A stretch of 41,602 nt of DNA from an uncultured Puniceicoccaceae bacterium (GTDB lineage Bacteria; Verrucomicrobiota; Verrucomicrobiia; Opitutales; Puniceicoccaceae), in the NCBI GenBank assembly GCA_964507815.1, contig CAZDRT010000001.1, positions 1 to 41,602 of the forward strand, read 5' to 3'. The notes beneath the pieces were generated by a model. That model saw only the letters and a program-made list of their open reading frames with translations, did no database searches and was not told the DNA's origin. How positions within the stretch are numbered: position 1 is the first letter of the stretch; each line of letters opens with the position of its first letter. Position numbers and translations under genes: made by a program. This document shows, piece by piece, positions 1-41,602 of this stretch.

Positions 1-220
1 TTCCATTCTCATCCCCGCAATGCGGCGGCTGAGGACCCGTCTTCGCAAAACTTCGTATTGTTCTGTGACCGCCCCCCAGTCAAATCCCGCTGACAGCAAC
101 CGACTGGAGATCTTGCTACGCCGTGGCACGGCAGCCGCCCTCCCTCAACCGATGGAATATCGGCCCATTTCAAAATCGCGATGTTTTGCGATTTTTCTCC
201 CCGCAGCACTTGTGACACCC
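1..220 (-). mobile_element. Partial copy of the MITE-like composite repeat (cut by the window edge)
   Basis: Its reverse complement matches 33817-34035 and ~40975-41170 closely. It ends in the terminal motif CTCCCCGCAGCACTTGTGACACCC (197-220) and contains the split REP (23-35 and 132-144). Confidence 0.85.
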
Positions 221-255
221 CATGCCCCGCGGGCACTCTTTTTCTCTTTGCTTCC

Positions 256-280
256 TTCAAATAAATATGAAATAAATGAA
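256..280. promoter_or_regulatory. AT-rich TTCA-N8-TGAA palindrome plus an extra TGAA; possible autoregulatory operator
   Basis: TTCAAATAAATATGAAATAAATGAA lies directly before the regulator ATG in GC-rich surroundings. The operator role is inferred. Confidence 0.35.
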
Positions 281-283
281 ACC

Positions 284-823
284 ATGAAGGATGGAGCCGC
301 CGATGCCAACCAGACCGCCCTCGCACCTCTCCGCGAGGAGATGGTGGATTTTATGGTGCGCCTCTTCCGGCTGATGGGGTTGCCGAAGACGATCGGTTCG
401 ATCTATGGGTACATTTATGCAAGCGTCGATCCGGTGTCGATGGACGACCTGACGCGTGCGCTCGGGATCAGTCTGGGTTCCGCGAGCCAGGGTTTGCGGA
501 CGCTCAAGGTATTTCGAGCGATCCGCCCGGTGTACGCGCCCGGGGAGCGGAAGGAGCGGTTCGAGGCGGAGACGGATTTCCAGCGGTTCGTCGGTGTCTT
601 TCTCCGGGGCGAACTGGAGCAGTATGTGGAGAATACGTCGAAGCGAACGGAGAGAATGAAGCTCCATCTCGCGGAACTGCCGGTGGGGTCGGACAAGGAG
701 TTTTTCGTCGCCCGGGTTCGCCGCCTTTCGGGAATGAACGCCCGGGCGAAGGCGATGATCCCCCTGCTCGAAGAGGTTTTCTCATCCGACTGCGGGCAAG
801 AGGAGACGAGCGCCGATGGCTGA
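284..823 (+). CDS. GbsR/MarR-family winged-helix transcriptional regulator
   Basis: Motifs GLPKTIGSIYGYIY, SMDDLTRALGISLGSASQGLRTL and PGERKERFEAE. ATG 284 chosen because the upstream ORF extension is repeat DNA. Confidence 0.85.
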   Translation: MKDGAADANQTALAPLREEMVDFMVRLFRLMGLPKTIGSIYGYIYASVDPVSMDDLTRALGISLGSASQGLRTLKVFRAIRPVYAPGERKERFEAETDFQRFVGVFLRGELEQYVENTSKRTERMKLHLAELPVGSDKEFFVARVRRLSGMNARAKAMIPLLEEVFSSDCGQEETSADG

Positions 824-1604
824 AACCCGGCAGGCCCTCTATCTGTTCCGGCAGTTGTTCCGGCGGTTTCTCGCTCAGAGTCACAAGGGCAGCCTTCTCG
901 GCGTCACTTGGTTGGTCTTCGCGCCGTTGTTGCAGATGGCGGTGTACACGGTGGTTTTTGGAATGATTTTCAACGGTCGCTACGAGGGGGTGGAGGATCA
1001 AACGAAGTTTGATTACGCGCTGGGCATTTTCCTGAGCCTGACCCTTTTCCAGGTTCTCGCCCAGGTTCTGGGATCGTCGCCGGGAGCGGTTCTCGGACAG
1101 CCCAATCTGGTCAAAAAGGTGAAGATGCCGCTGGAGGTGATCGCCCCCGCCCACGTGGCGGTGGCGTTGTTTCACTTCCTGATCGGAATGGTGCTGGTTT
1201 TCGCCTTCATGGTGTTGCTCGGAAAACCCTTTACCTTCTCCTTTCTGCTCTTTCCCGTGCTGGTCGGCCCGGTCGTCCTGATGGCCTTCGGACTCGGGTG
1301 GCTGCTGGCGGCTCTGGGGGTGTTTTTGCGCGACATTCAGAATATGGTGGCCCCGCTTTCGATGATCATGCTCTATTCGAGCGGGGTGTTTTATTCGACC
1401 GCAATGGTGCCGGAGTCGATCTGGACTTTCCTGCGGTTCAATCCGCTCATTCACGTGGTCGAACAATCCCGGCACCTGCTGCTTTGGGGAACGCCGGTGG
1501 AGTGGGGGGGGATCTGGTATTCCTACGGGTTCGGCGCCGTTTTGCTGGTGCTCGGCTACTGGACCTTTGCCAAGCTCAAGGAGGCCTTCGCGGACGTGGT
1601 ATGA
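816..1604 (+). CDS. wzm: ABC-2 polysaccharide export permease
   Basis: KGSLLGVTW..PLL..VY..VFG, VFLRD and NPL motifs; about six hydrophobic segments; overlaps wzt (ATGA). Confidence 0.93.
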   Translation: MAETRQALYLFRQLFRRFLAQSHKGSLLGVTWLVFAPLLQMAVYTVVFGMIFNGRYEGVEDQTKFDYALGIFLSLTLFQVLAQVLGSSPGAVLGQPNLVKKVKMPLEVIAPAHVAVALFHFLIGMVLVFAFMVLLGKPFTFSFLLFPVLVGPVVLMAFGLGWLLAALGVFLRDIQNMVAPLSMIMLYSSGVFYSTAMVPESIWTFLRFNPLIHVVEQSRHLLLWGTPVEWGGIWYSYGFGAVLLVLGYWTFAKLKEAFADVV

Positions 1605-3022
1605 GTGCGGAGCAAGAGTTTTGCATCGAGGCGGTCGGGCTTTCGAAAGCCTATCGGATCTGGAAGGACCCGGCGGCGCGGTTGAAATACCCGCTTCTGC
1701 GGACGCTCGGTCGGGCCCTTCCACCGCGGCTGTGCCCGGATCGGTGGAGTCCGGCCAGCGAGGGGCGCGAACACGGATACTACCGGGACTTTTTCGCTCT
1801 GCGGGATCTTACGTTTTCGATCGGACGGGGAGAGATCGTCGGTATCATGGGGCGCAACGGGTCGGGCAAGAGCACCCTGCTTCAGATTCTGGCCGGGACT
1901 CTCCGTCCGTCGCGGGGCGAGTTCCGGGTGCGGGGTCAGGTGGCCGCTCTCCTGGAACTGGGCTCCGGCTTTAATCCCGATTTCACCGGACGGGAGAACG
2001 CCCTGCTCAACGCGGCCATTCTCGGGCTCTCCCGGGCGCAGGCGGAGGACAAGCTCGAGGAGATCCTGGCTTTCGCCGACATCGGGGATTTTGTCGATCA
2101 GCCGGCGAAGACTTACTCCAGCGGGATGATGGTGCGCCTGGCTTTCGCGGTGCAGACGGCCATTGTTCCGGACATCCTGATCGTCGATGAAGCCCTTTCG
2201 GTGGGCGACGAGGCCTTCCAGCGCAAGTGCTACGCCCGGATTGAAAAGCTCCGGGAGCGGGGCACGACGATTCTGCTGGTTTCCCATTCCTCGGCCCAGG
2301 TTGTCCAGCTCTGTGACCGGGCGATCCTCCTTCACCAGGGGGAACTTCTTCTCGACGACGAGCCGTCAACGGTCGCCAAGCAGTACCACCGGCTGATTTA
2401 CAGTCCGCCGGAGCGGCAGGAGGCGATCCTCGACCGGATTCGCGCGGGGGACCTGGCCGACGAGGAGGCGGAGGAAAAGGAAGGCGTGTCTCTCGACGAG
2501 GGCTTGCAGATGCTCGAAGGCGAGGAAGGGGATGAAAGCTTCTTCGATCCCTCGCTGGTTTCCCAGTCGCGGGTCGAATACCCCTCCGGGGGAATCCGCC
2601 TGTCGGACCCGATGATCTACAACGCCCGCGGCGAGAAAGTGAACGTGCTCTCGTCCGGGATCAAGTATCGGCTTTGCTATTCGGCGGTGGTGGAAGACCA
2701 TGCGTTTCAGGTGGTTTTCGGAACTTTGCTGCGAAACAAAGCGGGATTGGATCTATCCGGCTTCCGGACCCGGATCGACCACGCCGTTTGCGAGCATCTG
2801 GAACCGGGCCGGATCATCGACGTGGAATTCCGGTTCCGCTGCCTGTTGGCGGAGGGTTTCTATTTCCTGAACACGGGCGCGGAGGGGGCGAACGGTTCCG
2901 GAAGAGTGTTCTTGCACCGGATCGTCGATTCCATTTGCTTCCGGGTTTTGCCCGAGAAGAATCCGCAGGACGCCGGGATCACCCGTTTGTTCGATCAAGT
3001 GCAACTTCGTTTTCAAGGATGA
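1601..3022 (+). CDS. wzt: ABC polysaccharide export ATPase with C-terminal Wzt_C-like carbohydrate-binding domain
   Basis: Walker A GRNGSGKST, ELGSGFNPDFTGREN, YSSGM signature, ILIVDEALSVGD, and a ~150-aa beta-rich C-terminal extension. Confidence 0.94.
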   Translation: MSAEQEFCIEAVGLSKAYRIWKDPAARLKYPLLRTLGRALPPRLCPDRWSPASEGREHGYYRDFFALRDLTFSIGRGEIVGIMGRNGSGKSTLLQILAGTLRPSRGEFRVRGQVAALLELGSGFNPDFTGRENALLNAAILGLSRAQAEDKLEEILAFADIGDFVDQPAKTYSSGMMVRLAFAVQTAIVPDILIVDEALSVGDEAFQRKCYARIEKLRERGTTILLVSHSSAQVVQLCDRAILLHQGELLLDDEPSTVAKQYHRLIYSPPERQEAILDRIRAGDLADEEAEEKEGVSLDEGLQMLEGEEGDESFFDPSLVSQSRVEYPSGGIRLSDPMIYNARGEKVNVLSSGIKYRLCYSAVVEDHAFQVVFGTLLRNKAGLDLSGFRTRIDHAVCEHLEPGRIIDVEFRFRCLLAEGFYFLNTGAEGANGSGRVFLHRIVDSICFRVLPEKNPQDAGITRLFDQVQLRFQG

Positions 3023-3807
3023 CATTCGACGATTTCCAGTCTTTGGAGGGTTTTCTTCTGGTCCTCGGGAACGCCCGCAGCGGTTCGACCCTTCTGGGTG
3101 CTTTGCTGGACGCCCATCCGGAGGCGGTGATGGGCAACGAGACCCTGTCGTCTCAGGAATTCTGGAGAGAGCGCGACCGGCGGAGCATTCTCGAAGAGAT
3201 CGCCGCGAATTCGGACAGGCACCGGAACTCGGGAAAGGAGTGGGAGGGCTACCAATACGGAATCCGGGGTTCGGATCGGAAGAGTGTGGTTCGGTTGGCC
3301 GGAGACAAAATCTGGAATCCGGCGACTCTTCTCCTCCACGGGGATCACGCCCTCTGGCCTCGATTGGAAGAGACTCTGGGAGTGCCCGTGCGGGCGTTGC
3401 ACGTGCTGCGCGATCCTTTTGATGTCGTGGCGACGATGAGTTTGCGGAGCGGGGCATCCCTCGGCGATCGGATCCGCTGGTATTTCATGCACTGCGAAGC
3501 GGTCATGGCCCTTTCCGAGCGGCTGGATGAATCGACGCTCCGGACCGTGCGATTGGAGGAATTGATCGCCCGGCCGGGGGAGGAAATGACCGCGCTTTGC
3601 GGGTGGCTCGGTCTGGACGCGGGGGAAGACTATTTGAATGCCTGCCGGGAACGGGTTTTCGCCCGCCCGAGGCGGACCCGATCCGATGTTTCGTGGGAAG
3701 CGGAGGAGATTCGCATGATGGTGGAGAGGGCCGGGGACTACTCTTTCCTGCACCCTTATATTGACGATTGGGGTGACGATCCGCTTTCAAGCCCGGAATC
3801 GACATGA
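3019..3807 (+). CDS. Sulfotransferase-family protein
   Basis: 5'-PSB-like loop LGNARSGSTLLGALLDAHP, GDK, LRDPFDVVATM (3'-PB-like) and VRLEELIARP; ATGA coupling with wzt. Confidence 0.8.
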   Translation: MTFDDFQSLEGFLLVLGNARSGSTLLGALLDAHPEAVMGNETLSSQEFWRERDRRSILEEIAANSDRHRNSGKEWEGYQYGIRGSDRKSVVRLAGDKIWNPATLLLHGDHALWPRLEETLGVPVRALHVLRDPFDVVATMSLRSGASLGDRIRWYFMHCEAVMALSERLDESTLRTVRLEELIARPGEEMTALCGWLGLDAGEDYLNACRERVFARPRRTRSDVSWEAEEIRMMVERAGDYSFLHPYIDDWGDDPLSSPEST

Positions 3808-4493
3808 ACGACACCTCCCTCCAAGCGGGCGATCCGCACTACCAGGCCTATGTGGGCCCCCCCGGGCAATACGATATTATGGGGGCGACCCAGTTCCGGT
3901 TGCTGACGTCCCTGGGGCTGCGGGCTTCCCATCGACTGCTCGATTTCGGCTGCGGATCGCTGCGGGCGGGCCGGCTTCTGATTCCCTATCTCGACGAGGG
4001 GAGGTATTTCGGGATCGATCCGAATCAGTGGTTGATCGACGAGGGCATTCGTAAGGAGATCGGCGGGGATCTGGTGCGCATCAAAAAGCCACGGTTCGCG
4101 AACGGAGACGATTTCTCGACGGATCTCTTCGGTGTCTCCTTCGATTTTATCGTGGCGCAGTCGATTTTCTCCCACACGGGGAGGGATCTTCTGGAGAAAG
4201 CGTTGCGGAACTTTCGGTCTTCGTTGGCGGACGGGGGCCTGGTCGCGGCCACCTTTTACGAGGATCGGCGGGATTTCGAGGGAGAGGGTTGGATCTATCC
4301 GCACTGCGTGCGCTACCGCCCCTCAACCATCCGCCGGATGGTCCGGGACGCCGGCATGGTCGCGGGAAGGATTCCGTGGCACCACCCGCGCCAAGTCTGG
4401 TATCTGATGGCGAAAAGAAGCGCCTGTTTGCCCTCCCGCTCCGCGCGACGGCGCCTCTCCGGGATCGTGCTCGAGCGGCCAACGGATGGATGA
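3804..4493 (+). CDS. Class I SAM-dependent methyltransferase
   Basis: Motif I LLDFGCGSLRAG, YFGID and FDFIVAQSIFSH. Confidence 0.9.
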   Translation: MNDTSLQAGDPHYQAYVGPPGQYDIMGATQFRLLTSLGLRASHRLLDFGCGSLRAGRLLIPYLDEGRYFGIDPNQWLIDEGIRKEIGGDLVRIKKPRFANGDDFSTDLFGVSFDFIVAQSIFSHTGRDLLEKALRNFRSSLADGGLVAATFYEDRRDFEGEGWIYPHCVRYRPSTIRRMVRDAGMVAGRIPWHHPRQVWYLMAKRSACLPSRSARRRLSGIVLERPTDG

Positions 4494-7400
4494 ATGATTT
4501 TATGAAGACCGCATACGTAGTTCTCGGCATGCACCGCAGCGGCACCTCCCTTGTCGCGGGCTGTCTGCACGAGGCGGGCGTCGATTTCGGCCGCAACCTC
4601 ATTCCTTCGAATGAATTCAATCCGACGGGTTTCTGGGAGCTGTCCGCGCTCAACGTCACCCACGACCGTCTGTTGCGGTCGGCGGGGTTGGCGTGGGACG
4701 CGCCCGCTGTTCTCCCGGAGGGCTGGTTCGAGTCGGAGGAGGCCGAGAGAGGACGGGCTGATCTTGTGGAAATTCTCCGCTCCGAGTTCGATGGGGTCGG
4801 GAATTTCGGCCTGAAGGATCCGCGGATGTGCCGGTTTCTTCCCCTTTGGAAAAAGATTTTCGCCGACCTCGGAGTGCATCCGCGGTGGATTTTCGTCTTC
4901 CGCAATCCGGAGTCGGTTGCGGCTTCTCTGCACCGCCGGGGCGGAATGCCCCGCGAGCAGGCGCTCGCGCTCTGGGCTTCCCACAACTGGGATGTGCTGG
5001 CCGGCAGGGAGAACGGGGACGATTGGCTGACGTTGGCCGCCGAGGATTTTCTTTCCGATCCCGTTGAAGGCGCCCGGCAATGCCTCGGAGGCGATTGGTT
5101 GCCGGGGATCGAGCCTTCGCTCGCGGCCGAACGGGTGGGCGAATTTTATCGGCCGGATCTCCAGCACACCGCCAGGGACGCGGATCCGGGGAAAGGAGTG
5201 GCGGCCTCCCTTTACCGAGTTCTCCGGACCGATCCGGACGCGGCGCGAACCCTGGCCGAACAGGGTCGCCTGGTGCTCGCATCGATGGCCGCGGAATCCC
5301 GGCGGCTGGTCGCCGAACGGGAGCGGATGGCCGCCGCCGCCGCCGCCCTGGCGCGCGGGAAGCCCACGGTTGCCGCGCAATTCTATCCGATGGACGATCA
5401 GCTCTCCTTCTCCGAATGGGAAACAGCCTATGCGGCGATCGCGCCGTTTGGGTGGACGGAGGTGGATTTCGGGTGCGACGCGGAGGACTTCCGCGGGAAA
5501 GATTTTTTCCGCCTCGATCCGGTCAATGCTCCCGGGGAGGTGCGGTTGATCGATTTCCGGCTGGTCGCTCCATCCGGAGCGGAGGCTCCCGTCGATTTCA
5601 CCGACTGCATGTTGGACGGGGATGCGCGCGAGGTTTCCCGATTTTCCCGGAGCTTGGCTTTTCATTCCCTGGGTTCGGATCCCCAAGTGCTCGTTCCGTC
5701 GCCGATTACAGTGCCGGAGGGGCCCTTACGGCTGCGGGGGAGAATCCATTTCGTGCCCAGGCTTTCCGGTCTGGCGCGGCTGACGGACGAGTTGAAATCG
5801 GTCCGTGATTCGCTTGGGGAGAAACGTTCCGAAATCGCGCAACTCAAAGAAAAATTCGCGGAAGAATCGAAAGCACTCGGTGGTTCGATCACTGGGATGA
5901 CCGGTAAAATCGAGGAACTCGAAGGGAAACTGGCGGCGGGGGTGGCCCGTCACCGACGACTGCACCAGCGGAGCCATGCGGTTGACGAGGCGATTTCCGA
6001 ACGTTTGAAGCAGGAGTTCCTCCGCGAGTACTTTACCGGAAAGGATCGAAAAGCGACCGCCCGGCTGGAAACGTTGCGCCGGGCGACCGGCGGACCTTCC
6101 GATCCGGGCGATTTACTCCGTTGTTTGGAAGGAATCCTTCGGGAGAAGCTTTTTGATTTCGGAGAATATCTGGTCTCTTATCCGGACGTTCGGGGGGCGA
6201 CTGTCAACCCGTTCGCGCACTATCTGCTTCACGGATGGCGGGAGGGTCGGCGTCCTTCCCGCGGTTTCGATCCCGGTTACTACCTCGCCGCCTACGCGGA
6301 TGTGCGGGAGGCCGGGACCGAGCCTCTCCTCCACTATTGGATGCACGGCCGGGCGGAGGGCCGGGTTCCGGCTCCTCCTCCATTGGTCCGGGCGATCGCC
6401 GATCAAGAGAAAGGGGAGCCCGGGTCCGGGGGCGTTTCCCCGGGCGCGCGCCGGTGTGTGATCTTTTATTCGGGGGAACCCGGCACCCCGGGGCACACCT
6501 ACCGGATCGACCGCCTGTGCGAATTGCTGTCGCCGGATGAATTCGAGATCATTCGGTCCGGACCGGGGCTCGAGGAGGCGGCGAGGGAGGCTCTCGACCG
6601 GGCGGACTGGCTGTGGATCTGGCGGGCGCCGCTTGGCCCCATCCTTCATCCGCTGATCGAGGAGGCCCGACGGAAAGGGGTCCGGATCCATTTTGATCTC
6701 GACGATTTGATGATCCGCCCGGAGTTGGCCGATCCCGAGGTGATCGACGGCATTCGCTCCATGGAACTGCGGAAAGAGGAAACCTTCGATCTCTACGCCC
6801 GCACCCAGCAGGCGTTCCTTTTGAGCGATCAGGCCTCCGCCCCGACCAGCCCCCTCGTCGCGGAGATGAGCCGGTTCTACATTCCGACCCTGCTCCTGCC
6901 CAACGGCTTTTCCAGCCGTGAACTGGTCGCCGCCCGGGAGGCCCGTCGCGAGAGGCCGGACGATGGCAGAATACGCATCGGATACGCCTGTGGCTCCCGA
7001 ACCCATCAACGCGATTTCCGCCGGGTTCTGCCGGGGCTCCTGAAGGTTCTCCGCGAGTTTCCCGAGACCGTGTTCGTGACCTTCCCCGATGCTTTTCTCC
7101 TACACGAGTTTCCGGAGTTGGAGGCGATGGGCGACCGAATCGAGGGCAGATCCATGGTGCCGGTGCCCGAGTTGATCCAGGAGTACGCGCGGTTCGATAT
7201 CAATCTGGCACCGGTGGAAACGGGGAACCGTTTTTGCGAGGCGAAGAGTGAGCTGAAGTATTTTGAGGCGGCGCTGGTCGGAACTCCCACGATCGCTTCG
7301 CCCGTTCGTCCCTTCCGCGATGCCATCCGGCCCGGCGAGAACGGATTGCTGGCCGATTCCGAGGAGGAGTGGACCTCGGCTCTTCTCTCTCTGGTCGCCG

Positions 7401-8344
7401 ATGCGGACCTGCGCCGACGGCTCGCCGACCGGGCGTCCGAGGAGGTTCTTTGGAATTTCGGTCCACACCGCCGCGGTGTCCTCCTTCGACAGGCCTTGCT
7501 TACGGGCGCGCGCCATCCGGGAGCGGCCGCATTCGAGTGGGCGCACCATCTCGAAAGACGCACCGCCCTCCCGGGACAACCCCGCTCGGGGGACTACGAG
7601 ATTCTCTTCCGCGAGGAACGCCATTGCCGGAGCCGGGTGACCGTCGTAATGCCGGTTTATAACTACGCGCACTATTTGGAGGAAGCCCTCGGATCAGTGG
7701 AGCGGCAAAGCCTGGCGGATCTGGATCTGGTCCTGGTGGACGACGGATCGACCGACCAATCCGTCGAAGTCGCCCTGTCGTGGCTCCGGCGATCCGCGGC
7801 CCGTTTCGGGTCCGCTTCGCTTCTCCGGCACCGGACGAACGCGAAGCTCGGGGCCGCCCGGAATACGGGCGTTCGCTTTGCGGAGACTGAGTATTTCTTT
7901 CCGCTCGATCCCGACAATTGGCTGCTTTCGCCGTGCCTGGAAACTTGTCTCCACTTTCTCGATCGGAGTCCTGCCGCGTTTGCCTATCCCGATTTGGAGG
8001 TGGTTGGCGCGGATCGGCACGTCATCACCGGCGTGGACTGGCATCCCCTCCGCTTTGCGAGCGGCAACTATATCGATGCCATGGCCCTGATCCGCAAATC
8101 CATGTGGGTCGCTCTAGGCGGCTACACGGCGGACCCGGATTTGCTCGGATGGGAGGACTTTGAATTCTGGTGCAAGGCGGTCGAGGGCGGTTTCCACGGG
8201 CGGAGGGTCCCGCTCAAGCTCGCCGCCTACCGCATCCACGATCAGTCGATGCTCAAGGAGATCACCGACCAATCCGATTTTAAGCGGGGGATTCTCGAGA
8301 AGATGGAGCGGTTGCATCCGTGGCTGGATCTGAGCCGGGAATAG
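4490..8344 (+). CDS. Multidomain glycan-assembly protein: sulfotransferase-like P-loop domain, beta module, coiled coil, FDxxxYL-HY repeats, GT4-like and GT2 domains
   Basis: VLGMHRSGTS, N..GFWE, LKDPR and RNP.SVA.SL; heptad stretch LTDELKSVRDSLGEKRSEIAQLKEK; two FD..YL..Y.DV....P..HY..HG..EGR repeats; FDLDD, DINLAP and KSELKYFEAAL; VVMPVYN, VDDGSTD, LDPD and GWEDFEFW. The start at the ATGA overlap (4490) is inferred. Confidence 0.88.
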   Translation: MNDFMKTAYVVLGMHRSGTSLVAGCLHEAGVDFGRNLIPSNEFNPTGFWELSALNVTHDRLLRSAGLAWDAPAVLPEGWFESEEAERGRADLVEILRSEFDGVGNFGLKDPRMCRFLPLWKKIFADLGVHPRWIFVFRNPESVAASLHRRGGMPREQALALWASHNWDVLAGRENGDDWLTLAAEDFLSDPVEGARQCLGGDWLPGIEPSLAAERVGEFYRPDLQHTARDADPGKGVAASLYRVLRTDPDAARTLAEQGRLVLASMAAESRRLVAERERMAAAAAALARGKPTVAAQFYPMDDQLSFSEWETAYAAIAPFGWTEVDFGCDAEDFRGKDFFRLDPVNAPGEVRLIDFRLVAPSGAEAPVDFTDCMLDGDAREVSRFSRSLAFHSLGSDPQVLVPSPITVPEGPLRLRGRIHFVPRLSGLARLTDELKSVRDSLGEKRSEIAQLKEKFAEESKALGGSITGMTGKIEELEGKLAAGVARHRRLHQRSHAVDEAISERLKQEFLREYFTGKDRKATARLETLRRATGGPSDPGDLLRCLEGILREKLFDFGEYLVSYPDVRGATVNPFAHYLLHGWREGRRPSRGFDPGYYLAAYADVREAGTEPLLHYWMHGRAEGRVPAPPPLVRAIADQEKGEPGSGGVSPGARRCVIFYSGEPGTPGHTYRIDRLCELLSPDEFEIIRSGPGLEEAAREALDRADWLWIWRAPLGPILHPLIEEARRKGVRIHFDLDDLMIRPELADPEVIDGIRSMELRKEETFDLYARTQQAFLLSDQASAPTSPLVAEMSRFYIPTLLLPNGFSSRELVAAREARRERPDDGRIRIGYACGSRTHQRDFRRVLPGLLKVLREFPETVFVTFPDAFLLHEFPELEAMGDRIEGRSMVPVPELIQEYARFDINLAPVETGNRFCEAKSELKYFEAALVGTPTIASPVRPFRDAIRPGENGLLADSEEEWTSALLSLVADADLRRRLADRASEEVLWNFGPHRRGVLLRQALLTGARHPGAAAFEWAHHLERRTALPGQPRSGDYEILFREERHCRSRVTVVMPVYNYAHYLEEALGSVERQSLADLDLVLVDDGSTDQSVEVALSWLRRSAARFGSASLLRHRTNAKLGAARNTGVRFAETEYFFPLDPDNWLLSPCLETCLHFLDRSPAAFAYPDLEVVGADRHVITGVDWHPLRFASGNYIDAMALIRKSMWVALGGYTADPDLLGWEDFEFWCKAVEGGFHGRRVPLKLAAYRIHDQSMLKEITDQSDFKRGILEKMERLHPWLDLSRE

Positions 8345-8348
8345 GCCG

Positions 8349-11300
8349 ATGGTAAAACCCCGCACGGTCGCCGACCTCTTCGCCGTCCTCCTTTTCGTGG
8401 GTGGCGTGGGGTGGAATCTTTTCTGGACGCCCGCTCCGAACCGGGTGGTTCTGGAGGTGGAGGAACTGAGCGCGGATATGTCCCTGCAGGTCTATTACCA
8501 ATACGACCGTATCGGGCTGCGGGATTACTTTGAGTTTCGTTCGGGGACCGAGTTCGTTCATCGGGGGGACGGGGTGCGCCGGGTGGCCTTTGATCTGCCC
8601 GGCGGGCGGGGTTTGCGCGAGTTGAGGATCGACGCCGGTCCGACGGGAACCGGGTTCACCCTGCGGGGGGTGGAGTTCGGCTATTCCTTCGCCTACCGGA
8701 CGGTGCCGCTCGGGCGGATAGCCCCCGGGGACCTCGCCGGGCGGTTGACCGCGGGGGAAGGTGTGGTTGTCGCCGCCGGGGCGGGCGGGCCGCGCCTCCG
8801 GGCGGGCCCGGAGAGTGCGGCGGGGTGGTTTTTGCCGGTGGAACGGATCGAACCGTGGTCGGTCCCGCCGGATGTTCTTTGGCGCCTGCGGTTGCAGCGC
8901 ATGGCGGTCGCCGCCGTTGCGGCCGGGCTGATCTTTTTCGCGGGAAGGTGGATCACCGGAGGGGCCGGAGTTCGGTCGCTGCGGGGCGACGGACCCCCCG
9001 GGGCTTTAAGACCGCCCGAAGACCGCGTAAACGCGGAACTCCAACCGGGGAACGCGGACCAGCGATGCCCGAACGATGGCTCCCCGGGATCGCGGAGCGG
9101 CGGGGCCTTTCGCTTGTCCGTGGGTGGACTTTTCGGCCCCTGCGGAATCCGGGGGCTTCCGCTCTTCGCGCTCTGGGTGGCGGTGCTCGGTTTTCTGGTT
9201 TACGAGCCGTTTCTCCTCTTTGAGAAGCTCTTTCTGTTCCGGGATGTCGCCTCCGACTCCGTGGACGCGTTCTGGCCGATGTTTTCCCATCTCGGAGAGT
9301 TGTGGCGGGAGAGCGGCGTCCCGTTCTGGTCCTTTGCCTACGGCCTCGGCGCGCCCGTCTTCGGGTGGGTGGGCGATCCGTTTCTCTTCGCCCTCTGGGC
9401 CTTGCCGCCCGATGTTCTTCCGTTCGGGCTCGGCTGGATCCAGTTTCTCAAAGTGCTCGGGGCGGGCTGCTTTTTCTTTCTCTGGCTGCGGACCGCCGGT
9501 CTGCTTCCGACCGCCGCCGCCGTGGCCGCGACCGGTCTGGCCTTCTCGGCCCAGATGATGATCCGGGGGGCGTGGTTCCACTACGCCACGGAGGTGTTTC
9601 TCGTCGCTTTCGCGCTCTGGGCCGTCGAATCGCGGGTCAGCAAGGGGCGCACGCTTCCCTTTGTCTGTGCCGTCGCCCTGTTTTGCGTGCGGGGACCGTA
9701 TGGGCTGGCCCTGTGGTCGAGCCTGTTTTGCGGCTACTTCCTGCTCCGTCTTTGGATGCGCCGAGAGATCGGGTTTCGGCCGGTTCTCGGGATGGTGCCC
9801 TTCTTTCTGCTCGGGTTCGGCCTGGGGGCCGTTTTTCTCCTGCCGAACGCGGCCACGATTTTTCTCAGCCCGCGGGTGAGCGGACCGGAGGCGCAGGCGA
9901 CCGGGTTGCTCTCCCGGCCTTTCTTCGATCTCAATCCGCCGCAGGAATGGCTCTCCTCTCTCGCCGGGCTCTTCGCCCCGGATATTCTCGGCAAGGGCAA
10001 TTCCTACTCGGGCTGGCGCAACTATCTTGAAGGTCCCCACCTTTACGGGGGGTTGCTGGTGGTGCTCCTCGTGCCGCAGGCCTTCTTCGGACGAAGCAGG
10101 CGGACGCGCTGGCTGCTTGCGCTGGCGCTCTGCGCGGTCGGCTTGTACCTGCTCGTCCCCCAGGCGCGCTTCTTTTTGAACGCGTATGCGGCGTCGTACT
10201 ACAAGATGAGTTCCTTCTGGGTGACGGTCGTTCTGGCCGGCGCGGCCGGTCTGGCCCTCGACCGGATTCTTCGCCGGGGAATTCTCGGAGGGAAGACATT
10301 GCTGGTTACTCTGCTCGCCGGTGTCGCTTTTCTGCTGTGGATCCGTTTCGGCGGGTGGCCGGGGCGGTTTGTGCGGATCGCCGAGAGCCGGCTGGTCTTT
10401 CAGCAGGTGCTGGTCCTGCTGCCGCTCTACGCGGGGGCTTTGTGGATGATCGCCGTGCCCGCGGGGTCCCGGATCGGCGGGAGGTCATTGGCTCCCGGCG
10501 GGACGGGCGCGCGGCTGATCGGGCGGGCCGGTCTTGTTTGCCTTTTCGGGCTCTTGGCCTGGGAGGTGGTGGTTTTCGGTGGGGGCGTCCAGCGGGATCG
10601 CCTGGCTCTGCGGGCCGATACCATCGCGACGGGCGGGCTCTACGCCGACGATGCCGCCGGGGCGGCGGCGATGATCGCCGCCGCCGACTCGGGTTTTCAC
10701 CGGGTCGCCCGGGAGTCAATGTCGGTCCAGCTCAACGACGCCCTGCTCCAGGGGTATTTCGGACTGCGTTCCTACCATTCGTTTCATCCCGGCAGTGTCC
10801 TTCGGTTTCTGGGGCACCACGCCTTCGACCCCCCCTACCAATACAGGCGCACGGGCAATTCCTACATCAACGGGCTGGGCGACCGTTATGCCCTGGAGAC
10901 TCTTCTCTCCGTTGGCTACGCGTTGGCTCCTCTCGACCCGAACCCGCCGGCACCGGGATACGAGCGGTGGGGCCGGGCCGGGGATGTGGCGATCTGGCGC
11001 AATCGGTTTTTCGTTCCTCTGGGAAGCGTCTATCGCGCGGTGGTTTCCGAAGAGCAGATGTCCGGCGTCGCCCCCGAAGCCCGCGATCTGATCGCCCTGA
11101 CGGCTGCGATTGTGCCCGGGTCGGAGTTGCGGCGGACGGGTTTGCCGGTACTCGCCGACGAGGCGATTCGCGAACGAACCGAAGCGGTCTCCTCTCCCGA
11201 GGAGTTTTTCCGGTTCTATCAACGCGACGCGGAGCGGCTCGCCGGAAATCACCTGCGGATCGAAAGTTTCGCCCAGGACCGTATCCGGGGGAGGATCAAG

Positions 11301-11561
11301 CTGAAGGAACCGGGAATGCTGTTTTTTTCCATTCCGGCGGAGGAGGGCTGGCGATTTCGGGTGAACGGGGAGGAAAGGAAAGGGCTGCTCGTACACTACG
11401 GCTTTCAGGGCCTGCCCCTCCCGGCGGGAAGCCATGGGGTGGAGGTATTCTATCGCCCTCCGCTGTTGAACGTCGGGATGGCGATCACCCTGGTGTCTCT
11501 GGCGGGGGTGATTTTGCTCGGATGCCGGGTATTGCGGAAATCCGTTGTTTGCGTTAGGTAA
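8349..11561 (+). CDS. YfhO-like (GT-C-type) polytopic membrane protein with an extra N-terminal module
   Basis: PFWSFAYGLG motif, many TM segments, ND..L.GY.G..SY.S, and a C-terminus with LFFSIP...GW...VNG and PAGSH.V...Y.PP plus a terminal TM helix. Confidence 0.8.
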   Translation: MVKPRTVADLFAVLLFVGGVGWNLFWTPAPNRVVLEVEELSADMSLQVYYQYDRIGLRDYFEFRSGTEFVHRGDGVRRVAFDLPGGRGLRELRIDAGPTGTGFTLRGVEFGYSFAYRTVPLGRIAPGDLAGRLTAGEGVVVAAGAGGPRLRAGPESAAGWFLPVERIEPWSVPPDVLWRLRLQRMAVAAVAAGLIFFAGRWITGGAGVRSLRGDGPPGALRPPEDRVNAELQPGNADQRCPNDGSPGSRSGGAFRLSVGGLFGPCGIRGLPLFALWVAVLGFLVYEPFLLFEKLFLFRDVASDSVDAFWPMFSHLGELWRESGVPFWSFAYGLGAPVFGWVGDPFLFALWALPPDVLPFGLGWIQFLKVLGAGCFFFLWLRTAGLLPTAAAVAATGLAFSAQMMIRGAWFHYATEVFLVAFALWAVESRVSKGRTLPFVCAVALFCVRGPYGLALWSSLFCGYFLLRLWMRREIGFRPVLGMVPFFLLGFGLGAVFLLPNAATIFLSPRVSGPEAQATGLLSRPFFDLNPPQEWLSSLAGLFAPDILGKGNSYSGWRNYLEGPHLYGGLLVVLLVPQAFFGRSRRTRWLLALALCAVGLYLLVPQARFFLNAYAASYYKMSSFWVTVVLAGAAGLALDRILRRGILGGKTLLVTLLAGVAFLLWIRFGGWPGRFVRIAESRLVFQQVLVLLPLYAGALWMIAVPAGSRIGGRSLAPGGTGARLIGRAGLVCLFGLLAWEVVVFGGGVQRDRLALRADTIATGGLYADDAAGAAAMIAAADSGFHRVARESMSVQLNDALLQGYFGLRSYHSFHPGSVLRFLGHHAFDPPYQYRRTGNSYINGLGDRYALETLLSVGYALAPLDPNPPAPGYERWGRAGDVAIWRNRFFVPLGSVYRAVVSEEQMSGVAPEARDLIALTAAIVPGSELRRTGLPVLADEAIRERTEAVSSPEEFFRFYQRDAERLAGNHLRIESFAQDRIRGRIKLKEPGMLFFSIPAEEGWRFRVNGEERKGLLVHYGFQGLPLPAGSHGVEVFYRPPLLNVGMAITLVSLAGVILLGCRVLRKSVVCVR
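9021..9045 (-). repeat. Family-B (RAYT-type) REP embedded in-frame in the YfhO-like CDS
   Basis: GACCGCGTAAACGCGGAACTCCAAC is the reverse complement (one mismatch) of GTTGGAGTCCCGCGTTTACGCGGTC at 18773-18797. Confidence 0.85.
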
Positions 11562-11572
11562 CCGGTTGAAAC

Positions 11573-13696
11573 ATGACGTACTTTTCTAAACTGGTCGCGT
11601 TGACTGGCCTCTATTTTCTCAGCGGTCAGGTCGGTTGGCTTTTCCCCGAGGCCTTTTACACGATTACTCCGCTCTGGCTTCCCGGCGGAGTGGGACTGGT
11701 TTTTCTGTACTTTTGGGGGTATCGGTACTTTCCCGCCGTTTGGATCGGCCTGTTTCTTCTGAATCTGATACACGGAATGGAAGGGCGCGAGTTCGCGGCT
11801 CTGACGGCGACCGCTTCGACCCTGGCGACGCTCACGGCCACCGTTCTTCTCCGGAACCGCGACTTCCACCCTTCGCTCAACCGGGTCAAGGATCTCTTCC
11901 CCCTCGCCTTTTCGATCATCATCCTGACTTCCCTCTCGGCACTGGGCGGTGCGCTGGCGGTATTCAATTTCACCGATTCGGACGAACTCGAATTTTTCCG
12001 CGTCTTTTTCACCTGGTGGGTGGGGGAGGGAATCGGTGCCCTGATCGTGGCCTCTCTCGGCTTCGTCTGGTCGGTGAATCCCGGCTTCAACCGGCAACGG
12101 CGGTTGGAAATGGCCACTTTGATCGTGGGAGTCATCGGCATCAGCATCCTTTGCTTCTACAACGACGGGTCGGATTGGGTGGAGCGGTTCCAGTTCTCTT
12201 TCGTCATTTTTCCCTCACTGGTCTGGGCCGCGCTCCGCTTCGGTCCCCACGGCACCACCCTCGCCACTTTGTTGGTCGGCGTGATCGCCTTGCTCGGCAC
12301 CGTCCAGGGCTACGGGGTTTTCAGTTTCGCCGACGCGGCACAAAATCTTTTCCTTTTGCAATCGTATCTCGCCGTCATCTCGCTGACCGGTCTCGTTCTC
12401 AGCTCGGCGTCGATTCAGCAGTCGGAGAATGAACTCGCTCTCCGCGAGGCCAACGAGCAACTGGAGCAATCCGTACGGTCCTTTTCGAGTACCGCGAAAG
12501 AGGCGCGGAAGGCGAACCAGAAGAAAAGTGAGTTTCTCGCATTGATGAGTCACGAACTCCGCAACCCTCTCAATGGGGTGGTCGGGTTCACCAGTCTCCT
12601 CATGAATACGGACCTGACCCGGGCGCAGCGGGATCATATCGCCATGATCCACTCCAGCGGGGAGACGCTTCTGGGCATGATCGACGAAATCCTCGATTTC
12701 AACCGGATCGATTCCGCCCGCCCCGACCTCGACGAGACGCCTTTCTCCCTGCGGCGCTTGATCGGCGATGTGGCGGATATCTTCCGGCTCCAGTCGGATC
12801 GGAAGGGAGTCGCCCTCTCGGTCGATTATCCGGACGATGTCGGCGACTTTTTCTCGGGCGATCACCAGCGGATTCGGCAGGTGCTGAACAATTTGGTCGG
12901 AAACGCCGTGAAGTTCACCGAACGCGGATCGGTGGTGATCCGGGTCGCCGAAGAGCCGTGGACGGATCCGAAGGAGGAGGGACGGATCGGGGTGCGCATG
13001 GAAGTGGTTGACACGGGAATCGGGATCGAAGAAGAGGAGGTTTCCCGGCTTTTCGCACCCTTCTCCCAGGCGAATCAGAGTATCGCCGGGCGTTTCGGTG
13101 GAACGGGCCTGGGGCTCGTGATCGCCAAGAATTTGACGGATGCCCTCGGTGGCCGGTTGACTCTGGAAAGCGAACCGGGCCGCGGGACCACTTTTGTGTT
13201 CACGGTGCCCATGATGCGATCCGACGCCGGGGCCGTGGTCGCCGAGGAGACCGAGACGCACTCCCGGGAATCCCTTTCCCGGTTCAAGGAGATCCCGCCC
13301 AGGCGGATTCTCGTCGCCGAGGATAATTCGACCAACCAGCGGGTCATTCAGCAGCTGTTGGACCGCCTCGGTCACAAGGCGACCGTCGTCGGCGACGGCC
13401 GCGAAGCGATCGAAGTGCTGAAAAAGGAAACCTTCGATGTCCTCCTTCTCGACATCCGCATGCCGGGCGTTGACGGATATACCATCGCCAATGCGGTGCG
13501 GGAGGGAAGGTGCGGTCTCGAAAAGCGGACGATTCCGATAGTCGCGGTCACCGCCCACGCCATGGCGGAGGACAGGGAGAAGACGCGGAAGGCCGGTATG
13601 GACGGGCACCTGACGAAGCCCTTCGATCTTGAAAAGCTGGCCCGGGCGCTCGCCGAAGTCGATTCGACCGCCGACACGGGCGAGAATTTGGGTTGA
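11573..13696 (+). CDS. Hybrid sensor histidine kinase (MASE1-HisKA-HATPase-REC)
   Basis: N-terminal TM region with PLWLPGG, WWVGE and WAALRFG; H-box MSHELRNPLNG; NAVKFT, DTGIGI and GGTGLGL; receiver with LLDIRMP and KP. Confidence 0.93.
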   Translation: MTYFSKLVALTGLYFLSGQVGWLFPEAFYTITPLWLPGGVGLVFLYFWGYRYFPAVWIGLFLLNLIHGMEGREFAALTATASTLATLTATVLLRNRDFHPSLNRVKDLFPLAFSIIILTSLSALGGALAVFNFTDSDELEFFRVFFTWWVGEGIGALIVASLGFVWSVNPGFNRQRRLEMATLIVGVIGISILCFYNDGSDWVERFQFSFVIFPSLVWAALRFGPHGTTLATLLVGVIALLGTVQGYGVFSFADAAQNLFLLQSYLAVISLTGLVLSSASIQQSENELALREANEQLEQSVRSFSSTAKEARKANQKKSEFLALMSHELRNPLNGVVGFTSLLMNTDLTRAQRDHIAMIHSSGETLLGMIDEILDFNRIDSARPDLDETPFSLRRLIGDVADIFRLQSDRKGVALSVDYPDDVGDFFSGDHQRIRQVLNNLVGNAVKFTERGSVVIRVAEEPWTDPKEEGRIGVRMEVVDTGIGIEEEEVSRLFAPFSQANQSIAGRFGGTGLGLVIAKNLTDALGGRLTLESEPGRGTTFVFTVPMMRSDAGAVVAEETETHSRESLSRFKEIPPRRILVAEDNSTNQRVIQQLLDRLGHKATVVGDGREAIEVLKKETFDVLLLDIRMPGVDGYTIANAVREGRCGLEKRTIPIVAVTAHAMAEDREKTRKAGMDGHLTKPFDLEKLARALAEVDSTADTGENLG

Positions 13697-13736
13697 AAGA
13701 CTCGCTTCCCTTCCCAACCCTGTCGGACTTTCATCC

Positions 13737-14936
13737 ATGATCATCGAACCAAAAGTCCGAGGCTTTGTCTGTGTGACCGCCCATCCCGAAGGGTGCGTGG
13801 CCAATGTGAACGAGCAAATCGAAGTAGCCCGCACTGTCGGGAAGACCGCCCGGGGGCCGAAGCGGGTGCTCGTGATCGGTTCATCGACGGGGTACGGCTT
13901 GTCCTCCCGGATCGAGGCGGCCTTCGGGTGCGAGGCCGACACGTTCGGAGTCTTTTTTGAAAGACCCGCCTCGAACGGGCGACCGGCCTCGGCGGGGTAT
14001 TACAACGCCGTTGCTTTCGAGGCCGAGGCCGCGCGACAGGGTCTGTATGCGGGCAGCCTGAACGGAGACGCCTTTTCCGACGAGTTGAAGGAGAGGGCCA
14101 TGGCGAGGATCAAGGAGGAGATGGGGCCGGTCGATCTCGTCGTTTACAGCCTCGCCTCGCCGCGGCGGACCGACCCCGCCGACGGCCAGACCTACAAATC
14201 CGTTCTCCGGCCGATCGGAAGCCGGTTCGAGAGCAAGACGGTGGACACCGACAAGGATGTCGTCCACGAGATCGCGATCGACCCAGCGGAAGAGGGCGAC
14301 GTCGAAGCCACGATCAAGGTCATGGGGGGGGAGGACTGGGAGCGGTGGATCGACGCCCTGGCCGGGCACGGTCTTCTGGCCGACGGTTTCCGGTCGGTCG
14401 CCTATTCCTATGTGGGTCCCGAACTGACCTGGCCCATTTACAAGAACGGGACGATCGGAAAGGCCAAGGAGGATCTCGACCGGGCGGCGGCCGGGATCGC
14501 CTCCCGCTATTCCGACCGGGGCGGGGCCGCCTATGTGGCGGTGAACAAGGCCGTGGTCACCCAGGCCAGTTCCGCGATCCCCGTCGTGCCCCTCTATATT
14601 TCCATTCTTTTCAAGGTGATGAAGGAGAAAGGGATCCACGAGGGGTGCATCGAGCAGATCGCCCGGCTGTTCCGCGACCGGCTGTACGCCGGTGGTCCGG
14701 TGGAACTCGGGCCGGACGGACGGATCCACGTGGACGATCTCGAGATGCGGGCCGACGTCCAGTCGGCCGTCGCCGAAGTCTGGCCCCGGATCGGAACGGA
14801 GAACCTGCGGGAACTTTCCGACTACGCGGGATACCAAGCCGATTTCCTGAAATTGTTCGGGTTCGGAATCGGGGGGATCGACTACGCCCGCGATATCGAT
14901 CCGGACACCGCCCTCCCCGGCGGGGCGGATTGGTAG
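13737..14936 (+). CDS. fabV: Enoyl-ACP reductase FabV / trans-2-enoyl-CoA reductase
   Basis: MIIEPKVRGFVCVTAHPEGC, IGSSTGYGL, NGDAFS, YSLASPRR, VMGGEDW and VTQASSAIP. Confidence 0.96.
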   Translation: MIIEPKVRGFVCVTAHPEGCVANVNEQIEVARTVGKTARGPKRVLVIGSSTGYGLSSRIEAAFGCEADTFGVFFERPASNGRPASAGYYNAVAFEAEAARQGLYAGSLNGDAFSDELKERAMARIKEEMGPVDLVVYSLASPRRTDPADGQTYKSVLRPIGSRFESKTVDTDKDVVHEIAIDPAEEGDVEATIKVMGGEDWERWIDALAGHGLLADGFRSVAYSYVGPELTWPIYKNGTIGKAKEDLDRAAAGIASRYSDRGGAAYVAVNKAVVTQASSAIPVVPLYISILFKVMKEKGIHEGCIEQIARLFRDRLYAGGPVELGPDGRIHVDDLEMRADVQSAVAEVWPRIGTENLRELSDYAGYQADFLKLFGFGIGGIDYARDIDPDTALPGGADW

Positions 14937-14957
14937 GATCGGGAGAATTTTCTTCTG

Positions 14958-15390
14958 ATGGCGGACCATGCGACAAGCTCTTCGGGGCGGCGAAACGCGT
15001 TCGCGGTCCTGTTTGACTGGGACGGGGTGGTCGTCGATTCGTCGCGGCATCACCTGCTCTCTTGGCGGGCTCTGGCCGACGAAATCGGGCGCTCGATTTC
15101 CGACGAGCAGTTCCGGGAGAGCTTCGGACAGATCAACAGGGTGATTATTCCGGATCTTTTCGGGTGGTCGCAGGATTCGGAGGAGATTGACCGTCTCGGG
15201 AATGCCCCCGGCGCGGTGCGTCGTGCTCGAGGACAGCCATCACGGGCTCCGGGCCGCGGCGGCCGGCGGCATGCGCGCCGTGGGGGTGTTGACCACCCAT
15301 CCCCGGGAGAAGCTCGGAAAAGCCGATCTTTTCGTCGGGAGTCTCGCCGATCTTTCCGTTGATCGCCTCCGGAGACTCGTTGAGAGCTGA
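14958..15390 (+). pseudogene. HAD-family (beta-PGM/CbbY-like) phosphatase with internal deletion and frameshift near 15200
   Basis: Motif I FDWDGVVVDS is in one frame and the C-terminus (MPPARCVVLEDSHHGLRAA..GM..VGV) in another. The central motif II/III region is absent. Confidence 0.85.
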
Positions 15391-15661
15391 AGCCCGCCGC
15401 CCACGGGTCAAACCACAAGTGCGTGGAATAAGGAAGGGATTTTTTCCAATTGTCCGGTGGTCTCCCGGGAACGATATTTGTTCGAATCCGCAGAGAAAAT
15501 CGCACCCTAGTTTCGGTCAGGATTGTTTCTATGATTGCACTTTGGTGTAAAGATTCGCGCATTGAAGTGCTATTGTGATTCGCAGTGGAAGACACTACTC
15601 TCTCCCTTTTGGCAAAAATCTCCACCACCTCTCCGAACTCACGCTTTACGGTTTCGCGAAT

Positions 15662-16327
15662 ATGACTATACTTCGATTATACGCAGGGGGACTCCTTCTC
15701 TTCGCGGCCTCGCTCAGCGGTGGGAATCTCCAACTCCAGCCGAAGGATACCGATGCGGGCTACCTGGCGCGGCTCCTTCTCAATGAAACTCCTTTTCCCG
15801 GTGAAAAGGGTTGGGTGAGCGAAGCGGACTCCAAGGCGACCATGTCCTCGATCCTCTGGGTGCTGAATTCCCGGATCCGGTATATTCCGGCGGGCTACCG
15901 GCAAACCGAGATCGCCACGGTGAAAACCTCCAACATCTTCGATGTCATCACCGCCGGCGGGGTTCATGGTCAATGCGAAGGCTTTTACCGCGATAGCTCC
16001 GGCAAGCTGGCAGCGGTCCCCCGCGTCGAGAAACGCATCCAATACTTGTCGAAAATCGGAGACAGTGGACCTCCCGGGAAATTCGCGAGCCTGATCAACT
16101 ATGCCCAGGGGCTCGCCAACTCTTATCTGGCCCAAGACATTTCCACGCGAGACCTGTTCGTGGATCTCCAGCTCATCTCTTCGACCCCGGTAACCGGTCG
16201 CGCCTATAGCTGGATGACCGATGCCCATCACTACAGCCCCGGAGGCGATTATATTCGAATCCCCGACTCGGATCGCGGAGCCCTGGGCGGCAACCGATTC
16301 TTCACCTTGAAAAAACGCACCCAATGA
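15662..16327 (+). CDS. Secreted protein, putative SleB/Hydrolase_2-like cell-wall hydrolase
   Basis: Signal-peptide-like MTILRLYAGGLLLFAASLSG. YLARLLLNE, ILWVLNSR, IFDVIT..GQ..GF and LGGNRFF resemble SleB motifs, but the similarity is remote. Confidence 0.55.
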   Translation: MTILRLYAGGLLLFAASLSGGNLQLQPKDTDAGYLARLLLNETPFPGEKGWVSEADSKATMSSILWVLNSRIRYIPAGYRQTEIATVKTSNIFDVITAGGVHGQCEGFYRDSSGKLAAVPRVEKRIQYLSKIGDSGPPGKFASLINYAQGLANSYLAQDISTRDLFVDLQLISSTPVTGRAYSWMTDAHHYSPGGDYIRIPDSDRGALGGNRFFTLKKRTQ

Positions 16328-17142
16328 ACCGCACTCTCACTCTCCTCTTTCTGCTACCCGGATGCCTGCTCGCGGAACTACCTGATCGCGAAACTCTCTT
16401 CGAAACGGCACGCCACCTTTACCGGTGGAATATGGATGAAACCCACCTGGAGCAAATGATCCAGAACGACGAGGTTGTTTTCTTCGTGCGGGAGATTCCC
16501 CTTGAACTGGATACAGGAGACCAAAGCGAAGCCGCCGAAGTCATCATCGGTGGAACCGGATTCGGGGCCGACCTGAAGAAATCGGATTACTCCATCCCGG
16601 AGATGGGACTCAAGGTAAAGGACAGCGAATTCAAAATTTTCAGCGTCTTTCCCTCCGATGCGACACCGGGCGATGTCGATTCTTACCAGGTTTTCCGCTA
16701 CCCCTATAAGGAGGTGGTGGATTACCTTTTCCAGACTCGGAGCGATCTCGCTTTTCCGGATGACAAAATGCTGGCCCGCCTGCGCGAAACCGTGGAAGAA
16801 ATGGTTTGGGAAGCTGCCGAACACAAAGGAATCCAGCTGGGCGAGGATCCGGAGATTCTGCATTTTTCAAGCCTTTCCCCCGTCTCCGATGAGATCTGGT
16901 TTTTCTGGGAACGGGCGAACCTCTTGATCCACTACGTATCGGAGTTTGATCTGGACACGGAAGAAGCCTGGGAGCACGCGGACATGGCCACGACCCTCTA
17001 CGATCTCGAAGAGCAGGTGGTAGTCTCACTCCACGAAGTTCCGGGCAGCAATGCCTACCTCACGCGGGATATGGCGGGCCGGGCTCTCTTCAATTGTCTC
17101 GTTCTCGGAAAACGGATCGAGGTCATCCCGAGTGAAGGCTAG
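16324..17142 (+). CDS. Acidic secreted hypothetical protein
   Basis: 272-aa ORF with signal peptide MNRTLTLLFLLPGCLLA and ATGA overlap with the upstream gene. No family recognised. Confidence 0.8.
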   Translation: MNRTLTLLFLLPGCLLAELPDRETLFETARHLYRWNMDETHLEQMIQNDEVVFFVREIPLELDTGDQSEAAEVIIGGTGFGADLKKSDYSIPEMGLKVKDSEFKIFSVFPSDATPGDVDSYQVFRYPYKEVVDYLFQTRSDLAFPDDKMLARLRETVEEMVWEAAEHKGIQLGEDPEILHFSSLSPVSDEIWFFWERANLLIHYVSEFDLDTEEAWEHADMATTLYDLEEQVVVSLHEVPGSNAYLTRDMAGRALFNCLVLGKRIEVIPSEG

Positions 17143-17155
17143 ACGCGATCGAGCC

Positions 17156-17734
17156 ATGGGGGCATTTCAACCGGCGGTATGGATCGTCACCTTCATTCTG
17201 GTTTGGAGCGCCTCCAACAGCCAAGTGCTGGCGGATACCGATCTAAGGCAGGAGTTACTATCGCCAGCCGAAACCGGCACGCCGCGGCAGACCCTGGAGT
17301 CCTTCCTCGAATCGACCCAAGAAATTGAAAATGCCTACCAGGAGATGGCTGCGGGAGGTTCGCGACCGGCTGACTTTGATTGGTTGATCGCACGTGGTCT
17401 CAGCACTCTCGACCTCAGCCAAATCCCGGAGTATCTGCTTCGCCAGAAAAGCCGGGAGAGCGCCCTCATGTTGCGGGAGGTCCTCGACCGAGTGGAACTC
17501 CCTGATTTGTCAACGATTCCCGGTCCGGGCGATTCGGAGATTCCGGCCACCTACACCATTCCCGGCACGGTCATCCAAATCACCCGAATCAAAGAGGGGC
17601 CAAATCAGGGCCATTTTCTCTTCTCGTCCGAAACGGTCGGCGCCGACGTGAAAACGGCGCAAAACTACCAGTTTGGAAATCCCCGGAATTCAGGCGATAA
17701 TGTCGCTGAAGAACGAAGAACATGCCTTATTTAA
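17156..17734 (+). pseudogene. N-terminal periplasmic fragment of a large MscS-family channel, truncated near 17640
   Basis: Signal peptide, TPRQTLESFL, LDLS..P, L.EVLDR and YTIPGT.I.I.RIKEGP..G.FLFSSETV, followed by unrelated sequence. No TM or channel domain. Confidence 0.65.
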
Positions 17735-17957
17735 GGCTTTTAGGAAGAAAAGGACGGCCAAGCTCACGCCACTTTCAAATCGGTAGAATCAGACCAGTTT
17801 CAGGCTGGCCGCGACAGAAACGACCACCCTGCAAATTCTTCAGGATCTGGAAGAAGCCGACATCCAACTCATCCCCCCGGCAAGGTGGATCCAGCGCGAA
17901 GGCGACGATCAGGCCTCTGAACAAAAAAAGAGTCCGGGAACAGGTTCGTTGGAAGGG

Positions 17958-18019
17958 GTTGGAGTCCCGCATTCATGCGGTCCCTTGCGGAATCAGGGGA
18001 CTGGCTAAATCCGGGACTT
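17958..18019. repeat. Inverted REP pair (family B) downstream of the RAYT
   Basis: GTTGGAGTCCCGCATTCATGCGGTC plus a degenerate inverted partner; a near-direct repeat of 18773-18842. Confidence 0.85.
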
Positions 18020-18060
18020 GTAGGGGGCACTTCGCTTTGGAACCCGATGTCCGAACGGAA

Positions 18061-18660
18061 TCAATCCCAGCCATCACCATAACGGTCGATGGGATAGTCT
18101 TGCCAAAATTGCTTAGCGGCTTCCAGTCCCACTGCCTGCAAGTAGGCTTTTGCACTGGACCAAGGCCAATCCTGCCACCGTCGAACGTAGCCATGTCTGA
18201 CTGGGTTGTGATGGATATAGTTCATCGAGGCAAAAAAATGTCTTTCCGATTTCTGCCGGGTCTCCGCTGATCCGTGAAAGACTTTTCTTCCACTCGTTCT
18301 CTCCTCTTGATTCCAAGTGCGCGACGAGCGACCGTGTAGTTTCCCCAAAACACTCCGGAGTGCCCTTATATCCTCGCAGCTCACTAATGCGTGGTAATGG
18401 TTGGGAAGGATCACATGAGCAAAAATATCGGCACAGTGTGGTTCCAGTGTCTGCAGAAGGGACTCCTCAAAACCACTTAAGCGATCCGTGGAGTGTGCGA
18501 TGTGGTCGGCATGTTCAAAGCAGGAGGCTGTGATCAGAAACCGGTCTACTTGACCATGACTTGTCCATACTGGGGGTCTTCGCCAAGAGCCTCCGCGCTG
18601 CACTCGTTGCCGGAAGACCTCTTCCCGCTGGGATTCTGTCATCTTGCGCCACGCATACAT
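18061..18660 (-). CDS. REP-associated tyrosine transposase (RAYT/TnpA-REP, Y1 HUH superfamily)
   Basis: HUH motif VILPNHYH, catalytic NYIHHNPVRHG and WPWSS; 199 aa from ATG 18660; REPs on both sides. Confidence 0.92.
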   Translation of the reverse strand: MYAWRKMTESQREEVFRQRVQRGGSWRRPPVWTSHGQVDRFLITASCFEHADHIAHSTDRLSGFEESLLQTLEPHCADIFAHVILPNHYHALVSCEDIRALRSVLGKLHGRSSRTWNQEERTSGRKVFHGSAETRQKSERHFFASMNYIHHNPVRHGYVRRWQDWPWSSAKAYLQAVGLEAAKQFWQDYPIDRYGDGWD

Positions 18661-18725
18661 TGGGTTGATGTTCGGACTCAGGACAGGAAGGGTCAAGGCT
18701 TGAGGCGGAGTCTCATAGGTGAAGG

Positions 18726-18842
18726 GACCGCCTGAAGGCGGAACTCCAACAGGGATCCCTGCGCGTGAAGGGGTTGGAGTCCCGCGTTTACGCGGTCCCT
18801 TGCGGCGAAATCGGGGGGACCGGCTAAAGCTGGGACTCCAAC
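18726..18842. repeat. Three alternating family-B REPs upstream of the RAYT
   Basis: Copies at 18726-18750 (-), 18773-18797 (+) and 18818-18842 (-); each is a GTTGGAG head plus a short GC palindrome. Confidence 0.9.
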
Positions 18843-18880
18843 GGGGAAGACGAACCAATTCCGAATTCCTCCGTTCACTC

Positions 18881-18969
18881 CTAAGAGCCGAACCAATCTT
18901 CGACCGGCAGTCCGGGAATTCCGTCGAAATGGCGCACGTTTCCAGTCGCCAAAATCAACCCGTGTTCAT
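18881..18969 (-). pseudogene. vapC: C-terminal remnant of a VapC/PIN-domain toxin
   Basis: The minus strand from 18967 reads EHGLILATGNVRHFDGIPGLPVEDWFGS*, a typical PIN C-terminus, right after an ATGA overlap with the antitoxin stop. Confidence 0.8.
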
Positions 18970-19222
18970 GTCAGCGGATACGGACGGTTGCAGACAGGAT
19001 CCCGATCCGGAAGTTTCAGGTCGTCATCCAGCGGCCCATACCGGGCCTGACACTCTTCTACGGTGTCCCAAACCGTTTCCTGCGAATCCTTCGAATCATA
19101 GGGAACGATTCGCACCAGAGGCTTGCCGTGCCGGGTCACTACCAGCGGCCCTTGCCCGCGGGCAACTTTTCCCCCAACTCGGAGAGGCGGTTCTTCGTCT
19201 CAAATACTCCCATGGACTTCAT
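18966..19222 (-). pseudogene. Phd/YefM-family antitoxin with a 1-nt frameshift
   Basis: MKSMGVFETKNRLSELGEK, then after a -1 shift at GGGGGAAAAGTT (~19165-19176), VARGQGPLVVTRHGKPLVRIVP...PYPLT*. Confidence 0.82.
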
Positions 19223-19284
19223 TTTTGGAATTTTAGCTGTCTAGCTGGACTTTGCAAGGAGAAAAGTCCGCCGGGGAAGACGAA

Positions 19285-19434
19285 GGGTGCAATTTCGATC
19301 AATGCTCGAAACGAGACGTAGGGCCGCCGCTCGCGGCGTGCCGCGTAGGGGTCCGGCACTATGCGTTCGGCGGCATCGCGCGCGCGAGCCCTACGACCTG
19401 CAACTAAATTCTGACATCAATCGAAATTGCACCC
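19285..19434. mobile_element. 150-bp MITE-like element with 20-bp terminal inverted repeats enclosing a GTAG REP doublet
   Basis: GGGTGCAATTTCGATCAATG versus the right-end reverse complement GGGTGCAATTTCGATTGATG (18/20); interior GTAGGGCCGCCGCTCGCGGCGTGCCG ... CGAGCCCTAC (19318-19394). Confidence 0.75.
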
Positions 19435-19656
19435 GACTTGGGCCGAAAACACCGAAATCGCTATCGCGCTTCCGCTCCGGGGAATTTGGATGTCTCGGAC
19501 TTGGTTTCTAAAAGTAGAAGGGCGGCCTTGGCCCCCGCTGCGGTGCCTCAGCCTTCCCGCCGCTCGGAATCGGACGGCAAGCCGACCGACCACGGGGAAC
19601 GACCGAAGGCATTTTCCTCTTTCCTCTGAACACCATTCCCGCTAGGCACTCCGCCG

Positions 19657-20350
19657 ATGAAGAAGCCGATTTTTCTAATATTGATGTTTCTACCGCTAGT
19701 CCTGAAGGCGGCTGATTCATCCACGGAATCGTCCGATACGGATGGCACAGGCAGCCAATCATCGCAAGAAAACCAGGGGTCCGATTCCGACTCAACGTGG
19801 ATCGACGGCACGCATGACTGGCTGTATAACGAAGCCCACGGCAAGGTCGTCTGGTTCGACAATCAGTTTGTTCCCGCAGGAAAGGAACCCTTGAAAGTCC
19901 CCCCTTCGCGATTCCGTCTTGGGCTTTACGGGGAGTTTGATTTCGGGGCTGCTGATAGTTTCAAGCTCAAGCCCATCGTTGACCTGGGCACGGATGTCAA
20001 ACTCCCGAATCTTGAGCGGCGCCTGCGCGTTTTCGTATCCACTCGGGATCAATCCGCTCTTCCCGGGGAATCCACGACTGAATCCAATGACGGTCTTCGC
20101 ATTGGTGCCTCCCGCAATTTTTTCAAGAACTGGGACACCTCCGCCGGGGTCAAGGCGGATTGGCCACCGGAGGCTTTCGTAAACGCCCAATGGGCTCCCA
20201 CTTATCAAACGGGAGAACACTGGACGCTCTATCCGAACGCCAAGGTATTCTGGGATAGCAAGGAAAAGATCGGATTTCTGGCCGCGATGACCGCCGACTA
20301 CTGGCTCAATCGATGGATCTTCCGGCAGACCCTTTCCTACGAGCTGACGC
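19657..20350 (+). pseudogene. Exported/outer-membrane beta-rich protein, probably C-terminally truncated
   Basis: Signal peptide, Ser/Asp linker, WID.TH, WFD.QF and amphipathic strands (KLPNLERRLRVFV). After ~20350 the ORF runs antisense to another fragment and stops looking protein-like. Confidence 0.55.
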
Positions 20351-20765
20351 TTATGCGCAAGGGTCCTCTCTACAAAGATTTGGCGGGTGGCCGACTCCTA
20401 CAGCTCCGAACTGTTCTACGAGGATCTGCACTTCGATGCGGGAATGGATTTCCGCTTTTTCATCCGCAACAGCGTCGTCCGGGAGCATGTCCGCCTGCTC
20501 GAAGTTTTCGACATCGATATGGGCGGGCAGACTCCACATGGCTCCCGTGGCATAATCGACGGCGAAACCGATCAGACCGAGGACGTTCGCCCAGTAGATC
20601 GGGGAAATCCCCGCCTTCAGCTCGAAGGATTCGTCGGCCGTGCTGATCGTATAGGTCTCCCGGTGAAAATCGTGGCCCTGCGATTTCAGGCGCACAATGT
20701 CAGGGGTTGTGCCCGCGTAAATGAATTCTCCACGGCTGTCCCGGATCTCGTAGGGAACGCTTTCC
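20351..20765 (-). pseudogene. C-terminal fragment of a lipoprotein/PEGA-like protein lacking its N-terminus
   Basis: The open frame reads ESVPYEIRDSRGEFIYAGTTPDIVRLK...YWANVLGLIGFAVDYATGAMWSL. There is no start codon or signal sequence before the MFS gene. Confidence 0.5.
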
Positions 20766-20780
20766 AGGAGGCACCGGATT

Positions 20781-22268
20781 TCAGGTCGGTTGCTCGTTGG
20801 TGGCTTTTTGTTCCTCGTCCAGCGTTTCGAGATTCAATCCCTTGGTCTCGATGCCGAACCAGGCGGTGATTGCCGCGCCCACGAGGGAGGTGCCGACCAG
20901 GATGTAGAGAAGATTGGCCGTTCCGATATCGGTGAGGAGAATCGGGAAGAGGAAGGCCGTCGTGACGGCGCCGATCTTGGCGAAGGAGGCAGCGAAGCCG
21001 GCGCCCTTGCCCCGGACACGGGTCGGGAACACTTCCCCGGCGAGGAGGTAGGTCATCGAGTTGGGACCCAGATTGGTCATGAAGTTAAAGAGCATGAATC
21101 CGGCGAAGATCAGGAACATGTTGGTCGAGCCGTCCGGGCGGAGGGAGAGGGCGGCCAGAAGCAACCCGATCGCGCACCCGATAAAGCCGAGGACCTGCAT
21201 GCGGATGCGCCCGACTTTATCGACCAGAAGAATGGCACCGACGAATCCGACGACCAGGAGGATGTCCATGATCGCGGCACCCTTGGCGGCGAGCATGTCG
21301 TCGTGGAGGACGGAGGCGAGATTGTGTCCGCCTCCCTTCTGGCCGATCATTGTGGCGAGAATCGTCGGAGTGAAGATGCCGATCCCGTACGTTCCAAGGT
21401 CCTGCAAAAACCAGGGGACGGAGGCGAGAATGGTCGAGCGCCGGTTTTTCCCTTTGAAGAGCGCGCCGTAGGAACCCTCGGCCTTGGCTTCAACCGTATC
21501 CTCGGGGGCTTCGGTCAGCTTGATTTCGGTCGGGTATTTGGGGTGGCGGTTCAGCAGGGAACGGAGCGAGTGGGCCGCCTCTTCGGTTCTCCGGCGGGTC
21601 CGCAACCAGTGGGGACTCTCGGGGATGAAAAAGCGGAGGAAGACGATGACCACGCCAATCGGAATCACGCTTCCGTACATCCACCGCCAGGAGTTGGCGT
21701 CGCCGTGGAACTTCAGAATGGCGTAGCCCAGGACGGTTCCGAACAACGCTCCGACGGCCTGGAAGGCGAAGGCGCTCAGAACCAGCCGCCCGCGCACCCG
21801 GCTCGGAATGCTCTCGGAAATCACCATGTGGGCGGTCGGGTAGTCGCAGCCGAGGGCCGCGCCGACCCCGAAAAGGAGGATAAGGAACGGCCAGAAGGAG
21901 GGGCTTAGGGCGACTCCGATCAGGAACAGGGTGAATAGCACCATTTCGACGATGAACATCCGTTTGCGTCCGAAAACGTCCGCCATGCCTCCCAATAGAC
22001 TCGCCCCGACGAGAATCCCGAAGAGAGGAGCCGCTCCGACCATTCCCTTTTGGACATCGGTCAACCCGAAGTCCAAGGTTAGGAGCGGGATGGCCACCCC
22101 GGTCATGAAGACCACCATTCCCTCGAAAAACTTTCCGGCGGACGCCAGCATCCAGATGCGTTTCTGCATGCCGGTGATGCTCGCGTCGGCGACGGCGGTT
22201 CCGTCCTTCCAGAACGGAGTTTCATCGATGTAGGACTGGACGGATCGCGGTTCGTTGGTTGAGTTCAT
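20781..22268 (-). CDS. MFS transporter (sugar porter / metabolite:H+ symporter type)
   Basis: Motif A GGMADVFGRK, ISE..P.RVRG, PESP.WL, DKVGR and EVFPT.VRG; about 12 TM segments. Confidence 0.93.
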   Translation of the reverse strand: MNSTNEPRSVQSYIDETPFWKDGTAVADASITGMQKRIWMLASAGKFFEGMVVFMTGVAIPLLTLDFGLTDVQKGMVGAAPLFGILVGASLLGGMADVFGRKRMFIVEMVLFTLFLIGVALSPSFWPFLILLFGVGAALGCDYPTAHMVISESIPSRVRGRLVLSAFAFQAVGALFGTVLGYAILKFHGDANSWRWMYGSVIPIGVVIVFLRFFIPESPHWLRTRRRTEEAAHSLRSLLNRHPKYPTEIKLTEAPEDTVEAKAEGSYGALFKGKNRRSTILASVPWFLQDLGTYGIGIFTPTILATMIGQKGGGHNLASVLHDDMLAAKGAAIMDILLVVGFVGAILLVDKVGRIRMQVLGFIGCAIGLLLAALSLRPDGSTNMFLIFAGFMLFNFMTNLGPNSMTYLLAGEVFPTRVRGKGAGFAASFAKIGAVTTAFLFPILLTDIGTANLLYILVGTSLVGAAITAWFGIETKGLNLETLDEEQKATNEQPT

Positions 22269-22485
22269 GGTAGTAGGAGTGCTGATGGTGAGTATTTGTA
22301 GTGAGATGAGACCGTTTGGAAATCACCCGAAAATGGATTCCGCAAGGACGATCTGACTATGTGACGAAATTGTGACACAACGGAGGCTCCGTAGAGTTGG
22401 GGCAAGAACCGGAAGGCCCCCGGTCCCCGATCATCGGCGAACACCAAATCCCTACGCTTCAAGGAGAACTCTTGGCGCCGGCTCT

Positions 22486-22547
22486 TCTCTCTTCCGTGAC
22501 TGCCTCCTGGAATCACGGAAGGCCTCCAAAGTAGCCGGGTTGCTTCA
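22486..22547 (+). repeat. Direct repeat unit 1 (hairpin plus GTAG REP head), downstream of the NTPase
   Basis: TCTCTCTTCCGTGAC...TCACGGAAGG...GTAGCCGGGTTGCTTCA matches 24365-24427. Confidence 0.8.
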
Positions 22548-22639
22548 GCGCCCGGTTTTCGCATTGGAAGGAAATGTTCCGGATCGCCTCAGAGGTGCCG
22601 ATTCGCTTTGGACCGGGGTTGTCTAAGACCGACAGGCTG

Positions 22640-24136
22640 CTAGGAGCTGCGGTACAGGTTAACCACCCGTTGACTCTGCTCTTGCCGGACAAAATCCAAA
22701 GTCAATTTCGGAATCGTGAAACTGCCCGCATCGCCACTGGTATTCTGGCAGTGGCGCTGGATGACCGCGTAGAGAAATTTGAAGGCATCTCTGGGCTGGT
22801 GCATCTGGTCGAGGGCATCCACGATGTCCCGTCCATCCACATTTTCATCAAACAGGTCCTCGAGTTGACCGATCGGTTCCGAAGTTTCCGTCTGGCAATT
22901 CTGGAAGCGTGTTGTACACAGATCGTACAGGCTGGCTCCGGTCCAGCGAAGCGGGTTGACCAGATTTTGCTTATCCAGCCGCGCCTGCTGTCTGAATTCG
23001 GTATCGGCCTTATCGAGCAGATGTCCGAGTTCGAGCGGCAGCAGCATCTTCGCGCCGAACCCCTCCTGTTGCAGGAATTTATTGTTCAGCAGGGGCCAGA
23101 CCAGCTTCCGCATGCGTTTGCCATCACTATTGATCAAGGCGGGCTCATCCACCCGGTCGATGAAAACGGTCATCGATTCATAACCGATCCGACGGATAAT
23201 CTGCAAAAACCTTTTCGTACACTCGTAGCGTTTGTCCTGGTCGTTTTTTCCGGGGAGCAATCGCTTCAGACTATCGCGGTTCGGTAGATTCCACAGAGCC
23301 CTGGTAAATGCGGCTTTCCCGCGGGGCACCGCCCGCAGCTCGCGACAAGCCCGACGCGCCTGAAGCCCCTTTGCAAATGAGCGAGCCAACCAGGACAGGC
23401 CGAAACCGATGAATCCGGCGCCGCCCAAAGCCGCCAATAGCTTCCATTCCAAGGACTCGGCATCCAAAAAATACCAATAGGCGCCGGCGGCAAGTCCAAC
23501 AGCGGCAAAACCGGCGGTCAATGCGACGTGGCCTTTGCGGCTGATCAAACGCCCAACCCGCAAAAAGCGCTTTACGCGTTCCCAGCGTATCTCACGCTCC
23601 CCGTGGCGCGGGTCATCATAAAGCAAGGCCAAAACCGCCAGGTCCATCCGCAAGTCAGCCGTCATCCCGCGAACGCTCTTCCGCAGTGTGTGGAGCCCGG
23701 CCTCCTTTGAACCGGACAGCAGGCTATCGACAAGCTCGGTAACCGCCAGCGAAAGAATCGCATCCTGGTGATCCGTAAGCCTGATTTCATCCAGGCAAGC
23801 CGCCGGCTTTCCCGGGCTGATCGAATGCGAGAGCTGATCCAGAAAAGGGTTGAGATCGTCGTAGCGAACCGCCCATACCCGTCGATCATGGTGGGTGCGG
23901 TTATATTCCTTCAGGCGCTGCTCCATCATCAGCCGCATGGCCGTTTTGCCACTGCCTTTCTCGCCGAAGACGATCGAGGTGCTCGGAACCGGCGGTTGTC
24001 CGAAAATCTTTTGAAAGTCGGGATGCGTGACCGTGTTTTCCATGGTCCGTGCATAGACCGTATCGCTCAGGGCCTCCTCCGCCTGAAAAGGATTCTCGGA
24101 AAGGTGCCAGTGCTCGAAAAATTTTTGTATGTTCAT
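22640..24136 (-). CDS. P-loop NTPase with two TM helices between Walker A and B (KAP-like architecture)
   Basis: N-terminal LSENPF, Walker A GEKGSGKT, hydrophobic hairpin HVALTAGFAAVGLAAGAYWYFL / WKLLAALGGAGFIGFGLSWL, and Walker B-like TVFIDRVD. Confidence 0.8.
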   Translation of the reverse strand: MNIQKFFEHWHLSENPFQAEEALSDTVYARTMENTVTHPDFQKIFGQPPVPSTSIVFGEKGSGKTAMRLMMEQRLKEYNRTHHDRRVWAVRYDDLNPFLDQLSHSISPGKPAACLDEIRLTDHQDAILSLAVTELVDSLLSGSKEAGLHTLRKSVRGMTADLRMDLAVLALLYDDPRHGEREIRWERVKRFLRVGRLISRKGHVALTAGFAAVGLAAGAYWYFLDAESLEWKLLAALGGAGFIGFGLSWLARSFAKGLQARRACRELRAVPRGKAAFTRALWNLPNRDSLKRLLPGKNDQDKRYECTKRFLQIIRRIGYESMTVFIDRVDEPALINSDGKRMRKLVWPLLNNKFLQQEGFGAKMLLPLELGHLLDKADTEFRQQARLDKQNLVNPLRWTGASLYDLCTTRFQNCQTETSEPIGQLEDLFDENVDGRDIVDALDQMHQPRDAFKFLYAVIQRHCQNTSGDAGSFTIPKLTLDFVRQEQSQRVVNLYRSS

Positions 24137-24364
24137 GGCATTGCTGTGTGACGAATTTCGGATTCAGAAAGAGGAACGGTCAGACGTTTCCGAAGATTGT
24201 ATCCGATGCTTCCAAAGCCGCGTCAAGAAAATCCGGATTCTTTCTCGTGAAGGTATTTTAATGCGCTTTTGTAAAAGTGGTCGGGTGGCCTGGGCCCCCG
24301 GTCCGTTGGAATCTTGAACAAGGCGGAAAGGATCGGACGGCAATCGTCTCCGCCCCTCCGAGGC

Positions 24365-24427
24365 TCTCTCTTCTGTGACTATCCGCTGGAATGACGGAAG
24401 GTCTTCCTCCGTAGCCGGGTTGCTTCA
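24365..24427 (+). repeat. Direct repeat unit 2, abutting the right terminal motif
   Basis: TCTCTCTTCTGTGAC...TGACGGAAGG...GTAGCCGGGTTGCTTCA; the last 17 nt are identical to unit 1. Confidence 0.8.
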
Positions 24428-24516
24428 AACTCCCCGCACTTGTAGTTGCACCCGCCTGGCCGGATGTCCGGCGCGTTTGATTTGATTTCGGCGAAGGCAG
24501 CCGTTAGGCCATCCGG

Positions 24517-24921
24517 GTGGAAATCACCTTGACGACACCCTCCATTCTCTTCCCGGCGGTCAGCCTCCTTATGCTGGCCTACACGAATCGCTTTCTCGCG
24601 ATCGCCGCCATCACGCGCAACTTGCACGAGCGCTACCGCGCCGAGGGCAGCCCCTCCGTCAAGCGCCAGATCGACAACCTGCGGCGGCGGCTGGTCCTTA
24701 TCCGCCGGATGCAGGCCACGGGAATCATGAGCCTGATCGCCTGTATCCTGGCGGTGGTGTTTCTCTTTCTGAAAATCCGCTTGCTCGGAGAGGCTCTCTT
24801 CGGTCTCGCCCTGGTCTTCATGCTTGCCTCGCTTCTCCTCTGCTTCCGCGAAATCAATCTCTCCGGGCGGGCTCTTGAAATACAACTCGAAGACCTCGAA
24901 AATCATGAGAATGCGGAATAA
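24517..24921 (+). CDS. DUF2721-like small membrane protein
   Basis: EITLTTPSILFPAVSLLMLAYTNRF, QI..LRRR..LI and SL....EI.LS..AL; GTG start. Confidence 0.8.
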   Translation: MEITLTTPSILFPAVSLLMLAYTNRFLAIAAITRNLHERYRAEGSPSVKRQIDNLRRRLVLIRRMQATGIMSLIACILAVVFLFLKIRLLGEALFGLALVFMLASLLLCFREINLSGRALEIQLEDLENHENAE

Positions 24922-24926
24922 TTGAC

Positions 24927-25009
24927 GGGGGTAAGCGTGGTGCGGGGAGTGAGAGGGGGATGAAAGGGCGGTGGACAGGAGTGTCCACTCTCCGGCAATG
25001 TGGCATCCG
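24927..25009. repeat. Degenerate mini-element: terminal-motif-like ends around a family-F REP
   Basis: GGGGGTAAGCGTGGTGCGGGGAG resembles the terminal motif. GGTGGACAGGAGTGTCCACTCTCC (24970-24993) matches 40897-40920. The right end is very degenerate. Confidence 0.45.
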
Positions 25010-25126
25010 CGCTTCGCGGATGAATCGCAAATTGAACCCGATTCCTCGGGTCCTTGGGTATGGTCTATAGATCCCAGGCTGCTCGCGTGGTTGCGTCGGC
25101 CCGTTTTCCGGTTCTACTGTGTGACC

Positions 25127-26098
25127 ATGGAAAACACGATTGCGGACAAATCCCGGGTCAGCTGGGCGCGCGGGCGCCTGGACGCTCTCGCGGCCAACAT
25201 CGGCTCCGTGATCCGGGGCAAGGATCCCGTGATCGACCAGGTCCTCGTCTGCGTGGTGGCCGGAGGCCATCTTCTCGTCGAGGACCGTCCGGGCGTCGGG
25301 AAGACCACGCTCGCTTACTGTCTGGCCCGTTCGCTTTCCGGGGAGTTTTCCCGGATCCAGTTTACCAGCGACCTGCTGCCCTCCGATGTTCTCGGCGTCT
25401 CCGTTTTCGACGAGCGCTCGCGCGAGTTCGTTTTCCGGAAGGGCCCGATTTTCGCGAACATCGTCCTCGCCGACGAGATCAACCGGACAACGCCGAAAAC
25501 GCAGTCCAGTCTCCTCGAGGTCATGGACCGGTCCAAGGTGTCGATCGACGGCGGCACCTACGGGGTCGGCCGGCCGTTTATGGTCTTCGCGACCCAGAAC
25601 CCCATCGATTTCGAAGGCACGTTTCCTCTCCCCGAGAGTCAGATGGACCGCTTCCTCATGCGGATCTCCATCGGCTACCCCGATCAGGAGGCCGAAATGG
25701 AAATCCTGCGGGACCCGAATCTCGCCTACGACGACCTCCGGATCGAGCCGGTCCTGACCACTCCGGAGTTGATCGAGATCCAGGAGCTGGCGTTGTCCGT
25801 GTTTCTCGAGGAATCGATCGAGCAGTATCTTCTGCGGATCGTCCAGGCCACCCGGACCGAGACGGAGTTCCGCTCGGGGATCAGCACGCGCGGCCTACTC
25901 GCCCTGAAGCGCGCGATCCAGGCCCGGGCGGTCTGCCAGGGCCGCGACTTCGCCATCCCCGACGATGTCTTCGCCACGGCCCTGCCGACGCTCGTCCACC
26001 GCCTGGTCCCGCGGAGAGCGACCGCCGATGCGATCGAGGAGCGGAAGACCGTCCAGGGCATTCTGCGGAACATTATCGAGGAAATCCCGGCCCCCTGA
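25127..26098 (+). CDS. moxR: MoxR-family AAA+ ATPase
   Basis: GGHLLVED.PGVGKT, RIQFTSDLLPSD, LADEINR..PKTQS.LLE.M and ATQNP..EGTFPLPESQMDRF. Confidence 0.95.
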   Translation: MENTIADKSRVSWARGRLDALAANIGSVIRGKDPVIDQVLVCVVAGGHLLVEDRPGVGKTTLAYCLARSLSGEFSRIQFTSDLLPSDVLGVSVFDERSREFVFRKGPIFANIVLADEINRTTPKTQSSLLEVMDRSKVSIDGGTYGVGRPFMVFATQNPIDFEGTFPLPESQMDRFLMRISIGYPDQEAEMEILRDPNLAYDDLRIEPVLTTPELIEIQELALSVFLEESIEQYLLRIVQATRTETEFRSGISTRGLLALKRAIQARAVCQGRDFAIPDDVFATALPTLVHRLVPRRATADAIEERKTVQGILRNIIEEIPAP

Positions 26099-26126
26099 CC
26101 CCGGGCGCCCGACGAAGACCGATCCC

Positions 26127-27284
26127 ATGCGGAGAAGCCAGCAGGCCAGCCGGGAGGGCGGGGGAGCGGACCCGGCGGCCCGTCACCGGCCCCCCGACGG
26201 CGACGGGGCCGACGGACCTTCGCGCCCGGCCCCGCGGCGGACCACCTGGTTGGGGCGGCTCTTCTCCCTCGTGGTGCCCCCCCGGGGCCAACGGAACCGA
26301 CCGACGGTTTCGGGCCTGCTTCTCATTATGGTCGCGGTCGGGATCGGGGTGGCGGCCTACAACACCGCCAGCAACATCCTTTTTCTGGTCCTTTCCTTCG
26401 TCCTCGCGCTCCTCATCGTGAACGGAATCCTCTCCGTTCTCAATTTCCGGAAGCTCTCGTGGGAGGTTTCCGTGCCAGGCGGATGCCGGGCCGGGCAGAA
26501 TCTCCCGGGGACCCTGCGGCTGACCAACGGTAAAAAGTTCTTCGGGTCGCGGGCGGTCTGGTTCCTGGTCCGCGTAAACGGCGGACCGCCGCGGAAGGTC
26601 TTTCTCCGCGAACGGATTCCTCCGGGGGGCTCGGTTGATCTCGCCTTCACCCTCGACCCGGCTTCCCGCGGGCGGGCGTGCCTCCGGGTGGTCGGGCCGG
26701 AGTCCACCTTTCCCTTCGGATTCCTCCGCAAACAGACCGGGTCTTTCGTGGAGATGGAAACCCTCGTCTGGCCGACCCTCGAGGAGCGGATTCCGAACCC
26801 GCCCCAGGCCCGGCGGATATCCTTCGGCGGGGGCGTCCGGCGGCGCATGGGTTCCGGGACCGATCTGGTCCAGTTGCGCGAGTATCAGCGGGGCGATCCG
26901 CCGCGGCGGATCCACTGGAAGGCGACCGCCCGCAGCGGACGGCTCATGATCCGGCAGCTCGCCGAGGACGGGAGCGGCTCCTTCGTCCTCCACGTCAACT
27001 GCAGCGAGACCCTCTGGCCCGACGATGCCTCCTTCGAAGCCTTTCTGAGCCGGGTATCGACGGTGGCCGGTGAACTTTTCAAGAAAGAGCGGCTGGCGGG
27101 ATACGTCTTTGACCGGGAGGAGTTCCGTCCCGTCCGCCACATTTCCGACCTCAAGGCCCTGAACGACTCCCTCGCCCTGGCCGGGCCCAGCCCGGGGCAC
27201 GTGGGAGCGGTCTCCGTCCGGGGCAACCTGATCCGGTTCCGGCCCACCGCGGAGGGTGCCGTCGCCATGGAGACCGCCCTATGA
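26127..27284 (+). CDS. DUF58 domain protein
   Basis: AAYNT..N.L TM pair, FPFG and LREYQ.GD..R.IHWKATAR; canonical position after moxR. Start approximate. Confidence 0.9.
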   Translation: MRRSQQASREGGGADPAARHRPPDGDGADGPSRPAPRRTTWLGRLFSLVVPPRGQRNRPTVSGLLLIMVAVGIGVAAYNTASNILFLVLSFVLALLIVNGILSVLNFRKLSWEVSVPGGCRAGQNLPGTLRLTNGKKFFGSRAVWFLVRVNGGPPRKVFLRERIPPGGSVDLAFTLDPASRGRACLRVVGPESTFPFGFLRKQTGSFVEMETLVWPTLEERIPNPPQARRISFGGGVRRRMGSGTDLVQLREYQRGDPPRRIHWKATARSGRLMIRQLAEDGSGSFVLHVNCSETLWPDDASFEAFLSRVSTVAGELFKKERLAGYVFDREEFRPVRHISDLKALNDSLALAGPSPGHVGAVSVRGNLIRFRPTAEGAVAMETAL

Positions 27285-29503
27285 GCGAGAGCCGGACGGT
27301 CGATCTCATCCACGTGAAGTGGTTTCTCGGGCAGGCGCTCGCCCTCCTCTCCCTCTGGACGGTCGCCGGGCTCGATCTCGCGCGCGGGCCCGTCCTTGTC
27401 GCGGTCTTTGCGGTGACGGCCGCCGTCACGCTGTTTCCGGGACTCCCGGGCCGCATCCGTCCGCCTTTCCGGCGTTTGGCCGCGCCGCTTCTTGTTGTCG
27501 TATTCCTCGTCGATCTGGTGTCCGCCGGCCGGGACATCATCCCCCCCATGGTCCGGCTCCTCCTCGTTCTCCTGGCCATCCGGGTGGCCTCCCACCGCTC
27601 CAACCGCGAGGATCTGCAGTTGATCCTTCTGGCGATGTTCCTTTCGGTCGTCTCGGGGGTCTTCACCCTCTCGATGCTTTTCGCCGTCCAGGCCTTCCTT
27701 TTCGCGCTTTTCGCGATCGGGCTGCTGTACGTGGTCAACCTGCTCGAGTCGTCCGGGGAAAAGGGCGGGGAATCCGAAGACTGGGCGGAATTCACCTGGA
27801 AGGAATTCCTCGGCTACGCGCGGCGATCCTTTCACCCCGGCATGATCCGCTCGCTCGCCCTCCTCTTCGTTCTCCTGGTCGGCACGACGGGGATCCTCTT
27901 CGTGGCCATCCCGCGCGTCCATCTGGACCAGGCGGTCCCTTTCCTGCGCCTTCCCCAGGCCGGACTCAGCGGGTTCAGCGACGTGGTCCGCTTCGGCGAC
28001 GTGACCCGGATTCAGGAAGACGACGGGATCGCCATGCAGGTCGATGTGCCGGATATCGAATCCCTCCCCGACGACCCTTACTGGCGGATGCTCGTCCTGG
28101 ACCGCTATGAGAAAGGGGCCTTCATCAGCAGCCTCTTCGGCTCCGGGGACGGCGAACGCTCCTCCCGTCCGGTGCATACCCTCTCGCCGTTTCCGGATGA
28201 CTGGTTCGCGGACCCGGGCCGGGGCGACGGGTCCTGGACCTTTTATCTGGAACCGGGCGTCAGCCGCTATCTGCCGATCCTCGGTCCGTTCGCGGAGATC
28301 CGGTTCCAGGGCCGCCAGCCCTTCCGGTCGGATCCACAGATCCTGGTCTTCAGCATCCCGCGCGCCTCCGGATCGGTCTTTTCCTACCAGGTGCGGGACT
28401 TCCGGTTCGGGGCCAGCGTGCCCGCGAGCGGACTGGACGAGCCGCTCCTGACTTTGGATCGCGCCGCCACGGTGGAGGAGGCGAACGCCTACCCGCTGAC
28501 CACACTCGGCCTGCCCTTCGAGGCCGGGGACCGGGAATTCCTCCGGGGGCTCACGGCGGAGATTCTGGGAGAGACGCGGGAACGGACCCCGGTCGAGATG
28601 GCGGGCGAGATCGCCGCCTACCTGCGGAGCCGCCACTCCTACAGCCTCTCGCCGGGGAGCTTCGGGGGGGGGGATCCGATCATCCAATGGCTGGAGAGCG
28701 AACGCTCCGGACACTGCGAGTTGTTCGCGGGCGCCTTCGCGGTGCTCGCCCGCACGGCGGGTATCCCGACCCGGATGGTCGTCGGGTTCAACGGCGGGTC
28801 GTGGAATTCCTACGAGGACTACTTTGTGGTCCGCAACCGCAACGCCCACGCCTGGTGCGAGATTTTCGACGGCAACGCGTGGGTACGCTTCGATCCCACT
28901 CCCGGCGGCTCGGGCAGCGGGCCCGGCGGCGACTTTTCCGGATCGGAAGTCGGCTTTCTCCGGGAGGCCGGATTCCAGGCCTGGATCGACAGCCTGCGGG
29001 TCATGTGGTACCGGCGGGTCATCAACTTCGACGACGCCTCGCAGGAGGAATTCGTCGAGGGAGTATCGACGGCCTTCCAGCGGATGGGAAAAGACCTGCG
29101 GGGATGGATCGGCGATATGGGAGATACGGTGGCCGCGAGCGCGAAGAAATATTGGCGGATCCTCGCGGGCACCCCGCTCTCCTGGATTCCGGTGGTTTTT
29201 CTTCTCGCGGGCGGCTTCCTGTTGATCCGCTGGCTGGGACGGCACCCCGGCTCTCTCTGGAGCAGGGCTTCCCGCAAATCCCTCCACCCCCTCCGACGCC
29301 GGGCCGCCCGCGAGTTGCGCCGTCTCGATTCGATCACTGCGTCGGACGCGTTTTCGGAAGAGGAGGCTCTCCGCGACGAACTGAGGCAGCGCCTCCTCGC
29401 CGTCCGCTTTGGAAGAAATCCCGAACCGTCCGAAGCCTTCCGCCTTTTCCGCCGCACCCGCCGTTTCACCCGCGGTCGGAAGAGCGCGCGTTCCGCGAGG
29501 TAG
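27281..29503 (+). CDS. DUF3488/transglutaminase-like membrane protein (TgpA-like)
   Basis: N-terminal TMs, YWR..VLD.Y, GHCELFA, GIPTRMVVGF.GG, AHAWCE and WVRFDPTP (Cys-His-Asp triad). Confidence 0.92.
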   Translation: MSESRTVDLIHVKWFLGQALALLSLWTVAGLDLARGPVLVAVFAVTAAVTLFPGLPGRIRPPFRRLAAPLLVVVFLVDLVSAGRDIIPPMVRLLLVLLAIRVASHRSNREDLQLILLAMFLSVVSGVFTLSMLFAVQAFLFALFAIGLLYVVNLLESSGEKGGESEDWAEFTWKEFLGYARRSFHPGMIRSLALLFVLLVGTTGILFVAIPRVHLDQAVPFLRLPQAGLSGFSDVVRFGDVTRIQEDDGIAMQVDVPDIESLPDDPYWRMLVLDRYEKGAFISSLFGSGDGERSSRPVHTLSPFPDDWFADPGRGDGSWTFYLEPGVSRYLPILGPFAEIRFQGRQPFRSDPQILVFSIPRASGSVFSYQVRDFRFGASVPASGLDEPLLTLDRAATVEEANAYPLTTLGLPFEAGDREFLRGLTAEILGETRERTPVEMAGEIAAYLRSRHSYSLSPGSFGGGDPIIQWLESERSGHCELFAGAFAVLARTAGIPTRMVVGFNGGSWNSYEDYFVVRNRNAHAWCEIFDGNAWVRFDPTPGGSGSGPGGDFSGSEVGFLREAGFQAWIDSLRVMWYRRVINFDDASQEEFVEGVSTAFQRMGKDLRGWIGDMGDTVAASAKKYWRILAGTPLSWIPVVFLLAGGFLLIRWLGRHPGSLWSRASRKSLHPLRRRAARELRRLDSITASDAFSEEEALRDELRQRLLAVRFGRNPEPSEAFRLFRRTRRFTRGRKSARSAR

Positions 29504-29589
29504 AGGAGCAGCGAAAGCCGTTTCCGCAAGGTAGAGGAACGGCGAAAGCCGTTTCCGCAAGGTAGAGGAACGGCGAAAGCCGTTTCTAC
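29491..29589 (+). repeat. Three tandem 31-bp GTAG-headed hairpin units (family E)
   Basis: GTAGAGGAACGGCGAAAGCCGTTTCCGCAAG at 29500 (variant), 29531 and 29562; GAAA-loop hairpin; the array ends in CTAC; no spacers. Confidence 0.92.
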
Positions 29590-29701
29590 GGACGGTTTAG
29601 AGATTCCGGATTTGCAAAGACGATTCGTTTCCCGCTTATTGAACGGTTTCCGTGTTCCCGCGCGAGGGGCGATCCCGCCCCGGTGGGGACCGGGGCGTAC
29701 G

Positions 29702-31156
29702 ATGTCTTTTTTTCCCACAGGCCGCACCGTTTTCCGCAAAGTCCTTCCCCTCCTTCTCCTGGGGTGCTCCCTCTCCCCGGCTTCCGGGGTGTGGAAAGTC
29801 GGCGAGAATTTCTGGCCGATTTCCGTCGATTCCGAGGAGGGCGACAGGCAAACGCGGGAGATGCTCGGCCCGTTCATCGAGCGGTATTCGGCCCCGGATC
29901 AGGACTGGACCGCCGTGCGCCCCCTTTGGATCCGCTACGATGAAAACGTCCCCCTGAATCCGCGGAGTCTCTACGTGCTCTACCCGCTTTTCAGCTATCG
30001 GGCGACCGACCCTGGCTACTACTGGAATCTTTTCTACTTTTTCCGCGGGTCCCGGTACGAGACCGGTGGAGAGGTGGACAGCGAGGATTTCGAGATTTTC
30101 CCCTTCTACTTCGACCGCGAAAACCACCGCATTCCCGAGCTTTCCTACTGGGGGTTCCTTCCGTTCTACGGCGAGGTGAAGAACCGCCTTTTCCACGACC
30201 GCATTTTCTGGACGTTGTTCCCCCTCTACACCGGTTGGGAGAACAACGGCGAAATCACCTACGGCACCCCCTGGCCCTTCGTCCGCTACCGCACGGGGAA
30301 CGGGAGCGGTGGGTTCGCCCTCTGGCCGCTCTTCGGCACCTTCGAGCGGCCCGGCCACTACCGGTACCGCTACCTGCTCTGGCCCCTGATCTACGAACGG
30401 GTCAGCGGTCTCGATCAGGAGGAACCGCAGGCGAGCTACGGGTTCCTCCCCTTCTACACCTACGACGAGGGTCCGGGGGGAATGGTCTCGGAGTCCTACC
30501 TGTGGCCGTTCTTCGGATACACCGACCGCGAGGAGCCGTACTACCGGGAAACCCGTTACTTCTGGCCGTTTCTGGTGCAGGGCCGGGGGACCCCCTACGT
30601 GAACCGGTGGGGGCCGTTCTACACCCATTCGATCCGCAACGGAGTGGACAAAAAGTGGTTCATGTGGCCGCTCCTGAAGCGCAAGTCCTTCGACACGCCC
30701 CAACTGCACGTGCGCAACTGGAGCTTTCTCTACGTCCTCTATTGGAACCAGACCCAGACCGCGCTGGACGAATCGGTCGATTTCAAGGCTTCGAAGACCT
30801 TTGTGTGGCCTTTGTTCAGCCACTGGGACAGCGGACAGGGGGAAGAACAGTTCCAACTGCTGACTCCGCTGATCCCCTGGTTCAAGCACAACGAAGTGGT
30901 CCGGGATCTCTATTCCCCTCTGTTTGCCCTCTACCGCTATCAGGGGAACGACGAATCCGCCACCTGGAGACGCGATTTCCTCTTCAACCTGATCACGGTG
31001 GAAAAGCGGGAGTCCGGGCGGCGGGTCACGCTCGGCCCGGTCCTCGACGTGCGGACCGGCGAAGAGGAGGGCGGCTTTTCGATCCTCCACGGACTGTTCG
31101 GCAGGAGCCGCGAGGACGGAGAGACCCATTGGCGGCTGTTTTGGTTCAAGTTATGA
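29702..31156 (+). CDS. Exported aromatic-rich repeat protein (WPL/WPF/FPF repeats), probably outer-membrane associated
   Basis: Signal-like LPLLLLGCSLSPA, about 18 recurrences of aromatic-Pro-(L/F)-aromatic, and a C-terminal WRLFWFKL. Start approximate. Confidence 0.8.
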   Translation: MSFFPTGRTVFRKVLPLLLLGCSLSPASGVWKVGENFWPISVDSEEGDRQTREMLGPFIERYSAPDQDWTAVRPLWIRYDENVPLNPRSLYVLYPLFSYRATDPGYYWNLFYFFRGSRYETGGEVDSEDFEIFPFYFDRENHRIPELSYWGFLPFYGEVKNRLFHDRIFWTLFPLYTGWENNGEITYGTPWPFVRYRTGNGSGGFALWPLFGTFERPGHYRYRYLLWPLIYERVSGLDQEEPQASYGFLPFYTYDEGPGGMVSESYLWPFFGYTDREEPYYRETRYFWPFLVQGRGTPYVNRWGPFYTHSIRNGVDKKWFMWPLLKRKSFDTPQLHVRNWSFLYVLYWNQTQTALDESVDFKASKTFVWPLFSHWDSGQGEEQFQLLTPLIPWFKHNEVVRDLYSPLFALYRYQGNDESATWRRDFLFNLITVEKRESGRRVTLGPVLDVRTGEEEGGFSILHGLFGRSREDGETHWRLFWFKL

Positions 31157-31217
31157 AGAAGAACGTGGGAATCCGAATTGAACGCGGGACGGTTTTCCCG
31201 CATGATGCGGGGGATCG

Positions 31218-31973
31218 ATGGTGAACCGGTTGAAAAGGTATCTGGACGAAGTGGGCTACCACGTCGTGTTGCTGGGTAGCGCAGCCCGCCACCTGCCGGC
31301 CTTGCCGCACCAGGTCAAACGGGTCCTCCTCTATTGCTTCGAGATGGGCTACAAGACCTTTCCCATCGTCGCGATCCTGAGCTTCTTCATCGGCGCGGTC
31401 CTCGCGCTCCAGACCGGGTTCGCCCTCCAGCAGGTCGGCGCCCAGTCGTTCATCGGCTCCATCGTCGGCCTTTCCCTCTGCCGCGAGCTGGCACCCGTGA
31501 TGACGGCTTTCCTCCTCGCCGGACGGGTCGGGTCGGCGACCACCGCCGAGCTGGCCTCCATGAAGGTGTACCAGGAGATCGACGCCCTGCAGACGATGAA
31601 CATCTCGCCCGATCGCATCCTCGTCATGCCGCGCCTGGTCGCCGTGTTTTTCGTCATGCCGATCCTCACGATGTTTTCGATCTTCATCGGATGGTTCGGG
31701 GGCATGGTGGTTTCAAAATACGTGGATTTTATCTCGCTCTCGCCGACGATTTACTGGCGGGGGATGATGGATTTCGTCGTCACCGGCGACGTGACCGACG
31801 GCATCATCAAGGGGCAGATTTTCGGATTTTTCGTCATCCTGATCTCCTGCGCCCAGGGGTTGAACACCACCGGCGGTCCCCGCGAGATCGGCTTTTCGGT
31901 CACCCGGGCGGTCGTTTTGTCCATGATCTTCATTCTCTTCAGCGACTACTTCATCACGAAGGCCCTCATGTAA
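31218..31973 (+). CDS. mlaE: MlaE-family ABC permease
   Basis: FIG.VLALQ, RELAPV.TA.LLAGRVGS..TAEL.SM...EIDAL and LV.PR. Confidence 0.93.
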   Translation: MVNRLKRYLDEVGYHVVLLGSAARHLPALPHQVKRVLLYCFEMGYKTFPIVAILSFFIGAVLALQTGFALQQVGAQSFIGSIVGLSLCRELAPVMTAFLLAGRVGSATTAELASMKVYQEIDALQTMNISPDRILVMPRLVAVFFVMPILTMFSIFIGWFGGMVVSKYVDFISLSPTIYWRGMMDFVVTGDVTDGIIKGQIFGFFVILISCAQGLNTTGGPREIGFSVTRAVVLSMIFILFSDYFITKALM

Positions 31974-31977
31974 TCCC

Positions 31978-32763
31978 ATGGCGATTTGTTCCGAAAAAGA
32001 GTCCGTTTGCGTCACCGTCGATCAAGTCGGGGTGCGGTTCGGGGAAACACAGGTCCTCTCCGACGTGAGTTTCAAAGTCGATTCCGGCGAAATTTTCGTC
32101 ATCATGGGTCCGAGCGGTTCGGGGAAATCGGTTCTGCTGCGCACCCTGATCGGCCTGCTGAAACCGACTTCCGGCCGGGTCCTCATCGGTGATTTGGACG
32201 CAAACGACCGCCGCACGCACCAGACGGTGAAAACGGCCCTCGTCTTCCAGGCCGGCGCGCTCTTCAACAGTCTGACGGTTTTCGACAATCTGGCCTTTTA
32301 TCCGAGGGAGCACCGGCTGGCCTCCGAAAAGGACATCCGCTCGAAAGTGGAGGAAGCCCTCGAAATGCTTTCGCTCAAAGATGCGGCGGAAAAGATCCCG
32401 GCCGAGCTGAGCGGGGGCATGCGCAAGCGGGTGGCCATCGCCCGCGCGCTCGTCATGGAGCCCCAGCTCCTGCTCTACGACGAACCCACCTCGGAGCTGG
32501 ACCCGACGATGGGCGCGACGATCAGCGAGGTCATCGCGACCCTGCGCGAAGAGCTGAACGTGACGAGCATCGTCGTCTCCCACGACCGCGATCTGGCCGA
32601 GAACATTTCGGACCGCATGATCGTTCTCAAGGACGGGATCATCCGGGCCTCGGGCACCGCGGAGGAGATCATGGCGGAGGATTCCGAGGAAATCCGCGAA
32701 TTTTTCAGACCGGAAATCGATCTTGAGAATCCCCGGTTTCGCAAGCTTACTAACGGAGGTTAA
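31978..32763 (+). CDS. mlaF: MlaF-family ABC ATPase
   Basis: GPSGSGKS, FQ.GALFNSLTV..N, ELSGGMRKRVAIARA and LLYDEPT. Confidence 0.92.
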   Translation: MAICSEKESVCVTVDQVGVRFGETQVLSDVSFKVDSGEIFVIMGPSGSGKSVLLRTLIGLLKPTSGRVLIGDLDANDRRTHQTVKTALVFQAGALFNSLTVFDNLAFYPREHRLASEKDIRSKVEEALEMLSLKDAAEKIPAELSGGMRKRVAIARALVMEPQLLLYDEPTSELDPTMGATISEVIATLREELNVTSIVVSHDRDLAENISDRMIVLKDGIIRASGTAEEIMAEDSEEIREFFRPEIDLENPRFRKLTNGG

Positions 32764-32766
32764 ACC

Positions 32767-33756
32767 ATGAGCGACAAAGCACAATACAGCGGGGTCGGGC
32801 TGTTCTTCATCATCGGCCTGGTGATTACGTATTTCGTATATACGTCCCTTTCCAAGATGGGGGCGGGCGACGCCGACGGCTACACCGTCGATGCCCCCTT
32901 CAACGACATCCTCCAGCTCCGCGTGGGGGACGACGTGCGGATGTCCGGGGTCAAGATCGGCGTCGTGGTCTCGACCAGGCTCGAGGAGGGGAAAGCGGTT
33001 GCGGGCCTCTCCGTGCGCGACCAATACAAGATCCCGGCCGACTCCGAGGCCTCGATTTCAATGGCGGGCCTGCTCGGGACCAACTTCGTCGCGATCGAGA
33101 TGGGCGGGGATCGGTCGAATTTCCTGAAGGCGGGGGATTCGGTCGCGACCCGGAAATCCGTCGATATCAACCAGATTTTCGAGGAGGTCGGTGCCGTCGC
33201 CAACCGCATCGACACGGCGCTTTCCGACATCGGCAACATGTTCGGCGGGAAAGACGGGGGCGGCCTGTTCGCGGAGGTGGAGGCGCTCGTCACCGAAAAC
33301 CGCTCCCGGATCGGCAACTCCCTCGAGAACATCGAAGCGATCACCACCCAGCTGCGCGAGGGCAGGGGCACGGTCGGCAAGCTCCTTTTCGACGATGCCG
33401 GATACAACGAGCTGATGGCGGCGGTCGGTGAGATCCGCTCGGCCGCCGGGCAGGCCGACCGGATGCTCGGCTCCGTCCAGTCCGTCGTCGATCACGTCAA
33501 GAGCGGCGAGGGCTCCCTCGGCGAGCTGCTCTACGGGGACGCCATCGCCGACGAACTCAAGGCCACCCTCGCCAACGTGAAGGACTTCTCCGACCGCCTC
33601 AACAACCCGGATTCCACCATCGGGCGCCTGCTCGGCGACGACCAGATCTACTTCGAGGTCCAGTCCGTCATCCGCAAGGCGAACCGGACCCTCGACAGCA
33701 TCGACGACGCGGGGCCGATTTCGGCCGTGGGCGTGGCGACCGGGGCGCTGTTCTGA
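32767..33756 (+). CDS. mlaD: MlaD/MCE protein with a long helical C-terminal region
   Basis: N-terminal TM; L..G..V...GV.IG.V and GLLG..FV.I; repeats GTVGKLL / GSLGELL / STIGRLL. Confidence 0.9.
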   Translation: MSDKAQYSGVGLFFIIGLVITYFVYTSLSKMGAGDADGYTVDAPFNDILQLRVGDDVRMSGVKIGVVVSTRLEEGKAVAGLSVRDQYKIPADSEASISMAGLLGTNFVAIEMGGDRSNFLKAGDSVATRKSVDINQIFEEVGAVANRIDTALSDIGNMFGGKDGGGLFAEVEALVTENRSRIGNSLENIEAITTQLREGRGTVGKLLFDDAGYNELMAAVGEIRSAAGQADRMLGSVQSVVDHVKSGEGSLGELLYGDAIADELKATLANVKDFSDRLNNPDSTIGRLLGDDQIYFEVQSVIRKANRTLDSIDDAGPISAVGVATGALF

Positions 33757-33766
33757 AAACGGCACA

Positions 33767-33816
33767 CCGGTTTTCCGGTTCCCGGTTTTCGGTCTCCAGT
33801 TTACCAGTTTCCGGTT
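33767..33816 (+). repeat. Degenerate ~7-mer tandem repeat (TCCGGTT-like)
   Basis: CCGGTTTTCCGGTTCCCGGTTTTCGGTCTCCAGTTTACCAGTTTCCGGTT lies between the mlaD stop and the MITE left end. Confidence 0.7.
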
Positions 33817-34201
33817 GGAGGTAACCGCAACTGCGTGGAGAAAAATCGTAAAACATCGCTGTTTTGAAATGGGCCGATATTCCATCGGTTGAGGGAGGGC
33901 GGCTGCCGTGCCACGGCGTGGCAGTGTCTCGAGTCGGTTGCTATCAGCGGATGGGACTGGGGGCAAACACTGGACGAAAAGAAGTTTTGCGAAGACGGGT
34001 CCTCAGCCGCCGCATTGCGGGAAAGAGAATGGAAAGCCACGGAATAAATTCGGCGGCGCGGGCATCTTCCGGAAGTGCATCGGATCCCCCTCCGACGTAT
34101 CGCGGCGGCTGGGGACAGCCGCCCTCCCGCCGTAGTTCGGCGGCGTACGCACTATTATCGAAAAATTTTGATATTCCCTCCTCGCACTTGTGGTTACACC
34201 C
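33817..34201 (+). mobile_element. 385-bp MITE-like composite element (full copy)
   Basis: Ends GGAGGTAACCGCAACTGCGTGGAG and CTCCTCGCACTTGTGGTTACACCC are imperfect inverted repeats. The interior has a split REP (33893-33905 and 34000-34012) and an inverted intact REP (34103-34128). Four related copies occur in the window. Confidence 0.88.
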
Positions 34202-34288
34202 AAGATCCCCGGAACGGACTGTTCCGTCTTGACCCCGGCCTTTCCAAGTGCGATTCCTTCAATTCGGAACCCTACTGTTCCGCCGTAA

Positions 34289-35617
<1,329 letters not shown>

Positions 35618-35646
35618 CGCCCCCTCCCCGGCCTGGACTGGCTTCC

Positions 35647-35689
35647 CGCAACCGCCGTCGCCCCCCCTCCCGGGACGGCGGCGGTTGCG
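35647..35689. terminator. GC-rich hairpin between convergent genes
   Basis: CGCAACCGCCGTCG ... CGGCGGCGGTTGCG forms a 14-bp stem; no U-tract. Confidence 0.5.
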
Positions 35690-35722
35690 CCGGGATCGCG
35701 ATCACCGCTCCCATTCAATCCC

Positions 35723-36694
35723 TCACCCGCGTGAGGAATCATCCCACCGCTGTGTCCCCTGCAGGCGGCGGCAGGCCTGCCGGATGCGGGTGCTCCAGCG
35801 ACCGTTGTAGCGACCCTTGCTCTGGTGGCGGATGCGGTGGACACCGGAGACATCGACGGGGATTCCCGGCGTGCGCAGCAACCAGCGTAGCGCTCTGTCT
35901 TCGTAAGCCTTCGCCCAGCGCCGGACCGGTTTCTGGTAATACGACAGGCCCCCGCAGTAGCCGCACGCCCGGGCCGTGTCCCCGTGAACGATCTGGAGCG
36001 GACCGGTCGCCCGCCGGGTTTCCTCCTCCTCGAAAAGATCGGGATCCACGTCGGGTCCGAAAGGCCGGGCAAAGTCGCCCGCCAGTATCGGGTGGTCGGA
36101 CGCCAGGAGCGGAGTGACCCGCTCCCGGTTCGGAAAGACGAGGTGATCCGTTCGCCCCCGGAGCGCCCCGGCCAGTTCATCCAGACAATTCTCCCGGAAA
36201 AGAACATCGCAATCGGTAAACCAGATCCAGTCCGCATCCGTCCGCAGAGCCGCCTCGTTTCGGCCGATGGCCCGGCGGAAAAGAGAGGTTTCGGGGAGGG
36301 TCCGCCAGTTCCACCGGACTCCTTGCGGCGGCCGGGATTCGAAACGATTCAAAACCCGCGCCGTATCGGTATCCGAGGCGGCGTGGTAAACGGTCACCGT
36401 CAACTCCAGAGCCCCGGGGGGGAAGCGGACCACCGAGTTCAACTGGTGGGTCAGGAACGGGGCGTAGCGCCAGCAGTGGCTCACGATTTCGAGGCGCAGG
36501 GGGCGGCCCGCCGGCGGCTTCGGCGCGGTCGCCGGCAACTCCGGGAGAAACCAACGGGCGGGCACGTGTCCGCCGGCGGCCACACGCAGCCCGATCCCGA
36601 CGAACGGATCGGTCCAGCTCGGCTTGAGTTCGGAAGCGGACGGCACATTCGTACGATGCGGGTGCCCGGGGTACCGCGCAAGAATCGATTCCAA
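35723..36694 (-). CDS. GT-A fold (GT2-like) glycosyltransferase
   Basis: LEIVSHCW.Y, RAIGRN.AA...ADWIWFTDCD (DxD), ED and RIRH. Start uncertain. Confidence 0.75.
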   Translation of the reverse strand: MESILARYPGHPHRTNVPSASELKPSWTDPFVGIGLRVAAGGHVPARWFLPELPATAPKPPAGRPLRLEIVSHCWRYAPFLTHQLNSVVRFPPGALELTVTVYHAASDTDTARVLNRFESRPPQGVRWNWRTLPETSLFRRAIGRNEAALRTDADWIWFTDCDVLFRENCLDELAGALRGRTDHLVFPNRERVTPLLASDHPILAGDFARPFGPDVDPDLFEEEETRRATGPLQIVHGDTARACGYCGGLSYYQKPVRRWAKAYEDRALRWLLRTPGIPVDVSGVHRIRHQSKGRYNGRWSTRIRQACRRLQGTQRWDDSSRG

Positions 36695-36741
36695 GTTTGA
36701 GTTGCGCTGCGACCGCCCGGATCTGATAGATTCCGTCCACA

Positions 36742-37605
36742 GTGGAATTTTTCCTCCAGCCCCTCTCCTTCGAGTTTTTCCAGCGGGCCGTCTGGACCGC
36801 CGCCCTCGTCGGATTCACCAACGGTTTCCTGAGCGGTTTCGTCGTGCTGCGGCGGTCGGCGCTGATGGTCGGATCCCTCTCGCACACCCTCCTGCCCGGG
36901 ATCGCCGTGGCCATTCTCCTGACCGGACTGACTGCCGGGACCGCTTTTGTCGGTGCCCTTGTCTCGGCTCTCCTCGTCGGTCTGGCGGCTCTTTTCGTGG
37001 CCCGGACCTCCCGGATCGACAGCCATTCCGCGCTGGCGGTCCTCTACACCACCGCCTTCGCCGGAGGGCTCCTGATCCTCGACCTGATCCCCACTCCGAC
37101 CGAGCTGGAGCACTGGCTTTTCGGCAATATTCTCGCGCTGTCCGACGCCGACCTGTGGATGTCGTTCGCGGCGGCATCCCTGATTCTCCTTGTGCTGATC
37201 GCCCTGGGCCGCCCCCTTCTCCTCTTTCTTTTCGAACCCACCATCGCCCGGAGCCAGGGCGTTCCCACCCGCGGGCTCGGCTACCTGCTCACGGGCATGG
37301 TCATTCTCGGCCTGGTGGTCTCGATCCAGGCGGTGGGCTGCATCCTCTCGGTGGCGATGCTGGTCGCCCCGGCGGCGGCCATGCTGCAGTTCGCCCGGAG
37401 TCCCCATGCGCTCGTCTGGGGCGGCGCCATTTTGGGCGGGACCGTGCCCGTGGCCGCCGTTTTCCTCTCCTTCTGGCTCGACCTTCGGGCCGGGGCGGTC
37501 ATCGTGCTTTCCCTCGGGGCCGTCGTCCTCCTGGCCTACCTGTTCGGAGCCAGGCACGGCATTCTCCGTGTTCTCCTCCGCCGCCCACCGACCCGCCACG
37601 CCTGA
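36742..37605 (+). CDS. Mn/Zn/Fe ABC transporter permease (ZnuB/MntB family)
   Basis: FVVLRR.AL...LSH..LPG, LFGNILA, FEP..A...G and VG.IL..A.LV.PAA. Confidence 0.92.
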   Translation: MEFFLQPLSFEFFQRAVWTAALVGFTNGFLSGFVVLRRSALMVGSLSHTLLPGIAVAILLTGLTAGTAFVGALVSALLVGLAALFVARTSRIDSHSALAVLYTTAFAGGLLILDLIPTPTELEHWLFGNILALSDADLWMSFAAASLILLVLIALGRPLLLFLFEPTIARSQGVPTRGLGYLLTGMVILGLVVSIQAVGCILSVAMLVAPAAAMLQFARSPHALVWGGAILGGTVPVAAVFLSFWLDLRAGAVIVLSLGAVVLLAYLFGARHGILRVLLRRPPTRHA

Positions 37606-37615
37606 ACCGATTCCC

Positions 37616-38185
37616 ATGGGACGCAACTCCGTCAAAAAACTCCGCAAGCCCCCGCGCCACGCCAAGAAAGGCGCGGCAGCCGTCCGCCTTCTCGACGAGA
37701 GCGACCTGCTCGACCTGCTCGGGGAAACCGACGATCCATTCCTCCTCGTACTCGAGGGCGTGCAGGATCCACACAACCTCGGTGCCTGCCTGCGCACGGC
37801 CTCGGGCGCGGGGGTGACGGCGGTGGTGGCCCCGACGAAGGGATCCTGCGGAATCACCGACACCGTCCGGGACATCTCCTGTGGCGGGACCGAGGACGTG
37901 CCCTTTCTCCAGGTGCGGAACCTGGCCCAGACTCTCCGCAAGTTCCAGGAGATGGGAATCCGCCTGGTCGCCACGGCCGACGAGGCGGACGAAAGCCTCT
38001 ACGACGTGGATCTAACCGGTCCACTCGCCATCATCCTCGGCAGCGAGGGATGGGGGGTGCGCAAGAAAACCGCGGACAACAGCGACCACCGCGTCCGCAT
38101 CCCCATGCACGGGTCCGTCGATTGCCTGAACGTCTCCGTCTCGACCGGTGTCTGCCTCTACGAAGCCGTCCGGCAGCGGCTGTAG
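37616..38185 (+). CDS. rlmB: SpoU/TrmH-family RNA 2'-O-methyltransferase (RlmB-like, catalytic domain only)
   Basis: LEGVQDPHNLGACLRTA, LGSEG.G and IPM.G.VDCLNVSV; only 189 aa. Confidence 0.75.
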   Translation: MGRNSVKKLRKPPRHAKKGAAAVRLLDESDLLDLLGETDDPFLLVLEGVQDPHNLGACLRTASGAGVTAVVAPTKGSCGITDTVRDISCGGTEDVPFLQVRNLAQTLRKFQEMGIRLVATADEADESLYDVDLTGPLAIILGSEGWGVRKKTADNSDHRVRIPMHGSVDCLNVSVSTGVCLYEAVRQRL

Positions 38186-38200
38186 CGGACGGGCGGACCG

Positions 38201-38863
38201 CTAAAGATCCGGTCGCCGTTCCGCCGTCCGGCGGCGGCGTTGTTCCCTCCGCCAACCCTCGATCCGGGCATGATCGCCGGACAGCAGGACTTCGGGGACT
38301 TTCCGACCGCGGAATTCAGCCGGTCGTGTGTATTGCGGCAGTCCGAGCAGTCCGCCCGCGAAACTGTCCTGTTCGAGGGACAGCGCCTCCCCGAGCACGC
38401 CCGGAATCTGCCGGGAGACCGCATCGAGCAGAACGGCGGCGGGCAGGGTGCCGTTGGTCAGAACGTAGTCGCCGATGCTGATTTCCCGATCAACGAGAGC
38501 CTCCCGCACCCGCTCGTCGATTCCCTCGTAGTGGCCGCTCACCAGTAGCAGATGGGGCAGCCGGGCCAGCTCGCAAACCAGATCATGGTCGAGGCGCTCG
38601 CCGTCCGGTGCCAGATAGACGACCGTCGTCTCCTCTCTCCGGAGGGCCTCGACGGCCGCGAAAAGCGGCTCGGGCTTCATGACCATGCCGGCCCCGCCGC
38701 CGAACGGCCGGTCGTCGGTGATCCGGTGCTTGTCCGTCGCCCAGTCCCGCACGTTGTGGACCTGGGCCTCGACGAGACCCCGCGCGACGGCCTTCCCGAT
38801 CATGCTCTCGGCGAGAAACCCGTCGAGCATGGAGGGAAACAGGGTCAGGATGTCGAATCGCAT
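38201..38863 (-). CDS. trmD: tRNA (guanine37-N1)-methyltransferase
   Basis: [44 protein letters not shown] and VP.VLLSGDH. Confidence 0.98.
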
Positions 38864-38868
38864 GAGGG

Positions 38869-39525
38869 TCAGGCCATCTCCAGCACCTTGGCCACCAATC
38901 GGTCGATCCCCTTCTTCACGTCGGTCATCCGGGGCCCCAGCATGTAGGCGGGGGTGCTGACGATCCGGTTGCCCTCATCGACAACGATATCGTCCACGGT
39001 GCATTCGACCGGGTCGGCCCCCATCGCCCGGAGGGCGGTGCCGGTAGCCGCGTCGTTGCCCACCGTCAACCGGACGCCCTCGGCGCCGAAGACCGCCGCG
39101 CCGATCGCGGGGGAGATACAGATCAGGCCGATCGGTTTGCCGGCGGCGCGAAAGCCCCGGAGAAAAGCGGAGACACCCGGATCGACCGAGCAGTCCGCGC
39201 CCTTCGAGGCGAAATCGGACAGATTCTTCGCCGCCCCGAACCCGCCGGGCAGGATCAACGCGTCGAAATCACCGGGCGAGAGATCGGCCAGGTCGCTGAT
39301 CGCACCCCGGGCCAGACGGGCCGATTCCGAGAGGACCGAGCGCGACTCCCCCCCGGCCGCTTCGCCGCTCCGGTGGTCGATCACGTCGGCCTGGGGAATG
39401 TCGGGGGCGCAACAGGTCACCCCGGCCCCCGCCGCATCCAGCGCGAGCAGGGTGAAGGTGGATTCGTAGATTTCGCTGCCGTCGTAAACACCGCAGCCGG
39501 AGAGAAGAACCGCCACTTTTTTCAT
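38869..39525 (-). CDS. elbB: ElbB / ES1 glyoxalase (DJ-1 family)
   Basis: [36 protein letters not shown] and STPAYM. Confidence 0.96.
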
Positions 39526-39584
39526 GGGATTCGTTTAACATGATCGCCCGTCGGGCGCAAGGTCGCTTCAGTATTCACCGGATT

Positions 39585-40145
39585 TCATCCCATGTGGTTC
39601 AACCGGTCGGTCGGGATGTTTGCTCTTTTTCTGTGACCGTCCAGCTTTTCGAGCTTCGGACGGATGACGAACAGGCAGTAGGGGGCCGAAGGGTTGTTCC
39701 GGAAGTAGCCCTGGTGGTAGGCCTCGGCCTCGTGGAACCGGTCCAGGGGCGCGATCTCCGTGACGATGGGATCGCGTAACCGGGCCGCCGCCTGCTTGCG
39801 GGAGTTTGCGGCGATCTCCCGCTGCGCGTCGTCCGCGTAGAGAATCACTGATCGGTACTGGCTGCCGACATCCGCTCCCTGGCGGTCGGGGGTCGTCGGG
39901 TCGTGGCATTGCCAGAACTTTTCCAACAGATTCCCGGGGGATACGACTTCCGGGTCGAATTCCACCTTCACGACCTCCGCGTGCCCGGTCGTCCCGGAGC
40001 AGACGGACTCGTAAGTCGGATTCGGCGATTCCCCGCCGGCGTAGCCGGACACAACCCGCCGCACCCCGGGAATGGTTTCAAACACGGCTTCGAGACACCA
40101 GAAGCACCCGCCGCCCAGGACAATTGAGGCATTTTTTTCGGACAT
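39585..40145 (-). CDS. msrA: Peptide methionine sulfoxide reductase A
   Basis: GGGCFWC, VCSG.TGHAE, HDPT...RQG.D.G.QYRS and AE.YHQ.Y. ATG 40145 chosen because the upstream extension is repeat DNA. Confidence 0.97.
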   Translation of the reverse strand: MSEKNASIVLGGGCFWCLEAVFETIPGVRRVVSGYAGGESPNPTYESVCSGTTGHAEVVKVEFDPEVVSPGNLLEKFWQCHDPTTPDRQGADVGSQYRSVILYADDAQREIAANSRKQAAARLRDPIVTEIAPLDRFHEAEAYHQGYFRNNPSAPYCLFVIRPKLEKLDGHRKRANIPTDRLNHMG

Positions 40146-40204
40146 GGGAGAAAGGGTCTCCTGAAAAGGACGTTTTGCAAGCGGGGCGGCGTTCTCCCGG
40201 CAAC

Positions 40205-40405
40205 GGGTGTAACCACAAGCGCGTGGAGGGAAATTGAAAGGCGCGGAATAGATTCGGCGGCGCGGGAATCTTTCGGAAGTGCATTGGATCTTTTCCGACG
40301 TATCGCGGCGGCTGAGGACAGCCGCCCTCCCGCCGTAGTTCGTCGGCTCATGCACAATTATCCGATCAATTTCGGTATTCCCTCCACGCACTTGTGGTCA
40401 CACCC
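40205..40405 (+). mobile_element. 201-bp MITE-like element with 28-bp terminal inverted repeats
   Basis: GGGTGTAACCACAAGCGCGTGGAGGGAA versus the reverse complement of 40378-40405 (26/28). The interior corresponds to the right half of 33817-34201 with one intact REP (40306-40331). Confidence 0.92.
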
Positions 40406-40463
40406 CCAACTGCAGGGGCATTTGACCTTGCGGCTCGGGTGATCGTGCTCTAGTGAAGCATTC

Positions 40464-40799
40464 GTGGCGGAATACGGGGAATGGAATCAGAAAGGGGCGA
40501 CCCTTAGCGACGCAACTGCGAAGAAAGAGTACGGAGTGGATCGGGACTTCATTGTGAAGGGCATTCAACTCGGCAAACTCGAATACCGTCAGGGGGCGAT
40601 GTGGGGAAATCCTTACATCAGAATATTAAGGAGCCAGCTTGAGTCGTTCATCGCTGAAGAACTGGGCTCGGATTGCTTATCGAACTCCAAGAATCAGACA
40701 GAGCTTCGCAAGATCAAGAAGGAGATTGCCGTTTTGAAGAAGAGATTGACTGAGCTACAGATTCGAAAGTCAGAACTCGAGAAGACCAGCCCAAGCTAG
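40464..40799 (+). CDS. Hypothetical protein: small globular domain plus basic coiled coil
   Basis: 111-aa ORF with AT-rich codon use and heptad tail ELRKIKKEIAVLKKRLTELQIRKSELE. Confidence 0.75.
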   Translation: MAEYGEWNQKGATLSDATAKKEYGVDRDFIVKGIQLGKLEYRQGAMWGNPYIRILRSQLESFIAEELGSDCLSNSKNQTELRKIKKEIAVLKKRLTELQIRKSELEKTSPS

Positions 40800-40896
40800 T
40801 CTCTACCTTCGCTCAGCGAACTGGGCCGCGCCAAGAGGCTGAAAACCTCCTGTTCGCCGATTCTCCTCCATCCAATAGCCAATTCCACCCGACCCC

Positions 40897-40920
40897 GCGG
40901 GACAGGAGTGTCCCACCTCC
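40897..40920 (-). repeat. Family-F REP
   Basis: Reverse complement GGAGGTGGGACACTCCTGTCCCGC; second copy at 24970-24993. Confidence 0.7.
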
Positions 40921-40974
40921 TTATTGGTGGCACTTCCCTGTTGGTGGCAGACTGCCCACCGATTTGCGAGATTC

Positions 40975-41291
40975 GAAAATCGCACGATTTCATCGATTTT
41001 GGAATGGGATCCTATTTCTCGGCTGAGGGAGGGCGGCTGCCGTGCCACGGCGGAGCAAGATCTCCAGTCGGTTGCTGTCAGCGGGATTTGACTGGGGGGC
41101 GGCCACAGAACAATACGAAGTTTTGCGAAGACGGGTCCTCAGCCGCCGCATTGCGGGTAAGAGATTGGAAAGGCACGGAATAAATTCGGCGGCGCGGGAA
41201 TCTTCCGGAAGTGCATCGGATCTTTTCCGACGTATCGCGCGGCGGCTGAGGACAGCCGCCCTCCCGCCGCCACCCACTTGTGGTTACCTCC
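40975..41291 (+). mobile_element. Copy of the composite MITE-like element without a clear left end
   Basis: Matches 33840-34130; split REP at 41027-41039 and 41136-41148; intact REP at 41240-41265; right end CACTTGTGGTTACCTCC. Confidence 0.85.
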
Positions 41292-41303
41292 CATGTCTCC
41301 CCC

Positions 41304-41405
41304 GTGGTCGCGGGGCTTGCCCCTCGATCCGAAGGTGGCAGGGGCCGCGGAAACCGCCGTACCGGATCGAACGACCACGTAGTTGGATGACTTCAGTCGT
41401 CCAAC
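41304..41405. repeat. Two further REP-like palindromes (GTGG- and GTAG-headed)
   Basis: GTGGTCGCGGGGCTTGCCCCTCGA ... CGACCAC (41304-41378) and GTAGTTGGATGACTTCAGTCGTCCAAC (41379-41405). Each is single-copy here. Confidence 0.6.
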
Positions 41406-41453
41406 CCGAAGCGGCCTGGCGGAAAAGACATTCCCTTGGGTCGGGAGACCACT

Positions 41454-41602
41454 GGAAAATCGGAAAGCATCGCGATTTTGAAATGGGAGGTTATTCCATC
41501 GGTTGAGGGAGGGCGGCTGCCGTGCCACGGCGAAGCATTGTCTCCAGTGGACTGCTTTCAGCGGGCTGAGACTGCGTAATTGGGCGGCCAAAGTGGGTGG
41601 GT
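41454..41602 (+). repeat. Partial, diverged copy of the composite element (runs to the window edge)
   Basis: CATCGCGATTTTGAAATGGG..ATTCCATCGGTTGAGGGAGGGCGGCTGCCGTGCCACGGCG matches 33854-33918. Confidence 0.85.

Follow-up and report, generated by a model that had tools for sequence, protein, structure and literature searches.

The window, the whole 41,602-nucleotide stretch of DNA analysed here, contains about 9 kb of DNA that two copies of one TIR motif face from either side, next to a HAD-family hydrolase gene on the left and a DUF2721 gene on the right. The features of this locus and two short elements farther along the window are:

14958..15390 (+), HAD-family hydrolase, disrupted by the loss of ~260 bp within the gene; intact in the relative G006 and in the run X2 strain
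15405..15467 (+), left MITE stump: 24-bp TIR followed by C-type interior for ~40 bp
15662..17142 (+), pair of genes (221 and 272 aa) without a Pfam, NCBIfam or PADLOC hit
17156..17635 (+), 5' gene fragment, cut by the following element; orthologous to an MscS mechanosensitive channel gene of G002
17636..17816, unrelated second MITE-like element of ~181 bp, 5-6-bp target duplication; three more copies at 93-99%
18061..18660 (-), RAYT (REP-associated tyrosine transposase; NF047646, 73.6 bits, cut-off 80)
19657..20340 (+), truncated gene keeping 227 aa of ~360 aa in G002/G003
20781..22268 (-), MFS sugar-type transporter, in 5/5 relatives at 70-83% aa identity
22640..24136 (-), P-loop ATPase-like protein, patchy (2/150 other genomes of the order)
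24360..24427, incomplete copy of a REP-like module present at high copy number, adjoining the right stump; fuller copy at 22488-22596
24418..24453 (-), right MITE stump: 24-bp TIR and ~12 bp matching D-type ends
24517..24921 (+), DUF2721 gene, beyond the right motif and within a low-GC, non-syntenic stretch
25127..26098 (+), MoxR AAA ATPase, first gene of a conserved MoxR-DUF58-transglutaminase operon
33817..34201, 385-bp mosaic MITE with B and A ends and a REP doublet inside, target duplication gone
40205..40405, 201-bp MITE of the same family, target duplication gone

The sequence-only reading had described 15405..24453 as a cargo segment with an accessory interior that encodes a RAYT and neither a DDE transposase nor an integrase. 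A profile scan agreed on the proteins: it returned the RAYT, and no ORF scanned from the interior matched a DDE or integrase family. The term accessory fits the interior except for the MFS gene, which has a core-like GC3 of 0.81 and is found again (93% nt) on contig C167. The inner gene cluster is present in the relatives G002 and G003 in differing orders, and the 221/272-aa pair is adjacent in both without TIR termini; 20 kb of G003 contain no TIR at ≤6 mismatches, and G002 gives a single 6-mismatch hit. The P-loop ATPase-like protein bears a weak likeness to Sll1717 ATPases and to the DS41_1 anti-phage model, far below the cut-offs, and a PADLOC scan of five inner proteins for a defence role gave no hit. 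DUF2721 recurs in part (96% nt) on C203 and, being patchy itself, has a weak match in 1/10 relatives.

We then compared the two termini. The copies at 15405-15428 (+) and 24430-24453 (-) each have three mismatches to the consensus and are identical to one another at 19/23 positions; the motif scan thereby recovered the inverted ~23-bp motif first noticed at 15405 and 24431-24453, and likewise its presence at the ends of the 201-bp and 385-bp elements. In 100 shuffles of the window the TIR motif was never matched. Each facing end is truncated after 36-63 bp: The left stump, with two mismatches within the first seven bases of its TIR, aligns to C-type ends for 63 bp and then stops, while the right stump finds its best matches in D-type ends over 36 bp (compare the 210-bp D-E MITE) and runs into the REP module. 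A left C-type and a right D-type end are paired in 0/51 short elements of this genome, and a D end is paired with E in 19/20 short elements that have one; this mismatch is not absolute evidence, because chimeric short elements (A-E, D-other) occur. A flank-match search for the lost partners returned, for the left end, a single hit with one mismatch (C67), which is within the 9-24 that chance would give, and no match for the right end.

The sequence-only reading had suggested looking for an autonomous element with such ends, and one exists in G006: an ISKra4-family IS of 1,449 bp (G006:C99:1-1449), whose copy begins at its contig end. Further loci with shared ends are L106-L108 and L147. The TIR thus terminates an IS of 1.4-1.5 kb that encodes a DDE transposase of Mutator type, in which D113, D188, D210-x2-H213 and E302 are invariant across seven aligned sequences (C/D-x2-H signature). 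Its inverted repeats measure 24 bp, and a 9-bp repeat flanks a 46% relative (L111) and also flanks MITEs; the C-type ends resemble its right end (IRR). The second frame alone scores 200-201.5 bits against the NF033572 profile (cut-off 205; model positions ~70-422), compared with 69.7 for ISLre2 and 20 for ISH6. A 112-aa ORF precedes this frame, the switch to -1 falling in an A8-A9 run, an arrangement kept in three 70% relatives. Other candidates for the partner were rejected: IS256 (PF00872) has no match in this genome, DDE_Tnp_1 (PF01609) none here or in G006, and the ISKra4-like elements of G003, at 44% identity, are not the partner because they lack the TIR motif. This genome's assembly yielded no transposase copy of the partner IS, tblastx of the G006 element against it gave no interior hit, and the reading frames behind its unpaired ends contained no evident transposase by eye.

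The available portions of Guerillot et al. 2014 (PMC3942029) divide the p-MULT4/ISKra4 family into the groups ISKra4, ISMich2 and ISAzba1, with inverted repeats of 18-39 bp and duplications of 8 or 9 bp, and describe ISMich2 as having two ORFs with a -1 frame change at an A run. As far as these portions allow a comparison, our element is like the ISKra4 family in its 24-bp repeats starting GGG, 9-bp duplications, DDE triad with D-x2-H and length of ~1.45 kb, and like ISMich2 in its two ORFs with a -1 shift of frame between them; its end, however, differs from two ISMich2 rows that begin GGGAGC and resembles the ISKra4-group ISLesp4 (GGGTGTG, 9-bp DR), so that either group placement is tentative. 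The best plasmid match to the transposase (41%) comes from an Opitutaceae organism in Table S1 of that study, where its p-MULT4 transposase stands without delimited ends in the part of the table at hand; no IR among the rows listed contains the terminal decamer of the partner IS.

In the 3.62 Mb of this genome, 401 TIR ends at ≤5 mismatches were counted, one per 9 kb. They form 51 short pairs of 57-543 bp, 15 of which have a 9-bp target duplication within two mismatches (10 exact); 128 ends are unpaired, and 169 look towards a contig end no more than 600 bp away (the assembly has 372 contigs). The short elements are small, multicopy, bounded by TIRs, devoid of a transposase, in part duplication-flanked, and share their ends with an autonomous IS, as expected of MITEs. 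In a collection of genomes the motif occurs at ≥36 loci, at least 26 of them from records titled Puniceicoccaceae; among the matches listed, the remaining 10 have no second end and no evident transposase. We conclude that this is a large MITE family tied to an ISKra4-family transposase, and that the ends of this transposase clade are thereby established. The family is apparently undescribed, though ISfinder may hold a named element with such ends, and no published account of ISKra4-derived MITEs of this kind is apparent from titles and the beginnings of abstracts. To judge from the sections available of Delihas 2011 (PMC3184786), it resembles the bacterial MITEs Correia, Nezha, Chunjie and MaeMITE in being small, multicopy and intergenic with IS-matching TIRs and target duplications, but differs in its interiors, which are mosaics of several REP families.

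These REP families flank RAYT genes elsewhere in the genome. One REP lies just inside a TIR in 73/103 copies, at a fixed offset in 24/70 ends, and the core motif of the REP-like module is present 69 times. The RAYT of the segment is flanked by its own REP family, which lies inside TIR-bounded DNA in 0/14 copies. We therefore rejected the RAYT as mobiliser: the termini are not REPs of the resident RAYT, whose REPs stay outside TIR-bounded DNA. REPIN/RAYT systems (PMC3116915, PMC2817692) share with the segment a RAYT with flanking REPs and abundant REP doublets; unlike them, the segment has as its termini DDE-type TIRs, the family of which makes 9-bp duplications.

Is the 9-kb segment itself a mobile unit? 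A true composite would require that the transposase once synapsed both ends and moved the 9 kb between them, the flanks having eroded since, and the cognate TIRs are indeed inverted and correctly oriented at both ends, the left one sits on a GC step, and the IS family has been active enough to leave exact 9-bp duplications. There is also precedent: the consulted parts of PMC4133298 (Tn3-derived TIMEs) and PMC3184786 describe TIME-COMP, MIC, IMU and NFM2-MITE, in which genes lie between non-autonomous ends with GC below the host and no transposase inside, transposition having been shown for TIME-COMP and IMU. According to the same parts, however, these composites have whole elements at both ends and flanking duplications, whereas the segment has neither whole miniature elements nor a matched left and right end, only two stumps, each TIR with three mismatches, and no empty site or second copy. 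As noted from the sequence alone, no target-site duplication is visible, 5/9 flank bases being different; this is weak evidence by itself, because 36/51 short elements also lack one. Among long inward pairs on the same contig, duplications within two mismatches occur in 0/40, and the largest duplication-bounded element found is 543 bp. A second copy of the unit was found neither in this genome nor in five relatives, and no joint among the 15 of 18 listed skips the segment (contigs show presence only).

Nor are such pairs more frequent than chance. Adjacent long pairs of unpaired ends fall into 6 +-, 10 ++, 4 -- and 3 -+, and the six inward pairs compare with a permutation mean of 5.76 (P=0.54); GC around orphan ends is not biased towards either side, being lower inside in 52% of cases (n=79). 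Chance bracketing, which the sequence-only reading had named as fatal to its proposal, is thus what we observed. We consider a composite origin very unlikely. The proposed container family from ~85 bp to ~9 kb stands as far as non-autonomous, REP-carrying elements are concerned; its extension to 9 kb, with this segment as a container, is not supported.

The borders point in the same direction. GC is 0.565 within the segment and 0.635 on each side; in the best fit with two change-points, the left border coincides with the motif, at 15400 (range 15300-15450 at 3 log-likelihood units), and the right border is at 25150 (25100-25850), ~700 bp outside its motif, and synteny with G006 resumes at 25084. 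The claimed switch of composition and gene content at the motifs therefore applies on the left and fails on the right, where accessory DNA extends 630-700 bp beyond the end. What speaks against a mere chance remnant on the left is that the GC change-point lies within 50 bp of the TIR, which ties this TIR to the joining of accessory DNA at HAD. HAD is followed by FKBP in 4/5 relatives (G003, G005, G006 and G007), MoxR is preceded by other genes in 5/5, and the DNA right of 24453 never adjoins HAD in the five. The suspected empty HAD-DUF2721 site was accordingly absent among the relatives compared, with very close strains partly sampled, and the right breakpoint lies away from the motif; a very close strain may still hold an empty site, because the closest genome is only 87% identical and heavily rearranged.

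In G006, a MITE remnant stands directly after HAD within the HAD-FKBP adjacency. This remnant, the patchwork interior of the segment with its nested elements and the uptake of REP modules by mosaic MITEs would suit a single small MITE beside HAD that was swollen by inserted genes, REPs and elements without being a vehicle. Against such a sink, the G006 TIR ahead of FKBP aligns, TIR included, with C7:2091-1218 of this genome, where FKBP, on a different contig, is preceded by a MITE of its own: it is with FKBP that the HAD-side MITE's partner remained. Since, moreover, the DNA right of 24453 is not HAD's ancestral neighbour, the end sub-types are mismatched and duplication-bounded elements remain so short, we regard a sink as very unlikely.

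An artefact of assembly or binning from repeats might be suspected from the fragmentation into contigs, the many TIR ends near contig ends and the 93-96% second copies of several inner genes. In run X1, however, 11000-16935 and 22567-24497 are each covered by one contig, at 0-1 differences and even depth near 10, which checks the assembly but not independence, because X1 may be the source sample; runs X2 and X3, from other studies, hold the same inner genes. An artefact is thus most improbable. In the near-identical strain of X2, with inner genes at ~99%, 15411 is joined to 15600 and most of the left TIR is gone, as seen in one contig with a 25-nt side, under the 30-nt caution level. Runs X4-X8 contain small shares only and were not counted as habitat or strain evidence.

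Taken together, the facing motifs are very probably what is left of two small MITEs that inserted separately, on either side of what is now a shuffled accessory region, rather than the ends of a 9-kb mobile unit, so that the alternative of two independent half-elements, already raised by the sequence-only reading, fits best. We propose that short MITEs, in some cases with REP doublets inside, were spread in trans by the transposase over a few hundred positions between genes. Their flanks would later have been exchanged or lost as copies recombined with one another or transposed intramolecularly or by one end, and this would account for the 128 ends without a partner, many of which sit at rearrangement joints. 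The left stump would mark one such joint, at which the ancestral HAD-FKBP adjacency was broken in this genome. The genes of 15.4-25.1 kb presumably came together bit by bit, out of an older cluster at the level of the genus, a copy of a core transporter, the RAYT and the ATPase, and appear to be decaying, with three truncated genes and a second MITE; as a unit, the segment is predicted to be immobile.

Even if real, a 9-kb non-autonomous cargo element would only modestly extend the known MITE composites. As a caution, inverted pairs bracket accessory regions by chance, because there is one end per 9 kb. What the family does reveal is that REP doublets can be carried within MITEs of the DDE type, and it indicates that gene order in the genus turns over very fast. 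Between genomes 87% identical, synteny breaks every 3.8 kb. An initial test, in which 15/137 internal break sides lay ≤100 bp from a TIR (1.2% of random positions), was too lenient, breaks and TIRs both being intergenic, and was therefore repeated on gene gaps; synteny with G006 is broken in 21/22 scored TIR-holding gaps, nearly every one, versus 56/101 TIR-free gaps of ≥60 bp (Fisher p=2e-4). MITE-type repeats have been linked to poor synteny between close relatives in the sections seen of PMC3184786. It is conceivable, though we hold it only tentatively, that the ISKra4-type ends constitute a genome-wide shuffling system, in which a trans-acting Mutator-type transposase pairs any nearby ends and thereby excises, inverts and moves gene-sized blocks, the 9 kb included, while the MITEs spread REPs of several RAYT families without a transposase of their own. 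If true, such end-pairing would help to explain why gene order breaks so often between genomes of 87% identity.

The interval at 15405–24453 had been taken by the sequence-only reading for a 9-kb container bounded by MITE ends. Its termini carry the terminal inverted repeat (TIR) motif in inverted orientation, each with 3 mismatches to the consensus and with 19/23 bases identical between them; the 385-bp and 201-bp elements of the window end in the same motif, and shuffled versions of the window contained matches in 0/100 cases. The features concerned are:

14958–15390, HAD hydrolase gene, ~260 bp lost between 6-bp repeats (intact in G006, a relative's genome, and in the strain of sequencing run X2)
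15405–15428 (+), left TIR
17636–17816, member of a second MITE-like family (181 bp, 5–6-bp duplication, 4 copies found; TGTC...GACA-type ends in its other copies)
22640–24136, P-loop ATPase-like gene of patchy distribution, weakly resembling Sll1717 ATPases and the DS41_1 anti-phage model (94.5 bits, cut-off 370); a possible defence gene
24430–24453 (−), right TIR

The interior contains a RAYT, an MFS transporter, the ATPase-like gene and a number of genes that match no family, and none of the interior reading frames scanned matches a DDE or integrase family, just as had been read from the sequence. GC content is 0.565 versus 0.635 for 9 kb on each flank; among 681 genomic windows of 9 kb, ~5% have values this low. 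The left GC change-point (15400) falls on the motif, a coincidence that is real but general to TIRs, and the right one lies at 25150 (25100–25850), synteny resuming at 25084. Motif positions, orientation and RAYT stand as described, whereas the claimed switch of composition at both motifs holds on the left only, the right border (~25150) lying beyond the motif at 24453. Unpaired TIRs show no tendency towards lower GC inside (n = 79). Single contigs of run X1, possibly the source sample, cross both junctions without notable differences; that the arrangement is an artefact is scarcely credible.

In the 3.62-Mb genome (G000, 372 contigs) the motif was matched 305 times at ≤3 and 401 times at ≤5 mismatches, one per 9 kb. 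These 401 ends comprise 104 in short pairs, 169 facing a contig end ≤600 bp away and 128 that are unpaired. Adjacent inward-facing pairs number 57: 51 span 57–543 bp and 6, including the 9-kb segment, span 1.1–16.6 kb. Long adjacent pairs among unpaired ends are oriented +− (6), ++ (10), −− (4) and −+ (3), and shuffling of their strands gave a mean of 5.76 inward pairs versus the 6 observed (P = 0.54). Consequently, an inverted bracket of 9-kb size is expected by chance, and bracketing by so frequent a motif fails as the sign of a container. A 9-bp target duplication is retained by 15/51 short pairs at ≤2 mismatches (10 exact) and lost in 36/51; around long inward pairs it was found in 0/40. 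A true composite that moved as a 9-kb unit, which the inverted ends might bring to mind, is very unlikely.

Moreover, the two ends appear from their alignments to be stumps of two different elements: the left end (15405) follows the C-type for 63 bp and then stops, and the right end (24453) follows the D-type for 36 bp, after which a REP module begins. D ends have an E partner in a uniform 210–212-bp MITE in 19/20 short pairs, and C–D pairing occurs in 0/51 short pairs, although chimeras of some other end types do exist. The interior holds three truncated genes and the nested second MITE of 181 bp; a single MITE swollen by insertions into it, which such nesting might recall and which would here join a C to a D end, is highly improbable. 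We consider it very probable that the segment is a decaying accessory patchwork. Directly observed are cognate IS ends, duplications in the family, stump structure and a broken ancestral adjacency. A trans-acting transposase would spread short MITEs, and one-ended or intramolecular events together with recombination between copies would reshuffle their flanks; the left joint would have been created at a MITE, and the right stump would be an independent D–E insertion lying ~650 bp inward of the true border.

In the relatives G003, G005, G006 and G007 the gene after HAD encodes FKBP; in G002 other genes take this place. The HAD–FKBP spacer is short and motif-free in G003, G005 and G007; in G006 it holds a MITE remnant, and the TIR left in this can be aligned, together with FKBP, to G000 contig C7, where a 99-bp MITE precedes FKBP. 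G000 has therefore broken this adjacency at a MITE site. Since HAD precedes FKBP in four relatives and other genes in G002, genes upstream of MoxR are unrelated in all five relatives and DUF2721 has a single weak match among 10 relatives, the empty HAD–DUF2721 site sought in the five relatives compared is absent. No joint skipping the segment occurs among 15 joints listed of 18 (four runs, 11–29 kb). A near-identical strain is present in run X2: its HAD gene is intact, and its RAYT, 19657 gene and ATPase match at ~99%. One X2 contig joins 15411 to 15600, most of the left TIR missing, a joint that is weak because one side measures only 25 nt; the 188-bp difference from the window may be a loss in that strain or a gain in the window. 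The inner genes have separate histories: the first inner gene pair and the 19657 gene also cluster in G002 and G003, but differently arranged and without motif termini, the MFS transporter occurs in 5/5 relatives and the ATPase in 2/150 other genomes of the order. Second copies (93–96%) of 16879–17140, 20749–22377 and 24468–24813 lie on contigs C72, C167 and C203 at similar X1 depth, and two of them begin just beyond a TIR, at distances of 4 and 74 bp; they may stem from an old duplication or from uptake from a sister lineage.

Gene order turns over very fast between G000 and G006 (collinear chains, median 2.1 kb): 23 stretches of G006, 429 kb in all, of which 319 kb align at a median identity of 86.7%, contain 85 synteny breaks not due to contig ends versus 24 collinear joints. 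Of the scored gene gaps holding a TIR, 21/22 are breaks, versus 56/101 TIR-free gaps of at least 60 bp (p = 2e-4) and 90/217 of all TIR-free gaps, in a test that uses crude gene calls, scores gene loss as a break and finds most breaks TIR-free today. MITEs may simply survive best between operons.

The MITE family is real and ISKra4-related. Its motif occurs in 2/30 relatives, G003 (47 matches) and G006 (31), and record titles among the matches listed suggest Puniceicoccaceae as its range. The autonomous element with the same ends, which the sequence-only reading had marked for searching, exists in G006 (C99:1-1449): two motif copies bound a full transposase-coding ISKra4-family IS with two ORFs. 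The second frame alone scores 200–201.5 bits on NF033572 (ISKra4, cut-off 205), and a 112-aa ORF reads into it through a −1 frameshift on an A run (A8–A9 slippery site). Metagenome relatives (L106–L108, L147; 70–73% identity) have ends identical in kind, with the A run in L106–L108; in remoter elements the ends are related and of the GGGTG kind, a 9-bp duplication flanking one of them, and the GGGTG-ended clade of 1.4–1.5-kb elements comes from sediment and mat metagenomes. All 7 aligned sequences keep the DDE triad and the D-x2-H signature unchanged. Guerillot et al., in the sections concerned, describe these families as having IRs of 18–39 bp, repeats of 8–9 bp and circular intermediates, and ascribe the two-ORF frameshift to the ISMich2 group (PMC3942029). 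The G006 element shares this −1 frameshift with that group, whereas its ends look closer to an ISKra4-group row of Table S1 (PMC3942029). Its left end matches B-type and its right end C-type MITE ends of G000. An ISKra4-type cognate transposase was not found in the G000 assembly; because this is fragmented, the gene may be unassembled or lost. Titles and abstract openings on ISKra4 MITEs, MITE–REP–RAYT, Puniceicoccaceae repeats and nested MITE/REPIN, a scope outside which most subscription papers and ISfinder fall, contain no description of the family.

The REP flanking the C93 RAYT has 73/103 copies ≤600 bp inside a TIR (such DNA is 4.2% of the genome) and sits at offset 77 in 24/70 A-type ends (74–78 in 28); this constancy across many loci implies that the REP would have been copied with the MITE. 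Other REPs lie ≤600 bp inside a TIR in 50/102, 15/69, 8/84 and 3/35 copies, and that of the window's own RAYT in 0/14. Duplication-bounded elements of 263–543 bp hold REP-like palindromes; the proposal of non-autonomous REP carriers thus holds for elements of up to ~550 bp, and their extension to 9 kb is not supported. Upstream of MoxR in G006 (L015:1293-1657), a REP palindrome is interrupted by an inserted 365-bp MITE of the TIR family, and 9 bp of REP sequence are duplicated. G000 has 28 RAYT-model matches, several with distinct flanking REP families (relatives: 7–40). Both ends of the window's contig (40855–41602 and 1–187) are likewise pieced together from these MITE and REP modules, and an extra TIR lies at 41268–41291. 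In C140 and C303 of G000, stretches of 4,853 and 1,176 bp recur internally at 100% identity, so that these contigs are probably assembly artefacts or circles.

Taken with chance-level pairing, 0/40 duplications, no empty site and a right border off the motif, the 9-kb container is not supported. Composites built from miniature elements are described, in the portions of the sources drawn on, for IMU and NFM2 (PMC3184786) and for TIME-COMP, whose 2.5- and 3.9-kb forms have duplications and shown transposition (PMC4133298). Because such composites are already known, the container reading, if true, would extend a known kind rather than found a new one.

Follow-up and report, generated by a model that had tools for sequence, protein, structure and literature searches.

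A four-layer nest of a terminal-repeat MITE, a REP doublet, a hairpin frame and AG-bounded cargo in an uncultured Puniceicoccaceae bacterium

Bacterial MITEs of DDE insertion sequences (IS4- or IS256-like) have terminal inverted repeats of ∼24 bp, a 9-bp target duplication and several non-coding interior types. Cyanobacterial small dispersed repeats (SDRs) are 20–35 nt long and insert precisely in a short motif. Those described by Elhai in 2008 are reportedly nested in their own copies, in mini-transposons and in 7-mer repeats, and are said to share a structure. SDR5 is 21 nt long and inserts precisely inside HIP1 (accessible parts of PMC4390886 and PMC13756078). In the REPIN/BIME system, REPs form inverted, tagged doublets and the RAYT gene is flanked by the same REP (together a REPtron); the junctions lie at CT, and insertion occurs in or beside other REPINs (accessible parts of Bertels and Rainey 2011, PMC3116915; Corneloup 2021, PMC8266576; Messing 2012, PMC3479197). 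According to the available text of the latter two, TnpA-REP cuts single-stranded DNA at CT, 5' or 3' of the REP and at variable distance, and performs strand transfer (PMC8266576, PMC3479197). No more than two guide bases are exposed in the structure of the E. coli TnpA-REP, although a Marinomonas enzyme makes use of one more. ISPpu9, an IS110 element with A'B' modules, has an AG core at both ends, a REP-associated target, and modules that occur solo or in tandem (accessible text of PMC12288879). Finally, the large-loop GTAG-14 and CGTC-1 REPs of Bradyrhizobium carry self-complementary extra loop sequence; in the accessible text of Di Nocera 2013 (PMC3733652), these count as loop variants of up to 27 bp and are not set apart as mobile DNA, and that survey left out repeats whose loops were unusual.

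The locus reported here lies in a window of 41,602 nt. The window is contig C1 of the genome under study (G000), a 3.62-Mb assembly of 62% GC in 372 contigs, the shortest being 1524 bp; other contigs of G000 are given C-numbers, and G001, G002 and G006 are relatives. The locus is a four-layer nest: a terminal-repeat MITE (T) encloses a REP doublet, which holds a hairpin frame (X), which in turn holds AG-bounded cargo. It is flanked by a MlaD-domain gene and enolase, and the unit is highly repeated, with 412 BLAST pieces across the genome. On the forward strand, a degenerate copy of the T left terminal inverted repeat (33817–33840) is followed by a subterminal segment of the left type (33841–33893; a cluster of 77 ends). 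The left REP starts at 33894–33905 with a GTAG-like tag (33894–33897) and the 5' stem arm proper (33898–33905), and is then interrupted by the left arm of X (33906–33921; leader, stem and first CGWAG motif, with one substitution here), by the cargo S1 (33922–33989), which is probably a diverged, internally deleted relative of an element that we call M, and by the right arm of X (33990–33999; second CGWAG motif and 3' stem strand). The REP resumes with its loop and 3' stem arm at 34000–34011. After the doublet spacer (34012–34103), which has homologues in G002 and G006, the reverse strand carries the intact right REP (34104–34127; hairpin z = −3.3) and the T right terminal inverted repeat (34178–34201).

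The first-pass annotation of this DNA had described terminal repeats starting at 33817 and ending at 34201, and a left REP split at its stem-loop boundary in three copies of the window. Both descriptions were confirmed, as were the boundaries of the 94-nt insert (33906–33999) between the 5' stem arm and the loop plus 3' arm; the other two X+S1 inserts, of 96 nt each, also lie in left REPs, at 36–131 on the reverse and 41040–41135 on the forward strand. The nesting that it proposed is real, but its three layers are four, since the cargo is separate from the frame. A fourth copy had been placed near 41520. There, the first 16 nt (X left arm, 41520–41535) and the start of the cargo are indeed shared, but the rest is the 5' part of the longer element M, cut by the contig end (41520–41602, forward strand). 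The window also holds a T element at 40205–40405 with the spacer and an intact right REP and without a left REP (internal deletion), the 3' half of an M outside any doublet of the studied REP (22489–22596, reverse strand) and an M 3' end joined to a T end (24368–24427, reverse strand).

The layers depart from their described counterparts in several ways. Unlike the known MITEs, T was found without an autonomous partner, and its interiors are largely REP doublets. The studied doublet differs from REPtron doublets in that a DDE-type MITE carries it and a further element splits it. M differs from them in that its ends are fixed, its preferred target spans 5 nt, its AG runs stutter and one site is empty at the level of strains. 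Whereas ISPpu9 targets the REP itself, the cargo targets the CGWAG of X or unique DNA; it also carries RAYT-type REPs and has variable end runs, and no IS110 gene was found here. X shares with SDRs its size and its precise insertion in a short motif, and is also nested in its own copies, in mini-transposons and in 7-mer repeats, traits ascribed to SDRs. In contrast to SDRs, it occurs in many non-cyanobacterial phyla, targets the loops of hairpins, REP loops among them, and has DNA-type C(GNA)G inner loops.

The 24-nt end of T has 400 matches in the genome, with several interior types. An exact 9-bp target duplication was observed in 8 of the 44 complete T copies, and a duplication with at most 2 mismatches in 12 of 44 (mean in shuffled controls, 0.4); the other lengths tested (6–11 bp) gave at most 1 exact match. 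T is non-coding and multi-copy, and has terminal inverted repeats and a fixed-length 9-bp target duplication. It is an additional member of the known MITE class. Its 9-bp duplications are the mark of a DDE transposase. The T copy under study (33817–34201) lacks a target duplication. Two other runs connect window base 33816 to the opposite strand of the T right end; in other strains, T is therefore either inverted at this site or different. Among 151 genomes of the order, only G000 and G006 showed the T end pattern, and in G006 T encloses a different REP pair; the pattern also matched one metagenome contig, in which a lone end was seen by eye in the 700 bases inspected. No autonomous IS sharing the T ends was found in G000, in the 151 genomes of the order or in the metagenome contigs searched, and a profile search of G000 gave no DDE_Tnp_1 or Mutator transposase. 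A T copy with cargo on C81 carries the target duplication, so spread as a unit did occur.

A degenerate 7–8-nt tandem repeat (33769–33816) abuts the T left end in the window and shows a 6-nt length difference in run X4. Short tandem repeats of this sort also surround X copies on C91, C95, C154, C255 and C311. At G000:C115:8008–8217 and C109:10278–10488, T is inserted in other REP-like repeats with perfect 9-bp duplications; nesting therefore also runs in the opposite direction.

The REP layer shows a tetranucleotide tag 5' of a GC-rich hairpin, inverted doublets and many intergenic copies, and is an additional member of the known REPIN kind; its tag is a GTAG variant with G as the second base. 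As expected of a REPIN RAYT, an intact RAYT gene (C93:7319–7795) lies between intact, unsplit doublets of the studied REP. This gene scored 81.6 bits with NF047646 (cut-off 80) and has the HUH and Tyr motifs; RAYT-like genes are numerous, with 28 matches. The doublet is unsplit and without T in G002 and G001, and G006 has degenerate copies.

We followed both halves of the REP through the genome. The split is no chance arrangement. The 5' half has 324 matches, of which 104 belong to intact REPs, 98 run into the left end of the insert, 117 are followed by other sequence and 5 reach contig ends; the 3' half has 175 matches (98 intact, 61 after the right end of the insert, 14 other and 2 at ends). 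A single insertion before the composite spread had been proposed earlier, which does not agree with the counts. The left-type REPs of G000 (n = 77) comprise 31 intact, 37 with S1, 2 with S2, 2 with M alone and 5 others, and the right-type REPs comprise 59 intact, 12 with S2, 3 with S1 and 5 others. The right REP is thus split too, mostly by a different subfamily (Fisher p about 1e-7, a value overstated because the copies are related), and the cargo differs among copies. As different insert subfamilies occupy the left and right REPs, the split was not a single event before the spread. Unsplit doublets are frequent. With strands merged by hand, 9 doublets have both REPs intact (3 of them at the RAYT), 25 have one split, 3 have both split and 4 are unclassed. 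Besides the intact left REPs, a composite with an unsplit doublet, which the first-pass annotation had suggested looking for, was found as a complete T with a perfect 9-bp duplication at G000:C51:17807–18098.

Several RAYT-like genes of other kinds were also observed. One in the window (18061–18858, reverse strand; NF047646 72.8 bits, under the cut-off) is flanked by its own, different REP family, with repeats at 17952–17990 and 18722–18846. A long ORF at G000:C240:2258–5242 (forward strand, L004), DNA methyltransferase-like by eye, contains, in the same frame, a RAYT domain with translated REP copies on its borders. An expanded family of long Y1 (RAYT-like) genes occupies about 30 loci of G000 (e.g. 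C239:3816–4709), its proteins mostly about 90% identical. No REPs flank this family consistently, and it was tied to none of the layers. Its members often lie at contig ends, and its C88 copy is interrupted by M at the target motif.

Frame X, of 20–35 nt, consists of a short 5' leader, a terminal stem, two facing CGWAG motifs and an inner mini-hairpin. Empty frames measure 19–20 nt and filled ones about 33 nt, and the contents range from none (2 copies) through hairpins of 14–23 nt up to 252 nt. At least four further REP families of G000, and one of G006, are interrupted by frames related to X, and the point of interruption is always in the loop or next to it. The terminal stem pairs at 4/4 positions in 35 of 43 copies (one of the positions being fixed by the search), and 99.3% of the stem cells are paired in a 23-copy alignment, against 17–43% in slid controls. 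One stem position in the studied REP (n = 35) is C-G in 19 copies (S1), A-T in 12 (S2), mismatched in 3 and other in 1; this S1/S2 difference is one inherited compensatory change and not many events. Reading the first and last four bases of the insert as mini inverted repeats was rejected, as S2 breaks that pairing and the shifted stem is kept.

Two CGDAG motifs around a short hairpin make up 181 units in the genome, compared to 59 in the reversed genome. Among the inner triloops of these units, 59 of 103 are GNA, compared to 5 of 35 when the genome is reversed. Each of the four bases occurs at the middle position, and a C(TT)G loop was seen in 26 units. GNA triloops alone form a very stable DNA mini-hairpin, the tested RNA counterpart being much weaker (accessible text of PMC13037366), which points to X folding as single-stranded DNA.

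One 21-nt core of X gave at least 123 hits across phyla, from which 80 stretches were fetched; the hosts include Bradyrhizobium, Verrucomicrobia, Patescibacteria and Acidobacteriota. The flanks of this core, which were no part of the search, pair with each other to a value that 0 of 2000 shuffles reach. Twenty-eight of 43 cross-phylum copies with a CYTG-type leader rebuild a CGN-AG host, mostly the loops of GTAG- or CGTC-type REPs. Targeting of CGN-AG hairpin loops would explain the self-nested X arrays of G000. In its size and its precise insertion in a short motif, X resembles the SDRs. It splits GTAG- and CGTC-type REPs in Bradyrhizobium and overlaps with the large REP loops given in Di Nocera 2013; the openly accessible text that we searched held no account of X that presents it as mobile DNA residing in the loops of REPs. 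The junctions of X follow no single CT rule across all hosts. No gene could be linked to it: 335 ORFs near 80 loci gave no cluster covering more than 2 loci, Pfam applied to 60 of 153 X-flanking frames (those outside Bradyrhizobium-type loci) gave no transposase and no recurring mobile family, and a comparison of the ORFs between paired X copies in G000 showed nothing consistent. At L143–L146, in several genomes, X copies adjoin a sequence resembling a tRNA 3' end (by eye) and an HNH-like ORF.

After the first CGWAG of X, we observed S1, S2, M (224 nt), mini-M (about 55 nt) or a module of ∼70 nt, all AG-joined. These modules are interchangeable and occur alone or in tandem, and tandem modules share one AG. 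The insert had been annotated as a single element of 94–96 bp, with conserved ends and a variable middle. Instead, the 38 closed copies among 112 left junctions span 94–376 nt, and the ends belong to a tiny frame and the middle to separately mobile cargo. The whole 94–96-nt unit was seen nowhere outside the studied REP family, but the frame type and the M cargo were. S1 starts like M and holds the 3' motif of M; it probably combines a decayed mini-M with what is left of the inner unit of X.

Among REPINs, M is a variant distinguished by its sharp ends and by having a target. It carries an inverted pair of GTRG-tagged REPs, and the same REP type flanks a RAYT gene at C140:3905–4411 (NF047646 77.3 bits, just below the cut-off of 80), the association that marks a REPIN. 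Its ends are fixed, about 40–55 nt outside the REPs. The M-type REP is common in 6 of 7 congeners, all without M ends. On C140, about 5 kb with the M-type-REP RAYT are present twice and seemingly identical, possibly by assembly duplication; C91 also has mirrored duplicates.

On the strand read, M has AG at both ends, which is CT on the REP-bearing strand. A script that sought AG within 3 nt, and thus favoured AG, located 125 module starts. The X of the studied REP accounts for 81 of them and other X frames for 6; a further 22 come directly behind another module, 4 are at contig ends and 12 lie in unique DNA. Among these 12, 7 follow the W = T form of the motif, compared to 1.6% of genomic AG sites, and 3 are without an AG junction. 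The right ends of M (n = 51) show 11 different AG/AAG run lengths; where the flank is paralogous (n = 42), a majority rule places the junction with the host at AG in 28 cases but not in the other 14, several of which are noisy matches. Five 5'-truncated M copies begin just past an internal AG. All these counts overstate the number of independent events, because copies within a genome are related. The modules share a dinucleotide core without a longer duplication, as IS110 modules do. A bridge RNA would specify the target on both sides of such a core. Here, the 5' side of the target is conserved; the 3' flanks vary, a variation confounded by possible mis-joins, as a fragmented assembly can mis-join flanks across M.

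A filled and an empty allele were observed on C222, where runs X2–X4 pass without M, whereas run X1, possibly the source, has M; the X2 allele reads the target motif at the junction. The flanks of this M sit 1.4 kb apart in G006, and hence two M copies recombined or were collapsed in the assembly. Empty sites rebuilt by excising M from genes, in which open frames appeared, were not kept as evidence: the C222 flanks come from two sites, and those of C291 resemble two different genes, with no flank homologue in 7 congeners. At G000:C222:1321–2114, M lies where a cysteinyl-tRNA synthetase-like gene (by eye) is shorter than in G006; the gene has a 69%-identical paralogue on C3, and the shortening is a real deletion or an assembly collapse.

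We think it rather probable that the cargo of the four-layer nest reached it as single-stranded DNA, a RAYT having cut and rejoined strands at CT. T would have been moved by a DDE transposase, as its 9-bp duplications indicate, and the REP doublet would be tied to the C93 RAYT that its REP is observed to flank. X occupies loops of further short hairpins, its own kind among them, and may have moved there itself; an HUH enzyme is our best guess for its mover. X provides CGWAG, the preferred target of the 224-nt REPIN-like M and its putative deletion derivatives (mini-M, S1 and S2). Both junctions of M are CT on the strand on which its 3' REP begins with the tag, and on this strand the target sequence complements that tag; from this we infer that a RAYT excises and inserts M. 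That a RAYT acts on M is likely, and slippage among neighbouring CT sites would give the AG/AAG stutters. Repeated insertion, excision and use of neighbouring CTs would likewise produce tandem cargo, stutters and truncations at internal AG. Against the RAYT model, two-base microhomology alone could yield truncations at AG, and two guide bases exposed in E. coli TnpA-REP do not explain a 5-nt target. The absence of a single CT rule at X junctions and of a recurrent gene beside X, the script that favoured AG, the relatedness of the copies, the possible mis-joins across M and the similar AG-core insertion of ISPpu9 modules into REPs also weigh against it. The likely order is that T captured the doublet, X entered each REP at least once and the cargo loaded repeatedly, with T and the doublet amplifying throughout. 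In this reading, the layers are selfish DNA accumulating in intergenic safe havens, and a host function is not needed.

The main rival to delivery by a RAYT is that M, mini-M and the S modules are non-autonomous IS110-family modules, joined at their AG core by a bridge recombinase as in ISPpu9. ISPpu9 recombines at AG and targets REPs, its modules move separately, and its mutants use nearby AGs (accessible text of PMC12288879). The single AG shared by tandem modules in G000 fits this reading, IS110 genes are present in 2 of 5 congeners, and the assembly, whose contig floor is 1.5 kb, could lack a shorter IS of many copies that had collapsed. We nevertheless regard it as unlikely, because PF01548 and PF02371 had no match in G000 while the positive controls matched, none was found in G006, the sole relative found sharing T and X, no long element with M ends occurs among the left junctions, and M itself bears a REP doublet matching a RAYT locus. 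The model of the first-pass annotation, in which one element of 94–96 nt entered the REP once and a three-layer composite then spread, is improbable, and contradicted in this form, given that two subfamilies occupy two different REPs, that inserts of 94 to 376 nt hold interchangeable modules, that relatives of the frame are empty or have contents of 14–23 nt in other REPs, and that M is found in unique DNA. In its favour, the 3' end of S1 was seen only ahead of the studied REP's loop, the most frequent complete doublet has the left REP alone split, and a cargo-bearing T may carry the target duplication, as on C81. A weaker form is likely, in which T or the doublet carried X+S1 along as a passenger and so amplified it.

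For cyanobacterial SDRs, a route through RNA and a reverse transcriptase has reportedly been proposed, and X with its cargo might move in the same way. G-T pairs are tolerated on one strand of the stems, the internal loop of CGWAG/CGWAG is similar to the tandem sheared G-A motifs of RNA, and the one-sided target at the junction is like the IBS sites of group II introns, all of which count for such a route. We hold it very improbable, since the inner loops are GNA triloops, which are favoured in DNA, the 385-nt unit has no Rfam match, and the sole reverse transcriptase match in G000 belongs to a truncated group II intron remnant. This remnant (G000:C82:13430–14180, L047) has a partial RT and a 3' end that is domain V–VI-like by eye, and is interrupted by a T/REP/X/M composite. 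We also give almost no credence to the view that the 385-nt unit as a whole forms a single structured RNA, non-coding, or is one repeat that serves the host. High copy number and conserved ends would suit it, but the insert folds like its shuffles (z from −0.6 to +1.2 as DNA and from −0.9 to +0.3 as RNA), the covariation term of RNAalifold is only −0.86 kcal/mol, and the unit was not found in 120 other genomes of the order. Each layer was found without the others, and this independent occurrence of the parts largely refutes the single-RNA reading.

Returning to the nest with RAYT-delivered cargo, what element M contributes is a pair of fixed ends and a short motif as its target, together with a candidate RAYT encoded in its own genome, stutters that may be a record of successive rounds of cutting and rejoining, and filled and empty alleles among wild strains; these features make REPIN mobility testable. 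X suggests a tiny, widespread element in REP hairpin loops across phyla that has hitherto been read as loop variation. If mobile, it would be among the smallest mobile DNAs and would point to an enzyme recognising DNA mini-hairpins. Only tentatively, and with more doubt than confidence, do we propose the fuller reading: X may represent an unrecognised cross-phylum class of 20–35-nt single-stranded-DNA elements that aim at mini-hairpin loops and parasitise REPINs. Each copy would plant a landing pad for a fixed-end, RAYT-driven REPIN whose target complements the REP's own tag, and this REPIN would have been caught moving between strains, with a guide-directed choice beyond two bases.

Elsewhere in the window, three tandem units of 31 nt (29491–29586) lie at the end of a long ORF.
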